Shown here: positions 1-64,000 of the stretch, one piece after another | How the letters are laid out: each line of letters starts with the position of its first letter | Position numbering within the stretch: the first letter of the stretch is position 1 | DNA from: Stegostoma tigrinum | Lineage: Eukaryota | Assembly: GCF_030684315.1 (NCBI RefSeq) | Contig: NC_081356.1 | Coordinates: 46,382,393-46,446,392 of the forward strand | Length of the DNA: 64,000 nucleotides | Direction of reading: 5' to 3' | Made by a program: the position numbers and the translations under genes | The notes under the pieces: model-generated | Seen by the model: the letters and a program-made list of their open reading frames with translations, nothing else | What the model was told of the DNA's origin: nothing | Databases searched by the model: none

Positions 1-3000
1 AAATTGTAGTTCGACTATAGAAAAGGTTGAAAATAGGGTGGTCCGAAATAAAGTTTCAGGGAAGCAAGATGGCACCGGCAAGCAAGAAGTTGGATTGAAG
101 TGTGTCTACTTCAATGCCAGGAGCGTCCGGAATAAGGTGGGTGAACTTGCAGCATGGGTTCGTACCTGGGACTTCGATGTTGTGGCCATTTCGTAGACAT
201 GGATAGAGCAGGGACAGGAATGGTTGTTGCAGGTTCTGGGATTTAGATGTTTCAGTAAGAACAGAGAAGATGGCAAAAGGGGGGGAGGTGTGGCATTGTT
301 GGTCAAGGACAGTATTACAGTTGCAGAAAGGATGTTTGGGGACTCGTCAACTGAGGTAGTATGGGCTGAAGTTAGAAACAGGAAAGGAGAGGTCACCCTG
401 TTGGGAGTTTTCTATAGGACTCCGAATAGCTCCAGAGATGTAGAGGAAAGGATAGCAAAGATGATTCTCGATAGGAGTGAGAGAGATGGGGTAGTTGTCA
501 CGGGGGACTTCAACTTTCCAGACATTGACTGGAAACACTATAGTTCGAGTACTATAGATGGGTCAATTTTTGTCCAGAGTGTGCAGGAGGGCTTCCTGAC
601 ACAGTATGTAGATAGGCCAACAAGGGGCGAAGCCACATTAGATTTGGTGCTGGGTAATGACCCCAGCCAGGTGTTAGATTTGGAAGTAGGTGAGCACTTT
701 GGTGATAGCGATCACAATTCTGTTATGTTTACTTTAGTAATGGAAAGGGATAGGTATATATCACTGGGCAAGAGTTATAGCTGGGGGAAAGGCAATTACG
801 ATGAAATTAGGCAAGATTTAAGGAGCATAGAATGGGGAAGGAAACTGCAGGGGATGGGCACATTAGAAATGTGGAGCTTATTCAAGGAAAATCTCCTGTG
901 TGTCCTAGATAAATATGTACCTGTCAGGCAGGGAGGAAGCTGTAGAGTGCGGGAGCCGTGGTTTACGAAGGAGGTGGAATCTCTGGTCAAGAGGAAGAAG
1001 GCGGCTTATGTTAGGATGAGATGTGAAGGCTCACTTTGGGCACTTGAGGGCTACGAGGTTGCCAGGAAAGACCTAAAGAGAGAGCTCAGAAAAGCCAGGA
1101 GGAGACATGAGAAGTTGTTGGTGGATAGGATCAGGGTAAAGCCTAAGGCTTTCTATAGGTATTTAAGGAATAAAAGAATGACGAAAGTAAGATTAGGCCC
1201 AATCAAGGATAGTAGTGGTAAGTTGTGTGTGGAGTCAGATGAGATAGGGGAAGCGCTAAATGAATATTTTTCAACAGTATTCACTCTAGAAAACAACAAT
1301 GTTGTCGAGGAGAATACTGAGATACAGGCTACTAGACTAGGTGGGATTGAGGTTCACAAGGAAGAGGTATTAGAAATCCTTCAGAAGGTGAAGATAGATA
1401 AGTCCCCTGGGCCGGATGGGATTTATCCTCGGGTCCTCTGGGAAGCCAGGGAGGAGATTGCCGAGCCTTTGGCATTGATCTTTAACTTGTCATTGTCTAC
1501 AGGAATAGTGCCAGATGACTGGAGGATAGCAAATGTGGTTCCCCTGTTCAAGAAGGGGAGTAGAGACAACCCTGGTAATTATAGACCAGTGAGCCTTACC
1601 TCAGTTGTTGGTAAAGTGTTGGAAAAGGTTATAAGGGATAGGATTTATAATCATCTAGAAAAGAATAAATTGATTAGGGATAGTCAGCATGGTTTTTTGA
1701 AGGGAAGGTCGTACCTCACAAACCTTATTGAGTTCGTTGAGAAGGTGACCAAACAGGTCGATGAGAGTAAACCGGTTGATGTGGTGTATATGGATTTCAG
1801 CAAGGCGTTCGATAAGGTTCCCCACAATAGGCTATTGTGCAAAATGCGGAGGAATGGAATTGTGGGAGATATAGCAGGTTGGGTCGGAAATTGGCTTGCT
1901 GAAAGAAGACAGAGGGTGGTAGTTGATGGGAAATGTTCATTCTGGAGACCAGTTACTAGTGGTGTACCGCAAGGGTCGGTGTTGGGTCCACTGCTGTTTG
2001 TCATTTTTATAAATGACCTGGATGAGGGCATAGAAGGATGGGTTAGTAAATTCGCAGATGACACTATGGTCGGTGGAGTTGTGGATAGTGACAAAGGATG
2101 CTGTAGGTTGCAGAGAGACATAGATAAGCTGCAGAGCTAGGCTCAGAGGTGGCAAATGGAGTTTAATGCAGACAAGTGTGAGGTGATGCACTTTGGTAGG
2201 AGTAACCGGAAGGCAAATAACAGGGCTAATAGTAAGATTCTTAGCAGTGTAGATGAGCAGAGAGATCTCGGTGTCCATGTACACAGATACTTGAAAGTTG
2301 CCACCCAGGTTGACAGGGCTGTTAAGAAGGCATACAGTGTTTCAGCTTTTATTAATAGAGCCAATTTCCGACCCAACCTGCTATATCTCCCACAATTCCA
2401 TTCCTCCGCATTTTGCACAATAGCCTATTGTGGGGAACCTTATCGAACGCCTTGCTGAAATCCATATTCACCACATCAACCGGTTTACTCTCATCGACCT
2501 GTTTGGTCACCTTCTCAACGAACTCAATAAGGTTTGTGAGGTACGACCTTCCCTTCACAAAACCATGCTGACTATCCCTAATCAATTTATTCTTTTCTAG
2601 ATGATTATAAATCCTATCCCTTATAACCTTTTCCAACACTTTACCAACAACTGAGGTAAGGCTCACTGGTCTATAATTACCAGGAACCAAGATCGGTACA
2701 AAACTCTGGTGCGGCCGCATTTGGAGTGTTGTGTACAGTTCTGGTCACCCCATTATAAGAATGATGTGGAAGCTTTGGAAAGGGTGCAGAGGAGATTTAC
2801 TAGGATGTTGCCTGGTATGGAGGGAAGGTCTTACGAGGAATGGCTGAGGGACTTGAGGCTGTTTTCCTTAGTGAGAAGAAGGTTGAGAGGTGACTTAATT
2901 GAAATATATAAAATAATCAGACCGTTAGATAGGGTGGATAGGGAGAGCCTTTTTCCTTGGATGGTGACGGCGAGCACGAGGGGGCATAGCTTTAAATTGA

Positions 3001-3247
3001 GGGGTGAAAGATATAGGACAGATGTCAGAGGTAGTTTCTTTACTCAGATAGTAGTAAGTGAATGGAACGCTTTGCCTGCAATGGTAGTAGATTCGCCAAC
3101 TTTAGGTACATTTAAGTCGTCATTGGACAAGCATATGGACGTACATGGAATAGTGTAGGTTAGATGGGCTTGAGATCGGTATGACAGGTCGGCACAACAT
3201 CGAGGGCCGAAGGGACTGTACTGTGCTGTAATGTTCTATGTTCTATG
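1..3247 (+). mobile_element. CR1-clade LINE, young but disabled (APE endonuclease + RT ORF2, 3' UTR, (TTCTATG)n tail); 5' part extends beyond window
   Basis: Translation gives APE motifs ([34 protein letters not shown]) and RT motifs ([34 protein letters not shown]). In-frame stops at 194-196 (ISETW -> IS*TW) and 2138-2140. Ends TGTTCTATGTTCTATG at about 3247. Confidence 0.97.
2359..2684 (-). repeat. Inverted duplication of CR1 segment 1571-1896 embedded in the same CR1
   Basis: 2359-2684 is the reverse complement of 1571-1896 (ORF 2352..2720 - reproduces the RT peptide), with 2-nt microhomologies AG and GG at the junctions. Confidence 0.95.
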
Positions 3248-4390
3248 ATACCTAGGATATATTATTTTTTGGTCCTCACAGAGGTTTAACTATCTTTTAC
3301 AGCATCTTGACTGCATCTTATTTAGAGTTTTATTAAGGAACTTTTGCATCTGCCTCATTATACATCGGAAGGCATATTGTATGCTTGTAATAGGGATGTA
3401 GGATTAGGAATACCTAAATTAGAAGTGCAAATTCCAATAGCGGTCATGAGAAAACTTAAAGTTCTTGAGGGATCCACAGACAAGATTGCCCATGCCTTTT
3501 TACAGTTTAGTAAGGAGAGTAATATAGAAGAGATGAAGGCTTTATTGAGATTGAAGGTGTTGCATAATGTCTGGACATTCGAAGATGTTGGTGAACTAAA
3601 AGAGAATGGATTAGATATGGAGAAGGAAGGGGAAATTCTGAGCATGTTAAGTGTGAAGTACAGACTCTGGAGGAAGGCAGAAATGCTGAAGTAGATGTCT
3701 TTACAGAGCCAAGGGCTGGAATCAGATATTTTTTAAATGATCAGCTCTCAACCACATGGATTAAGACTGTTATGTATATAAAGACCTCCAAGTTGATAAA
3801 TATATTGCTATTATGATGCAACTTGTATCCCACCATGATTCATGGAAGAATTTCTTGTGATAAGAGATATTGATGATGTGAAGCCTTGTATGAAACACTT
3901 CCTCATATATCTGGGTGATGCCCAGGGGTGAAAAATTCTAGGATTAGAAGGCATAATAAGATATGATCATGAAGAAGTTATATCAATACATGGTAAAGTA
4001 TAGTTGGGTAACTTTCTTAGAAACCCCGATTAAGAGATGAAAATGGAAGATTATGGCAGCCAGATCCGATCTTCCAGAAAAATGCCTCAATTGTGAATTT
4101 AGATGTTACAATGCAATTTGAAAATGAGGATGGAGATTGGAAAAAAACCTGGGAAAGGAAGGTGGAGAAGTATTAGCATTTGAGCACACAGATAATGAGA
4201 TTGACTAAAAGAGAAGTACTAACATTTTATGGTTTTATAATGGGTGAGGGGGGAAATGGATGGAGGAGAGCAATAAATTTACTGCCCATTTAGGGATTCA
4301 GAATTTTAAAACCTTCGCCCAGGAAATTTCCCATCTGACTACCTCATTGATTCTCAAATTGTGGCACATTTTTAGTGACTGCTAAGATTA
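3248..4390 (+). mobile_element. R2-clade (RLE-type) non-LTR retrotransposon, decayed C-terminal part, interrupted 5' by the CR1
   Basis: IPRIYY...LHLPHYTSEGILYA...GLGIPKL (RT thumb); decayed CCHC knuckle CEALYETLPHISG*CP..SRIRRHNKI (3841-3965); RLE motif GRLWQPDPIF...LDVTMQFE...RKVEKY (4024-4175); FYGFIMG..GKW. Multiple stops and frameshifts. Confidence 0.85.
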
Positions 4391-4824
4391 TGGAATGCTC
4401 AGACGACAATTTTAACTGTGTGTGTTGAATTTTAGAATTTTAACATTCTCTTAGATTAATGTTTTTTAGTTGATTTTAGTGTGTTTTGATTTTAGTTGTT
4501 TTAGATTTTAGTTGTTTATTTTAATGTCATTCTAGAATTTTAGTAAATAAAGTTGAATTGTTTTAAGACACAGGTAATTTTGATGAGTAGTGGGTGTTAA
4601 ATTAATATTCACGAAACACATCATATGATGTTCAAGTGGGTTTTTTATAACTAACCAATGGTCAACAACCTCATGTCCAAATCCCCCACTTGCTGAGCTG
4701 TTAAGTCTGTTCTAAATGTACAGTCTCTATAAGATCCAGATGTAGTCAGCTGTATAGAGGTATTCATTGTGCATCTACAATTGACAATAAAACTCAGCAC
4801 AGGCACTGCTTCATAGTATTTTAA

Positions 4825-5068
4825 AAAGAGAGAGATTTAAAAAAGACATGGGGGCAATCCTTTTCCACTTTTCCAGAAAAAGGTGGATGTGGATACAATT
4901 ACAACATTTTAAAGACATTAGATAAGTAGATGAATAGTACAGGTTTGGAGGGATATGGGCCAGGAGCAAAGTAGGTGGCATTGATTTAATATGGGATTAT
5001 GCTTGGCATGAACCGGTTGGACCGAAGGGCCTCTTTCCATGCTGTATGATTTTTTGACGCTGTGACTA
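4825..5068 (+). mobile_element. CR1/HER1 LINE 3' fragment
   Basis: FKRH.DKYMN..GLEGYGP-like ORF2 end followed by TTGGACCGAAGGGCCT...TGCTGTATGA 3' UTR. Confidence 0.75.
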
Positions 5069-5279
5069 GGTCTCTGTAACAATGTATATTATATCAATGT
5101 TACTGATTACTAACATGCAGCAAATGACATCTTGTCAACGATAACAGATTGTTGTAGTTAGACCAAGAAGTGGTTTGTCTCTCCCGCACTAGATAAGCAA
5201 TCCCATAGATTTTACAGTTAAAGAATATGGTGGCAACAATGATGAGCAGCAGCTCATGCTGTGCACTGAGTTTGCAGGC

Positions 5280-5590
5280 CCATGAAACAGTTTGTGCACC
5301 CTAGTCTTGAAATATGTGATCCTAGGCAAAAGACAATTAGCATTAGCAGAAGCCACACGCGTCATTATTTTACGAATTTTTATAAGATCCCTTTCAACCT
5401 CTGATACTCCAGTGGAAAATAATCCTGGCCTGTCCAATCTTTCTCTATAACTGAAACCTTCCATACCTGGCGACATCCTCGTAAATCTCTTCTGAACTCT
5501 CTCTAACTTAATAATAACCTTCCTGTAACTGGGGAAACTAGAGCTGGACACAGTATTCCATAAGAGGCCTCAACAATGTCTTGTATAACT
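5280..5590 (-). mobile_element. CR1 ORF2 C-terminal fragment
   Basis: ORF 5189..5551 -: LERVQKRFTRM.PGMEGFSY.ERLDR. Confidence 0.8.
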
Positions 5591-6819
5591 GGTAGATCTT
5601 GCTTTTAATTGACTACCCTCTGCACAAATAGCAATTGACAATAAATATTGGCCTAGCCAGTAATGTACACATTTGAAATTCTAGGTGATTCAAGTCCATA
5701 TTTATCTTTATTATGGGTGATGTTTATTGTACTCTCAGTATTATCTTTTTCATACCCCTACATAATAATTTGTCTATCTGAAATTTGACATTAATCTTCC
5801 TTACATTTCAATCTTTGTCGTTTGTATATTTTCAAATTATAACGAAAGTTCAGAGCTTCAATAAAGTGGCATACATGATAGTAATTCCTATCAAAAAGTA
5901 ATGGAGAAACAGGAAAATGTCCATAACAGTTTCTTCAGAGTTTCTATCAAATGTCTTACATAAACTTCTCAAAAAAATGACAGAAATTCCATTATATATG
6001 TACGTGGGTTTCTTCCATGTAACCAGTGAAGTTGGCACACCCATGAAAAAAGACAGGTTAATAAAAATAGGGTGACAAATGGGGAGAAATGTCCTGAGCT
6101 ACTCTGATCTCTAAAGTAGTTGCTGTGGAATCTGAAGCAGATTCAATACTTACAATGGAGACGTGTAAAAAGAGCAGAGTAGACCATTTGGACACTTGAG
6201 CTGTTCAATAACATCAGGATAATCTGTCTTGTGAGAAGACAAACTTATACGAAAAAGCCAAATTTAGAAGATTGAAAAGAGAGAGCAGATGAGTTGAATA
6301 ATTGGGATGTCTTACACATGATTTGAAGGACTCCTGTCTGTGCTGTATTATTGTATGATCCCAAATGAAGTGGCGACTAACAAGTGAAATACTCACTACA
6401 CCTAATTATTCCTGATGAATCTTGTCAGCCTTAGTTCTATCCCTATTCACCGTTCTCTTCCTCCCCTTTGCAGAATTTACTCAGCCTTCATCCATTGAAG
6501 CTGACATTGAATTCTTGCAATGGCTGAGCTTATCTGTTTCAATGAAATTTGGGCCTCCATTATCAGGCGCAGACATGGTACCCCCTATCCATTTACCATG
6601 TACCACATCCTAAAAGAATAACAAGACTGTTCCACCTTTTCCTGGGAAGCTGAGTCTTTAGCCTTATCCTTTTCTCAATTGACAGAATGAAAATTCCCAT
6701 GAATTTTGATGATTTGAATCAGTGGTTTTTGACCTGATGACTTTTGTTGGTACCTTGAAGTAAAGGGGAAAATAATGTCATGGTGACTATGTTGATGTAC
6801 CAAAATTCCTAAGACTCAG

Positions 6820-7170
6820 TTACTTCTGTTTATTTCTGGCACCTCCAAACACATCTTCCCTTCTACCCCAGTGTTACACTGTGAACATCTTGATGGGAGC
6901 CTTCTAAGCATAACACCCTGGCCCAGTCTTCCATCACTCCTCAATATTTCCCCTCCTGCTTCTGCCTCACCAGCTCCATAATGCCTTTCCATACAATCAT
7001 GAAAGGTGTAACATTTACCCATTCACTTCCTTCATTCTGACTTTGCAACATTGCAAAAACACTTTCTAGGTGACTTGCACCTTTGACTTGCACTTCTTTC
7101 AATATACTTTTGTTCACAATGCAATCTTCTTTACATTGAACACCAAAATGAATAGCTTTCTCCAGAGTCA
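6820..7170 (+). mobile_element. Highly decayed Penelope-like fragment (RT C-terminus / GIY-YIG N-terminus)
   Basis: Loosely collinear with the better-preserved Penelope at 31960-32280 (IFPSPP..., PC..RC..CPFTS, FTCTS, LYIG). Confidence 0.45.
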
Positions 7171-7199
7171 AATCTTCCTCAAATTCTAAGTACCTTTAA

Positions 7200-7595
7200 C
7201 CTCAGGGTTGTTAGGGAGTTCCAGGATTGTGACTCAGCAACACTGAGGGAACAGTGATATATTTCCAAGTCAGGATAGCGTGTGCCTTAGAGGGGTAATT
7301 GCAAGTGCTGGTGATGTTCAAATGTATCTGCTGCTTTTGTCCCTATATATGGTAGAGGCTGTGGATTTGGAAGGTATTGCTGATGGAGCCATAATCAGTT
7401 ACTGCTGAGGCTTTTATTGATGATACACACTGTTGCTGCTATGAACTGGTGGAAGTAGGAGTGTTTGTTAAAGTGTGTGAATGGAGTGAAAACCAAGTTG
7501 GTTGTTTTGTCCTGAGCAATGTCAAGCTTCTTAAGTGTTGTTGGAGTCAGACTCATCCAGGCACATGGGGTTTATTCCATCAGATTCCTGACTTG
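7200..7595 (-). mobile_element. 3' region of the CR1/L2-group ORF1-less LINE family (same family as 35855-39605)
   Basis: Reverse strand reads ...SFSVA.S..WNSL-like; same sequence as 42860-43140 and 51890-52050. Confidence 0.7.
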
Positions 7596-8360
7596 CCAAC
7601 AGCCATTTTACAAACACACTTCCCAATAACGGTGCCAGCATCAACATCACAACCTCAACACCTCACATACACCATGTAACTATGAAGCCTGGCATAGCAG
7701 AATTACCTATTAAGGAGAGACCAATGAAACTGAAAGGAGAAATTGAACTATCAGAGAAACACTCACCATTTAAAACTGAGCTGATGAGAAACTTGAGTCG
7801 TGAATTGCCAGAATTCCTGAACCCAAAGAGTTCAAGATAGAAATTAATAGATTTCTGAATACTAATGATATCAATTGAAATGGATATAGATTAAGAAAGT
7901 GACATCTAGGTAGATGATCAACCATGATTAAAATAGCAAAGCAACCTCAATGGGTTGAATAGTCTATTACTATTTCTATGGTTCTATACCTTGATATTCT
8001 CACAATACAAAATATTCCATGTGCTACTCATGCATCAGAAACTGCTTTAAACTTTTCAACCACAACCACATCTGCAAATACATTCATTCACACTTATCAC
8101 TTTCCCTTGCAAGATAAGATAACATGTTGTGGTTAGTCATCAGCAGGATATAAGAATGGCTATGAAGCATAAGTTCACTCTTCCAAAGAGTTGTCAATGG
8201 TGACTGTGAGAGCAGTAGTAGAATCTATGGACACAGGCAGAGGACGGGCATATGGCCACTCTAGCTTCCTTATTTATCCACAAAAAGAATCCTGATCCCT
8301 GATCTCAAACCATCTGGTCACTCTCAAGCCCACATGGTCTTTTCACACATATCTTCTAAC

Positions 8361-8404
8361 AGAGATTAGCCATGTAGAGGTTACTTGCTACATGGCTAAT
8401 CTCT
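8361..8404. repeat. Perfect 17-bp inverted repeat with 10-nt loop
   Basis: AGAGATTAGCCATGTAG-aggttacttg-CTACATGGCTAATCTCT. Confidence 0.9.
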
Positions 8405-8649
8405 AGCCTTTCTGGGTATGTCACTGTGCATGCCAAGAAGGAAGAGCCACCTTAGTCACACACAGACCCCACACGATGTCCTCTCACTCCTTTGCTCACA
8501 AAGGAAATGGAATTTGGTTCACTTTCAGAGAATGTGTTGAAGCAGGGCACAGCCACAGAAAAAAAAGGCCTTAAGAACTACATACATAACAAAATAAATG
8601 AGGAGTAGAAGATAGACCCAAGGTTTCCAAAAGGAAATTGTTAACCCAG

Positions 8650-10160
8650 TCCAAAAATTTTGGAATTTGGCCATTCATACCAAGGCCATTTTTCTCATTT
8701 CAAGTTGGACAAGGGAGAAAGTGTCACAGAATTTTCATATAGAAAGCCTTGATTGCCAAAGCATTGCTCACTGCTAACAGATGTTCTGTTATATGACCCA
8801 TATAATTTTGCAATTTAATGGTTCAAGGTATGTTACAAACAACTTGACAATATGAGGGACACCAAATAATAGAAACTTAATAATGTACTTCACAACTAGG
8901 AATTCTCACTCCTGAATAGTTTGAAGAGCATGTGTATTTGCATAAGTATAGGGGATTGTCACTTTAAGAGTTCAATCACACGACATAGTGATGATACCAT
9001 CAGCTACCTTGCTTTAACCTTGCAGCCAGTAGAATGGACATTTTCATAATAAGATTCTTGCTGTTTAATGCTTCAACCCCTGGTCCTTCTTGGAACTTAA
9101 TACAAGAGGAAGCCCAGTAACGTGCTTGGGATAAAAACTTTTCTGAGATCATCACCAGGTCAATCCACTGATTCATCAAAAAAAAATTGTGGTCTCACTA
9201 CAGATCTCAGAGGTGCTTCAAAATAAAAATAAAGAAAGAAATCTAAAGACACCAATCCCTGCACCAAAGCAGGTATAGTCTGCAAAACCAAATTGGAGAA
9301 AATAAAACTAAACTGGGCTAAAGTAAATTGCTTATTAAGTTCTAAAACTGCTCTATCCCAAGTTCTAAAGAAACATGTCATTGTTTTTTTTACTGGCAGA
9401 CCTCAGTGGGGTGGAAACAATCTGACAAATTGAAAATCAATGATGAGTGTCAAGGGCAATGTTGCAAGGCTAAATTAGTGCTTTATGCAATGAGGTCAAA
9501 GTTCACAGCAGAAGAGACTGGCTCAGATGGGAGTCCTTGAACCTGTAAATGTGAGTGATTGGGCCACGCTTTTTATATCAGTAATTTAAAAAGATGGATC
9601 AGTATGCATCTGCTTTGATTTTACTGAAGGTCATTATTAATCTGGTCTGAAGTATTCTTTTCCTCTAATCTATTACTTATATGCTGGATGAGCTAGAAGT
9701 CAGATTTTCAGTAAATTGACCTGAAGAAAGCCTAGTTCCAGATGAAAGTAGGTTCTGAATCAAAGAAGTACTTAACAATTATAACACATGAAGAACCATT
9801 CAAATACAAGAGAATTCTATTTGGAGTTATATCTGCACCTATATTATTCCAACTTGCCATGGATCAAATTTGAAGTGAAAAGGAAAAAGTCTGGTGTTAT
9901 CTAAATGATATTTTATAGTCTATAAATGAGGAAAGAGCAAGTGATATTTTAAATTGTCTATTGAATACTTTAACCCCATGATATTGATGCTAAAGAATGC
10001 TAATTTGAAAGAGACTTTAAGCAAGCTAAAGAGATGTTATTAAAATCAGAATTCCTGGCCCATTTTGACCCAAGCATTGCAATTAGCATATGGTTCAGCA
10101 CAATATGGAATGGGAGTAGTTGTTTTTTAAACATAATCTTCGATGGAAAAGAGAAGGCAT
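8650..10160 (+). mobile_element. Decayed Gypsy/Ty3 LTR retrotransposon internal region (gag-like remnant, protease end, RT, RNase H start)
   Basis: LEKIKLNWAKV; GVLEPVNVSDWAT; KDGSVCICFDF; FSK.DL..A..QM; KYLTIITH; LFGVISAPILFQ.AMDQI; CYLNDIL (YLDD); LLKSEFLAHFDP. The 5' gag part is weakly supported. Confidence 0.8.
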
Positions 10161-11300
10161 CAATTCTGGTGTTTTCTGCAAACTTACTAATCATGCCTTC
10201 TATATTCTCACCTAAATCATTCATATAAATGACAAACAAAAGTAGACCCAGCATCGATCCCTGTGGAACACTATTGTTCACAGGCCTCCAGTCCAAAAAT
10301 AACCCTCCACTAACACTCTCGATCTCCTGCTGTTAAGCATATCGATTTAATTTCAATTCTTCCTAACAAGGCAATCCCACTCCCTCTGCCATCTGCCTGT
10401 CCTTTTGATCAGATGTGTATCCTTGGATTTTGAGTTCCCAGCCCTAATTTCTTTGCAGCCACATTTGTGATACTAACTTTGTAACTGCAGTTTTAATCTG
10501 TGCTACAAGTTCATTGCCTTTTTTCACATATCGCATGCATTTAAGTACCACACACTCGGTCCTGCATTGACTATCTCCACTTCTCATTGTCATCCCTTCT
10601 TCTCCAGTGCCTGAAGTTAGAAACCTTTCAATACTCTGGCCCATTTTTTCTTTTGGAAAGTTTAACCTATGCTGGTAACTATCCTACAATCAACTTTTTC
10701 CAAAATTTTTCAACCAACTGAACACATGCCACCCAATATTTAGTTTAAATTCCTATCCAAAATTTTAGTTATACGATTCGTCAGGACACTGGTCGATACA
10801 TGATTCAGATGAAGCCTGCCCAATTAGAACAGCTCCCTCCTTCCCCAGTCCTGATACAAATGCATCGTGAATTCAAACCCATTTCTCCCACACCAATGAT
10901 TGAGCCACATGTTTACCTCTTTAATCTCATTGACCACCCTGCAACCATATCTCTGTTAATGGTCACTAACTCACACCATTAATTTGTGCCGTCAATTCAT
11001 TTCCTTTGTTTCAAATGCTACAAGCATTCAGGTAAAGTGCTTTTATGCTAGTTTTTATACTTTCTTTTTGAATCTGAAGAACTCCACCTGAAGAACCTTT
11101 GTTTTTAAACATTCTCTCTTTTTCTGCCACTACCTGGTTTACACTCATTCTAGAGGTCAGCTGCTTCTTCCTTTTTATGTGCTATCTTGATTCTCTTTTT
11201 CCTTAAGTCCTCACTCACTGTAGCTAGGTCAGAGTTGAGCCTTAGATTCCCATCTTCTTGCCAAACTAGTTTAATGCCCACTTAATTGTGCAAGCAGAAC
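10160..11300 (-). mobile_element. Decayed CR1 pieces (RT segment, APE N-terminus, ORF1 end) inserted at the Gypsy remnant
   Basis: WRPV..SVPQGSMLG.LLFVIYMNDL...ISKFAENT (10000..10296 -); K.NELVAQI (10444..10644 -). Confidence 0.7.
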
Positions 11301-12550
11301 AACCTGAGTACAGTAATGTTCCACTTTTGAACATGAGCATGCTGCATAACATGCCGTGTGTTGGCATTTTTAAATCTTGCTGCACATGTCTTATTAAATC
11401 AGTAACTGCAGCAGAGTAGAAAATGTCCAAAGATTCGCTGCATGCTGGAAATGACAGTACTTGAGTGATTCTGATTCTCAAGAATATTACCCTGTTACAA
11501 TTCCTCAACAAGGGAAAGTGCAAACAACCACATTAAAGCTGGGAAAAGAAAATGAGGCAGTAAACCCTGAGAGAGGAACCTTCCTAAATTTTAACATTGA
11601 CCTCGATCCCAGGCCATTATTAGAGCTTTCTAGAATAGGGTCACAGCAGGATGTCCAGGAAACATGTTTTTCCTAGAATCCTCTACAAATAGAAGTTCAC
11701 TCAGGATGTACAGAGAACACAGAATGATTGCTGTTTTGTGCTATTAAAAGGGCTAAAGGTGCTTTGAACCCCATTCTTCACAGTGACCAATCTGATTCTA
11801 CACAAAGTAACAAAATGCTTTCAAACCTGTGTGGTGGTGTGTGGAGTAATTCAACTTGGGTAGAGCTCACAATCTTACAAGCCAATAATAAGGCCTGGGG
11901 CTGGACTGCCCATCCAGTCTTCTAGCAGCAAAAACATGAGACAAATGAGCCAAAAAGAAACGCAACTCATAAAAATGACAAATGAAAATTTCTTTGCCAA
12001 TTTTACTGGAAAACTGTTTCTGCTTTGGAGTAAGAAGCAACTGGGTTATAGGCGAACAATAGAAAGAAAAAACCTGTATTTCCAAATAATTTGTGAATTG
12101 TACAGGGAACTTATTGTGCAAATAAATCAAAGGAATCTCCAAAACTGAGTAACATGAATTATTCATGTTTCTTCACAGGCTCAATAGATATTTCACACAG
12201 CAAAATCAAAAGCTATTTATACATATGTGAAATATTGTCCAATAGCCTATGTTATGACTTGCATCCCCGATGAATGTTGAATATGAGTTAACACAGGGTG
12301 CAGATTAAAAATGGTTTTGATATGTCCCAGTGGTTACGATATGATATTACTGAAAAATGCAAAAGAACTCAATTATAACTCTCCATTACCTTTTAATAAT
12401 TCTCAGGCACGAACAATTAGGTAAACACCACAGTTCCCACATTTCCATCACTGAGTTAAATGATACCTCCAATTCATGCTCACTTTACATACAGCTCAAT
12501 ATCAAGGAGTTTGGAATGTTTGATCAACTAACCACTGACATTTTTAGAGG

Positions 12551-12875
12551 TAGGGTGACCAGCTCTTCAAAAGTCAAAACCCGGACATATTGAAAATAAT
12601 TTATAAACTAGGGTTCATGTGATGGACATGTTGGACAATGAATGGCAGGAGTTATTGCAGGGGCATTTGTTGGCATGCAAGTCATCTGACTTCATGTAAA
12701 CACCAAACAGTCAGGTAATGCCAAGGTAGCCATTAAACTGTTCAGGTAGCAGGCTGGGTAAAATGTCCAAAATCCTGACTGCTTGCCTTTCTTATGTGTA
12801 CATTCATGTCCCTGGGGAGGGAACTTATGGTTATATTGGAATGCCAATAGTCTTCCATTGCTGGTGGCATCGTAT
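12551..12875. mobile_element. Possible hAT-type MITE
   Basis: Starts TAGGGTGACCAG...CCCGGACA (typical hAT terminal sequence); degenerate right end CTGGTGGCATCGTA. Confidence 0.3.
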
Positions 12876-13420
12876 AAACTAAATTATGTCATCAGTCTCA
12901 AAATTGGCATCTCAATTGGGGAAAATAAACATTTTATCCTCTTTTGTGCAATATCCAGTTTACCAAAGGACTGGATCAAAAAGTGAGTTTCCTTTGTATT
13001 TCACAGTCATCAGCAAAGAAAGGGTGTGCTTGCTGTTAGTCTACAACATGCTTTCAATGGTACTGGGTCTTTTCACAGCAAACTGCTGTTAATCATTGAA
13101 AACCATAAAACCTTTGGTTAATGTCTAGTTGTTTTTTGTGATGTGGAAAGTGAGATGACTCTCAATGCCCTTGCAGTTTCACCTATCCCACTATGGAATT
13201 TGCGGAATGTGTCAGTGAACTCCACGCACACACTTTTTTTTCTTTTGCGCATTTCAAGACTTTCTTGGCTTTAGCTGCTAGTGTTCAATGGCACTTTATT
13301 TTGTTTGAAGCCAAAAAATTAGCAAGAGTCTGCCAAGGATGCCCAATATTTCAAACACAGTTTTACTTCAAATGAGTCTCTTTTTCACATTTTCCATCCA
13401 TCACAAAATAACACATAATA

Positions 13421-13718
13421 GCCTCATCCCACGGCCTTGACTTGTCCGTCCTCCCTGGACTAACCTATTCCCTCCCTAACTCCCCACCTACACTCACCTT
13501 TACTGGGTCCATCCCTGCCCCTTTGACCTGTCAGTCTCCTCTCCACCTATCCTCTCCTTTATCCATCTTCTATCTGCCTCCCTCTTTCTCCCTATTTATT
13601 TCAGAATCCCCTTTCCCTCCCCCATTTCTGAAGAAGGGCCTAGGCCCAAACCGTCAGCTTTCCTGCTCCTCTGATGCTGCTTGGCCTGCTGTGTTCACCC
13701 AGCTTTACACCTTGTTAT
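13421..13718 (+). mobile_element. Solo Penelope pseudo-LTR with 9-bp TSD (CACATAATA)
   Basis: C/T-rich pLTR matching 32620-32920; degenerate hammerhead core CTGAAGA..GGGCCTAGGCCC at 13628; CACATAATA at 13412-13420 and 13719-13727. Confidence 0.85.
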
Positions 13719-13807
13719 CACATAATACCAGCTGTAGTATTCTACTCCTCTCATTTATACTTAGCCCAAATTTGTAACTATTTTAGTGTAACTGTTTTGT
13801 ATTCAAT

Positions 13808-14512
13808 GGGCTGAATTTCACCTGAAATCCACTAAGTGTCATTCATATTGAGTTTCACAGAGGATTCCTCTCCAAGATCCCTAGCTCATGCTACCGTCCC
13901 AAACTCAGTTCATGACATACTTACCGTATCTTTATGGATGACCCACTCATGAGCTTCTCCCACTTGCCACAGATATAGTATCTATCATTATCAGGACAGG
14001 GATTTCTGCTGCTGATGATTTCTTCAAAGGTCATCTGTACATGTGTTCAAGTGCTGGCAATCCACATCAGTCCTACACGGTTCATCTCATTTGCCCCAGA
14101 CATGTAGGGCAGTGAGAAATTGGCAATTGCTTTACTACTAGGGGCTTGCAGGTGCTGCTGGATGGATTGCTGCATGCAGGTGTTGCCCAGGGAATGTATC
14201 CTGAGATGCAAATGACCGAAGTCTGAAGGAGTGAATAGGGAGACGGCATCACTGGCACCCACTCTGACTTTCACGGCAGAAATTGTTGCTATCTGGTTTC
14301 TATCCAGTGGTTCGAAGAATGTGAGACTACAAATCAATGAGGAGTGATAATTTTATAATGAAATGATAATACATGCTAATGTGCGCAAAAATGTTTTTCA
14401 AAACTCCCATCAAGAACCTTATCTTCCAGTTCAACATTTGGTTGAAAAATTGAACTTTTTTTCTTTTTAATGGCAGTGATCTTTTCACTATCAGATTTCA
14501 CAAAATTCACCT
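13808..14512. mobile_element. Possible non-autonomous PIF/Harbinger-like element
   Basis: Left end GGGCTGAATTTCACCTGAAATC and right end GATTTCACAAAATTCACC are imperfect inverted repeats. Confidence 0.25.
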
Positions 14513-17500
14513 AAGTTTCTCATCAATGACCATGTCAATCAGGACTGGGAACATTCTACTCAATAACTTTATTTGTAAAATGGAACCCCTTACACTTTAT
14601 TCCCTTTACAGCTATATCAACTTAACTCCTGCCTTTGAAGTATTTTGTATAAAGGTTGTCTATTCTCTCTGCTGCTCTATTCTTTGCAAGTTTTAACATT
14701 TTTACGCGCATCTCTTTACTCTTCTTTTCTCTACAACTGATTTAACAACTGATTTCAACATAATCTATGAGCCCATGTCCTCCTGAAGTCAATTACATAG
14801 CTCTTTACAGTTCATTACTCTCTGTAATTATGTTGCAAGTTTTAATATATACACCATAACCAAATTCAGGTTATTTATGTCTACTGAAAAGCAATATGTC
14901 CTCAAAATTAACATCAAGAGGAATTTATCTGTGGCATTGCATAGGCAACCATTACTTGCATCTCATGATATTTGCCACACCTGTCAGAATGTGTTTTGAG
15001 TAAAGGTAATTTGAGGTCATGGCCGCCAATCTTCCCTTTCCTCAGAACTGTTTACTGATCAGAGGTAAATGATGTACCACTGTAAAGTATTCACATAAGT
15101 ACACGTTTTAGTGGTTTGTTTCATGATAGCATTAAGTAGATCTACATTACAAGACAGATATAATCACTGGAACTCTTGGGAAGGTTACAATATATCTGTT
15201 CCTTTTCTGGGCAAGTGTACAAATTCCCTGTCTCCACCCACAGACTGTGTGACAACAACAGAATAAGTGGAGCTCAGTACCGTATGAACGAGAAGTTTTT
15301 CAGAACCATTTACCTTGTACAGTACCATTCAGTCTACTAAAGTTAATTGAACAGTGTTTTCTAAAAATCTGTTCCTTAAACTAACAAAATAATTCAGTTT
15401 CAATCCAAGTAGACAGCTGTAAGCCATCTCGAAAACCATCTAAAATTGTCTGTTGGTACTTGTTTGGAAAATAAAATTTCAACAGTTAGATGGAGGAAAA
15501 TAAATAGCCCAGATCTTATAGGATAATCAGAGACCAAAAACATCCTGAAAGATGTGCATTGGAACCTCCTGGTGATCCTTGCGTACTGATTCTGCAAGAA
15601 TTGCTTGGAAAGTTGAAACTTTTGAGTGAAAATTATCCAGATCCCCACCTAAACTGTTCCTGATGTTGAATTAGAGTAACAGGCTTAGGACTTGCTTAAC
15701 TTAATAGTTTTGCGTGAAAAATCAGAAATTTAGACTTGCTATAACTGTTAACAGTAAGACCGACCAACTAATCATTCATACTGACCACTCCACAATCACT
15801 GACATTGACTTACTTATGATCTGTTCTTCATTAATAATATGGTTCATTATTAACAAAATTATAAATATATTACAAGTCAAGCATAATTGCCAGGGATCTC
15901 AAGAGCTGTATACCTGCTCCCTACTAAGCTACTGTAGAACTGAAGGTCTCCACCTACAGATTGTGCATGATTTTATCAAAAGGGCTTGAATTAAATCTGT
16001 GCATTGGTGAGAAAGTTGGGAAAATCACATGAGATTTTAGTGATGTAATTATATCGCTACAGTGATTCTCAATGTCGTAAGCAGAAAGTTCCATTTTAGA
16101 ACCAAGTGTTGAATAGTGAGAAGAGAGCCTTGCCAGGAAGTGGTGAGGGATATCTGAACGCATTAACATTCCATAGTACTTAAGCTCACCTTATTAATGT
16201 GCAGTTTCCTATTCTTCCACTCAACAGATACAAACTGGACAGTGGTAATTCCCAACATGAAGCCTGGCAACTCTAGCTCACCATTTACTCTTCTGGTCCT
16301 GCATCGTAGACTACAATCAACAACTTCTCAAGGCACATTTCATGAGCACTGACTGTACACATTCCATATCCACAGAAATTGGTATCTGACACGTATCGCC
16401 TCACTGCATCATCAGGGCATATCTTAAATCCATTTGCAAGACACTTGATGCTGCACTTTGGAGTGCACTGTCTTCTCTCATTGCTGTGCTGCTATAACAA
16501 CATTGTGCACGTGGACAGGCACCCATCTCATGGGCTGGAGTAAGAGGCATCTCAGGGATCCTCCCTTGTTCTCTTGGATGCACACAGCATCTTTGTCTTA
16601 CCTCGCTTCTTTCAAACCTCTTTCTCCTCAGCCACAGATTAAAAGTTCACAGTCTTTTGCTGTCTTGCCTTGCTGCTTAGTGCAGATTCAAAGCCAGGGC
16701 CTTTGTTGTGGTTGTCAGCAGTAATCAGTCAAAGAAGTGAACATGTGACTGAGCCAAATCAATCTCTCACCTTCATCATGTGCCAGCAGCTTATGTGGCA
16801 AACTTATTGCATGTGTTTCAACCAAATGGGCATGTCTCATAGTTGAGGGACAATAGGCCTTCAGTCAAGTCAAGGGAATATTCTTCAGTCGGGGATGCCA
16901 ACACAGTAAGTCAAGGCCAGCCTCAGATGTCAAGTTGGGAGTGGCCAATGGTCATCACTTTGGGTCCAGGGTAATCAGTCCAGGTATTGTGGGAAATCAA
17001 TGAACAGCTGCATCAGTTGATAGCTGGTCATTCATTATCCAAGCTGATCATTCAGGTTGATCAAGTGGCTGGGCCATGGTTAGTCCAAGAAGCCCATCCA
17101 CCTAAGGTCCAGGAGGACAACTGGGTTGGTGGGGAGGGTCATGGTCACTGCTGTGAGAGACTTAGTGGGAACTCAATTGTGGGGATTGGATGCAGTATGC
17201 TTGAATACAAAGGTAAAATTAATTATTAATGGGGACAACTCAACATGTAAGGGAGGGAGACAATATACCATAGGATGGAAAGGGTAATGAGGGTTCTTGT
17301 CAGCACTCTCCTGGCTTTGATGGGGCAACTGTATGCTACTACTAGTAGTACTAAAATAGTGAAATGACTTGACATGCCTGGGAGTGAGACGCTAAAATGG
17401 GAAGTTGACCACTTAAATTGGATGATGTTGATGAGAAGGGTTATCAATAGAGAATGTGAAGATTTAGAGCTTCATCTAGACTGAGAGGCTGATTATGTAA

Positions 17501-18842
17501 CCCACTGCATGGATCCCCAAGTTCTCTTGACCACATTATGTAACATTAGGAATCTATCTTATTCAATGTGATGCACAAGCAATGAACTGGAAAAGTTCAC
17601 CCTGATTGCTCAGGTAACAACTATCTTCCCAAGTTCCCAAAATCTGCACGTAGGGCAGAAGGTGCTCATTTCAAATTTTGGACAATTAAACCTCATGTGC
17701 TGCTAAGGATAGTTAGATTATGTACCTTCAATGTCATAGCTGCAGCTTGACAGCCATCATTCATAGAGTTGATGGTTAAAAAGTGAATATATATTTAGAA
17801 ATGTGATAAAATATTTACGATGAAGTGTGACTTCTGCCACCAACCTGCTCTCAGATGGTCCACTTCCTTTCCCTCTCATGTCTTAGTGCAGTCTTGGGGT
17901 CTGCAGTTGGGATGGAGAAAGCTTGCCCCACAGTGAATCTTTTGGCCTTGGGCTTTTGGTTGGTGACCTCAGGGGCATTTATTGTTGGAGGCCCAGGCAT
18001 GCTGGGTGTGTCCTACACAGAGATAGGTTCACTGTCGTCAGCTTTAACTCCCAGAGAGCTGAAAGCGCAAGCAGGGTGGACGTATAAAGTTTGGAGTGCC
18101 ATGAGAGGAAACTTCTACAGGGCCTTTGTGTTTTGTCCTCAAATTGAGTGCTCACTGGCACTGGCCATCTGCTTCTAAGGAAGAGGCGCTTGGTTTAAGC
18201 TCAAGGTCCTTCATCCCCTTGTTGTAATGGACTGGTGCTAAGTCTACGGAAGGTGCTGGACCTGGATCTCCATAGCAGTTGCCAACCTGTCTGTGGAGGA
18301 AACTGGATACTCTTGTGTCAGAGGCAACATGGTATCAACAGCATTGGTATAGTTCTTCCACCCTTGGTTCAGTTTGTTCAGTGCCACCTACAAACCTTCC
18401 TACTACTCCTGTGTCTGTTGTGCATTTAAATTAAATTATGAATTGTCAATTCCTTGGGTTGCTGTCCAACATGAAGATGAGCATCCTCCCAGTGCCAGTG
18501 ACTTAGGCGATTTTGTTGTTGACCAGCTGTGGTATCGTGGTATTGATTTGCTCACGAGCTGATGTTCCAAAATCTAGGTAAAATACCCATTGAGGTGTCA
18601 GCATTGGGCTGGTGCGGTGGCCTTGACAGCGTATTCTCTAAGGAATCTGTAGTTTATTTCTGAAAGCTAAAGGAATAGCATGTCATGCAGGGCTGGCCTC
18701 TTGGTTGCTGAAATGCTGCAGAGGGCACTCGCACCTACAGGAAACTAAAGAGAAAATGTGTTGCAGTGTCTGGGCAAGTTAAGAACATTTTATCTATGGT
18801 GGTAATGATGCATTAGCACATCAATGGACAATGTTTTTTTGA

Positions 18843-18926
18843 ACAAAAATAGATGTCGCCATCGAAACTCAGCAGGTCTGGCAGCATCCGTAGACAGGAA
18901 GCAAAGTTAACTTTTCAAGCCCGGTG
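18843..18926 (-). mobile_element. Short Penelope-derived mini-element arm
   Basis: CTCAGCAGGTCTGGCAGCATC...GTTAAC.TTTC matches the arms at 29440-29510 and 30110-30190. Confidence 0.7.
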
Positions 18927-19039
18927 CTTTTTATTTGGTTGCCAATGCATAGAGTTTTGGCATCATCACAAGCTGCTGTGGTCCCCACAGCCAATACAAG
19001 GAACCTTTAAATATAAAGGTTGAAGAACTAAATGTCAGG

Positions 19040-19410
19040 CTGCCCATGGCCCTCTCTGCATCCCTTAGCATTCCTTAGTGATGTCCAGATATTGTCTGTG
19101 TCTGTGAGTTTTTATTGTTCGACAGCTTTGACAAGCATTTTTAGCATCTGTTATTAGCCTCATCCCTGTTTTGGTTTGTCATATGTCTCTCTGGGGCGTT
19201 CATACTTTAGAAAGCCAATAAAGTCTATTGCATTCTTAAAGTAGTATTGGTCCTCTCTTCTCAGGATCTACCTATGAGTCTTTCCGGTTTCTGCTTCCAG
19301 CACCATTTGAAGATCTTTCTCTGAACTTAAATCTTTTTTGGCCTGTATGAAATCTGATAAAGGTTCAGGAAGAATTCCAACAATAATTCTGACAGCAATG
19401 ACCATCCTTC
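19040..19410 (-). mobile_element. Gypsy gag remnant
   Basis: Reverse strand: VRIIVGILPEPLSDFIQAKKDLSSEKDLQM.LEAE, like the gag RDRIVVGI...LQ..DLTLEKA motif, followed by a decayed CQSC..H knuckle. Confidence 0.45.
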
Positions 19411-20219
19411 ACCATGAAGGCTCAACCCCTAACCACCTCTGGACACATTTCGCCACAGACATTCAAGTGATCCCTGATCTCAGAAGCATAAATCCTGTCC
19501 CTGCCACCTAGTCAACCTTACCCTTTCACCCACTCTCTTGGTACTTATAATAGCCTCCACATACATCTGTTGCCCTACATCCTCTGGCCAACATATCCTC
19601 TCTGTCGCCTGCCTTCTGACACCTTCACTCACTAATCACCCTACCCTCCCACCCAACAATCTGCTATCCTAATCCCTCTCCCACTTATATCACACACTTC
19701 CTGTCAGCAGCTTTTACAGTGGCTTGGAGACCTTTACACATTTTGCTTACTGGAATTCGGCAGGTACTGTTGTGAAAAGAGGCGTGGCTTGGCTTCAATG
19801 CAAATCCTCCTTCAAGTGGATTACAGTCCCATTTTGTATGATATACAAATCCAGGGCAGGCCAGATTCAAATGTTTGGCTTTAAAAATCATTGACAGGTA
19901 AATAGGCAACTTTTAACAGGCATACTGTCACTCACCACTGCTCTGACAATCACGGGAAAATATGGGCCATGATGAAACTCAGAAACTCAAAAACTCAAAG
20001 TTAGTTAAAGCAAAGTTTGTGTTTTCCTATATTTTTCAGTCAGGCAACACATTAATCATCTGCAGCCAACTGTGTCACATCATATTATGCTGACTAATTT
20101 TCGCTGGAGTCCCAATATGGATTCTTTTGTTGTGGCTATTTATTGGACACTAAAATGAAACAAAGAAAGAATACTTACATGTGCAGTTACCTTTTTAATA
20201 GGATGATAAGGCATTGGGG

Positions 20220-20585
20220 GAAATTAGAAATAGGAACAGGAGTATGTTTTTCAGCCCCTTGAGCCTATTTGACCATTCAATAGGATCGTGGCTAATCCAA
20301 CATTCTACATGCCTACTTTCCTGCCCTTACCCTGTAACCATTGATTCCACCACTGATCAAGTACCTATCTATCTATCTATCTATCTATCCATTTGTCTAT
20401 CTATCTCAGTCTTAAATATAAACAAAGACTTTTCCCTCACGACACCCTGTGACAAGGAGTTCCAAAGACTCTCAACCTCTGGCAGAGGAAATTCCTCTTC
20501 ATTGCAGCCTAATCTCTCCCATGAAGAAAACATATTTTCAGCATTTACCTGCCAAGCTGCACAAGGATCCTATAAGTTTCAGTGT
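20220..20585 (-). mobile_element. CR1 3' fragment containing a (TATC)n microsatellite at about 20366-20406
   Basis: Reverse-complemented CR1 3' UTR (AGAAATAGGAACAGGAG...CAGCCCCTTGAGCCT) and the WNSL region. Confidence 0.7.
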
Positions 20586-20739
20586 TTTTCTTTGATGAGC
20601 TCATTGACACCTACCTGGCCTGCAAAGAAACAGAATGATTTTTGCACCACAATAGTACTTTACCTCATCAAAATTGTTTTTCAGAATGTGTACATACTAA
20701 GATTTTTCCATATGTGAAAAGGTATAAGTAACTCATACA

Positions 20740-23314
20740 ATATTGTTGGTGTAATAATTGTTGTCCACATTGATACCAGTGACACTGGTAGGCCCAGAAA
20801 GGAAGTTTTACTGAAAGTCTTTTAAGACTTCAGAGCCAAGTTCAGGAGGTAATAATCTCTGGATTGCTATACGAGCCATGGGCAAACTGATACAGGGGAA
20901 ATAAATTAAAGGAGTTAAGTGGCTCAACGATTAGTGTTGGAGAAATGGGCTTCAGTTTCTGTAGCTCTTACACTAGTACTGGGTTAGAAGTGAACTGAAC
21001 TAGTGGGATGGGCTTCACTTGAGCTATGCTGTGTTTATGTCCTGGAAAATTGAATAACTAGAACTGTTAAGACGGCTTGAAAATAACTGGGGGCAGAAGA
21101 AGGTTGGGAGAGAGCAAATATAGATGACAAAGCAAGAGGATACGGCTGAATTAAAGGCCAGTTACTTGAATAACGATACCCATTGTGGGAAATGAAAGGA
21201 CAGAGGAAAGAAACAGAAAAATAATAGTAATTAGAGCTAAAAAGGGGAAATAATGGTAAAAAGGCAAAATGAATGGATCTTCACTTGAATGCACATAGGA
21301 TTTGGAACAAAACAAATGAATTAATGAAAAAAACACAGGTTAATGATCTTATAGCCATTACATTGACATGAAAGGATATCAAAGCTGGGAGTTAAATATT
21401 CAGAAGGGAGATGCAGATTCCATAAGGGTGGAGGTGAGAAATAACAAAGGCAAGGAGAAACTTGTGGAAATAACTACTGATAGTGGGCTATAGACTATTT
21501 AATGAGACAGAGTGTAAAACAGAATATAATGAAGGTATGTATCAATGGCAGTACTTTAATCAATGGTGACATTAATGTTTATGTAGATTGGGATATTCAG
21601 GTTGGCAAAGGAAGGCATGAAGAAGAATTGACAGGTCTAATTTCGGACAGTTTCCTAAAAAAATATATATGTTGAGGCTCCAACTAGGGAGCAGGTGATT
21701 TCAGATCTGGTGTTGTGTAATGAGTTAAGTTTAACAAATGATATAAAAGTAGAAGGTGCTCTTAGAAACAGTGACCATAGCGTAATAGAATTTAGCAATC
21801 AGTTGAGATAGAAGAACTTGGGTCAGAAATAACCGCTCACCTTAAGTCAAGGTAATAACAAAGGAACAGGGACCTAACTGGCTGGAGTAGTCTGGGGAAG
21901 GAGTTTAGCAGCAAAACAAGGTGGAAGACAAGGAACAATGTCAGTCATTTTAAAAAGGGAAGCGATGGATGTAATATTTGAATATTCAGAAGGCTTTTGA
22001 AAATGTGCCACACATTAATCTTCTTAACAATATAATAACTCACAGTGTTGGAGGTAGCATATTATCATAGATTGAATATTGGCTAACTAATAGAAGACAG
22101 CTGGAATAAGGATGCATTTTCAGGCTGACAACCGTGTACCTAACGGTGTGCCACAGGAATTAGTGCTGTGACCACAATTATTAACATTATATATATATAG
22201 TTGGTTTGAAGAAGAAAATTGAATGTACTATAGGAAAGTTTGTAGATGTCAAAAAAATAGATGGGAAGGCAAATGGTGAGGCTGGCTCAGAGTTTGCGGA
22301 ATAGAGGAGCTGAATATTATTTTAATGAAGGAACATTAAGGATTTGGCAGCCTTTGTCCATGAAGCACAAAATGTCAGCATCTATGTTCAGTGGGTCATA
22401 TGGATTGTTGGCTTTTATTACAAGTGGAATGGAGCAAAAAAGTAGGGAAGTTTTGCTAAAACTATATAAGACACTAGTTCAGACCAAAGCTGGAAAACTG
22501 AGAACCGTTTGACATCCCTGACCTAAGCACAGATATTGGAGGCATTCCAGGGAAAATTGATTTGGCTGATACCAAGCGGGAAGGGACTGTCTTATCAGGG
22601 GAGGTTGAGTTGACTGGGCCTGCACTTGTTGGAATTTATAAGAATGACAGATGACCTTACCGAAACATACAAGATTCTTAGGGACTTAACAGTGTAGAAA
22701 TGGAAAGGTTGTTTCCCCTTGTGGAAGAGTTTAGGACCAGAAGTTATAATCTCAGAGTAAGAGATCAACTAGTTAAGACATAGATGAGGAGTCTTGTTTT
22801 TATCTCAGAGGGTTGTTGAGGCTGGGTCATTAAGTATGTTCAAGGCTCAGATCGGTAGGTTTTTAATCATTAAAGAAATCAAGAATTTTGGGGAAAAGGC
22901 AGGAAAATGGAGTTGGGATTTGTAGATTAGCCAAGCTCTCATTAAATAGTGAAGCAGACTCGATAGGCTGAATGGCCTACTTTTGCTCCTCTGTCTTATG
23001 ATCTTATGGAATGAGGGAAGAATCTCATAGAAACTTATAAAATGTTAACAGGGCAAGACAAAGCAAATGCAGAAAGGATGTTTCCAATTGGGGAATTCAG
23101 AACCAGGTGTCAAAGGCTAAAGATATTGATTAAGCCATTAGGACTGAGATAAGGGTAAATTTCTTTACAGAGTAGTAAGCTTTTGGAATTATTTGCCATA
23201 GAAAGTGATGGAGGGTAAAAGATTCAAAGTCTTCAAGAAGACATTATGTCAGCCATGATCATATTGAATGGTAGCATCGGCTCAAAGGGTCAAATGGCCT
23301 ATTGCTTCTCCTAT
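20740..23314 (+). mobile_element. Old CR1 LINE (ORF1 esterase end, deleted ORF2, 3' UTR) plus a second CR1 3' fragment
   Basis: VVHI.TSD.GR, VIISGLL (ORF1 SGNH esterase); LGNSDH, KAF..VPH, GVPQ.LVL, KF.D (ORF2); 3' tails at about 23005 and 23314/24660. Confidence 0.8.
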
Positions 23315-24630
23315 GAGAGATAATGGGAACTGCAGATGCTGGAGATTCCAAGATGATAAAATGTGAGGCTGGATGAACACAGCAGGCCAAGCAGCATCTC
23401 AGGAGCACAAAAGCTGACGTTTCGGGCCTGGACCCTTCATCAGAGAGGGGGATGGGGGGAGGGAACTGGAATAAATAGGGAGAGAGGGGGAGGCGGACCG
23501 AAGATGGAGAGCAAAGAAGATAGGTGGAGAGGGTGTAGGTGGGGAGGTAGGGAGGGGATAGGTCAGTCCAGGGAAGACGGACAGGTCAAGGAGGTGGGAT
23601 GAGGTTAGTAGGTAGCTGGGGGTGCGGCTGGGGGTGGGAGGAAGGGATGGGTGAGAGGAAGAACCGGTTAGGGAGGCAGAGACAGGTTGGACTGGTTTTG
23701 GGATGCAGTGGGTGGGGGGGAAGAGCTGGGCTGGTTGTGTGGTGCAGTGGGGGGAGGGGATGAACTGGGCTGGTTTAGGGATGCAGTGGGGGAAGGGGAG
23801 ATTTTGAAACTGGTGAAGTCCACATTGATACCATATGGCTGCAGGGTTCCCAGGCGGAATATGAGTTGCTGTTCCTGCAACCTTCGGGTGGCATCATTGT
23901 GGCAGTGCAGGAGGCCCATGATGGACATGTCCATTGGGGAAACCAAGCGGAGGCTTGGGGACCGCTTTGCAGAACACCTCCGCTCAGTTCGCAACAAACA
24001 ACTGCACCTCCCAGTCGCAAACCATTTCCACTCCCCCTCCCATTCTCTTGATGACATGTCCATCATGGGCCTCCTGCACTGCCACAATGATGCCACCCGA
24101 AGGTTGCAGGAACAGCAACTCATATTCCGCCTGGGAACCCTGCAGCCATATGGTATCAATGTGGACTTCACCAGTTTCAAAATCTCCCCTTCCCCCACTG
24201 CATCCCTAAACCAGCCCAGTTCATCCCCTCCCCCCACTGCACCACACAACCAGCCCAGCTCTTCCCCCCCACCCACTGCATCCCAAAACCAGTCCAACCT
24301 GTCTCTGCCTCCCTAACCGGTTCTTCCTCTCACCCATCCCTTCCTCCCACCCCCAGCCGCACCCCCAGCTACCTACTAACCTCATCCCACCTCCTTGACC
24401 TGTCCGTCTTCCCTGGACTGACCTATCCCCTCCCTACCTCCCCACCTACACCCTCTCCACCTATCTTCTTTGCTCTCCATCTTCGGTCCGCCTCCCCCTC
24501 TCTCCCTATTTATTCCAGTTCCCTCCCCCCATCCCCCTCTCTGATGAAGGGTCCAGGCCCGAAACGTCAGCTTTTGTGCTCCTGAGATGCTGCTTGGCCT
24601 GCTGTGTTCATCCAGCCTCACATTTTATCA
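23315..24630. mobile_element. Penelope-like element, head-to-head inverted insertion (578-bp arms, 121-bp spacer) with 15-bp TSD
   Basis: Arms 23354-23931 and 24053-24630 mirror each other (mirror ORFs translate identically). GIY-YIG C-terminus IGETKRRLGDRFAEH...EQQLIFRLGTLQPYGIN. TSD TATTGCTTCTCCTAT at 23300-23314 and 24631-24645. Confidence 0.95.
24541..24570 (+). ncRNA. Minimal type-I hammerhead ribozyme motif in Penelope pLTR (mirror copy 23414-23443 on -)
   Basis: CTGATGA-AGGGTCCAGGCCC-GAAAC-GTC: intact core, GGG/CCC stem II, palindromic ACGT at helix III. Stem I is short. Activity untested. Confidence 0.65.
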
Positions 24631-24899
24631 TATTGCTTCTCCTATTTTCTGTTTCTGTGTTTTTATCTCTTCTGATGTAACAAACTGCTTTTCTGGCTTG
24701 GTCAAATTGCTTTTCAAGCTAACGGCAATTTTGAATTCAGATAACCTGATCAGGATGGACAATTAGTTTATTAAATTCTTTATTCAATTTAAATTGCAGC
24801 CCACAACCACCGCCCCTTCATCACCCGATCCACCCAGCCCCTAACCCCAACTTGCCCCAACACCCTAAGTTTGGGTTTGTCAGACAGGGGAAATCAAAT

Positions 24900-25305
24900 T
24901 TGAGATGTGTGAATTATTGTTGGGACCACAAATATTCACAATTGACATTAAGAATCTGGATGAAAGAACTGAGAGTATTGTTGCTAAGTCTGCAGATGAC
25001 ACAAAGACAGGTGAGTTAAGGAAGCAGGATGCTACAAAGGACTTGGAAAGGGGGAAAGAGTGGGCACAGATGGAGCAGATGGAATACAATGTCGGAAAGT
25101 ATAACGTTATGCACTTCTTACAAGAAAAATAAAAATGTACAGGCAAAGTCTTTAGAAATCTGAAGCAAAAAGGGACCTGGGGTCCTAGTTTAGGATTCTC
25201 TTAAGGTTAACGTGCAGGTTCAAGTGTCAGTTAGAAAGGCAAATGCAATGTTGGTATTCATTTCAAGAGAGGTAGAATACAACAGCGGAGATATACTGCT
25301 GAGAA
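24900..25305 (+). mobile_element. CR1 RT fragment
   Basis: LLGPQIFTI.IK.LDE...VAKSADDTK...QMEYNVGK. Confidence 0.8.
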
Positions 25306-25987
25306 ATAGCCAATGAATTCTATTCATGATGTGTATTCAAGTAGATATCATCTGTGCAACTCAAACTAATGATTCTTGTATATAGTATCATATTTTGTGG
25401 ACCATTTGCCTGAAGCATCACACCAAAAGGTCATGGTGACAATGGATTCTGAGATCACATGCTGTCTGACAGAAAGGCTCATGTGCAGTTTTTTCTTCTT
25501 CTCCAAGAAAGTGAGTATTTATCTTGACAATATTTGCCTGTTCAAATTAGAAAAAAAAAATCAGTGGTGGTACTGTAATAGACTTTGCAATGACGTGGAT
25601 GAAATAACCACATGATGAATATCACAAGGATAATATAAGAAATGCTTGCAGCTAGGTCTAATTCATGTTCATCAAATGGCAATAAACCAAATTAAAATCC
25701 AAATAACCACCTTGCCTTTCTTATAGCTGAAACAATGATTTAGTTCATCCATTCATACACTTTACTAATAAGTTAATATTTCTTATCTGAAAGTAATACT
25801 TCACAAAAAAATTAAGTATTTCATCACCATGTTTTCATAAGTTCAAATTGTGTTTATCATAGCAAACTACATCTTAAAGCCCCAGAGAGTTTATTATTTC
25901 ATTATCCCTTATGAATATGCTTGTACATCTACCTACAGCTCTTGAACTGCAGCGATTCAAAAAGGCAGCTCATCACAACCTCAAGAG

Positions 25988-27960
25988 CATAAGAAACAGA
26001 ACAGGAATAGGCCATTTGGCACTTTGAGCCTACTTGGCAATTCAATAGAATCGTGACTGATTTGACTGTCCTGACTTGCACATTACTTCGTTTTCCACAT
26101 AAAACTTGGTTTACCCTACTGATCAAGATTCCATCTCTCTAATCATAAATATACACAAGGACTCTGCTCCATAGCTTTCTGTGTCAAGAAGTTTCAAAGA
26201 TTTACAACCCTCTGAGAAAAGAAATTCTTCCTCATCTTAAATTGGAACACTTTAATTCCGAGGCCATGCCCTCTAATCTTGGATAAGAGATAATGGGAAT
26301 TGCAGATGCTGGAGAATCCAAGATAATAAAGTGTGAAGCTGGATGAACATAGCAGGCCAAGCAGCATCTCAGGAGCACAAAAGCTGATGTTTCGGGCCTA
26401 GACCCTTCATCAGAGAGGGGGATGGGGAGAGGGTTCTGAAATAAATAGGGAGAGAGGGGGAGGCGGACCGAAGATAGATGGGGAGGTGGAGAGGGGATAG
26501 GTCAGTTTGAGGAGGACGGACAGGTCAAGGAGGCGGTATGAGGTTAGTAGGTGGGAAATGGAGGTGTGGCTTGAGGTGGGAGGAGGTGATAGGTGAGATG
26601 AAGAAAAGATTAGGGAGGCGGTGACGAGCGGGGCTGGTTTTGGGATGCAGTGGGGGAAGGGGAGATTTCGAAGCTTGTGAAGTCCACATTGATACCATTG
26701 GGCTGCAGGGTTCCCAAGCGGAAAATGGGTTGCTGCTCCTGCAACCTTCAGGTGGCATCACTGTGGCACTGCAGGAGGCCAGGATGGACATGTCGTCTAA
26801 GGAATGGGAGGGGCAGTTAAAATAGTTTGCGACTGGGAGGTGCAGTTGTTTGTTGCGAACCGAGTGGAGGTGTTCAGCAAAGCGGTCCCCAAGCCTCCGC
26901 TTGGTTTCCCCAATGTAGAGAAAGCCACAATGGGTACAGTGGATACAGTATACCACATTAGCAGATGTGCAGGTGAATATCTCCTTAATATGGAAAGTCA
27001 TCTTGGGGCCTGGGATGTGGATGAGGGAGGAGGTGTGGTGTCAAGTGTAGCACTTCCTGCGGTTGCAGGGGAAGGTACCAGGTGTGGTTGGGTTGGACAG
27101 AAGTGTGGAGAGGACAAGGGAGTCACGGAGAGAGTGGTCTCTCCGGAAGGCAGGCAAGGGTGGAGATGGAAAAATGCCTTGGGTAGTGGGGTCAGATTGT
27201 AGATGGCGCAAGTGTCGGAGGATGATGCGTTGTATCCGGAGATTGGTGGGGTGGTATGTGAGGACGATGGGGATTCTCTTTTGGCGGATATTGTGGGGGT
27301 GGGGTGTGAGGGATGTGTTGTGGGAAATGCGGGAGACACGGTCAAGTGCATTCTCGGCCACTGCGGGGGGGTAGTTGCGGTCCTAGAAGAAAGTGGACAT
27401 CTGGGATGTGCTTGAGTGGAATGCCTCATCCTGGGAGCAGATGCGGCAGAGGCAAACAAATTGGGAATAGGGGATGGAATCCCTAACCTCATCCTGCCTC
27501 CTTGACGTGTCCGTCCTCCCCGGACTGACCTATCCCCTCTCCACCTCCCCACCTAAACTCTCCTCTCCATCTATCTTCTCCTCTATCCATCCTCGGTCCG
27601 CCTCCCCCTCTCTCCCTATTTATTTCAGAACCCTCTCCCCATCCCCGTCTCTGATGAAGGGTCTAGCCCGAAACGTCAGCTTTTGTGCTCCTGGGATGCT
27701 GCTTGGCCTGCTGTGTTCATCCAGCTTCACACTTTGTTACCTTTGATCTTGGACTCTCCCATGAGGGGAAACGTCTAATCAGCATTTACCCTGTTGAGCT
27801 CCTTTAGAATCATTTATTCCTCAATGAGATCACCTCTCATGCTCCTCAACTCCAAAGAGTAGAGTTCTAAACTGTTTAACCTTTGCTCATAAGGCAGTCC
27901 TTCCATACCATGGATCATCCTAGTGAAACTTCTTTGAGCTTCCTCTAATGAAGTGGTCTC
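25988..27960 (-). mobile_element. CR1 3' part (25988-26285 and 27743-27960) split by a Penelope insertion
   Basis: CR1 3' UTR and ORF2 end continue collinearly on both sides of the Penelope. Confidence 0.75.
26286..27742 (-). mobile_element. Penelope-like element: long - arm (RT C-terminus, GIY-YIG, full pLTR) plus short inverted pLTR (27481-27742)
   Basis: FTCTSANVVYCIHCTHCGFLYIGETKRRLGDRFAEH; RIPIVLTYHP. Hammerhead motifs at 26384-26413 (-) and 27651-27679 (+). ATCTTGGA duplicated at 26276 and 27746. Confidence 0.93.
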
Positions 27961-28429
27961 TCTCCTTAAATGAGGGAATCAAGCTGCTTCAGATAAAAGA
28001 ACAAAATTTTTAGGGATTTTTGTGTAATCTCATTAATTGGTGGTATGTTACCATCTAGATGCCCAGTGATGTCATCAGGCAGTTCCACCTCAGATATGTC
28101 TAAATAGAGCATGAAACCTTTTTCAAACTCTGGCCACAGACAAACCACAGGAACTAGATCAGACATACCAATTCCCTTCTGCAATACTGTTGCATTTTTC
28201 CACATTTCAGGTACCATTTATTTGGAGGTGGTTTGGGATACGTTCCAACTAATTAAGGAACAGTAGAGTTTGCCAACTGCATTTCATACAAGATCCTCAA
28301 AGTGAACAGAGGGGAATTTTATTCCATTAAAGCAAAATCTTGTATTTACACATTGAGAGTTCCAACATCCACATTATTCTGCATTGGTAATTACATTTAT
28401 GCGCCATTGTTCATGTGTTTAGAAGTCCT

Positions 28430-28570
28430 AAAGCACTTTATATGGCCATTGTGATATTTTTAAAAATATAGTCAATGTTATCATGCAGGAAATTGAAGTA
28501 ATAGTTATACATCAGTTAATTGCGTTTATGTATTAGTGCAAATGAAGGTCCCACAAAGAACAGCACCATG
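28430..28570 (-). mobile_element. Old DeuSINE-like (SacSINE1-type) 3' fragment
   Basis: AAAGCACTTTA...TAGTCAATGTT...GTCCCACAAA resembles the reverse complement of shark DeuSINE 3' regions (by eye). Confidence 0.35.
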
Positions 28571-29392
28571 CTTGGAAGTGACTTTCTGCAATCATGATCT
28601 TATAATAGATAAACAAATACTATACGTGTCACAGTGACGCAACTAGATTCAATGATCTGTAGCTGTTTGAGGTAAGTTGGAATAAGTCAGCAGGAAAACG
28701 ATGTAGCCTTATTTGTGAAGGAGAATCTTCTTTTGTTATACGCCAGCAGTAGGTAAGAGGGTTTGACAATAGCTAATCTGAGCCAACAGCCTGAAATTTA
28801 AAAAATTGATAACATTTAGATTTCCAGGACAGGCATCTCTAGCTATAGAGTTTCGTTCAAAAATTGCTAACATTGCTAAGCGTGAGCCTTTTTGATGGAC
28901 TAATAGAGGTGGCAGCAGGCTTCCCAAAGGTCACTGAAATAGAATCAGCACAATGAGCGTCACTTATAGTCAACTGTTAATGTTATAGTATTAAAAAGAA
29001 TCAAACTGTAGTAGAAAATATAAAAGCAAAAATCCCAATGTAAAGCATATAAGGCAATGTCAAAAGGACACATGTACATGGTATATTTTATCTGTCCTGT
29101 TGGACTCCTTTTTCTTCATCTCGAGGGCTGTGGGCATGAAGGCACTCAATGTGAAGCAGGTGCCTAATGTGATCCTCACTATAGGCTGCACACATTCTGA
29201 CCTACAAAACATTACTTCAGCCAAATGTGAGAGCAAGCTCTCGGAAAGTCGCCCAACTTGCGTGCCTATTACCAAATCAGTCACATGCCAGATGGCAGTT
29301 TCGGGCTAAACTGTAAAGTGTAGCAGTAGCCACTCCATCTGAATAGTGACAAAATTTAAATACTTACACTGAATATACTCCTTGGAAATAAT

Positions 29393-29610
29393 AAAGAAAA
29401 ACCAAAAGAACTGCAGTTGCTGTAAATCAGAAACAAAAACAGAAGTTCCTGGAAAAGCTTAGCAGGTGTGGCAGCATCTGTGAAATAAATATCAGAGTTA
29501 ACGTTTCAGGTACGAACTCTGGAGAAAATATCAGAGTTAACGTTTCGGGCCTGGATCTCTGATTTTTTCTTCACAGACCTGCTGAGCTTTTCCAGCAACT
29601 CTCTTTTTCT
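29393..29610. mobile_element. Mini palindromic Penelope-derived element with imperfect 14-bp TSD
   Basis: Inverted arms (GGAAAAGCTTAGCAGG / CCTGCTGAGCTTTTCCAGC); TSD TCCTTGGAAATAAT (29379) / TCCTTAGAAGTAAT (29611); internal tandem duplication of TATCAGAGTTAACGTTTC. Confidence 0.8.
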
Positions 29611-29889
29611 TCCTTAGAAGTAATGTCTGCAAGTTACTAATCAATAAAACATGGTGAAAAGGACACTTGCCCAGAGAATAATTTCTGTATAATTAACTGA
29701 CCCCGCACAGATTGAGCAAAAGAATGGCATGGAATAGATGATATGAAACAGATTTAATGTTTACAAAATGCATTTCAGTTGTACAAGTCAAGGGCAAAAT
29801 ATTGCAAATTGGAAATTACAAAAACCACAAGAGATATAATTATTCACCATGTTCTATTCTGAAGTGCCCCAATTCATTTCAGTGCTCTT

Positions 29890-30070
29890 CATTCACAACG
29901 AACGTTCTTTCTAAGGCACAAAGTCCCTGAAGTTCTACAGTTTCCAAAACATTGGTGTATGACAGCTGGAAGCACCCAGACAGTGGTCTTTCCACACTGC
30001 AACTCTATAGTGAGTCTGCCAAGCTTTAATGCATCTCTCAGTACATAGTCCTGGACCTCGGGATGCCTAT
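29890..30070 (-). mobile_element. Tx1/L1-clade LINE 3' end
   Basis: H.EVQDYVLRDALKLG......CGKTTV, typical of the Tx1-type ORF2 C-terminus. Confidence 0.65.
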
Positions 30071-30294
30071 ATAAGAACCAAAAGAACTGTGGATGCTGTA
30101 AATCAAGAACAAAAACAAAGCTCAGCAGGTCTGGCAACATCTGTGGAGGAGAAGACAGAGTTAATGTTTCAGGTCCGGTGACCCTTCCTCAGAACAGTTC
30201 TGAGGAAGGGTCACCAGAAACGAAACTTTAACTCTGTTTTCCCCTCCACAGATGCTGCCAAACCTGCTGAACTTTTCCAGCAACTTTGTTTTTG
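30071..30294. mobile_element. Mini palindromic Penelope-derived element with back-to-back hammerhead motifs and 14-bp TSD
   Basis: Centre GGTGACCCTTCCTCAGAAC-A-GTTCTGAGGAAGGGTCACC; CTGAGGA...GAAAC core on each strand (each with a lesion); TSD CTCGGGATGCCTAT (30057) / CTCAGGATGCCTAT (30295). Confidence 0.88.
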
Positions 30295-30726
30295 CTCAGG
30301 ATGCCTATGTTTGCAACACTGGGCAAAGACGGTTGTTGGTAATTAGGATCCCTTTAAAACTGAAGTTCCTGTGCAGCATTAGATTTCATTTAACTGCTGT
30401 TACAGCTTTCAAAGCTTCTCATAAATAAAGAAAAAAGGAAGGCACAAGAAATATAAAAAAATGAAGATAGAAATAGGATGAGATATTCAACCCTCCACTA
30501 CTCTTTATGACCATGGCTAATTATCGAGCTCAATTCCTTAATTCCGCCCAGCCACCATATTCCTCAATCCCTTTGATCAAAAGAGCTCGATCTACCTCTT
30601 TAAAACACAGAATGTTTTGTCCTCAACCACTTTACTTGGTAGTGAATTCCACAGGCCCACTATTCTCTAAATGAAGAAATTTCTCATCTCAGCCCCAAAA
30701 GGTTTACACATTATTCTTAAGCTATC

Positions 30727-31248
30727 AGAGATAATGGGAGCTGCACATGTTGGAGAATCTGAGATAACAAAGTGTGGAGCTGGATGAACACAGCAGGCCA
30801 AGCAGCACCTTAGGACCACAAAAGCTGATGTTTTGGGCCGAGACCCTTCATCAGAAAAGGCGGATGGGGAGAGGGTTCTGAAATAAATAGGGAGAGAGGG
30901 GAAGGCGGATTAAAGGTGGATAGAGGAGAAGATAGGTGGAGAGGAGAGTATAGGTGGGGAGGTAGGGAGGGGATAGGTCAGTTCAGGGAGGATGGACTGG
31001 CCAAGGGGGCGGGATGAGGTTAGTAGGTGGGAAGTGGAGGTGCAGCTTGAGGTGGGAGGAGGGGATAGGTGAGAGAAAGAACAGGTTAGAGGGGCGGGAA
31101 AGAGCTGGGCTGGTCTTGGGATGCAGTGAGGGGGAGGGAAGATTTTGAAGCTTGTGAAATCCACATTGATATCATTGGGCTACAGGGTTCCCAAGAGGAA
31201 TGTGAGTTGCTGTTCCTGCAACCCTCGGGTGGCATCATTGTGGCACTT
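30727..31248 (-). mobile_element. 5'-truncated Penelope (GIY-YIG C-terminus + full pLTR)
   Basis: Same pLTR as 23315; AAGCTATC repeated at both flanks. Confidence 0.88.
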
Positions 31249-31613
31249 AAGCGACTCAAGCTATCATTCCGGTTCGAGACATCTCCATGATAGGGAACAT
31301 TCTTCCCTCATCGAAACTGTCCGGTCCTGTTATAATTGTGTAGGGTTCTATGGGAGCCCTCCTCATTCTTCTAAACTCAAATGTATGTAGTGCTAACTGG
31401 CTTAATCGCTTCTCATATGTCAATCGTGCCATACCAGGAATTAACTTGATAAAGATTTGCCACGTTCCCTTTATAAGAAAAACATTCTTTCTCAGGTAAA
31501 GAGACCAAAACTGCACCTAATATACTATGAGCGGCCTCACCAGTGCATAATTACAGCAAGACATCTCGTTCCTGTACTAAGATCCTCTCACAATGCAAGC
31601 CAGCATACAGTTT

Positions 31614-32964
31614 AGAGATAACAAAGTGTGGAGCTGGATGAACACAGCAGGCCAAGCAGCACCTCCTCCTACCCACCTTCCCGCAAAAAATCCATCCCCT
31701 ATTCCTAATTCCTGCACCTCTACGGCATCTGCTCCCAGGATCAGGCATTCCACTCCCGTAGATCCCAGATGTCTTCGTTCTTCAAGGACTGCAACTTCCC
31801 CCCGCAGTGGTTGAGAACGCCCTCGACCGTGTCTCCTGCATTTCCCATAACTCATCCCTCACACCCCAGCCCCGCAATAACCGCCAAAAGAGAATCCCCA
31901 TCATCCTCACATACCACCCCACCAACCTCCAAATATAACGCATCATCCTCTGACACTTCCGCTACCTACGATCTGACCCACCACCGAAGACATTTTTCCA
32001 TCGTCACCCTTGTCTGCCTTCCGGAAAGACCACTCTCTCCGGGACTCCCTTGTCCGCTCCACACTCCTGTCCAACCCTACCACACCCGGCACTTTTCCCT
32101 GCAACCGCAGGAAGTGCTACACTTGTCCCCACACATCCTCCCTCACTCACATCCCAGGTCCCAAAATGACATACCACATCAAGTAGATGTTCACCTGCAC
32201 ATCTGCCAATGTGGTATACTGCATCCGCTGCACCCATTGTGTCTTCGTCTACATTGGGGAAACCAAGCAGAGGCTTGTGGACGGCTTTGCAGAACAACTT
32301 ATACTTGGTTTGCAACAAACAACTGCACCTCCCAGTCGTGAACCATTTCAACTCCCACTCCCATTCCTTAGACGACATGTCCATCCTGGGCCTCCTGCGG
32401 TGCCACAACAATGCCACCCGAAGGTTGCAGGAACAGCAACTCATATTCCACCTGGGAACCCTGCAGCCCAATGGTATCAATGTGGATTTCACAAGCTTCA
32501 AAATCTCTCCTCCCTCCCCCCACTGCATCCCAAAACCAGCCCAGCTCGGCCCCGGCTCCCTAACCTATTCTTCCTCTCACCTATCCCCTCCTCCCACCTC
32601 AAGCCGCACCACCATTTCCTACCTCCTAACCTCATCCCATCCCCTTGACCTGTCCATCCTCCCCAGACTGACCCATCTCCTCCCTACCTCCCCACCTATT
32701 CTCACATGTACAGGCTCCATGCCCGCCCCTTTAACTTGTCTGTCTCCTCTCCACCTATCTTCTCCTCTATCCACATTCGATCCGCCTCCCCCTCTCTCCC
32801 AATTTATTTCAGAACCCTCTCCCCACCCGTCTTTTCTGATGAAGGGTCTAGGTCCGAAACATCAGCTTTTGTGGTCCTAAGATGCTGCTTGGCCTGCTGT
32901 GTTCATCCAGCTCCACACTTTGTTTTGTTGGATTCTCCAGCATCTGCAGTTCCCATTATCTCCC
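31614..32964 (+). mobile_element. Penelope-like element: short inverted pLTR piece (31614-31662) plus RT C-terminus, GIY-YIG and full pLTR; 14-bp TSD
   Basis: FTCTSANVVYCIRCTHCVFVYIGETKQRL...EQQLIFHLGTLQPNGIN; hammerhead motif at 32836; TSD CCAGCATACAGTTT / CCAACATACAGTTT. Confidence 0.92.
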
Positions 32965-33609
32965 CCAACATACAGTTTGCCTTCTTTACTACCTGCTACA
33001 TCTCTGCATTTCCTTTCAGTTACTGGTGAACCTGCACATTCCCCTCTCTCAAATTACTTCCATTCAAATAATAATTTACCTTCCATTTTTGCTACAAAAT
33101 TGAGTGACCTCACATTTATCCACATTATACTGCATCCGCCATGTATTTGCCTGTTCAGTCAGCCTGTCCAAATAGCACTATCACATCTCTGCATACTCTG
33201 CAGCTTAGCCTTCCATCCAGCCTTTTGTCATCTGTAAATTTTGAGAAATTACATACAGTGTTCTCATCTAGATCATTAACACATACTGTGAATTCTTGGG
33301 GTCACCATTCCAATCCCTGTTGTATGCCTCATCACTGCCTGCCATTCAAAAAATTACCTATTTGTTCCTACTTTTTGTTTCCTGTCTATTGACCAGTTCT
33401 ATACATCTTAATACACTACCCCAATCCCATGCACATTAATTTTACACATTAATTTCTTATTTGGGACTTTATTAAAAGCCTTCTTAAAGTCCAAATAAGC
33501 CATATCCTTTTAGTATTCCAGTAGTTTGTCAAGCATGATTTCCTTTTTGTAAATTCAAATGCTGACAGTGTCCAATTCTACCATATTTTCTAAGATAAAC
33601 TCTTTCCCA

Positions 33610-33970
33610 AGCTCTATTGTTGTTCCGCAGGCATTTCGTTACCGTGCTTAGTAACATCCTCAGTGCGGCCTCTGATGAAGTGCTGGTGTGTTTTCCCGCC
33701 TGGTTTTTAAACTCTGGGGTTCGCTGCAATGGATTGCCTCATGGTTCAACATGGACAAGGAGAGCCACTACCTCAACTGGGACAAGACTAAGATCATGGG
33801 ACAGGCTAGGCAGAGACAAGCGCTAGAATTCCTGGAAGCATGGCACTCCACGAAACATGCTATTAATAAACGCATTGAATTCAACCCCCATATACATTCC
33901 ACTATGGAGGAAACCTGGAACAAACCAGCTTGACGAGCCAACCAACCTCAACAACCACAACCCGAGCTGC
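33610..33970 (+). mobile_element. Second Penelope family fragment (GIY-YIG C-terminus on +, inverted hammerhead-bearing pLTR piece on -)
   Basis: MDKESHYLNWDKTKIMGQARQRQALEFLEAWHS...INKRIE; reverse strand 33630-33665 reads CTGAGGA-TGTTAC...GTAAC-GAAA. Confidence 0.75.
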
Positions 33971-34129
33971 AGATCTAGTCCAAAAATGTAGAACTAATAA
34001 CAATAGCCTATTCTTTTTATCTTTCTCACCAAGGGAGATGGAGTATAAACTATATACTTTTGTAGTTTGCAGTTTGTTGGAAATAGTGTGCAAGTGTAAG
34101 AATTGGTTTATTGTCTGTAGTTGCTAAGG

Positions 34130-35690
34130 CAATGGCAGGAGAACTCAATCCTGTGGAATGCTCCTCCTGCAATACATGGGAAATCAGGGACACTTCCAGT
34201 ATCTATGATGAGTTACTTATGAGGGAACTGTGTTCAGCTGTAGCTCTGGTTTTGCCACATTGAGTGGCTGGAGCTGAGAATGGACTCACTTTAAAGCATT
34301 GCATATTTAGCGAGCTGGTCATACCACCAATAATTGTTGCACAGTGAGAAAATCATTGGGTAACTACCAGGAAGACTAGCAAGTGTGGCTGTTCTCCTTT
34401 CAAACACATTTTGAAACTATTGGGAGAATGACCTCTCAGGGCAAAACAACAGCCGCAAGCCAGATCAGGGGTAACACAACTGGTTCTATCATACAGCAGA
34501 GAAAGGTGATGTATAGGCAAGCAGTAGTGATAAGTATTTCTGTGCCATTTCATAATATGGTATTGTCTCCCTGCTGCCAGGATCAAAGGTGTCTCTGAGT
34601 AGGAACGGAACTCTCTGAAAAGGGTGTTAGCCAGATGGTCATGGCCCATATTGGTACTAATTGCTTAGGCAGGAAGAGAGATGAGTTTCTGCAAAGGCAG
34701 TTTAGTGTATTAAGTTGGAATTTAAAAGGCAGGACCTTTATGAGTGCTATCTCAGGATTTTTCCCTGTGACACATGCTCGGAAAGCCAGAAATAGAAGGT
34801 GAAACTGTTCAATTCATGGCTAAAGTGCTGCTGTCAGAGAGTGATCTCTTGCAGGGCAGCTTATGATGTTTGTGGTTCACTTGCACCATAAATAGAACAC
34901 AAGGTAGACAGAGGGTAAAGTTAACAGAAAGTACATTATTATCCATCCTCTCAGCTCCATAGGCTGGTTAGACTGCTTTCCCTAGCTCCTGCTCCAGGTC
35001 ACCTGACTCACTCTCTTAAAGGAGGTAATACACAGTCAACTCCATACAAAACACAGGTGAGAGTTATACAAGTAGGACATGATGCACCTAAACTGGAGGT
35101 GCACCAATATCCATGCAGAGAGATTTGCTAATGCTATTCAGTAGGGTTTAAGCTAGTGGAGCAGGGGGTGGGAACAGAAGCAGTAGGTCAGCATGTGGAA
35201 TGGTTGAGTTGAATGTCAACATTAAGTCAAACAAGTCTAATAGGAAGGACAGAGCCAAATTAATGAATATGGTCAGATGGTGGTTTGAAATGTGTTTATT
35301 TTACAACAGGTAAAGCAGATGAGCTTAGAGCCTGGATTAACACGTGCAACTGTGATGTCGTAGCCAAAACAGAAACTTGGTTAAGAGTGGGGCAGGACTG
35401 GCAACTTAATGTTCCAGGTTTAGATGTTTCATGTGAGATAGAGAGGAGTGTAAAAGAAGTGGGAGAATTGCATTAGTGATTAATGAGAACATTGCAGCGG
35501 TGCTAAGAGAGGATATCTTGGAGATCTCATCCAGTGAGGCCACATAGGTAGAACGTAGGAATAAGGAACATGCAATCACAATGATGGCGTTTATGCTATA
35601 CACTTCCCCATAGCGATCAGGAGGTAAAGAAACAGATAGGTAAGCAGATTATGGAAAGATGTAAAATCAACAGGGTTGTTACAGTGGATG
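34130..35690 (+). mobile_element. CR1 5' half: ORF1 (Zn finger, coiled coil, SGNH esterase) and APE start, with an unrelated insert at about 34860-35070
   Basis: MAGELNPVECSSCN.WEIRDTSS; VLSPCCQ/PGAR-like, HIGTN, ISG..PV; KCVYF..GKADELRAWINT...TETWL. Confidence 0.8.
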
Positions 35691-36110
35691 ATTTGTTTCC
35701 TCATTGGTGTTGTGGTCTCAGGGACAGCTTTTGGCAGAGGCGTCATTTCAGGTCCATTCGGCAGCAGCAGGAATTGCTTCAGCATGCTTCCTCTTTGGCG
35801 TTGCAGCCTCAGGGACAGCTTTAGCGGTCAAACTACACAATGATACCAATCTTTATCCAGGATAGTGTCAAACATCTTGAGTGTATTCAGAGCCGCACCC
35901 ATTCAGGCAAGTACAAATATTCTATCACACTCCTGATTTGTAGCTGGAAAGAGACACCGGGAAGATTAGATGCCAATTACTCCCGACAGGTTTCCCAACT
36001 TCTTACCTGCTCTTGAAACCACACTATTAATTTGGCTGGCCCAGTTAAGTTTCTGGTTTATGGTAACCCCTGGACTGTTGATAGCAGATGATTAAATGAT
36101 AATGTTGAAT

Positions 36111-36410
36111 CATAGAATCCCTACAGTGTGAAAACAGGCCCTTCAGCTCATACCGACCGTCAGAGCATCCCACCCGGACCGATTCCCCTATAACCCACCT
36201 AATCTAAATATACCTGAACACCACGGGAATTTGGCATGGCCAATCCACCTAACCTTTGGCATGTGGGAGGAAAACTGGAGCACTTGGAGAAAGCCCACGC
36301 AGATATGAGAAGAACGTGCAAACTCCACACAGTCATCCGAGGGTGGAATCGAACCTGGGTCCCTGGCACTGTGAGGGAGCAGTGCTAACCACTGAGCCAC
36401 CATGCCACCC
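36111..36410 (-). mobile_element. HE1-type tRNA-derived V-SINE
   Basis: GGTGGCTCAGTGGTTAGCACT...GGTTCGATTCC head, TGTGTGGAGTTTGCACGTTCT V-domain, CR1-like tail. Confidence 0.9.
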
Positions 36411-37289
36411 ATATTGCTGTCAAATATCAAGTGGAGGCTGTTCCATTCTTTGGAATCATTCTTCAGTCTTTTCCTAGCACTTATATGGTACTTACCAGCT
36501 CAAGCCTGAGTATTGTCAAGGTTTTGCTGCATTTAGAAATGGACTGCTTCATTATCTGAGGATCTATGAATGGCGCTTAACATTATGCAATCATCAGCGA
36601 ACATCTGACTTAAAAGAATCCATGATGAAGGGAAGTCCTTGATGATGTATGTGAAGATGGTTGAACCTAAGACACTACCCCACGGAACTCCTGCATAGCT
36701 GTCCTGGAGATGAGATGACTGACCTCCAAAAACCACCACTATCTTCCTTGGGTCATGTATGGCTCCAACCACCAGAGAGTTTGCCCCCTGATACCCATTT
36801 ATTCCAGTTTTGCTGGGGCTCCTTGATGCCACACCCAGTTGAATGCAGCCTTGATGTCAAGAGCTGGCACTTTCACCTCACCTCTGGAATTCAGCTCTTT
36901 TGTCATGCTTGAACCAAGACTGTAATGAGACCAGGAGCTGAGTGGCCCTGGTGGAACCCAAACTGGGCATCACTGAGCGGGTGCCACTTGATAGCACTGT
37001 TGATGATACCTTTCATCACTTTACTGATGATCAAGAGTTCACTGATGGGGTGGTAATTGACCAAGTTGGATTTGTCCTGCCTTTTCTGTACAGGACAGAC
37101 TTTGGCAATTTTCCATATTGTTGGGCAAATACCAGTGTTGGAACTCTACTGGAACAACTTGGCTGCTGGGACAACAGGTTCTGGAGCATATTGCTGGAAT
37201 GTTGTCAGGGCCCATAGCCTTTGCAGTATCCAGTGTCTCCAACCATTTTTATCACATAGAGTACATTGAATAAGCTAAAGACTGGTATC

Positions 37290-37614
37290 TGTAATCATAC
37301 AATCCCTACAGCATGGGAACAAGCCATTTGGTCCAACAAGTCCACACTGCCCCTCCGAAGAGCATCGTACACAGGCCAATTCCCCTACCCCTGTATTTCC
37401 CAAATGTAATCCACCTAACCTAAACATCCCTGGGTAGTATGGACAATTTAAGCATGGCCAATCCACCTAACCTGCACATCTTTGCACTGTGGGAAGAAAC
37501 CCACACAGACATGGGAAGAATGTGCAAACTCCACACAGTCGCCTGAGGTTGGAATCGAACCCAGGTCCCTGGCACTGTGAGGCAGCAATGTTAACCATTG
37601 AGCCACCATGCCAT
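37290..37614 (-). mobile_element. HE1-type tRNA-derived V-SINE
   Basis: Same head, V-domain and tail as 36111. Confidence 0.9.
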
Positions 37615-38216
37615 CCATTGATTCCTGGGGAATGCTGGGGGCCACTGGAGGAGGCCAAGATTGATCATCTACTTGGCACTTCTGGCTGAAGATTGCTAAG
37701 AAAGCCTTATCTTTTGCACTGATCTGCTGGCCTCTTCCATCATTAAGGATGGGGATATTTGTGGAGCTTCCTCCTCCAATGAGTTGTTTAATTGTCCACC
37801 ATCTTTCAAGACTGATGTGACAGGACTGCAGAGCTTACATTTGATCTGTTGTTTGTGGGACCACTTAGTGCTGTCTATCATTTGCTGCTTCTGCTGTTTG
37901 GTGTGAAAGTAGTCCTGTCTGGTGGCTTCACCAGTTTGATATCTCATCTTCAGTTATGCCTGGTGCTGCTTCAGGCACACCCTTGTGCATTCTCCATTAA
38001 ACCAGGGTTGATCCCCTAGCTTGATGGTAATGGTTGAGCAGGGGATATGCCAACCCATGAAGTTACAGATTGTGCTAGAGTAAATTTTTGCTGCTGTTGA
38101 TGGCCCATGGTGCTTCATATTTGCATAGTGTTGAGTCGCTAGATCTGTGCAAAGCCTGTCCCATGTAGCACAGTGATAGTGCCACACAACACAATGGAGG
38201 TTATTCTCAATGTAAA

Positions 38217-38579
38217 GGGGAGGCGATGACCTAGTGGTATTATCACTGGACTGTTAATCCAGAGACCCAGACAATGTTCTAGGGACCAGAGTTCCTATCC
38301 TGCCATGGCAGAAGGCGGCATTTGATTTCAATAAATATCTGGAATTAAGAGTCTAATACTGACCATAAATCCATTGCTGAATGTTGGGAAAAACCCATCT
38401 GGTTCACTAATGTCCTTTAGGGAAGGAAACTGCCATCCTTACCTGCTCTGGTCTACATGTGACTCCAGACCCACAGCAATGTGGTTGACTCTTAACTGCC
38501 CTCTTGGCAATTTGTGTTGGGCAATAAATGCTGCCTTGCCAGTGATGCCCTCATCCTATGAATGAATAAAGAAATAAAA
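38217..38579 (+). mobile_element. tRNA-headed SINE equal to the 5' head/body plus 3' tail of the ORF1-less LINE
   Basis: A-box TGACCTAGTGG; body CCCATCTGGTTCACTAATGTCCTTTAGGGAAGG...GTTGACTCTTAACTGCCC shared with 39320-39605 (-); tail GGGCAATAAATGCTG...ATGAATGAATAAA shared with 42860-42920 (-). Confidence 0.88.
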
Positions 38580-39609
38580 TTGCAGAACTTCATCTCCACA
38601 AGAACAATGCGGTGGTCACTCTTACCAATACTGTCATGGACAGATGCAACTGCAGCTGGTAGATTGGTAAGGGTGTTTTTTTCTCTCTTGTTTTTATCCC
38701 TCACCCATCTGCTGCAGACACATTCTAGCAGCTATGTCCTTTTGAACCTGAACAGTTCAATCAGTAGTACTGCTACTGAGACACTCTTGGTGTTGGACAA
38801 TGAAATCTCCCACCCAAAGTACATATTGTGCCCTTGCCATTGTCAGTACTTTCGCCAACTGTTGCTCAATATGGAGGATTACTGATTCAATAGCTGAGGG
38901 AGGATGGTGTATGATAATCAGCAGGACATTCCCTTGTCCAAACTTCATGGATCTAGAGTCAATGTTGAGGACTCCCAGAGCAGCTTCTTCTCAACTGAAT
39001 ACCACCATGCTGTCACCTCTGTTGGGTCTATTCTGTTGGTGAGACAGGACATATCCAGAGATAGTGTTGCTGGTGTATGTGACATTGTCTTTAAGGTAGT
39101 ATTCTATAAGTATGATTATGTCAGACTGTTGCTTAACTGGTCTGTGAGACAGCTCTCCTAATTTTGGCACTAGCCTTGGGGTATTAGTGACGAGGAATTT
39201 TCAGGCTCAACAGCGTTGTTTCTGCTGTTGTCTTTTCTGGTGCATAGGTCAATGCCAGGCGATCTGTCTGGTTTAATTTCTTTCAGACTTTGTAGGAATC
39301 GATAAAATTGAATGGCTTTCAGGGGGCAATTAAGAGTCAACCACATTGCTGTGGGTTTAGAGTCACAAGTAGGCCAGACCAGGTGAGGATGGCAGATTTC
39401 CTTCCCTGAAGGACATTAGTAAACCAGATGGGTTTTTCCTGACAATTGACATGATTTCATGGTGATTAGTCGACTTTTAATTACAGATTATTTGTATTGA
39501 ATTCAAATCCCATCATCTTCCGAAGCGGGATTTGAACCCAGGTCCCCAGAACATTTGCTGAGTTTCTGGATTAATTGTCTAGCAATAATACCAATAGCCT
39601 ATCCCTGAT

Positions 39610-41200
39610 TCTCACATCATATTTGTTCCCTTTACAAACTGTGTTTTTCCTTTAAATCTGTGCCCGCTAGCTCTTGGTCTTGTTACGCGTGAGAATAGAT
39701 TCTCCTTACCTACTCCATCATGATCAGGCATGATATTGAGAGTCCCAATCATTCCTTGAACTATTCTCATAAACAATGTGTTCAGTTCCTTTGTCCAGAT
39801 TGTTAATGTATAACGTGAATAGTTGTTCCCTGCAGAACTCCACAAGTCACTGGCTGCCATCTTTGAGAAGACTCCTTTATCCCTACTCTCTGCTTTCTGA
39901 TTGTCAGCCAGTCCTCTATCCATGATAGTGCCTTGCCCCTATCATCATGGCTCTTATCTTATTAAGTAGCCTTCAATACAGCATCTTGTAAAAGGCCTTT
40001 TGGAAATCTAAATAGATCACATCCACGGGCTCTCCTTTGTCAAACTTGCTCATTATCTCTTAAAAGAATTCTAACAGATTTGCCAGGCATGGCTACCCCT
40101 TGATTAAGCCATGCTGATTGTCCCTATTTTACATGCACTTCCATGTACTCTGTTATCTCAAATTAATAGTGGAATCAAAAATCTTGCCGATGACTGAGGT
40201 CAGGCTAACCAGTATTTTGTCTTCTGTCACCCTTCCTTCTAAAACAGGGGCATTACTTCAACGATTTTCCAGTCCTCTGGGACCCTCTCTGACTCCAGTG
40301 ATTCCTGAAGGATCGCCATCAATTTCTCAGAATCTCCACAGCTAACTCTTTTAGAGTATTGAGGGTAATCCATCCAGTCCGGGTGATTTATCCATCTTCA
40401 GACTTTATAGCTTCCTCGGTACCTTCACCTTAGTGATAGCATTTTACTCACCTCTGCCCCCGACTCTCTTGATGTTCTGGTATGCTGCTGGTGTCTTCCA
40501 TAGGGAAAACTAGTGCAATGTACCTAATTCAGATCCTTCACCATTTCTTTGTTCCCCATTACTACCTCTCCGTCCTCATTTTCCAGTGGCACAATGTCCA
40601 CTCTTGAATTTCTCTTGCCTTTAGATATCTAAAACTCTTGCAGTCTTCTTTATAACTACTACTTAGCTTACTCTCATATCTCATCTTCATCCCCACTTAT
40701 TGCTTTTGTAGGTATCCTCTGCTGGTTTTTTTTCAGGTTTTTTCTCCCCCACTAATCTTCACTGCATTGTATGCTATCTCTTTACTTTTATACTGTGCCT
40801 GACTTCCCTTGTCAGCCATGATTACCTCATCCTCCTTGTCATATGTTGCTTCTTCCTTGGGATGAATTTCTACTGGGAGTCCCGAATTGCCCCAGAAACT
40901 CCTGCAATTGCTATTCCACCGCCTTCCCTCCTGGGGTGTAGACTGAATTCTATCATATTATGGTCAGTGCTCCGTTGGGCATTTAGTTTCCTCATTTAAA
41001 TCATTAACACATATTGTGAACAGTTGGTGTCCTAGTACTGATCTCTGTGGTACCCAACCAGTCACTGCCTGCCATTCAATATTTACTCACTTATTCCTAC
41101 TGTTTGTGTTTGTTTCCTCTCTGTTGACCAGTTTTTTTTAATCCATCTCATTACACCACCCTCAGTCATATGTGCTTTAATTTTACACATTAATCTCCAG
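39610..41200 (-). mobile_element. Decayed CR1 fragments
   Basis: RT and APE-linker sequence on - strand (YLDFQKAF, QHG, NY..VSLTS), with several deletions. Confidence 0.7.
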
Positions 41201-41402
41201 AGACTTCATTTAAAGAGCCAGCCCCCTCCCCATGCCTTTGAGAATTGACACCCCCAACCTACTCTAAGCACTCATACATTTACCTAACACCCTAACATCC
41301 TACCCTCCAAAATTTAATAAACAGGGCAACTAAAAAAGACTGAAGAAGTAACCATTAGCAGATATGACATTCTTCAGAAACTCATGTAAAGATTTAAAAG
41401 TA

Positions 41403-42420
41403 CATAGAACATAGAACATAGAACATTACAGCACAGTACAGTCCCTTCGGCCGTTGATGTTGTGCCGACCCGTCATACCAATCTCAAGCCCATCTAACCT
41501 ACACTATTCCATGTACGTCCATATGCTTGTCCAATGACGACTTAAATGTACTTAAAGTTGGCGAATCTACTACCATTGCAGGCAAAGCGTTCCATTCCCT
41601 TACTACTCTCTGAGTAGAGAAACCACCTCTGACATCTGTCCTATATCTTTCACCCCTCAATTTAAAGCTATGGCCCCTCGAGCTCGCCGTCACCATCCTA
41701 GGAAAAAGGCTCTCCCTATCCACCCTATCTAACCCTCTGATTATTTTATATGTTTCAATTAAGTCACCTCTCAACCTTCTTCTCTCTAATGAAAACAGCC
41801 TCAAGTCCCTCAGCCTTTCCTCGTACGACCTTCCCTCCATACCAGGCAACATCCTAGTAAATCTCCTCTGCACCCTTTCCAAAGCTTCCACATCCTTCTT
41901 ATAATGCGGTGACCAGAACTGTACACAATACTCCAAGTGCGGCCGCACCAGAGTTTTGTACAGCTTCACCATAACCTCTTGGTTCCGGAACTCGATCCCT
42001 CTATTAATAAAAGCTAAAACAATGTATGCCTTCTTAACAGCCCTGTCAACCTGGGTGGAAACTTTCAAGGATCTGTGTACATGGACACTGAGATCTCTCT
42101 GCTCATCTACACTACTAAGAATCTTTCCATTAGCCCAGTACTTTGTCTTCCGGTTACTCCTACCAAAGTGCATCACCTCACACTTGTCTGCATTAAACTC
42201 CATTTGCCACCTCTCAGCCCAGCTCTGCAGCTTATCTATGTCTCTTTGCAACCTACAGCATCCTTCGTCACTATCCACAACTCCACCAACCTTAGTGTCG
42301 TCTGCAAATTTGCTAACCCATCCTTCTACGCCCTCATCCAGGTCATTTATAAAAATGACAAACAGCAGGGGACCCAACACCGACCCTTGCGGTACACCAC
42401 TAGTAACTGGTCTCCAGTAC
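41403..42420 (-). mobile_element. Young 5'-truncated CR1 with uninterrupted 293-aa ORF2 C-terminus and 8-bp TSD
   Basis: ORF 41499..42380; (TTCTATG)n tail; TAAAAGTA at 41395-41402 and 42421-42428; same subfamily as 1-3247. Confidence 0.95.
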
Positions 42421-42859
42421 TAAAAGTAGATTATGATTGTTTCTGCCAGAGCAAAATGAAAGCTGGAAGGACTTTGATATCTCCTGAGCTGAATTGAAAA
42501 CTGGAGTATGTGTTAAAGTGGGGGCCTTCCATCAGTTCAGGTGATTGGTTAATTTGACAATTTCAGATTGGTTAATCAAAAGTAATCAGCCCAAACAAAG
42601 AGAACTTTTCGGTTGGCCAAATTTTAGTTTAGGAAGTTGACAGGAATGACAGTAAGAAAAGGGACATTGTAACTAATTTTCTTGACACTTAAATTTTGGG
42701 TTGCACACTGAAAAGTGGGATTGTTGCTCAAAAGAAATTTTAAAAAAGCATGAGCCTTAATTTTTGTCATTTATCTTTATGTAAAGAAGAGTACAGGACA
42801 AATCCAGAAGATCTGTGTAGAAGATTACACAGGGCAGAATCAGCAGCGTATGTTCTACC

Positions 42860-43140
42860 ATTTATATTCTTCCTGGGTCTGAGGATTGATGGCTAGACCA
42901 GTATTTATTGCCTTTTTTTTGTCCTTGAGAAACTTGTGAGCTGCCTTCTGAACTACTGCAATCCACTTGTTGTAGATAGGTCCAGAATAAGATTAGGGAG
43001 GGAGTCCTGGGATTCTGACTCAGTGCCATTGAAGAAAACATTATATATTTCCAACTCAGCATGGTGAGTGGCTTAGAGGGGTTTTAGTTTTTCTCCCACC
43101 TATCTGCTGCCTTGTCCTTCAGGATCACTGTGGTAATGGA
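42860..43140 (-). mobile_element. 3' end of the ORF1-less LINE family
   Basis: ORF end (..KAAH..LK) followed by the GGCAATAAATACTGGTCTAGCC tail. Confidence 0.75.
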
Positions 43141-43984
43141 GGTCACTGTGGCAGTAGTGTTTATTGTTGTTTTTCATGTCAATGTCTGTAGGTCCCCCCA
43201 AACTACTTCTGGTGAATAAGTAACATGGACTGTTTTCTATTCAAACAATGACTTGCCTGATTACTGATGTCTTGTTCACAAGGCAACAACAATTTATGAC
43301 CTTCCCAGGGGAAGGTGATAAGCCTGAAGGGAAAGCATTTGGATGTTCCCATATTTCCACAATCCTACAGATATAGTAACACTGTCATAGAATACATGCA
43401 TGTAGTTCCATTAACAAGCCTTTCTGTTTCTAAATAGGAAGGTCTTCCATTCATTCAGAATGTAACTTGTTTCTGATCTGCAGATCTGTGCCAGGTTACC
43501 TGATAGTAGTTTTACATTGGGATTGTCATCTTTATCTGCTCTGCTCCATGCAGACCATCAGCTGGAGCACAGTGCCTTTTCTTTTATCTGCAGACGCTGA
43601 GCTCAAATACCCAATGGGACAAGCATCAACTAAGCTTCTGACTAATCAAACTAAGTGCATCTTAACACTCTGGTCCCACTGTCTCGACAGATTGAGAGAG
43701 GTCAGTCAGTGTGATCCACAGTGAGTCTGCAATTTTCATAATGTAGCTGTTAAAAGCAAATCTGCCTGGCTGAGACCTAAAGAGGTAGGAACATTGAAGA
43801 CAACTGTGGTCCAGAGGATGCAGATGAAAGCACGACTCAGCAGTCCAGGGAGGCTGACACAAATCTTTGATTAGATTTGCTGATTCTCCTTTCCCAGGAC
43901 TACCATTTCCTCCTTCTGTTTGTTGCTGGTACACACTACATTCATTCTCTTGTTCCCCTATGCTAGTATACCTATAATATTCCT

Positions 43985-44980
43985 CTAATGTGTTTCCACT
44001 TTACAAGGGTGGTAGAGAGACCAGTGAGTCTAACATCAGTGATATAGGAAAAGTATTGGAGAAAACAGTGAAGGAGAAAGCTAATCTTCATTTAGAGGGA
44101 AAAGGTTTGATCAGGGATGGTCAGCATGGCTTTGTCAGAAGGAGGGAGATCATTCCTCCTTTTCTAGGAGGAACTTTTCTAGGAGGATGAAAGAAAAGCA
44201 GTCTTATAGTTTATGTGGATTCCAGAAGGCCTTGGGCAATGTGCCACATGGGAAATAGATGAAGGTGGTAAAAGCTCATGGGATCTCAGATAACTTGGCA
44301 AGTTAGGTCAAAATTGGTTCGGTGTCAAGAGACAGAGCATTGTGGTAGAAAGCTGGTTGTACAACTGGAGCCGACTGTACCACTGATGATAACTAACCAC
44401 AACTAAGTTAGCAAGTAACACAGAGATTGGCTGGGTGGTTGACAGTGGGGTGAAAGGTGTTAGGTTATAGGAGGATATGAACATGTTGGTCTGATGGCTA
44501 GATCAATGGCAGATGGAAATAACCCTGATGAATGTAAGGTGATGTATACTGCAAGAAGGATTAAGACAACGGAGTAATCAATGAATGGCAAGACAGTAGG
44601 AAACTCAGAGGAACAGAGCGATCTGGGGTGCTTGTTCGCAGAACTTTGAAAGTAGCAGGACAGGCTATAAGGGTAATTAAGAACGTAGATATGACAATTG
44701 CCATTATGAATCATGTCATACATTATAAGTATATGTGTATATACTTGTAATGTATATATACATATAGAACCTGTATAGAACTTCAGTGAGGCCACAGCCA
44801 GAGTTCTGCAGTTCTGGTCACCACACTATAGGAAGGATCTTATTGCACTGGTGAGGGTATGAAGGAGATTCAAGGCTATGGGCCTAGTAGAAGAAAGTGG
44901 GACCAGTATAGGCAGTAGTAAACTTTAGGCGGTACAGCCTCAATGGGCCAAAGGGCCTCTTCTACTGTGTAATTCTATGA
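43985..44980 (+). mobile_element. Decayed CR1 RT to 3' end
   Basis: PLYKG...IGKVLEK...LIRDGQHGFV; QFWSPHYRKD; TGTGTAATTCTATG tail. Confidence 0.8.
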
Positions 44981-46109
44981 AGGCTACAGCTTGTGATGTG
45001 GAAGGATGCTGAATGATTTGCAGTGGCAATGTTGAGTTACTACAAGAAGAACTGCCTGGCCATTGAGAGTTATGCAGCAGACTACTGGGACTCTACATAA
45101 GTGAGTGCAGTCTAGAGATCATTAGTCACTTGGCACCAAAAGAACCATCTATTGGGAGGCTGGTAATGGAGCAAATGCTGGTACCATGAGAAAAGACAGC
45201 AGGTGCCTCCTCCACTGAGTCAGTGCCACTCTCAGGGTCCTGAACTTCAGCGATATCCATGGATAAAGCACAGGCTTACTCAGAGTCGCTTGAAACCCTA
45301 ATATCCCCACTTTCCTTCAGTTCTTGTTAGCTGGAGGAAGGATTGATGTTTTACTGTAAGATGGTTGGGATATAAAAGAAAGAAGGTCCAGCTGCAGTTA
45401 TATAGGGTTTTGCGAGAGCACAAATGATATTTTGGTCTCCTTACTTAAGGAAGTACCTACGGGTGGTACAGGATGAAACACTCGTAGCATTTCAAAGGAT
45501 TTAGACAAGCTCTTGTGATGTCAAGCGCACATATCCGAGCAGGGAAATAGTTGGAGTTTAGTTATGTGCTTGTTTTGACCAGCATAGACTTGATTGGCCG
45601 AAAGACCCTTTTCTGTGCTGTTGGTCTCCATGACACTATGGCATAACGGTAATGGAGACAATCTATAGTAGCTCTTTAGAATTACAATGTCTCATTTCCA
45701 AAAAGTCAGAGAAAGTACAGTTCTTGGGTACTTAATAGAGGTGAGGAAAACATTCCAAAATAGATGAAGTCTGCTGTGACACTTTTGAGGTTATTTGTTT
45801 GGAGCAATTGACTTCAAACATGTAAAATGCATTGAATTCCAGACATTAATGTACAGAGATTGAAGAAAATTTATATGTTGATTATTTGAAGAAAGGCTTT
45901 CACCTATGAAGAAACTTGTGGACCTGAATTTGTTGCACTGAAGGAATGAAAACTGAGAAGATTCCTTCATCTCAGGATTCTCAGCTGTTGCTGAAATCAT
46001 GAACAAATTGTCTGCTAAATTTCAGACAATTTTCTGTTTTTCCACTCCGATTCCTATCTTTTGACTTCATTCCTACATTCTGAATGGAATCGTTAGGCTT
46101 TGTTTATGG

Positions 46110-46520
46110 GATCATTGGCATTTAGATGAATCAGAGACAACCTTATTGAAAAGCATAATTTTTAGGGGTTTTTGACTGGATAGATGTAAAAAGATTGTTT
46201 CTCCTTGTTGGACAATGTAGGACCAGAGGCGAAGCTATCAGAATAAGGGTTGTCCATGTAAAACAGAGAAAATGAGAATTTCTCTCAGAGAGTAGTGAAT
46301 TTGTAGAATTCTTTCATCACCAGGACTGTTGAGTTTGAGTTGTTTAGTGTATTCAAGGCTGAGTTCAGCAGATTTTTAATCAGTAGGGGAATCAAAAGTC
46401 ATGGGGAAAAGGCAGAAAAGTGGAGTTGAATATTAGCAGATCAACCATGATCTTATTGAATGGTAGAGCAGGTTTATTGGGTCAAATGTCCTACTTCTAC
46501 TCCTATGTCTTATAGTTTTA
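46110..46520 (+). mobile_element. CR1 3' fragment
   Basis: FSQRVVNL.NS; CCTACTTCTACTCCTATGTCTTAT tail. Confidence 0.7.
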
Positions 46521-47439
46521 TAAATCGAATAAATTCCTGACTATGTCATTTGCAGATTCCACTGGCTTCCCAAAATTAATTTATCTCTCATGTCCAGTTT
46601 AAATTGTCCTTTTTTTATGGAAGATTTACTTAAAAGCAAAATTTTCCTTTAGAGACTGTGTAATAAAACTAATGAAGCAACATACTCCAGCTATTTTGTG
46701 TGGAATTTTTTTTTCAGTTACCTCAGTATGTTGTCACCCTGGATCTAAAGCTTTCATATTCCCTGTGTGACTGACAGAATCCAGACAATTAACCCAGTTA
46801 ATCTATTTCATGCTGTGTCAAAGTGCAAACACTATCCAACACTACACAGATTTGCGTCTAATAAACGCATCACTGAGCTGAGGCATCTTATGACCTGTAC
46901 AAAGGGAGGCTCTTTCTTTCTGAAAATCCAAGCCCAGTTAAGATCAGGAGCTTGTCCATATTTTACACTTCAGCAAAATTCAGCAATTTGAATGTGAACA
47001 ATGAACAATAAATGTCAGGTTGAAAATTTCTTGATCTTTTATCCAGTCTTCTAAAGCTCATGATATATTTCTCAATGCAATGACTTCTGTCTTTCAAAAA
47101 TTATCAAAGTCTACCCATGTCTCATAAACATCCAATATGCGAGCTTTCTGATAAGTTTTAGTTGCGAACCTAATTGAAGAACCAAGCCTTCCTTGGAATC
47201 TAATTACAATTCACAATACTTCTGATTACACTTTTGTTACTAAATGATGACAAGACATTTCCTCTTTGGGAGAGATGCAACCTATAATTACATGTCTGCT
47301 TCATTCTACCCTTCTTCATCATAACATTCAGATTCTGAGAGCATTTGAATTTAAACACACCTTAAAATTTAGATTTGTTTTCAGCCATTCTTGACAAATG
47401 CTACTCAGAGTGTAACATTCTGCATGAGAAAGAAACTTT

Positions 47440-47865
47440 AACCAAGAGGATAGGCTGTGGCTTTTTCTCCTAGCGCTTCAGAGGCTAAGGGGTGACCTTA
47501 TAGAGGTTTACAAAATCATGACGGGCATAGATGAGGTGAATAGTCAAGGTCTTCTCCACAGGATAGGGGAGCCCAAAACTAAACAGCATAAATTTAAGGT
47601 GAAGGGGAAAGATTTAAAAGGGGTCTAGGGGACAACTTTTTCACACTGAGGGTGGTGAAACAAGCTGCCAGAGCAAGTGGTAGAGGTGAGTACAATTACA
47701 ATGTTTAAAAGACATTTGGACATGTACATGGATAGGAAAAGTTTAGAGGGATATGGACCAAGTGCAGACAATGTTTCAAATTCATTTTAGGAAATGTGGT
47801 TAGCATGGATGAGCTGGGTCAGAGTATCTGTTTCTGTGCTGTATGTCTCTATGACTGTATGAATC
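47440..47865 (+). mobile_element. CR1/HER1 3' fragment
   Basis: RLRGDLIEVYKIM...FKRHLD.YMDRK.LEGYGP; TCTATGACTGTATG tail. Confidence 0.8.
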
Positions 47866-49829
47866 TATATCTTTAATGAGGCCTCCAGCAGAAGATGGTG
47901 ATGGTGAACGAGGATGTCGAGCAGAGGAGCTTGAGCAATTGTGCTGTGACCTTCAACAGCAAGTGACAATGATGACAGAGGGCAGCTTGAGCAATTAAAC
48001 AAAGCACTCTTGGAAGATAAGGTGTCTTTATGGAAAGGAGAACTCATGGAAAGAGCAGGCAAACACAAGATTCCTCAACCCGATGTAAGCCATATTTATT
48101 GTAAACACTGTCAATATCTCTGTTTTAAACTTAATTTCCCTGTTTGATACGCCAGCAAAATAAAAAAAATCCCTGCTTCATGATTTTTGGACTATTAATA
48201 TGATCAATTGTCATGTTATACAACTGTCGCCGTTTGTAATGGCATTCTTTGCCACCATGTTAAGCCATTTATAGCAAATGCCTTCTGATCAGAAGTCAAT
48301 CCTCAGTCAGTTCTAGATTTATTCCCAAGGAGCAACATTTTAAACATATAGCTCCTAAATCTACAAAATACCACCATTGTCAAGAACTGCCTGTTTATGC
48401 TTTCATGCTGACACAAAACAAACTTATGAGCTGCAGGTATGATCTTACGAAGTATAAACTCAAAATAGACCCATTCCTGCCATACAACATAGAATTGAAA
48501 TTTGAGGTATCCTTCTTCTTACTAACAAGTAATAATACTGAGCTAATGTTCATGTCTAAGCAACTCTTGACAAAATCAGTTAAATGCTAATGAGCCTGTG
48601 ACAATGTCTGTATTTCTTTAACTAATTAAAGTACATGTTGTAGCTTATGCAACTCTTGGTTTAAAATCCAATAGCAATGAATGTGCAAAGTTCTGTTCTA
48701 TCAAGGAGGTGGTTGGAGGGGTGATATCTGGACTCCACTGTCTGACAATAACCTCACCATTAGAAATTACTTTTAAGGACAATGGGACGAGATGTTCTCA
48801 TTATGTAAATGAGATAAGGTTTCTGAAAAGCTTAATAAGCATGTTCTGGCAAAGGAAAAAGACCCTGCATAAAAACATTTGCTCTTAAATCACACATAGA
48901 TAAAGATTTCAACTAGACTTGTATTTTCTACATGTAGACCAGTAACAGGTCTCCACTACTGCACTTAGACTGGAGAATATTAAGAGAAATCTACTGATGT
49001 AGACATAGAACAACAGCAAATCTGTCCCCCTAAACAATCATTGTTTACCTTCAGTGGTGAAAAACATCAACAGGCCTGCATCACTTGTCTTCACCTTGCA
49101 AAAGCAAGTAATAACAAAGAACTCTTGACATTGTAAACACAAATTTATACTACTTTTATTGTCACAATCATTCACTCATGTTTGTCTGTGTGACTGTGCA
49201 TTTCATTGTGTGTTAAGCAATAAATATTAACGTTTTATTAAAACTTGTAAAAACTTGTTACTTCCATGTTCCTGACAATGAAAGCATTTGTTTTAAAACA
49301 ACCTGCCTTTAGCTAAAGGGTAGATGAAAATTAAAAGGAGACCTTTGTCCATTACCTGTCCCTTCTCTATAGTAATGAACCTTGTCTCCTAGACTCCAAA
49401 AGTATTTTTTAAACAAAATGACCAGTTGGTTTTACTGATATGCACCAAACCTCATGATTCACTGGACTCTTGAAGTCCTCAAACAAATAAAGCAAATACT
49501 TCATTGGAAATGTATTTAAATTAAATTAAAATATGCAGTAATTGACCTGAATGCAAAGCAGACTATTAACTTGGCCACTGACCCTCTTTTATCTGCGTAG
49601 ACAAGGACAGTGATGTCAGCTGGCTATGCCTTCCAAAAATTCAAATCCAACATGTTGCAGCTTTTGTGGTTTTTCGCCTCCTTCTTTCACCACACAAAAA
49701 GGTAAAAATTACAAGAATCACCAATTGTTTTATCACTCACTTGAGTAAACCAATCCTACAAAGATGTGGCAAACAAAGATTAATATGTGTGAAAGAGAGT
49801 ACACATAATTCTTCCCCATCATCTAGTTA

Positions 49830-50160
49830 CTTCACTTGATGGTATTCTCACTTCTGACACATAATGTTGAGTGTTTAAGAACACCTAGAAATTTGAGTAA
49901 CTCATTGATTCACTAGAGGAGTGCTGCTACAATGGCAACTTACTGACAAAACACCAAACTTCTGGCTGGTCAATTGATATACAAAAATATAAATGACCAA
50001 ATCAGAGCCTTTGATGAGTGGGGCAATTGTTGTAGAATCTTGATCAAGAATTTTCCTTCAAGCAATACCACTGAGATCTACTGTTTTCCATTACTTTAAA
50101 ATACTTGGTCTTTGCATTTATGTATTAGTTCTATCATCTGAAGATGGTGTTTACAGGATT
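49830..50160 (+). mobile_element. Very old DeuSINE-like element
   Basis: GAGGAGTGCTGC...AATTTTCCTTCAAGCAATACCACT resembles the Deu domain (by eye). Confidence 0.3.
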
Positions 50161-51146
50161 TGAATGATTAAAATATTGTGACTGTGGCTGATAATGTTCT
50201 CCAGCCCTGTGGTACTCACTGGTCACATAAAGCTGTCCACCACAATGTGTAAACAGGTAATTAACCCTGGAGGGCCCCCACCACATCAAGTACAATTAGC
50301 CTTAATTTATACAATTGGCACTGTGATAGAGTCATAGTCACAGAGATCCACACCACAGAAAAAGTTCCTTTGGTCAATTGAGTCTGCACCAGTTAAAAAC
50401 AACTACCTAACTACAGTAATTCAGCATAAGTAATGCTCCCTACAACTTCAACTTCTGTATGTCAGTCTGTGCAACTGCAACTGATTTTGATGGTTCTACC
50501 CCTCTGATATATGCTACAAACATTGGTATCATCTTACATTGCCACTTTTGAAGCATCCAAAGCATTTGCAGAAGAAGATGTCTCATCCGATTATTTGGTA
50601 TATGACCATGAGACACCAGCTGTAATCAGTGAAATTTTATTCACACTAGTTATTGACATCACTAATGACCCAAATGAACTGTGGATCAGTCCAACCTCCA
50701 TTTCCCTGGTCAGTGTTATGAGCCCCATAAATGTACACTGGGGCCATTAGTTTTGGGGCAAAATAAAATACAATTTACCAACACCTTTGAAAGATGACAA
50801 TGCATCATTTCCACTTGCAATCATTAAAACTCTCATTTTGGCAATTAGCCTTTTCATTAATATCCAAACCCAAGTCTATTAAACCCAGAAGTGATTATGT
50901 TGGAGTCAAGATTTTATTGGGACCAGAATCTCATTAATGTCCTGTTCCCTTCATTTGTAATTCAATCATCCTCGCAGTTAACCTTATTCCCTCACTGTCT
51001 AATTTCCTTCTTTTCTCTATATCATACTCTTGGAAATTTATCTATGTTGAAGGCACCGATGAGTGTAAGTTTAAAAGGATTATAAAATACAGATTTCTCT
51101 CAAAAACCTGAACTGCATGCTTTTGTTTGAAATGGGTTGCTTCCTT

Positions 51147-51282
51147 GGATAAGCATATGGATGATGATGAGATAGTGTAGGGGGAGGGGCTTAGATTAGT
51201 TCACAGGTCGGCGCAACATCAGGGGCTGAAAGGCCTGTTCTGCACTGTATTGTTCTATGCTCTATGTTCTATGTTCTATGTT
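51147..51282 (+). mobile_element. Extremely 5'-truncated CR1 3' end
   Basis: CAGGTCGGCGCAACATC...TGTTCTATG repeats, same 3' UTR family as 3160-3247. Confidence 0.8.
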
Positions 51283-53169
51283 CCTAGTCAACATGTTCAC
51301 AATCTTCTCATAATAATCACTATGAATGTAATGGGGACATACATTTATTATCACTGAAATAGCTGACAAGAAAGAATTGAGCATTCAATCATGCTCTAAA
51401 ATGTTCAGAACATAGCAGGCATCAATGGACATGAAATAGTATAATTTGGAATGAGTCCTGATTGCAAATGATCACACTGGAGCATTCAAACATTCAAAAG
51501 TGATCACAGCCTGTTAAATTTAGTAAGCAGGTATCAAAAGCAGCTTTCCAAAAGTTATGATACAAACAAACATAAACAAATCTTTCAGCATATTTCAAAT
51601 TTTTTTCCCAGCTATTCCCCTCACTCCTTCCATATCAACTGGCATGCTACCCTTCATTCCAATTGTTTCCCAATGCCTCTTTGTCTATTCTACCAAGGTG
51701 TTCACTGTGTCCACTCTGCTAGGTCTCTGTTCAAGAAGCCAGGAATGGTCTGTCAGAGGAAAAGGAGTATGGAAATTACAAATAGTTAACAATGTAAATG
51801 TGGTAATATTAGAGTATTAAGACCGCAGAATTAGATTTAAAAGCACTTAATGAAAGATGAGAACCAGCAACTTAACAACTCACCAGACTTCTGCGATAGC
51901 ACTTTCCAAACACGTGAACTCTATCCATCTAGAAGAACGAAAGCAGATACATGGAAACACTACCCTTTAGATCCCATACCATCCTAACTTGTTACTATAT
52001 CATCACTCCTGTTGCTGGGTCAAAATCTTAGAACTCCCCATTTAACAGCTCCTAGCTCATTGGCACTGTTCTCAAGGCCTGACCACTGAAATCTTGGATC
52101 TGAGGGAGCAATAGCATCAGGGATGATAAAAAAGACCAACACCATCCTGCAATTTACCATATGCAACAACAAAGAGTTCAACAGACTGTTGGCAATCCAG
52201 GACAGGGTCCTGTCCAAAAACAAGGCTATGCTACTGTCAATGGAAATGAGGCATTCCAGCAAGGTTCATAACTAAAGAGGCAAATGAGGAAAAGGTGAAA
52301 TATGTGGGTTATTAAACAAATTTTTAAACAAAAGTAGTACCACTAAATGAACACCTCACAATCTTCACCCAAAACTTCCAATTCTCTGCCAGTGTCCCCC
52401 TTCTGCCACAACTCAAACTTCGGACTAGTCCATTCAGATATCCCAGCTGCATATCGGACGAGGGCTGCCTATTTCACCCAGCTCCCTCTGTGATGTCTCA
52501 CCCTTGCCTCAGGCCTTGTTGTCTTCCAAATGTCACCCACCTTGCTGCCTGATCTCAGCTCCATCTGTCATAGCAGTGTGGGCACAATATCAAATGAACC
52601 ATTCATGCAGGACAAACTCCTGGACTCAAACAGTGGGCAGTCAGGGCAAAAGTGGGAGGCAGGGGTAGAGAGTGGAACTGGATGAGGGCTTGGAGAAGAA
52701 GGGAGTGGTGCAATATTATGGGAGATAACATAGAATAAGGAATTTGGGGACTGGAGACAGAGGAAGGTGTATGGTGGAAGGGAGAAATACAGGGTCGGGG
52801 ACAAAGTATAGTGGAGGGGAAGTGGGAGACCAAAATGGAGTGGGATTGTGGGAGAGAGGAATGGAGCTACTTTGGACGGTGGAATGTGGAAGAGAAGGGA
52901 GTGGGGAAATGAAGCAGATAGAGAGAGAAGATGGGGAAATAGAATAGCAAGAACTGAAGCGGCACTTAACAAAAATATGATATCATGTTATTATAATTAA
53001 CAATAGTAATTACAACTGTTAGTGAATACTAATAATTCTCAATGATCATTGCAGTTATTGTTAAAAAAAGTTCACATACAACTTGACTTTAATATAAGCC
53101 AATATGTTGGGTGCAGACTATGTCATTACTTTTTTTCCCAGTAGGATGGTAATCCAGAACGTCAGGTAA

Positions 53170-53462
53170 CATTACATCACAGTACAGGCCATTCGATCAA
53201 ACTGCTCAGCATACCCTACATTTTACTATCTTCCATGAGCACATCCAAGAGTTCCTTAAAAGTCTCTAAAGTATCTGACTCCACTACCACTGCCAGCAGC
53301 GCAATCCACAGGCCCACCACTCTCTGTGTAAAGAACCTACCTCTGACATCTCCCCTATACCTTCCTCCAATCACCTTTAAATTATGTTCCCTCGTAATAG
53401 TCATTTCTGCCCTGGGAAAAAAAGTGTCTGATTATCCACTGTATCTATATCTATCATCATCT
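53170..53462 (-). mobile_element. CR1 3' fragment
   Basis: TREHNLKVIGGRYRGDVRGRFFTQRVVGLW. Confidence 0.85.
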
Positions 53463-53467
53463 TGTAA

Positions 53468-54985
53468 TGTTCCATGGTGAATCCCACCATGGCAGATGGT
53501 GATATTTTAATTCACTGAAAATAAGTTAAAATTTAATGGTGGCTATTTAACTGCTGTTGATTGAGAAGGAAATCTACCATTCTTACCTGGTTTGACCTAC
53601 ATGCAACTCCAGACCATAGAGCAATGTGGCTAGTTATTGACCACTCTCTGAAGTTCCTAGAGAGCCACTGAGTTGTATCAAACTGCAACAAAGCCTAAAG
53701 AAAAGAATGAGGACAGGCCTACCACCTAGCATTAATCTAGGCACCAAAAAAGATGAGTAAATACAACCCTGTCAATCCTGTAAAGTCCTCCTTATTAACA
53801 ACTTATGACGAAATGTGGAGAGCAACAGCCTGATATAGTCACAATCTGGAAGTCACAAGGGGTGACACAGTGGCACAGTGGTTAGCGGTTAGCACTGCTG
53901 CCTCACAGCACCAGGAAACTGGTATCGATTCCACCCTCAGGTAACTGTGTGGAGTTTGCACATTCTCCCTGTATTTGCGTGGGTTTCCTTCGGGTGCTCC
54001 GGCTTCCTCCTACAGTCCAAAGATGTGCAGGCTAGGTGGAATGGATTGGCCATGCTAAATTCCCTGTAGCATTCAGGGATGTGTAGATTAGGTGGGTTAT
54101 TGGGGAATGGATCTGAGTAGGATGCTCTGAAGGTCAGTGTGGACTTGTTGGGCCAAAAGGCCTGTTTCAGCACTGTAGGGATTCTATGATTCATTAAGTC
54201 TTACCTGAAGAAACCAGTCCCATCAGAAGGTGTGGCATATATTCTGAAGATGTACTTTGATCTGTGACATTAACTTTGAACAGCATGATGTTTCATGGCA
54301 TTAGGTCAAATATGGACAAAGAATCTTCCTGCTGATTACTTCTACCAAACCACCATCACCCCTTCAAGCTGGTGAATCTGTGCTTCTTCAAGTTGAACAC
54401 CATTTGGAGGATGCATTCAGGATCTAAGTGCACAGAATGTATTCCGAATAGAGTCATAAATGTCAATCATCAACAGTAGCTCAGTAAAACTAAATGAGCT
54501 AGCCCATTCACAAAGAACATAGTTGCTTGGCTGTGAGTGCGTGTGGCAGGCAGTGAGGGAACTAACATGGAAGGAAAGCTTACTTCACTTCATCCTAATT
54601 GATCTACCTGAAATAAATGAGTCCTTTCATGATAGTTTTGGCAAGAGTGAGCACTGCATGGAGTCCTATCTTCACATTTTTTCTATTTGTTTGCATGATG
54701 CAAGCATTATTGGCTAGCCAACATTTATTATCCATTCTTACTACCCTCGAGAAAGCACTTGTGAGCTGCCAATCTATACTGAAGATGCCCTCCACCATGT
54801 TGTATGGCACTGTCACTGTGTAAATGAGAGAGACTATGAATAGATCCAGCAATTCAAAACTGACCATCCATGACATACTGTGGGCCGTCAGCAAATGCAG
54901 AGTTGCATTAAACCACAACCAATAGCAACATGACCCACTATATCTCCTGCTGTACTATAACCATCAAGCGATGGGATTATGCAAA
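53468..54985 (+). mobile_element. Second copy of the tRNA-headed ORF1-less LINE (5' part), interrupted by an HE1 SINE and an inverted 3' tail piece (54680-54790)
   Basis: AATCCCACCATGGCAGATGG...GGAAATCT..CTTACCTGG...GCAATGTGG body runs into CCTGTAAAGTCCTCCTTATTAAC...CAACAGCCTGATATAGTC (APE start), then ESVLLQVEHHLEDA. Confidence 0.75.
53859..54192 (+). mobile_element. HE1-type V-SINE
   Basis: GTGGCACAGTGGTTAGC head, V-domain, GGGATTCTATGATTC tail. Confidence 0.9.
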
Positions 54986-54994
54986 CATGGAAGT

Positions 54995-55170
54995 AAACAA
55001 AGAGCTGTGGATGCTGGCTAAATGAAACAGATATAGAAATTGCTGATAAAGTTCAGCAAATCTGGCAGCATTTGTGGGAAGAAAGCAGAATTAACATTTT
55101 GAGCCCAGTGATTTTTCATCTCTCCTCATTAAGAGTCCTCAGACGTAAGACGCTGACCCTGCTTTCTTAC
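54995..55170 (-). mobile_element. Decayed mini Penelope-derived element
   Basis: GATGCTGG...TCAGCAAATCTGGCAGCAT...TTAACATTT, as at 30075-30190. Confidence 0.6.
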
Positions 55171-55379
55171 TGTATGGTTTGAGGTCTATACTTTCTGGGA
55201 CACATAGTTTTATATGTGATGGCTGAAGCAAAGTTTCTTCCCGTTTATATTAGAACTGAAGCTGCTTAATATGTATGTAACTTAACATACATCTGTTTTC
55301 CTCTATTAGGATATCTGTCCTTCAACAGCTTCCGTTGATCTCTTGACCACGAAGGAAAGGCACTTCAATGCCATTGATA

Positions 55380-55602
55380 CTTTGAGCCGATGGAATTTAC
55401 TTCCACAGAAAGCAGTCAAGGCCAAAACCTGTTATGATTTCAAAACAATAGGATTTAGCACTTGGACCTGAAAGGATCAAAGGATATGCAGGAGAAACAG
55501 GAACACATTATGAGTTGAATGATCCGCCATGATCATAATGAACAGTGGAGCTGGCTCAAAGGTTGAATGGTGTACTCCTGTTCCTATGTTTCTATTTTCT
55601 AT
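55380..55602 (+). mobile_element. CR1 3' fragment
   Basis: WNLLPQKAV...GIKGY; CTCCTGTTCCTATGTTTCT tail. Confidence 0.7.
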
Positions 55603-55974
55603 TACATGGATTTTAATGTCCTTGGAGCGCTCCTCCTTTGATTTATTTTGTACCAGTTTCATACTGTGAAACAGGTGGATTCTTCTTGCAAAAACAGTAT
55701 TCGGCTTCTTTGGCAGGACAATTCTTATCCATGTTTCTTTTCTGCCACAATCATATGTCTGCTATGGTAGTTGCACACCTTTCCTACATTCTCTGTTTTT
55801 ATCTAATCACCTAAGACTTAACATTCTCCTCTGAGTCAGTCACTTTTGGAATTCAGTCTTCCACATCAACCTGAATCACCAATGGATTTTGCCTTCTCAC
55901 TTCAATTTGTCCATAATTGGATTGCCTATACTAATATTAAAGTCAGCCCTCAATTACAATTGGTCATATATTAA

Positions 55975-56732
55975 TTGATTGATTTACTGTCACATGTACC
56001 AAAAAACCATGAAAACATTTGTTTAAAGCGGTACACACAGATCATAATAAACGAAGGGTGTACAGATCAAAAAGACTTAGTCAGAGGCATGCAGGTTACA
56101 TTGTGCAGGGCGTGCGCTAGGCGAGATCAACATTAGCAAGATCAGTGTTATTTGAGGCTAGAGAGTCTATTCATCAATAATGGCTGGGAAAAAGCTGTTC
56201 CTGAACCAGCTCGTGCATGTGACAGGCTTCTGTGTCTTCTGCCTGACAAAAGAGGTTATTGGAGATCATTACTTGGGTGTGATGGGCCTTTGATGATGTT
56301 GGCAGCCCTTCTGTGACAGCAAGCCATGTAAATGGAGTCCATGGATGGAAGGTTGGTTTCCGTGATAGTCTGAGCTGTGCACACCACCTTCTGTAGATTC
56401 TTACTGTCCTGGGCAGAGCACTTGCCATGCCAGACCGTTTGCACCCATACAGTATGCTTTCAATGGTGCATCTGTAGAAGTTAGTGAGGGACCTTATGGA
56501 CATGCCAAATTTTCTGAGCTACCTGAGGAAGAAGAAGCATTGTTGTGCCTTCTTGACTGTTGCATCTACATGGGAAGCCCAGGTCAGGTTGTCGGTATTA
56601 TGTCCCTGAAGAACTTGATGCTCTTCACCCTCTCAACCTCAGTTCTGTTGATGCAGGTGGGGATGTGGTCTCCTCTTCTCTTTCTGAAGTCAAAGGTCAG
56701 TTCTTTAATTTTGCCAACAATGAGAGAGAGAT
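55975..56732 (-). mobile_element. Rex1/Babar-clade LINE 3' part
   Basis: LTNFYRCTIESIL.GC..WHGKCSAQD.K.LQKVV.TAQTI...LPS...IIK.PSHP. Confidence 0.8.
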
Positions 56733-57651
56733 TGGTCAAACATTTCATCTAAAACTTTGACAATAACTCTGTCACTGATTAGATTTTCTTTTAAGCTGCC
56801 ATACTCTTATTCTCTGTAAGTCTAGAGACAAATGTTAAAAGTATCAATTCTTACCCCTATTGCTCAGCATGCTGATTAAATTTAGCCTGCTCCACTTTTT
56901 TTTTCTTACAGGTTGAAATTGGCATAATGTGCTGCCAGACCTGCTGAGCTTTTCCAGCAACTTCTGTTTTTAATGCCACCAGGCTGTTGTTTTGCCACAT
57001 AATATTCTTGGCCTTGTTATGCTGCTGAAGCATTTTTTAAAGCACCTGATGAGGTAACGAAAACGTTAACTTTATTTGAGAAGCATTTTACTGTTGTGTC
57101 ATTTTGCCATGAAGTTACACAAGACAAAATGAGCACGTTGCAGTGCATCACTCCCTAATCTGATGTAAACTGCATAATTAACATATAAGAATTTCAGACA
57201 TAACTCTTGAACAACCTGCTTTTAATAATATAAACACATATACCTCTACATCCCTATGTTCCAGCCAATTCCTTTAGAATAGCGTCAGTTCTTTAAAATC
57301 GCGTGTCTTTGTTACGCCCACCAAAACACATCAATTGCCATATCTGCATTAAATTTCATCTGCCAAGTGTCTAGCAACTCCACCAGCCTGCCTATGCCCT
57401 TTGAAGTTTACGACTATCCTCACAATTCACAATACTTCCAACTTTCGTGCATTCCACACATTTTGAAATTGTGAACTTTAACAGGGATGACAAAATGTAT
57501 TAATCTTAATATGTTAGGTAATTATTATCTGTATGTCTGAAAACTGAAAAGACTTTTAAAAATCAAAGGTCTTTTGAAAGAGGACCTGATCAGATTTGTG
57601 GACAAGCTAAGTTCTTCATCTGAAGGAACCAAAAATGCAAAGTTTTACTTT

Positions 57652-57702
57652 CCCAAAGGGCTGAACTCGTCGTATCTATGCGTACATTCGAGCCCTTTTG
57701 GG
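57652..57702. other. CpG-rich imperfect hairpin in otherwise unique sequence
   Basis: CCCAAAGGGCTGAA...CGTAT-CT-ATGCG...TTCGAGCCCTTTTGGG. Confidence 0.6.
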
Positions 57703-58149
57703 TTGGGGTGGTTGCTCCTCGGTCCGTTTAAATTAAGCAAAGTAATTGCAATCCCTAAGGGGCCAGAATAGACAATAGTAGACCAAAAACCAAAAATATC
57801 ATTTACTGTATTCAAAAATCTGCAGGTTCCGAGGTTTTGGATAAAGGATTCCCAACCCATGCTGACCTTCTGGAATCCCACTATAAACCATTCTGATAGC
57901 ACTGCTACTTGGTATTGCGTATATAAGTTACACTTTGGCGATTATAGTCTAATTGTTTGCTCCTAAACATAAAGGTAATATCTGAGACAGACCAAATATA
58001 TTATAAGTTGTAGCAATAAGTTTAAACAAACCGCTTTTTTTTACGGTCCAGAGTACTTCTGACTACATGCTAATTTCTGGATTATGAATAGTGATCTCAA
58101 TTCTACAAGTCATAGGCACATAATTTCTTATTAATGTCCTCAATTCATT

Positions 58150-60380
58150 CGATGGAACACAGGACTCTGAAGCAGAAGGAGGCTGTTCGACTCATTGCGC
58201 CAGCTCCTCCATTTGATAAAGTCTCAACTCCACCTTCATTTCTGCAGCCCCATCACTATCAACTACCTCGTGGATCAAAAAGCTATTTACCTTAGCCTTG
58301 AATACATTCAGTGACCTACTCTCCACTACTTTTAGGGGAGTAAAATTCCCCAGTTAATAGCCCTCTGAGAGAAATAAATATACTCTACTCAACTCAGGCT
58401 TAAAACAGACTCCTCATATTCTTAAAGTGTATCCCTGAGTACTTATCTCCCCCACGAGGTGAAACAATCTCTCACCTTGACCCAACCTCTAAACTCCAAT
58501 GGGAATAAGCTCAACCTGTTCAAATATTTCTTTGTAATACTGCCTTTCATTCAAAGGATATTTTCAGTATCATTATTTTCAAGTAGTAGGTTATCTTACC
58601 AGCAGCAGTTCTATGTGATAGTATAGGCCTATAGAAATGATTACAAAAGTAAATATCTGCAGGAAACACAGAAAGGTTCTTGATGAGCAGACAGCAAACA
58701 TAGCTAAAAACACTGTTCCTTCAGTATTGAAAGGAAAATTTAAGTGTAGGACCTCATAGACAGTATTCTCTGGATTGTACCCAGTGTCATATGTTCACTG
58801 TTAAAGGAATTGTAAGACAAAACAAGTTAATGCATGATCAGAGAAATAGAAACATGAAAACTTGAAGCAGAAACAGGCTATGTGGTCTTAAAATTATAAT
58901 AATGGATCATTGGAAATAGTACTGTATTCCTGCTTTCTCCCTCCAACATTTAATCTCATTAGCCCTCAGAACTATATCTAACCCCTTCTTGAAAACACTC
59001 AATGTTTTGCCTTCAACTGCCCTCTGTGAAAGAAAATTCCACAGGCTTAGCACTCTCTGGATAAAGAATTGTCTCCTCACCTCAGCACTAAATGTCTATC
59101 CTGTATCTTTAAACTGTGACCGCTAGCTCTTGATACCCCAATGATCAGGTACATCCTTTCTATGTTTACCCAGTCTAATCCTGTTAGAATTTTATGAATT
59201 TCTTCAACAGCACATCCCCCCGCCATCCCACCTCTTATAGTTATAAGTGCAAATGAACATAGTCCCAACATATCCAGTCTCTCTTCATACATCAGTCCTG
59301 CTATCCCAGGAATCAATCTGATAAATCATTGTTGCACTAATTCCATTGCCAGATAAGGACTCCAAAACTTCACATGTTATTCCAGGCGTTAGATCATCAG
59401 CCCCCCCATACAATTGTAGCAAGATGTCTCTGCTCCTGAATGAAAGCCAGTATTCCATTTGCCTTCTTCACTGCTTACATGCTTACTTTCAGCAACAGGC
59501 ATACAACCCAGGTCTCATTGTATTTCCTCATTGTTCTAATTCATTGCCATTCAAATAGTAATCTGCCTTTTTAATTTTGTTACTAAAGTGGAATATCTCA
59601 CATTTGTCAACATTATGCTTTGCCAAGCATTTTCCCACTCATACAAATTGCCCAAACCACGCCGAAGAAGCATCTCCACATCCATCTCACGGTTCAGCCT
59701 CCCACACTGCTTTGTGTCATCAGCAAAGTTAAAAATGTTATCCTTATTCCCTCATAGCTGGAGTACAGAGCACTGAACCTTTCCATAAACCACAAGTCAC
59801 TGTACAACGGTGGTGACATATCAAATGGAGCTGTGAAAGGAACCTTAGAGCACTGGGATCAATTCTGGGGTGAAAAGGATATTTTCCAGTTGGAGACGCT
59901 GCTGCTCAGTAGACCTGGGATGCATCTCTTTGTAGGTAGGTTGGCCACTGATGTGCCGAAGGGTCTAAATTAATTTGGCACTGTTTTGAAATATTAAAGT
60001 GGTTAACCAAAGTACAGAGAAAAGTGATGGATAAAGATCACAGTGGAGGAAAAAATGGTACAAGAACAGGAGGTATCAAACTGAGGGCAGATGAGAAGCA
60101 GACAAATTAAGTTTGACATGATTTCACATGCAAAAACACACTAAAGCATGCTTACAAGATTGGAGATCTACAGATAAAACTTGACCCATGGGTTACAATA
60201 TAGTAAGAATACAGGCACTATCCTCAAAAAATTGAAGGATCGGAATGTAATATTATTAACAATATTTTATTCACAAAGGGCAAAGAAGGGGAAAAGAAAA
60301 ACATGAGAAATGACAACATTAATTCAAAAAATGAGAGTACTGGAGAAAAGATATGTCTTTGGTTTGAAATAGAAAAGCTA
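58150..60380. mobile_element. Patchwork of decayed CR1 fragments (58150-58560 -, 58650-58840 +, 58845-59790 -, 59800-60380 +)
   Basis: IPGIAGLMYEERLD (59077..59316 -); CR1 3' UTRs; ORF1 esterase remnants on +. Confidence 0.65.
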
Positions 60381-60391
60381 GTTCGCAAGCC

Positions 60392-60555
60392 ATTTTTATT
60401 TCTTCATTCTTTTATTAAATTGGGTATGCAAGTACTTTCAACCACCCTTAATTGCCCCTGAACTGATCCACTGACATTTCAAAGGACACTTAAGAGCCAA
60501 CCCCTTGCTGTTGGCCTCACTCCTATGCATCATGTTAGTTAAAATGGTCTGATAA
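60392..60555 (-). mobile_element. Decayed copy of the 38217-type SINE (body-to-tail junction)
   Basis: CCCTTAATTGCCCCTGAACTGA...TTAAGAGCCAACC..TTGCTG. Confidence 0.55.
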
Positions 60556-61078
60556 TCGAGCACTGGTCAGGGTTGAGATTACCATGATGGTGGCACCAGC
60601 AAGTTGGGTAGGGTTCGGGCTCCTGGACCCACTCACTCCAGAATGGCCACTTTCTCCCTTCATTCCATAGCCTTTTCAGAACTAACCTGTCGAATTTGTG
60701 TAAATTCTTTGCCATAAATATTCAAATAAAGCAATATTTAATAGGCAATCAGTTCTATCCATTTTCATTGTACTTCATGTAAGGTATAACAGACATAATA
60801 GTCTAAGAGATGCAAATCCAAGTATTTTAGGGAATTTTTAAAATATGATTGAAATTTGTTGGAACCAGAAGAAGGTTCAGAACATTCATGTTGCATGTCA
60901 GCCTCTGCACTGCAGATTAAATCCATCCCAACTGTGGAGTGATAAAATTCTAAGTTATTTCGAAACAATGTGTGACATTTATGATGTGAAATTGAAGCCC
61001 ATATGTAGAGGGAAGTCAACACCCCAGATGACAAATCACAAAAAGGAACAGGTTTGGAGCAATGTTCTATCCTTCTAG

Positions 61079-61183
61079 AGGATTCCACAAGCAGATAGTT
61101 TGAGAGTGTACCAACCACACAATTAAAAGCAGCTTCGGAAGCATCAAACCTTCTTTCAATGAAGATCAAATTCAATCAACATG
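61079..61183 (+). other. Exon-like 105-nt phase 1-1 segment with an in-frame stop
   Basis: Acceptor TTCTATCCTTCTAG, donor G|GTAACA; xDSTSR*FESVPTTQLKAASEASNLLSMKIKFNQH. Confidence 0.2.
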
Positions 61184-61964
61184 GTAACATTGACAGTGAC
61201 AAAAGGATTGCTTTTGGCTTTTGTGTTGGCATTCTGTGAATCTCAGAGTGAGTTTATTTCTAATTTATTACTTTGTTTAGAGTAAAGTTATTTAATTGAT
61301 GAGAGAGTGCCAATTACTTAATTAGAAAATTCAATGCTCAGTATATTAATATGAATGAATATATGGTAGGAAATGAACTGTGATCATTTGTGCAATGACA
61401 TTTTAGAAAATTTAAAGTTACTATGTTATGAGAGTCATTTTCTCAATCTGTACACAGACCATAAGATCCTTATTTAGTAACAGTGTCAGGAATATTAGCA
61501 TTTAGGTGGCTACAAGGCTTGTTATTAACATTTAGTAACTTATTCTGCTTCTGCTCAGTCAATTTAATGATATTTCCACAAAATAAGCTTCAATGTTATA
61601 CATAATGATATCCCAGAGGGAAAATTCAGTAAAAGAAAAACAGAAAAAGTTGCAATTGAATCTGCTTGACATCGTGAAGCTCCATTTTGTGGTCTGTAAG
61701 ACAAATCAGACCAGTATCTGCTGTTTGCAAGTTTGACTGGTTTAATCTTCTGGGATCTTCTAACCAAGAGTTCAACAAACTCACCAATCCAAAATTATTT
61801 TCATGAGTCAATATTGTACATGACTGCACATGTAACGTGCTTTGCTATCCAAATGCCTCAAATCTGAATAAAATTTCAAGGAGGGAGGCTCAGTGGATCA
61901 AAATATTGAGACACTCTTTATAACAATAGGCTTCATTTGTGCTGCACAACTTTATAACAACAAA

Positions 61965-62480
61965 ATAAAAGAAAAATACCAAAGATGCTGGAGATCTGAA
62001 ATAAAAACACAACATCTCAGCATGTGTAAGAGAGAAAAAAGTTAGAAGTTGAGTCGAAAATTTCTTCTATAGATGAGTTATATTGGCCACAAACTAGAGC
62101 ACCTCGTAGCAACCCACAAAGATACAGGGAGAATATGCAAACTCAGCCCAGACAGTCACCCAAGACTGGAATCAGACCAGGTTCCTGACACTGTGAGGCA
62201 GCAATGTTAACCACTGTGCGACCATGCCTCCCAAAGAAGTCAGTTACAGATTGAGTGATCAGTTTACTGAAGCTGCATCCAGCATCCACGAGCACAGTCC
62301 CAGAGCTTTTGAGTGCTTACCATTTTAATTTCTCATCCCAGTCCCATTCTACCCTTGATTTTTAATAAGTTTTATATGAACATTAGCAGAAACAGACATT
62401 ATCATCTTAACATTTAGTTCAGCAATTCATAACCTTCTGAATTCAATCTTGACTTCAAAAATTTCAGATCTCATTTGTTC
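61965..62480. mobile_element. Decayed Penelope (inverted pLTR end + GIY-YIG C-terminus) with HE1 SINE fragment (62090-62231, -)
   Basis: AGATGCTGGAGATCTGAAATAAAAAC; HFN..S.SH, ...NLDFKNFR-like; SINE head CACTGTGAGGCAGCAATGTTAACCACTG. Confidence 0.55.
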
Positions 62481-63001
62481 CCATTTTCAGCAAAAGTGAT
62501 TCTTAATCATTCTGCAATTCCCAGTAACAGGTTCTTTAGACCTGTCTTTTATTTCAATACATCATCCTTCAGCCTTGCTCTCTCTTGTCCTTTAGATGTT
62601 TCTAAAAATTGGATAAATACAGTAGAAACGCAGGCTTTTACTTTCTTTCATGTTTATGAAAGCGTTGTTATCTTTAAGCAGTTATTTAAAAGAACTATCA
62701 TTACAAAAATCTCCCAACATACAGACCATTTCCAATGACAGTGCAGTTGAATATTGGACAATAACATTTTAATGTGTATTCTTCAACCAGAAAAATGTGC
62801 AACTGTAGCCAAGGGCTGTGAGATTGTGAGCAAGGAATCACCCTGCTGTAGAAATGTATTTTGTTGTAACTTTATGAAATTGGAAATCCTTCCTAGTTTA
62901 CCTTCTTTGTTTAATCTGTACCTGTATGGAGATATAGAAAATATGATATTATCATTTGATGCTTAATGAGATTCCTGATCACAAATGCTTCTCTTTTGTA
63001 G

Positions 63002-63166
63002 ACAATGCCACATCTCAAATAGCCACATTGGAAGAAACCACAGTTCACTCAACAGTGCAGCCTTTATTCACAAAAACCAAATCCAGAACACCTCATACCA
63101 CAGTGCGCAATGTCAGTTTCAGCCATTCAGAGATAGCAACAAGATTTTCCAACAAAACTTTGCAAG
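63002..63166 (+). CDS. Candidate internal coding exon of a host gene: Ser/Thr-rich mucin-like extracellular segment
   Basis: Strong acceptor TGCTTCTCTTTTGTAG with CTGAT branch-like motif upstream; donor AAG|GTACAT; 165 nt, phase 1-1, open; xNATSQIATLEETTVHSTVQPLFTKTKSRTPHTTVRNVSFSHSEIATRFSNKTLQ with sequons NAT, NVS, NKT. Confidence 0.5.
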
Positions 63167-63519
63167 GTACATACTGCTGTGAGATAAATAACTGAACAAA
63201 GCTTTTACTCTTCAGAAAGGCATTGCCAAGAACCTATACCTTCCTCCTGTTTCTTTCTTATTTCTCCATACATCTTCTCAACCCCATCTTGTTTGTGCTG
63301 CTGATCTCTTCACTGTATAGTCATTGAGTATATAAGTGTGTTCAGATGAGAGCGATAACTGAGATTCACTTGTGCACATGGGGATTTATAATGGGTATCT
63401 TTGTGGAATAAAAAGAAGTGTGCAATCAATAAGCTACCTTTCACTGCCATCTGGACTAAAACGTAAGCAGCAGCTTTCTCTAGTTATTCTAATGCTGTGG
63501 CATTGGATAAAGCAAAAGC

Positions 63520-64000
63520 AACATTCCAGCAAAACATTAAGGCTCATGCTTTAGAACTAGGCAAGGTGTCCCAATCCAGCTACAACACTAGCATATACAT
63601 GATAATGTGAAAAATTATTCGGATATGTTGAGTTCACAAGATGACAAGTTGAGTTGGCGACCTACTAACGCATCAGTGTGCTTGAGGTCAATAATAAAGT
63701 GATGGAAGTTATAATCAACACTGGTATCAAGTGGTAGTTTATCAACAATAAACTGCTCACTAATATCCAGTTGTGGGTTCCACCAAATCCACTCAGCTCC
63801 TGACCTTATTACAGCCTTGTTTCAAACATAGAGAAAACAACTGAACTCCAGAGGTGAGTTGACAGTATCACCTCTTGACACCAAGACAGCATTTGACCAA
63901 ATACAGCATCAAAGAGCCCTAGCAACAATGGAGGAAATGGGAATTAGTCAGAAATCTCTCTGCTGTTTGGAGGCCATTGATTACAGTGGAAGATAGCGTT
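63520..64000 (+). mobile_element. RT region of the ORF1-less LINE family (continues beyond window)
   Basis: QSSYNTSIY...GFHQIHSAPDLITALFQT...LNSRGE...LDTKTAFD...HQRALA.MEEMGI. Confidence 0.8.

Follow-up and report, generated by a model that had tools for sequence, protein, structure and literature searches.

LINEs and SINEs are separated by the standard division between polymerases, LINEs using RNA polymerase (pol) II and SINEs pol III (PMC10886601). Among the retrotransposons said there to have taken a small-RNA pol III promoter are the TRIMp3 elements Cassandra, Helenus and Ajax, which differ from the element described here in being of LTR type, non-autonomous, non-coding and 311–1,263 bp long. 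Closer in build are bipartite SINEs, or SIDEs (PMC5786205; PMC3414825), short non-autonomous elements in which the 5′ end of a LINE is joined to its 3′ end; as described in these sources they are confined to RTE, Ingi, Vingi and R2, and there the tRNA head is on the SINE and not on the autonomous parent. R2 RNA does not come from a pol II promoter of its own, being cotranscribed with 28S RNA and given its 5′ end by a ribozyme, and template jumps to tRNA occur at R2 5′ ends (PMC3414825). R2 nevertheless belongs to another clade, has another endonuclease and is site-specific, and its tRNA additions are single events rather than a family feature. Its single frame is translated independently of a cap. 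In sharks, SacSINE1 and the DeuSINEs are likewise tRNA-headed, with a Deu body and an L2-type tail (PMC5499810). Finally, Zenon LINEs occur in elasmobranchs, coelacanth and hagfish, always without ORF1 and with a poly-A tail, and Zenon and Rex1 are reported to have ‘universally lacked ORF1’ (PMC13343379); a whale-shark preprint names CR1-Zenon-like LINEs and, in the text consulted, gives no structure.

The window, that is, the whole stretch of DNA analysed here, comprises 64,000 nt of Stegostoma tigrinum contig NC_081356.1 (positions 46,382,393–46,446,392, assembly GCF_030684315.1), part of a 3.2-Gb assembly. On its − strand a LINE copy runs from ~39611 down to 35851, a 3.75-kb span in which APE endonuclease, linker and reverse transcriptase (RT) follow one another in broken frames. 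A preliminary description of this DNA had placed a tRNA-like head here, with a B box and a degenerate A box, leading through a SINE-like body to an APE about 130 nt further on and then to an RT, with the same body-to-APE junction recurring on the + strand. All of this was borne out: the boxes lie where they had been placed, the body extends to 39321 with the first APE motif ~130 nt beyond, and the junction recurs in a second copy. The features are as follows.

39500..39611, − strand: tRNA-derived head forming the LINE 5′ end (A box 39591–39601, B box 39528–39538); sister copies share this first base, preceded by flanks that are unrelated
39321..39499, − strand: body of ~175 nt, common to the LINE and a free SINE; LINE-type at diagnostic sites, not a Deu domain
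39198..39320, − strand: LINE-only spacer, with an AUG found in 19/25 family copies and mutated in the window copy
38583..39197, − strand: APE endonuclease region, broken (Pfam PF14529 on sister copies)
38217..38582, + strand: nested copy of the free ~365-nt SINE, the same head and body followed by the LINE 3′ tail, antisense to the LINE
37631..38218, − strand: APE–RT linker region, broken
37296..37625, − strand: nested tRNA-headed SINE unrelated to the LINE
36490..37295, − strand: reverse transcriptase region, broken (Pfam PF00078 on sister copies)
36106..36420, − strand: second nested SINE of the 37296..37625 type
35851..36100, − strand: C-terminal part of the frame, ending ~440 nt short of the family 3′ tail
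53480..54977, + strand: second LINE copy with head end, body, spacer, APE and part of the linker, SINE-interrupted

The window copy is dead. It carries stops and frameshifts throughout, contains three nested SINEs and has lost its 3′ end, homology stopping at 35851 with ~440 nt of the family 3′ end absent; these disruptions add to what the preliminary description had recorded. Its pieces diverge by 11–29% from the column majority of the family, and the first ~8 nt of the head are decayed. The second copy, at 53480–54977 (+), keeps the order head end, body, spacer and APE at ~70% identity and is more diverged.

The B-box pattern matches three times in the window, where 0.8 matches would be expected and 7 of 100 shuffles give at least as many; one match is the B box of the head, GGTTCAAATCC at 39528–39538 (−), and all three sit in tRNA-headed retroposons. 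Across 32 LINE heads, which are decayed, a strict A box is found in 17 and a strict B box in 12. Neither ARAGORN nor Rfam recognises a tRNA in the head (0 tRNA genes and no tRNA match, respectively). The head nevertheless aligns with genuine tRNAs of the same genome over the D-arm/anticodon and T-arm portions, with an insert of ~18 nt between them and best z scores of 4.0–7.1 against shuffles for six heads; the tRNAs compared were those for Cys, Lys, Thr and Trp. With A and B boxes inside its 5′ end, the LINE carries the mark by which tRNA-derived SINEs are known. It falls outside their definition as short (<700 nt), non-coding elements, being 3.27 kb long and encoding APE–RT, and only a 365-nt sister element fits that description.

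Searches of the assembly show that the head belongs to the family as a whole. A spacer-plus-APE query lacking the head gave 4,406 first-look candidates, of which 40 were scored and 30 fetched; the body lies directly upstream in all 29 loci other than the window copy, and the head is matched in 27 of them. With the APE alone as query (5,087 candidates), the body is present in 21 of 29 loci. The remaining eight loci are 5′-truncated at differing points into unrelated flank, two of them being one duplicated locus. Some of these flanks share other repeats, but at junction distances that do not match, and they thus provide no second 5′ end. Conversely, all 29 other loci found with a LINE-type head as query run into LINE-only sequence, 27 reaching the APE and two being internal deletions.

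The family also starts at a fixed point, ~10 nt before the A box. Among 101 distinct loci, 99 could be anchored, and their 5′ starts fall within 15 nt of +1 in 62 cases, in the rest of the head in 19, in the body in 13 and further in for five; as most queries lay near the 5′ end and chaining tolerates gaps, 62/99 is not the fraction of full-length copies. Complete copies, of ~3.26 kb, have one first base in common behind unrelated flanks and end in a short A-rich tract. The 5′ ends, whose mapping had been proposed along with that of target-site duplications (TSDs), are sharp and uniform. As to TSDs, a repeat of at least 5 nt flanks 4 of 14 complete copies, as against 20% of mismatched pairs, none is of 7 nt or more, and nothing rises above chance. 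Two outcomes had been named beforehand as counting against an integral head, and neither was encountered: the truncated copies show no alternative shared 5′ end and no ORF1 upstream of the APE, where there is no room for an esterase or other ORF1, and no TSD or tail surrounds the head as an independent insertion would have it. Copies differ by 7–14% from the column majority, and the family is old. Every copy examined is broken, the longest stop-free piece among 30 copies being 294 aa.

The reconstructed element is a ~3.27-kb LINE with APE and RT in one frame and only 430 nt preceding the APE. With the models Exo_endo_phos_2 (PF14529) and RVT_1 (PF00078), Pfam recognises 4 of 4 pieces without stops from sister copies. 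Read in majority columns, the frame stays open from column 297 into the RT and continues in the next frame to column 3227, the switch falling at one G run; apart from this variant it is open for 925 codons. The G run is one nucleotide shorter in 13 of 28 copies, long in 12 and otherwise in three. As a subfamily marker its length was rejected, since it is linked to no other column. No in-frame AUG precedes the endonuclease, the first lying at column 807 inside the APE, while an out-of-frame AUG at column 349 (19/25 copies), which can also be seen in most published elasmobranch Zenon entries, begins a 35-codon frame overlapping with the start of the APE. The majority columns end in A9, an A-rich tail as in Zenon, and contain no AATAAA, the 3′ end included. 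Together, these comparisons support a head that is an integral, inherited part of a once-autonomous LINE family of ~3.3 kb, rather than an independent SINE insertion. Of the autonomous element envisaged in the preliminary description, the integral head stands and the absence of ORF1 as a peculiarity does not, for reasons given below.

The head has a second existence in a free SINE of ~365 nt, which corresponds to LINE nucleotides 1–282 joined to ~3177–3260, the last ~85 nt, and has the shared head as its only promoter. It thereby has the build of a SIDE or bipartite SINE, the 5′ and 3′ ends of an autonomous LINE joined. When 32 LINE heads are compared with 20 SINE heads, seventeen columns tell the two apart. 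LINE-type letters stand at 15 of the 17 sites in the window LINE, and SINE-type letters at 16 in the SINE nested in it (38217–38582, +), the two being 80% identical over LINE positions 39597–39321. One of the 20 SINEs is LINE-type, and the free SINEs L109 and L118 also carry LINE-type letters. This separation indicates that the head on the LINE evolved as a lineage of its own and did not arrive by chance insertion. At several sites the SINE letters agree, by eye, with LINE entries of other species, which makes the split between LINE and SINE heads an old one. The SINE is most simply read as an old internal-deletion offshoot of the headed LINE, the other possibility being that the LINE captured a SINE. 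Single-copy internal deletions with other breakpoints also occur (L369 and L385), and among 29 other loci picked by the spacer none jumps straight to the tail as a longer SINE variant retaining it would.

We considered whether the body is a Deu domain and rejected this, as none of 57 heads plus bodies matches either of two 11-nt Deu motifs, taken from the printed Deu alignment in PMC7245038, at up to two mismatches. The same motif test rejects the free SINE as SacSINE1, from which it differs in its body; that body resembles no named domain with which it was compared.

The preliminary description left open whether the family had been catalogued. It is on file as elasmobranch Zenon in supplementary table 2 of PMC13343379, with matches judged by eye over the first 400 nt of each entry. 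Seven entries from five species (RhiTyp_Zenon-1, CarCar_, ScyCan_, SquAca_1-3 and HypSab_Zenon-1), which represent three shark orders plus Squaliformes, and a ray, every one open with the head and body seen here. The A box fits all seven and the B-box decamer is present in six; when the six decamers were compared with the first 400 nt of ~1,000 CR1-group consensuses, the six matches fell in elasmobranch Zenon only, and a 17-nt body motif likewise occurs in that stretch of all seven elasmobranch Zenon rows and of no other row. RhiTyp_Zenon-1 carries the LINE-type letters of the present family and measures 3,293 nt against 3,298 core columns here; the lack of ORF1 and the A-rich tail are further features in common with the elasmobranch entries. 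For a stingray, PMC13343379 lists 3 of 612 copies as intact. Hagfish Zenon-1 and -2 and coelacanth Zenon-1, in contrast, start without this head and have runs of four or more Ts in their first 400 nt, the coelacanth 5′ end being of low confidence.

The lack of ORF1, which the preliminary description had treated as unusual for such an element, is normal for Zenon and Rex1 (PMC13343379), and since Zenon is ORF1-less also in lineages without this head, the loss needs no pol III explanation. The main text of PMC13343379 gives no matches for tRNA, promoter or polymerase III, and SINE appears once, in a reference title; it describes neither the head nor the sister SINE nor the T-run deficit reported below. 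A phylogeny of RTs had also been proposed: in a tree of 41 rows, with no labelled Zenon protein among them, four shark copies form a clade (100/100) apart from shark CR1 and fall with amphioxus, brittle-star and unnamed proteins in a wider group that is weakly supported (81/85). The unnamed proteins are ~950 aa long, many on contigs of 3.1–4 kb. In 80 metagenome loci the sequence preceding the frame shows no A-plus-B box pattern; the RTs of this set are only ~30–48% identical, and the closest proteins (P0002 and P0009–P0025) lie outside it.

A transcript made by pol III should lack internal terminators, four Ts being the stop signal of this polymerase (the rule applied in PMC2666806), and depletion of TTTT on the sense strand had been suggested as a check. 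Counted on the sense strand over 3,298 majority columns from 30 copies, the family indeed contains no T4, along with four T3, against 4.6 and 22.4 ± 4.2 expected from shuffles and 1.9 and 12.4 ± 3.4 from a Markov model, while A runs are close to expectation. Codon-aware null models bear out the T3 deficit, with three T3 against 22.6 or 11.4, and set no T4 against 4.5 (P = 0.009) or 1.5 (P = 0.20); taken alone, the T4 deficit is non-significant against the Markov model (P = 0.15) and synonymous shuffles (P = 0.17–0.20). Phenylalanine codons are skewed accordingly, TTT:TTC being 1:16 as compared with 73:114 for other two-fold pairs (p = 0.007). An old CR1 processed by the same pipeline has 26 T3 and six T4 in 2,340 columns, a young CR1 has five T4 in 647 codons, and metagenome relatives with frames of at least 450 aa have 3–54 T4 each in 74 of 74 cases (six of the 80 loci, with shorter frames, were dropped).

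Rex1 of the same genome, a headless control, tempers this picture. Its 760 majority codons hold no T4 and seven T3, avoidance at T3-making sites is alike in Rex1 and the headed LINE (7:52 vs 3:36, p = 0.74), and the coding T3 rates differ with p = 0.10; T4 and T5 runs occur in Rex1 only in the 3′ UTR, giving a whole-element difference of p = 0.02. As the coding DNA of shark Rex1 is also TTTT-free, the absence of T runs is not specific to the headed element. What the sequence holds is a necessary condition for pol III read-through, and the coding DNA does not single out the headed LINE.

That the whole family starts with a tRNA-derived promoter points to a self-copying, protein-coding element likely transcribed by pol III, and we put the chance that the active element was transcribed in this way from its own head at about even. 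Pol III would start at +1, read through 3.3 kb and stop at a T run in the flanking DNA; the uncapped RNA would be translated by non-standard initiation, there being no in-frame AUG before the endonuclease; and the protein would carry out target-primed reverse transcription of its own RNA and that of the SINE with no ORF1 protein involved. The last step fits the finding that pol III transcripts are retrotransposed with ORF2p alone, whereas pol II-driven Alu required ORF1p (Kroutter; PMC2666806). A single template jump, to an RNA of tRNA origin, would probably have supplied the head before sharks and rays diverged. Against pol III stands the length, 3.3 kb being far beyond the 100–1,263 bp that SINEs and pol III TRIMs span, a restriction attributed to the processivity of the polymerase (PMC10886601). 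An uncapped RNA must also still be translated, by an initiation route that we infer. In contigs from four runs, the type of which was guessed, each of the 30 bins of one sister copy is covered and no contig spans the copy; such contigs are uninformative on starts and strand and speak neither for nor against expression.

A tentative alternative, which we hold to be possible though less probable, keeps the inherited head but has the full-length RNA made and capped through pol II, from an internal promoter in head and body or by read-through from the host, with translation by re-initiation or frameshifting from the upstream AUG and pol III serving only the SINE. Rex1, with T-poor, T4-free coding DNA and no known head, suits this account, as does the AUG kept before the APE in 19 of 25 copies and in most published entries, which is what scanning ribosomes would use; PMC10886601 moreover assigns LINE transcription to pol II and describes pol III elements as short. 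Yet from sharks to a ray the LINE lineage retains both boxes, A and B, while the intervening sequence diverges, as judged by eye on the published entries, and T avoidance relative to the own background is far stronger in the headed LINE (p = 5e-6) than in Rex1 (p = 0.02). Also awkward for pol II is the placing of AATAAA, which the family columns lack and which Zenon entries of other species show, by eye, ~110 nt from the start.

It is unlikely that the head acts mainly as RNA, either as a tRNA mimic at which a 5′ end is cut from a longer host transcript or by recruiting ribosomes, in the manner of the 5′ ribozymes known for R2, RTE and Ingi (PMC5786205; PMC3414825). The sharp and uniform 5′ ends and the missing in-frame AUG ahead of the endonuclease would agree with such a role. 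The conserved letters of the head, however, are those of the promoter boxes, and no cloverleaf emerges: beside the negative ARAGORN result, the consensus fold of 23 heads is a single 8-bp hairpin over the A box (−2.9 kcal/mol), a weak test with decayed copies.

Very improbable is an origin of the heads copy by copy, through template jumps from SINE RNA, or a headed form that is the non-autonomous passenger of a headless master. R2 does jump to tRNA and snRNA templates (PMC3414825), some free SINEs carry LINE-type letters, and about half of the copies have the shortened G run in the RT; but every copy has one and the same junction, LINE heads group as a separate lineage, the truncated copies share no headless 5′ end, and the majority frame is open apart from the unlinked G run. 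The chance insertion of a SINE beside a truncated LINE is refuted, as the preliminary description had maintained: SINEs do insert into this LINE, as the three inside the window copy show, but the body in 29/29 spacer-plus-APE loci, the 17 diagnostic sites, the common 5′ start and the published entries of five species all contradict it.

Returning to transcription from the head by pol III, the fuller proposition has slightly less than an even chance in our estimation. Elasmobranch Zenon would then be an autonomous, protein-coding, self-mobilising SINE with an internal tRNA-type pol III promoter; its 3.3-kb mRNA would have no terminator, no cap and no AUG, the arrangement would have been stable from before the divergence of sharks and rays, and the free SINE would descend from it. 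The division between pol II and pol III elements would be broken by a LINE family that has a SINE promoter in sharks and rays alike, and nature would there have set up a test of pol III as a source of translated retrotransposon RNA of 3 kb, and of whether this removes the need for ORF1p (Kroutter). A tRNA-headed SINE could also arise directly, a headed LINE having only to lose its interior. The architecture itself is real, conserved and apparently unremarked, on a catalogued family. No autonomous LINE that is tRNA-headed or transcribed by pol III is described in the literature searched, which included PMC4120745, PMC11481361, PMC5753468, PMC3531059 and PMC3747384 and excluded Repbase/Dfam entry notes and subscription journals, and even with pol II doing the work a conserved head on an autonomous LINE is undescribed in that literature.

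For annotation, the consequence is that masking will assign to SINE the 5′ 282 nt of LINE copies, which number in the thousands. Within the window copy, the two nested SINEs at 37296..37625 (−) and 36106..36420 (−) are presumably HE1-like.

Two single copies of the headed LINE, the ORF1-less APE-RT element with a tRNA-derived head, have lost their interior and are SINE-sized, with breakpoints that differ from those of the common SINE, which joins nt 1-282 of the LINE to its last ~85 nt:

L369:1501-1991, internally deleted headed LINE, single copy, joining nt 343 to 3093
L385:1501-2005, reverse strand, internally deleted headed LINE, single copy, joining nt 360 to 3122

Additionally, two free SINE copies (L109 and L118) carry LINE-type letters in the body but a SINE-type tail, and this mixture suggests that the LINE and SINE lineages may have exchanged sequence.

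Within the headed LINE family, a G run near core column ~2203, in the RT, is 1 nt shorter in 13 of 28 copies, which breaks the frame; across these 28 copies, this length variant showed no linkage to other columns. Nine further columns split about evenly between two letters, a pattern that suggests two subfamilies. Further diverged fragments (about 70%), from this LINE or one related to it, also lie in the window:

7210-7595
42861-43125
63557-63996

Runs of four Ts (T4), which terminate pol III transcription, were also counted in the other ORF1-less CR1-group lineage, which we take to be shark Rex1 on the strength of its motif:

56180-56750, minus strand, Rex1 copy in the window
L291-L315 and L326-L355, Rex1 loci

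As in the headed LINE, Rex1 coding DNA is free of T4 (0 runs in 760 majority codons), with T4 and T5 confined to the 3' UTR, in sequence that stops short of the 5' end. Proteins P0015-P0018, relatives close to an amphioxus protein, have a Phe fraction of 0.016-0.018, as low as the 0.018 in the headed LINE and below the mean of 0.040 over 71 relatives; similar T avoidance might extend to the DNA encoding them. Eukaryotic-type APE-RT frames in bacterial MAG contigs (L316-L325) likely represent host contamination.

Other repeats in the window include a young CR1 copy (197-3247) with an open frame of 647 codons, followed by a 326-nt inverted duplication (1571-1896 versus 2359-2684, 99%). A 583-nt inverted repeat (23349-23931 and 24053-24635, 99.8% identity) lies in a presumably Penelope-like repeat of GIY-YIG type, with related copies:

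26283-27747
30722-32962

A palindromic repeat at 30137-30255 gives a below-threshold mir-3202 match on both strands, and a similar hairpin element sits as an insertion in locus L093.

Follow-up and report, generated by a model that had tools for sequence, protein, structure and literature searches.

SINEs possess heads that serve as Pol III (RNA polymerase III) promoters, as well as 3' tails that are recognised by the reverse transcriptase (RT) of a LINE (PMC4824008). The current model of how they gain head and body combines a deletion with the separate capture of a head from a small RNA. The sources of bipartite elements named by Kojima (2018) were RTE, Ingi, Vingi and R2, the head being added later (PMC5786205). 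A sequence-only reading of the DNA analysed here had regarded RTE and Vingi as the clades best known for derivatives composed of a 5' and a 3' part, a list that omits Zenon itself, represented by Persaeus (PMC6740152). Persaeus was excluded from the SINEs by its authors for want of a Pol III promoter or tRNA homology (PMC6740152).

Zenon LINEs without ORF1 have been described from elasmobranchs, the coelacanth and hagfish (PMC13343379, published in 2026), and those of elasmobranchs are, according to that paper, absent from repeat repositories. According to its Table S3, three elasmobranch Zenon families have 612, 1419 and 2313 copies that are near-full. Zenon-masked DNA amounts to 6.75% in the whale shark, 6.77% in the white shark and 0.75% in the little skate; the values for Callorhinchus and Latimeria are 0.018% (179 kb) and 0.056% (1.6 Mb), respectively. 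In the accessible text of the paper the words tRNA, promoter and polymerase do not occur, and SINE occurs once, in the reference list.

The DNA studied here (the window) is a stretch of 64,000 nucleotides from Stegostoma tigrinum. Table 1 lists the features discussed below. One of them, an insert in a decayed LINE, is a real feature and belongs to a high-copy SINE family.

Table 1. Features of the window; Zenon, SINE and promoter-box assignments are predictions from sequence comparison
Feature	Position	Strand	Remarks
SINE copy, short-junction form	38218..38581	+	antisense in LINE-A; target duplication 0-1 nt
tRNA-like head of the SINE	38217..38310	+	A-box-like 38227-38237; decayed B box 38290-38300
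SINE body	38311..38504	+	identical in kind to remainder of Zenon 5' leader
SINE tail	38505..38581	+	last LINE ORF codons, 3' UTR and A-rich end
LINE-A, decayed Zenon LINE	35852..39605	-	head, endonuclease and RT, without ORF1; 3' truncated; three SINE inserts
LINE-A 5' head and body	39306..39605	-	B box intact, 39538-39528; 11 nt deleted near 39316
LINE-B, second, more decayed copy	53460..54977	+	head remnant, body, same body-to-endonuclease junction
LINE fragment, 5'-truncated	54678..54775	-	ORF end and tail; antisense in LINE-B
LINE fragment, 5'-truncated	42855..43100	-	ends in tail
Fragment E	7190..7600	-	links LINE-A 3' end (60/90 nt, 0/300 shuffles as good) to fragment D (76%, 84 nt)
Fragment C	63510..64000	+	RT part of Zenon family
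SINE copy, 5'-truncated, decayed, long-junction form	60392..60520	-	shuffles as good: body 0/1000, tail 2/1000
Tail-like fragment, junction not established	5605..5670	+	shuffles as good: tail 3/1000, body 139/1000

The insert and the two ends of a LINE

In four runs, 5, 4, 7 and 0 contigs join 38217 directly to 38582; these represent the empty site and fix the length of the insert at 364 nt, which corrects the extent of 38217 to 38579 proposed from the sequence alone. The first 288 nt of the SINE resemble the 5' end of LINE-A at a level of 80%. Over 278 columns, positions 38231-38504 were 80.2% identical to 39597-39321 read as reverse complement (E 1e-63), bearing out the claim that 38217-38504 corresponds to the head and body of the LINE (reverse complement of 39320-39605), and in a global alignment of the two 5' parts 230 of 293 columns were identical.

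The remainder of the insert resembles the 3' end of the LINE. The segment 38505-38579 matched the minus strand of 54660-54800 at 43 of 62 positions, with none of 1000 shuffles as good, and that of 42830-43100 at 37 of 51 positions (1 of 1000). It matched neither the 3' end of the CR1 of the window (970 of 1000 shuffles as good) nor another SINE of the window (669 of 1000). The tail begins among the final codons of the LINE ORF and is therefore LINE-derived. The switch to a LINE tail at 38504 thus withstood the shuffle test, but the tails at 42860 and 54680, which had been thought to follow the ORF of the LINE, proved to lie on separate 5'-truncated fragments. The more general claim that a single LINE family accounts, with its two ends, for the entire SINE stood up well: no SINE segment foreign to these ends was found, and the tail, far from coming from a different LINE family, could be chained to the host LINE via overlapping fragments. 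Being multi-copy, non-coding, provided with a tRNA-like head and LINE-derived in its tail, the element has the structural properties of a tRNA-derived SINE (SINE2); with all its sequence accounted for by the 5' and 3' ends of a LINE, it also has those of a bipartite derivative.

The head was annotated with A- and B-box patterns. The B-box pattern is exact in LINE-A and carries two mismatches in the SINE copy. A stem of 5 bp (38246-38250/38258-38262) encloses a 7-nt loop. ARAGORN found no tRNA, and Rfam gave no tRNA match. Among the SINE head, three tails and the LINE-A head, only the last folded better than shuffled sequences (z -2.45); the SINE head and the three tails showed no significant structure.

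The host LINE and its relationship to Zenon

LINE-A is interrupted by stops and frameshifts and has lost its own 3' end. It has a single endonuclease-RT ORF and offers no room for ORF1, the homology to endonucleases starting ~110-130 nt past the body shared with the SINE. Its linker piece is 58-69% identical to proteins that include Rhincodon and Heterodontus records, and its RT-proximal piece showed 42-48% identity to two single-ORF relatives and 37% to the CR1 of the window in pairwise comparisons. An intact single endonuclease-RT ORF of 983 aa (P0020, on contigs of 3.6-3.8 kb) was among the closest non-shark relatives found. In the body, an ATG opens a frame with two stops (39346-39150, minus strand) that enters the endonuclease region in a frame unlike that of the endonuclease.

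The transition from body to endonuclease recurs in LINE-B, with matches at 97 of 142 positions beyond the body and at 44 of 67 in the head, none of 1000 shuffles being as good in either case. A contig from another organism (X19 record 23) bridges the body-to-endonuclease junction at 39217-39415, and in three other runs 11-29 contigs extend 19-29 nt beyond the point at which SINE and LINE branch. A chance adjacency of SINE and LINE, or an assembly artefact, is ruled out by LINE-B, by this contig and by the seven published consensuses considered below.

The 3' end of the LINE had to be pieced together: LINE-A overlaps fragment E, E overlaps fragment D, and D ends in the tail. The chained pieces sum to 3189 nt, compared with 3244-3314 characters in five of seven published Zenon consensuses. 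Tails in the window end in short A-rich runs, and LINE-A is without an end of its own. Pfam gave nothing meaningful with three decayed LINE pieces. Neither the endonuclease piece nor fragment E found a match in word-based searches of proteins, so that no link to the tail could be made at the protein level. Metagenome, viral and prokaryote collections, scanned with the body motif and with protein, likewise gave no match, nor did a phage scan.

Comparison with PMC13343379 indicates that the host LINE is an elasmobranch Zenon, a member of the CR1 group. Among the 1,003 elements of its Table S2, each represented by the first 400 nt, the body motif occurs in seven consensuses. These are exactly the elasmobranch Zenons, from five species (CarCar, RhiTyp, ScyCan, SquAca and HypSab_Zenon). 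All seven shark and ray consensuses start at the 5' end of the SINE and continue into the leader of LINE-A; by eye, and within these 400 nt, it is the whale-shark consensus that LINE-A resembles most. The body and head motif was not found in the first 400 nt of the two hagfish and one coelacanth Zenon consensuses, and a perfect B box, searched in six variants in Table S2, was matched only in three elasmobranch Zenons. The consensuses were compared by eye within their first 400 nt, and the link of the tail to Zenon rests on the chain of decayed fragments.

This relationship bears on whether the insert might simply be SacSINE1, a known SINE with a Deu domain, in which case the LINE would carry a Deu domain. 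SacSINE1 is indeed a tRNA-headed shark SINE and is present in the whale shark and skate (PMC5499810). Its tail, however, has been assigned to L2-2_CM and its copies reach 463 nt, whereas the SINE described here measures 364 to ~390 nt and has a Zenon tail; this tail chains, through fragments of the window, to the end of the Zenon ORF and on that basis is not of the L2 type. In Callorhinchus, 218,294 copies of SacSINE1-CM (PMC5499810) stand against no more than 179 kb masked as Zenon, an argument which assumes that one masking library was used for all species, as a turtle row suggests. Judged by Zenon-masked DNA (179 kb and 1.6 Mb), our SINE is abundant in neither Callorhinchus nor Latimeria. 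Deu, Meta, V and UCON3 motifs matched at chance level, and the three bivalve Deu motifs among them did not match; the test is weak and of low power, as the V motifs also missed likely V-type SINEs. Identity with SacSINE1 is therefore very hard to credit.

The LINE starts at the tRNA-like head, with nothing upstream. Its sense strand is depleted in runs of at least four T: five pooled copies (4893 nt) have 7 where 14.7 would be expected (P 0.011). The controls, A-runs (32, expectation 33.7) and the T-runs of CR1 (11, expectation 9.8), were about as frequent as expected. Because the LINE starts at the head, because LINE-A has an exact B box and because T-runs are depleted, we tentatively suggest that the LINE itself may most simply be transcribed by Pol III from its own head, a reading to which we would not yet commit ourselves. 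The seven T-runs that are present speak against it, as they would stop the polymerase if original. Translation of an uncapped Pol III RNA would also have to follow an unusual route. Should the LINE RNA be a product of Pol III, it would be a rare instance of a coding RNA made by that polymerase.

Other repeats surround these elements. A second tRNA-headed SINE family, which we take to be probably the V-type HE1 SINE, is found at 37293-37618, 36106-36412, 53870-54193 and 62097-62228; the copies are 70-80% alike and three of them lie inside Zenon copies. Fairly young canonical CR1 copies (197-3247 and 41410-42419) are 94-96% alike, and the first contains an inverted duplication (1571-1896 versus 2684-2359, 99%). 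Related coding repeats are clustered at 23311-24642, 26283-27747, 30722-32962 and 13412-13723; their translations look Penelope-like. One of them has a 583-nt inverted duplication of 99.8% identity (23349-23931 versus 24635-24053). A short repeat at 30073-30294 forms an inverted pair around 30140 and has related copies at 29397-29514 and 56930-56971. Finally, independent antisense inserts of the tail family lie in LINE-A (38218-38581) and LINE-B (54678-54775) within ~9 nt of the equivalent place. It lies between endonuclease and RT and may be preferred for insertion, although there are only two cases and they were noticed afterwards.

Junction forms and direction of descent

Two SINE junctions, both multi-copy, were found in contigs of four organisms. 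Loose ends behind 38504 were carried by 1600, 2302, 1784 and 281 contigs in four runs and those behind 38512 by 993, 1034, 989 and 133, depths that do not equal copy numbers and were not taken for them. The consensus of the 38504 ends continues with ~27 further nt of LINE before it enters the tail; its agreement of 0.49-0.54 is low because LINE-type ends are mixed in. That the short junction is multi-copy follows from the 38512 ends together with two X12 contigs that span 38391-38574 across it. The junction at 38504 is the shorter of the two, and the long form retains ~27 nt more of the 5' part of the LINE. The single breakpoint seen by the sequence-only reading could thus be placed and takes two forms, each with microhomology of ~1 nt as judged by eye. 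As to the further junction copies which that reading had listed, body and tail are both supported for the one at 60392, but at 5605-5670 support extends to the tail and not to the body.

Diagnostic sites in the head bear on the direction of descent. They were scored by eye on one decayed SINE copy, 38245 and 38371 being dropped as CpG-prone or gap-adjacent. At six sites (38231, 38242, 38254, 38277, 38349 and 38388) the SINE shares the state of the whale-shark Zenon as opposed to white shark and catshark, and LINE-A carries five of these six states. At five others (38248, 38264, 38361, 38418 and 38440) LINE-A agrees with the whale shark, and the SINE has the state of white shark and catshark. 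The sites nest as (white shark, catshark), then SINE, then (LINE-A, whale shark). This pattern favours a position of the SINE head inside the carpet-shark branch of Zenon heads, in a subfamily older than the host copy. The description of the host as the SINE's own parent consequently holds at the level of the family but not for the host copy, which differs at the five younger-subfamily sites.

The nesting would be uninformative on origin if recombination or gene conversion had homogenised the heads of SINE and LINE. The intermediate position of the SINE head between the consensuses would agree with such an exchange, as would the lack of one of the six common states in LINE-A. However, the sites show clean nesting (5 of 5 and 5 of 6) and no patchiness along the head, and we regard homogenisation as highly improbable. 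Deletion from LINE to SINE is favoured because the SINE head tracks carpet-shark LINE states, and the short-junction form cannot have donated the head to the LINE because it is without 27 nt present in the LINE. Most likely, on these sequence data, the SINE subfamily originated through a deletion in a carpet-shark Zenon and was later inserted into a younger relative. Both this direction and the reverse, a recombination of the SINE with an ORF, had been offered by the earlier reading; the six and five diagnostic sites give better support to loss of the ORF from the LINE.

It might be argued that a tRNA SINE came first, gained a Zenon tail and passed on head and body to the LINE by template switching, the long-junction SINE then being donor and not product. 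This form could indeed predate the headed LINE, and there is good documentation of modules being exchanged among SINEs and LINEs (PMC4824008, PMC11481361). Moreover, one coelacanth and two hagfish Zenons are without the head motif in their first 400 nt, so the LINE must have gained its head at some point. Such a mosaic origin nevertheless leaves the carpet-shark-specific LINE-head states in the SINE head unexplained. Given the low Zenon masking of Callorhinchus (0.018%) and Latimeria (0.056%) compared with the whale shark (6.75%), there is also no sign of an abundant LINE-free relative of the head in these two outgroups. On balance we think this course of events unlikely. The simplest guess for the head of the LINE is that an elasmobranch ancestor captured it from a tRNA or from a tRNA SINE.

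We consider it probable that the SINE is a Zenon LINE minus its middle part of ~2.9 kb, born by deletion from a carpet-shark Zenon and mobile since. The starting point would be the elasmobranch Zenon, a 3.3-kb LINE without ORF1 whose 5' leader opens with a tRNA-like head containing A and B boxes. Removal of the ~2.9 kb would have joined the promoter head and leader to the last ORF codons and the 3' tail. It was probably brought about by a jump of the RT on its own template or by a deletion at the DNA level, leaving ~1 nt of microhomology; the near absence of microhomology at either junction counts against such a step. Established SINE-LINE biology suggests that the product, retaining promoter and RT-recognised tail, would have been a working SINE at once, and because it already held both, a separate capture of a head would be unnecessary. 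The two junction forms may go back to two deletions, or to one deletion followed by the loss of ~27 nt. The subfamily derived from the carpet-shark Zenon lineage would then have stayed mobile until one copy entered a younger Zenon copy.

Comparison with described elements

Our literature search found no description of this SINE or of a tRNA head on the LINE; Repbase, Dfam and subscription papers may hold one. The elasmobranch Zenon LINEs of PMC13343379 resemble LINE-A in having the same 5' sequence running into the endonuclease leader, in being without ORF1 and in their length of ~3.3 kb; the accessible text differs from the present account in describing no SINE derived from Zenon. This unnamed SINE is probably counted within the Zenon coverage reported for shark genomes. 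As several species each have near-full copies of the LINE in the hundreds to thousands, the birth of the SINE can be dated and placed in order by trees.

Like the SINE described here, SacSINE1 and the Deu-SINEs (PMC5499810) include a tRNA-headed, high-copy shark SINE mobilised by a LINE of the CR1 group, but they have an L2-type tail and a Deu body and are abundant in chimaera and coelacanth. Zenon 3' tails are found on the ZenoSINEs of heliconiine butterflies (PMC6685494) and on bivalve SINEs (PMC11481361); in contrast to the present case, the tail alone is common to these SINEs and the LINE.

Persaeus is closer in composition. It too is a derivative of 5' and 3' parts of Zenon, in this case the Zenon of Lepidoptera, is ~350 nt long, includes the ORF's end and occurs in high copy number (PMC6740152). 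It is without tRNA homology or a Pol III promoter, however, whereas here the 5' end of the LINE is itself tRNA-like. In the bipartite SINEs of RTE and Vingi, such as Bov-tA and CoeSINE4 (PMC5786205), body and tail likewise go back to the partner LINE, to its 5' and 3' parts. In Kojima's model the LINE is transcribed by Pol II and the tRNA head is added by a later template switch (PMC5786205). Unlike that model, head, body and tail of the SINE described here all lie within the LINE; one LINE that holds all three modules would offer a one-step route to the origin of a SINE.
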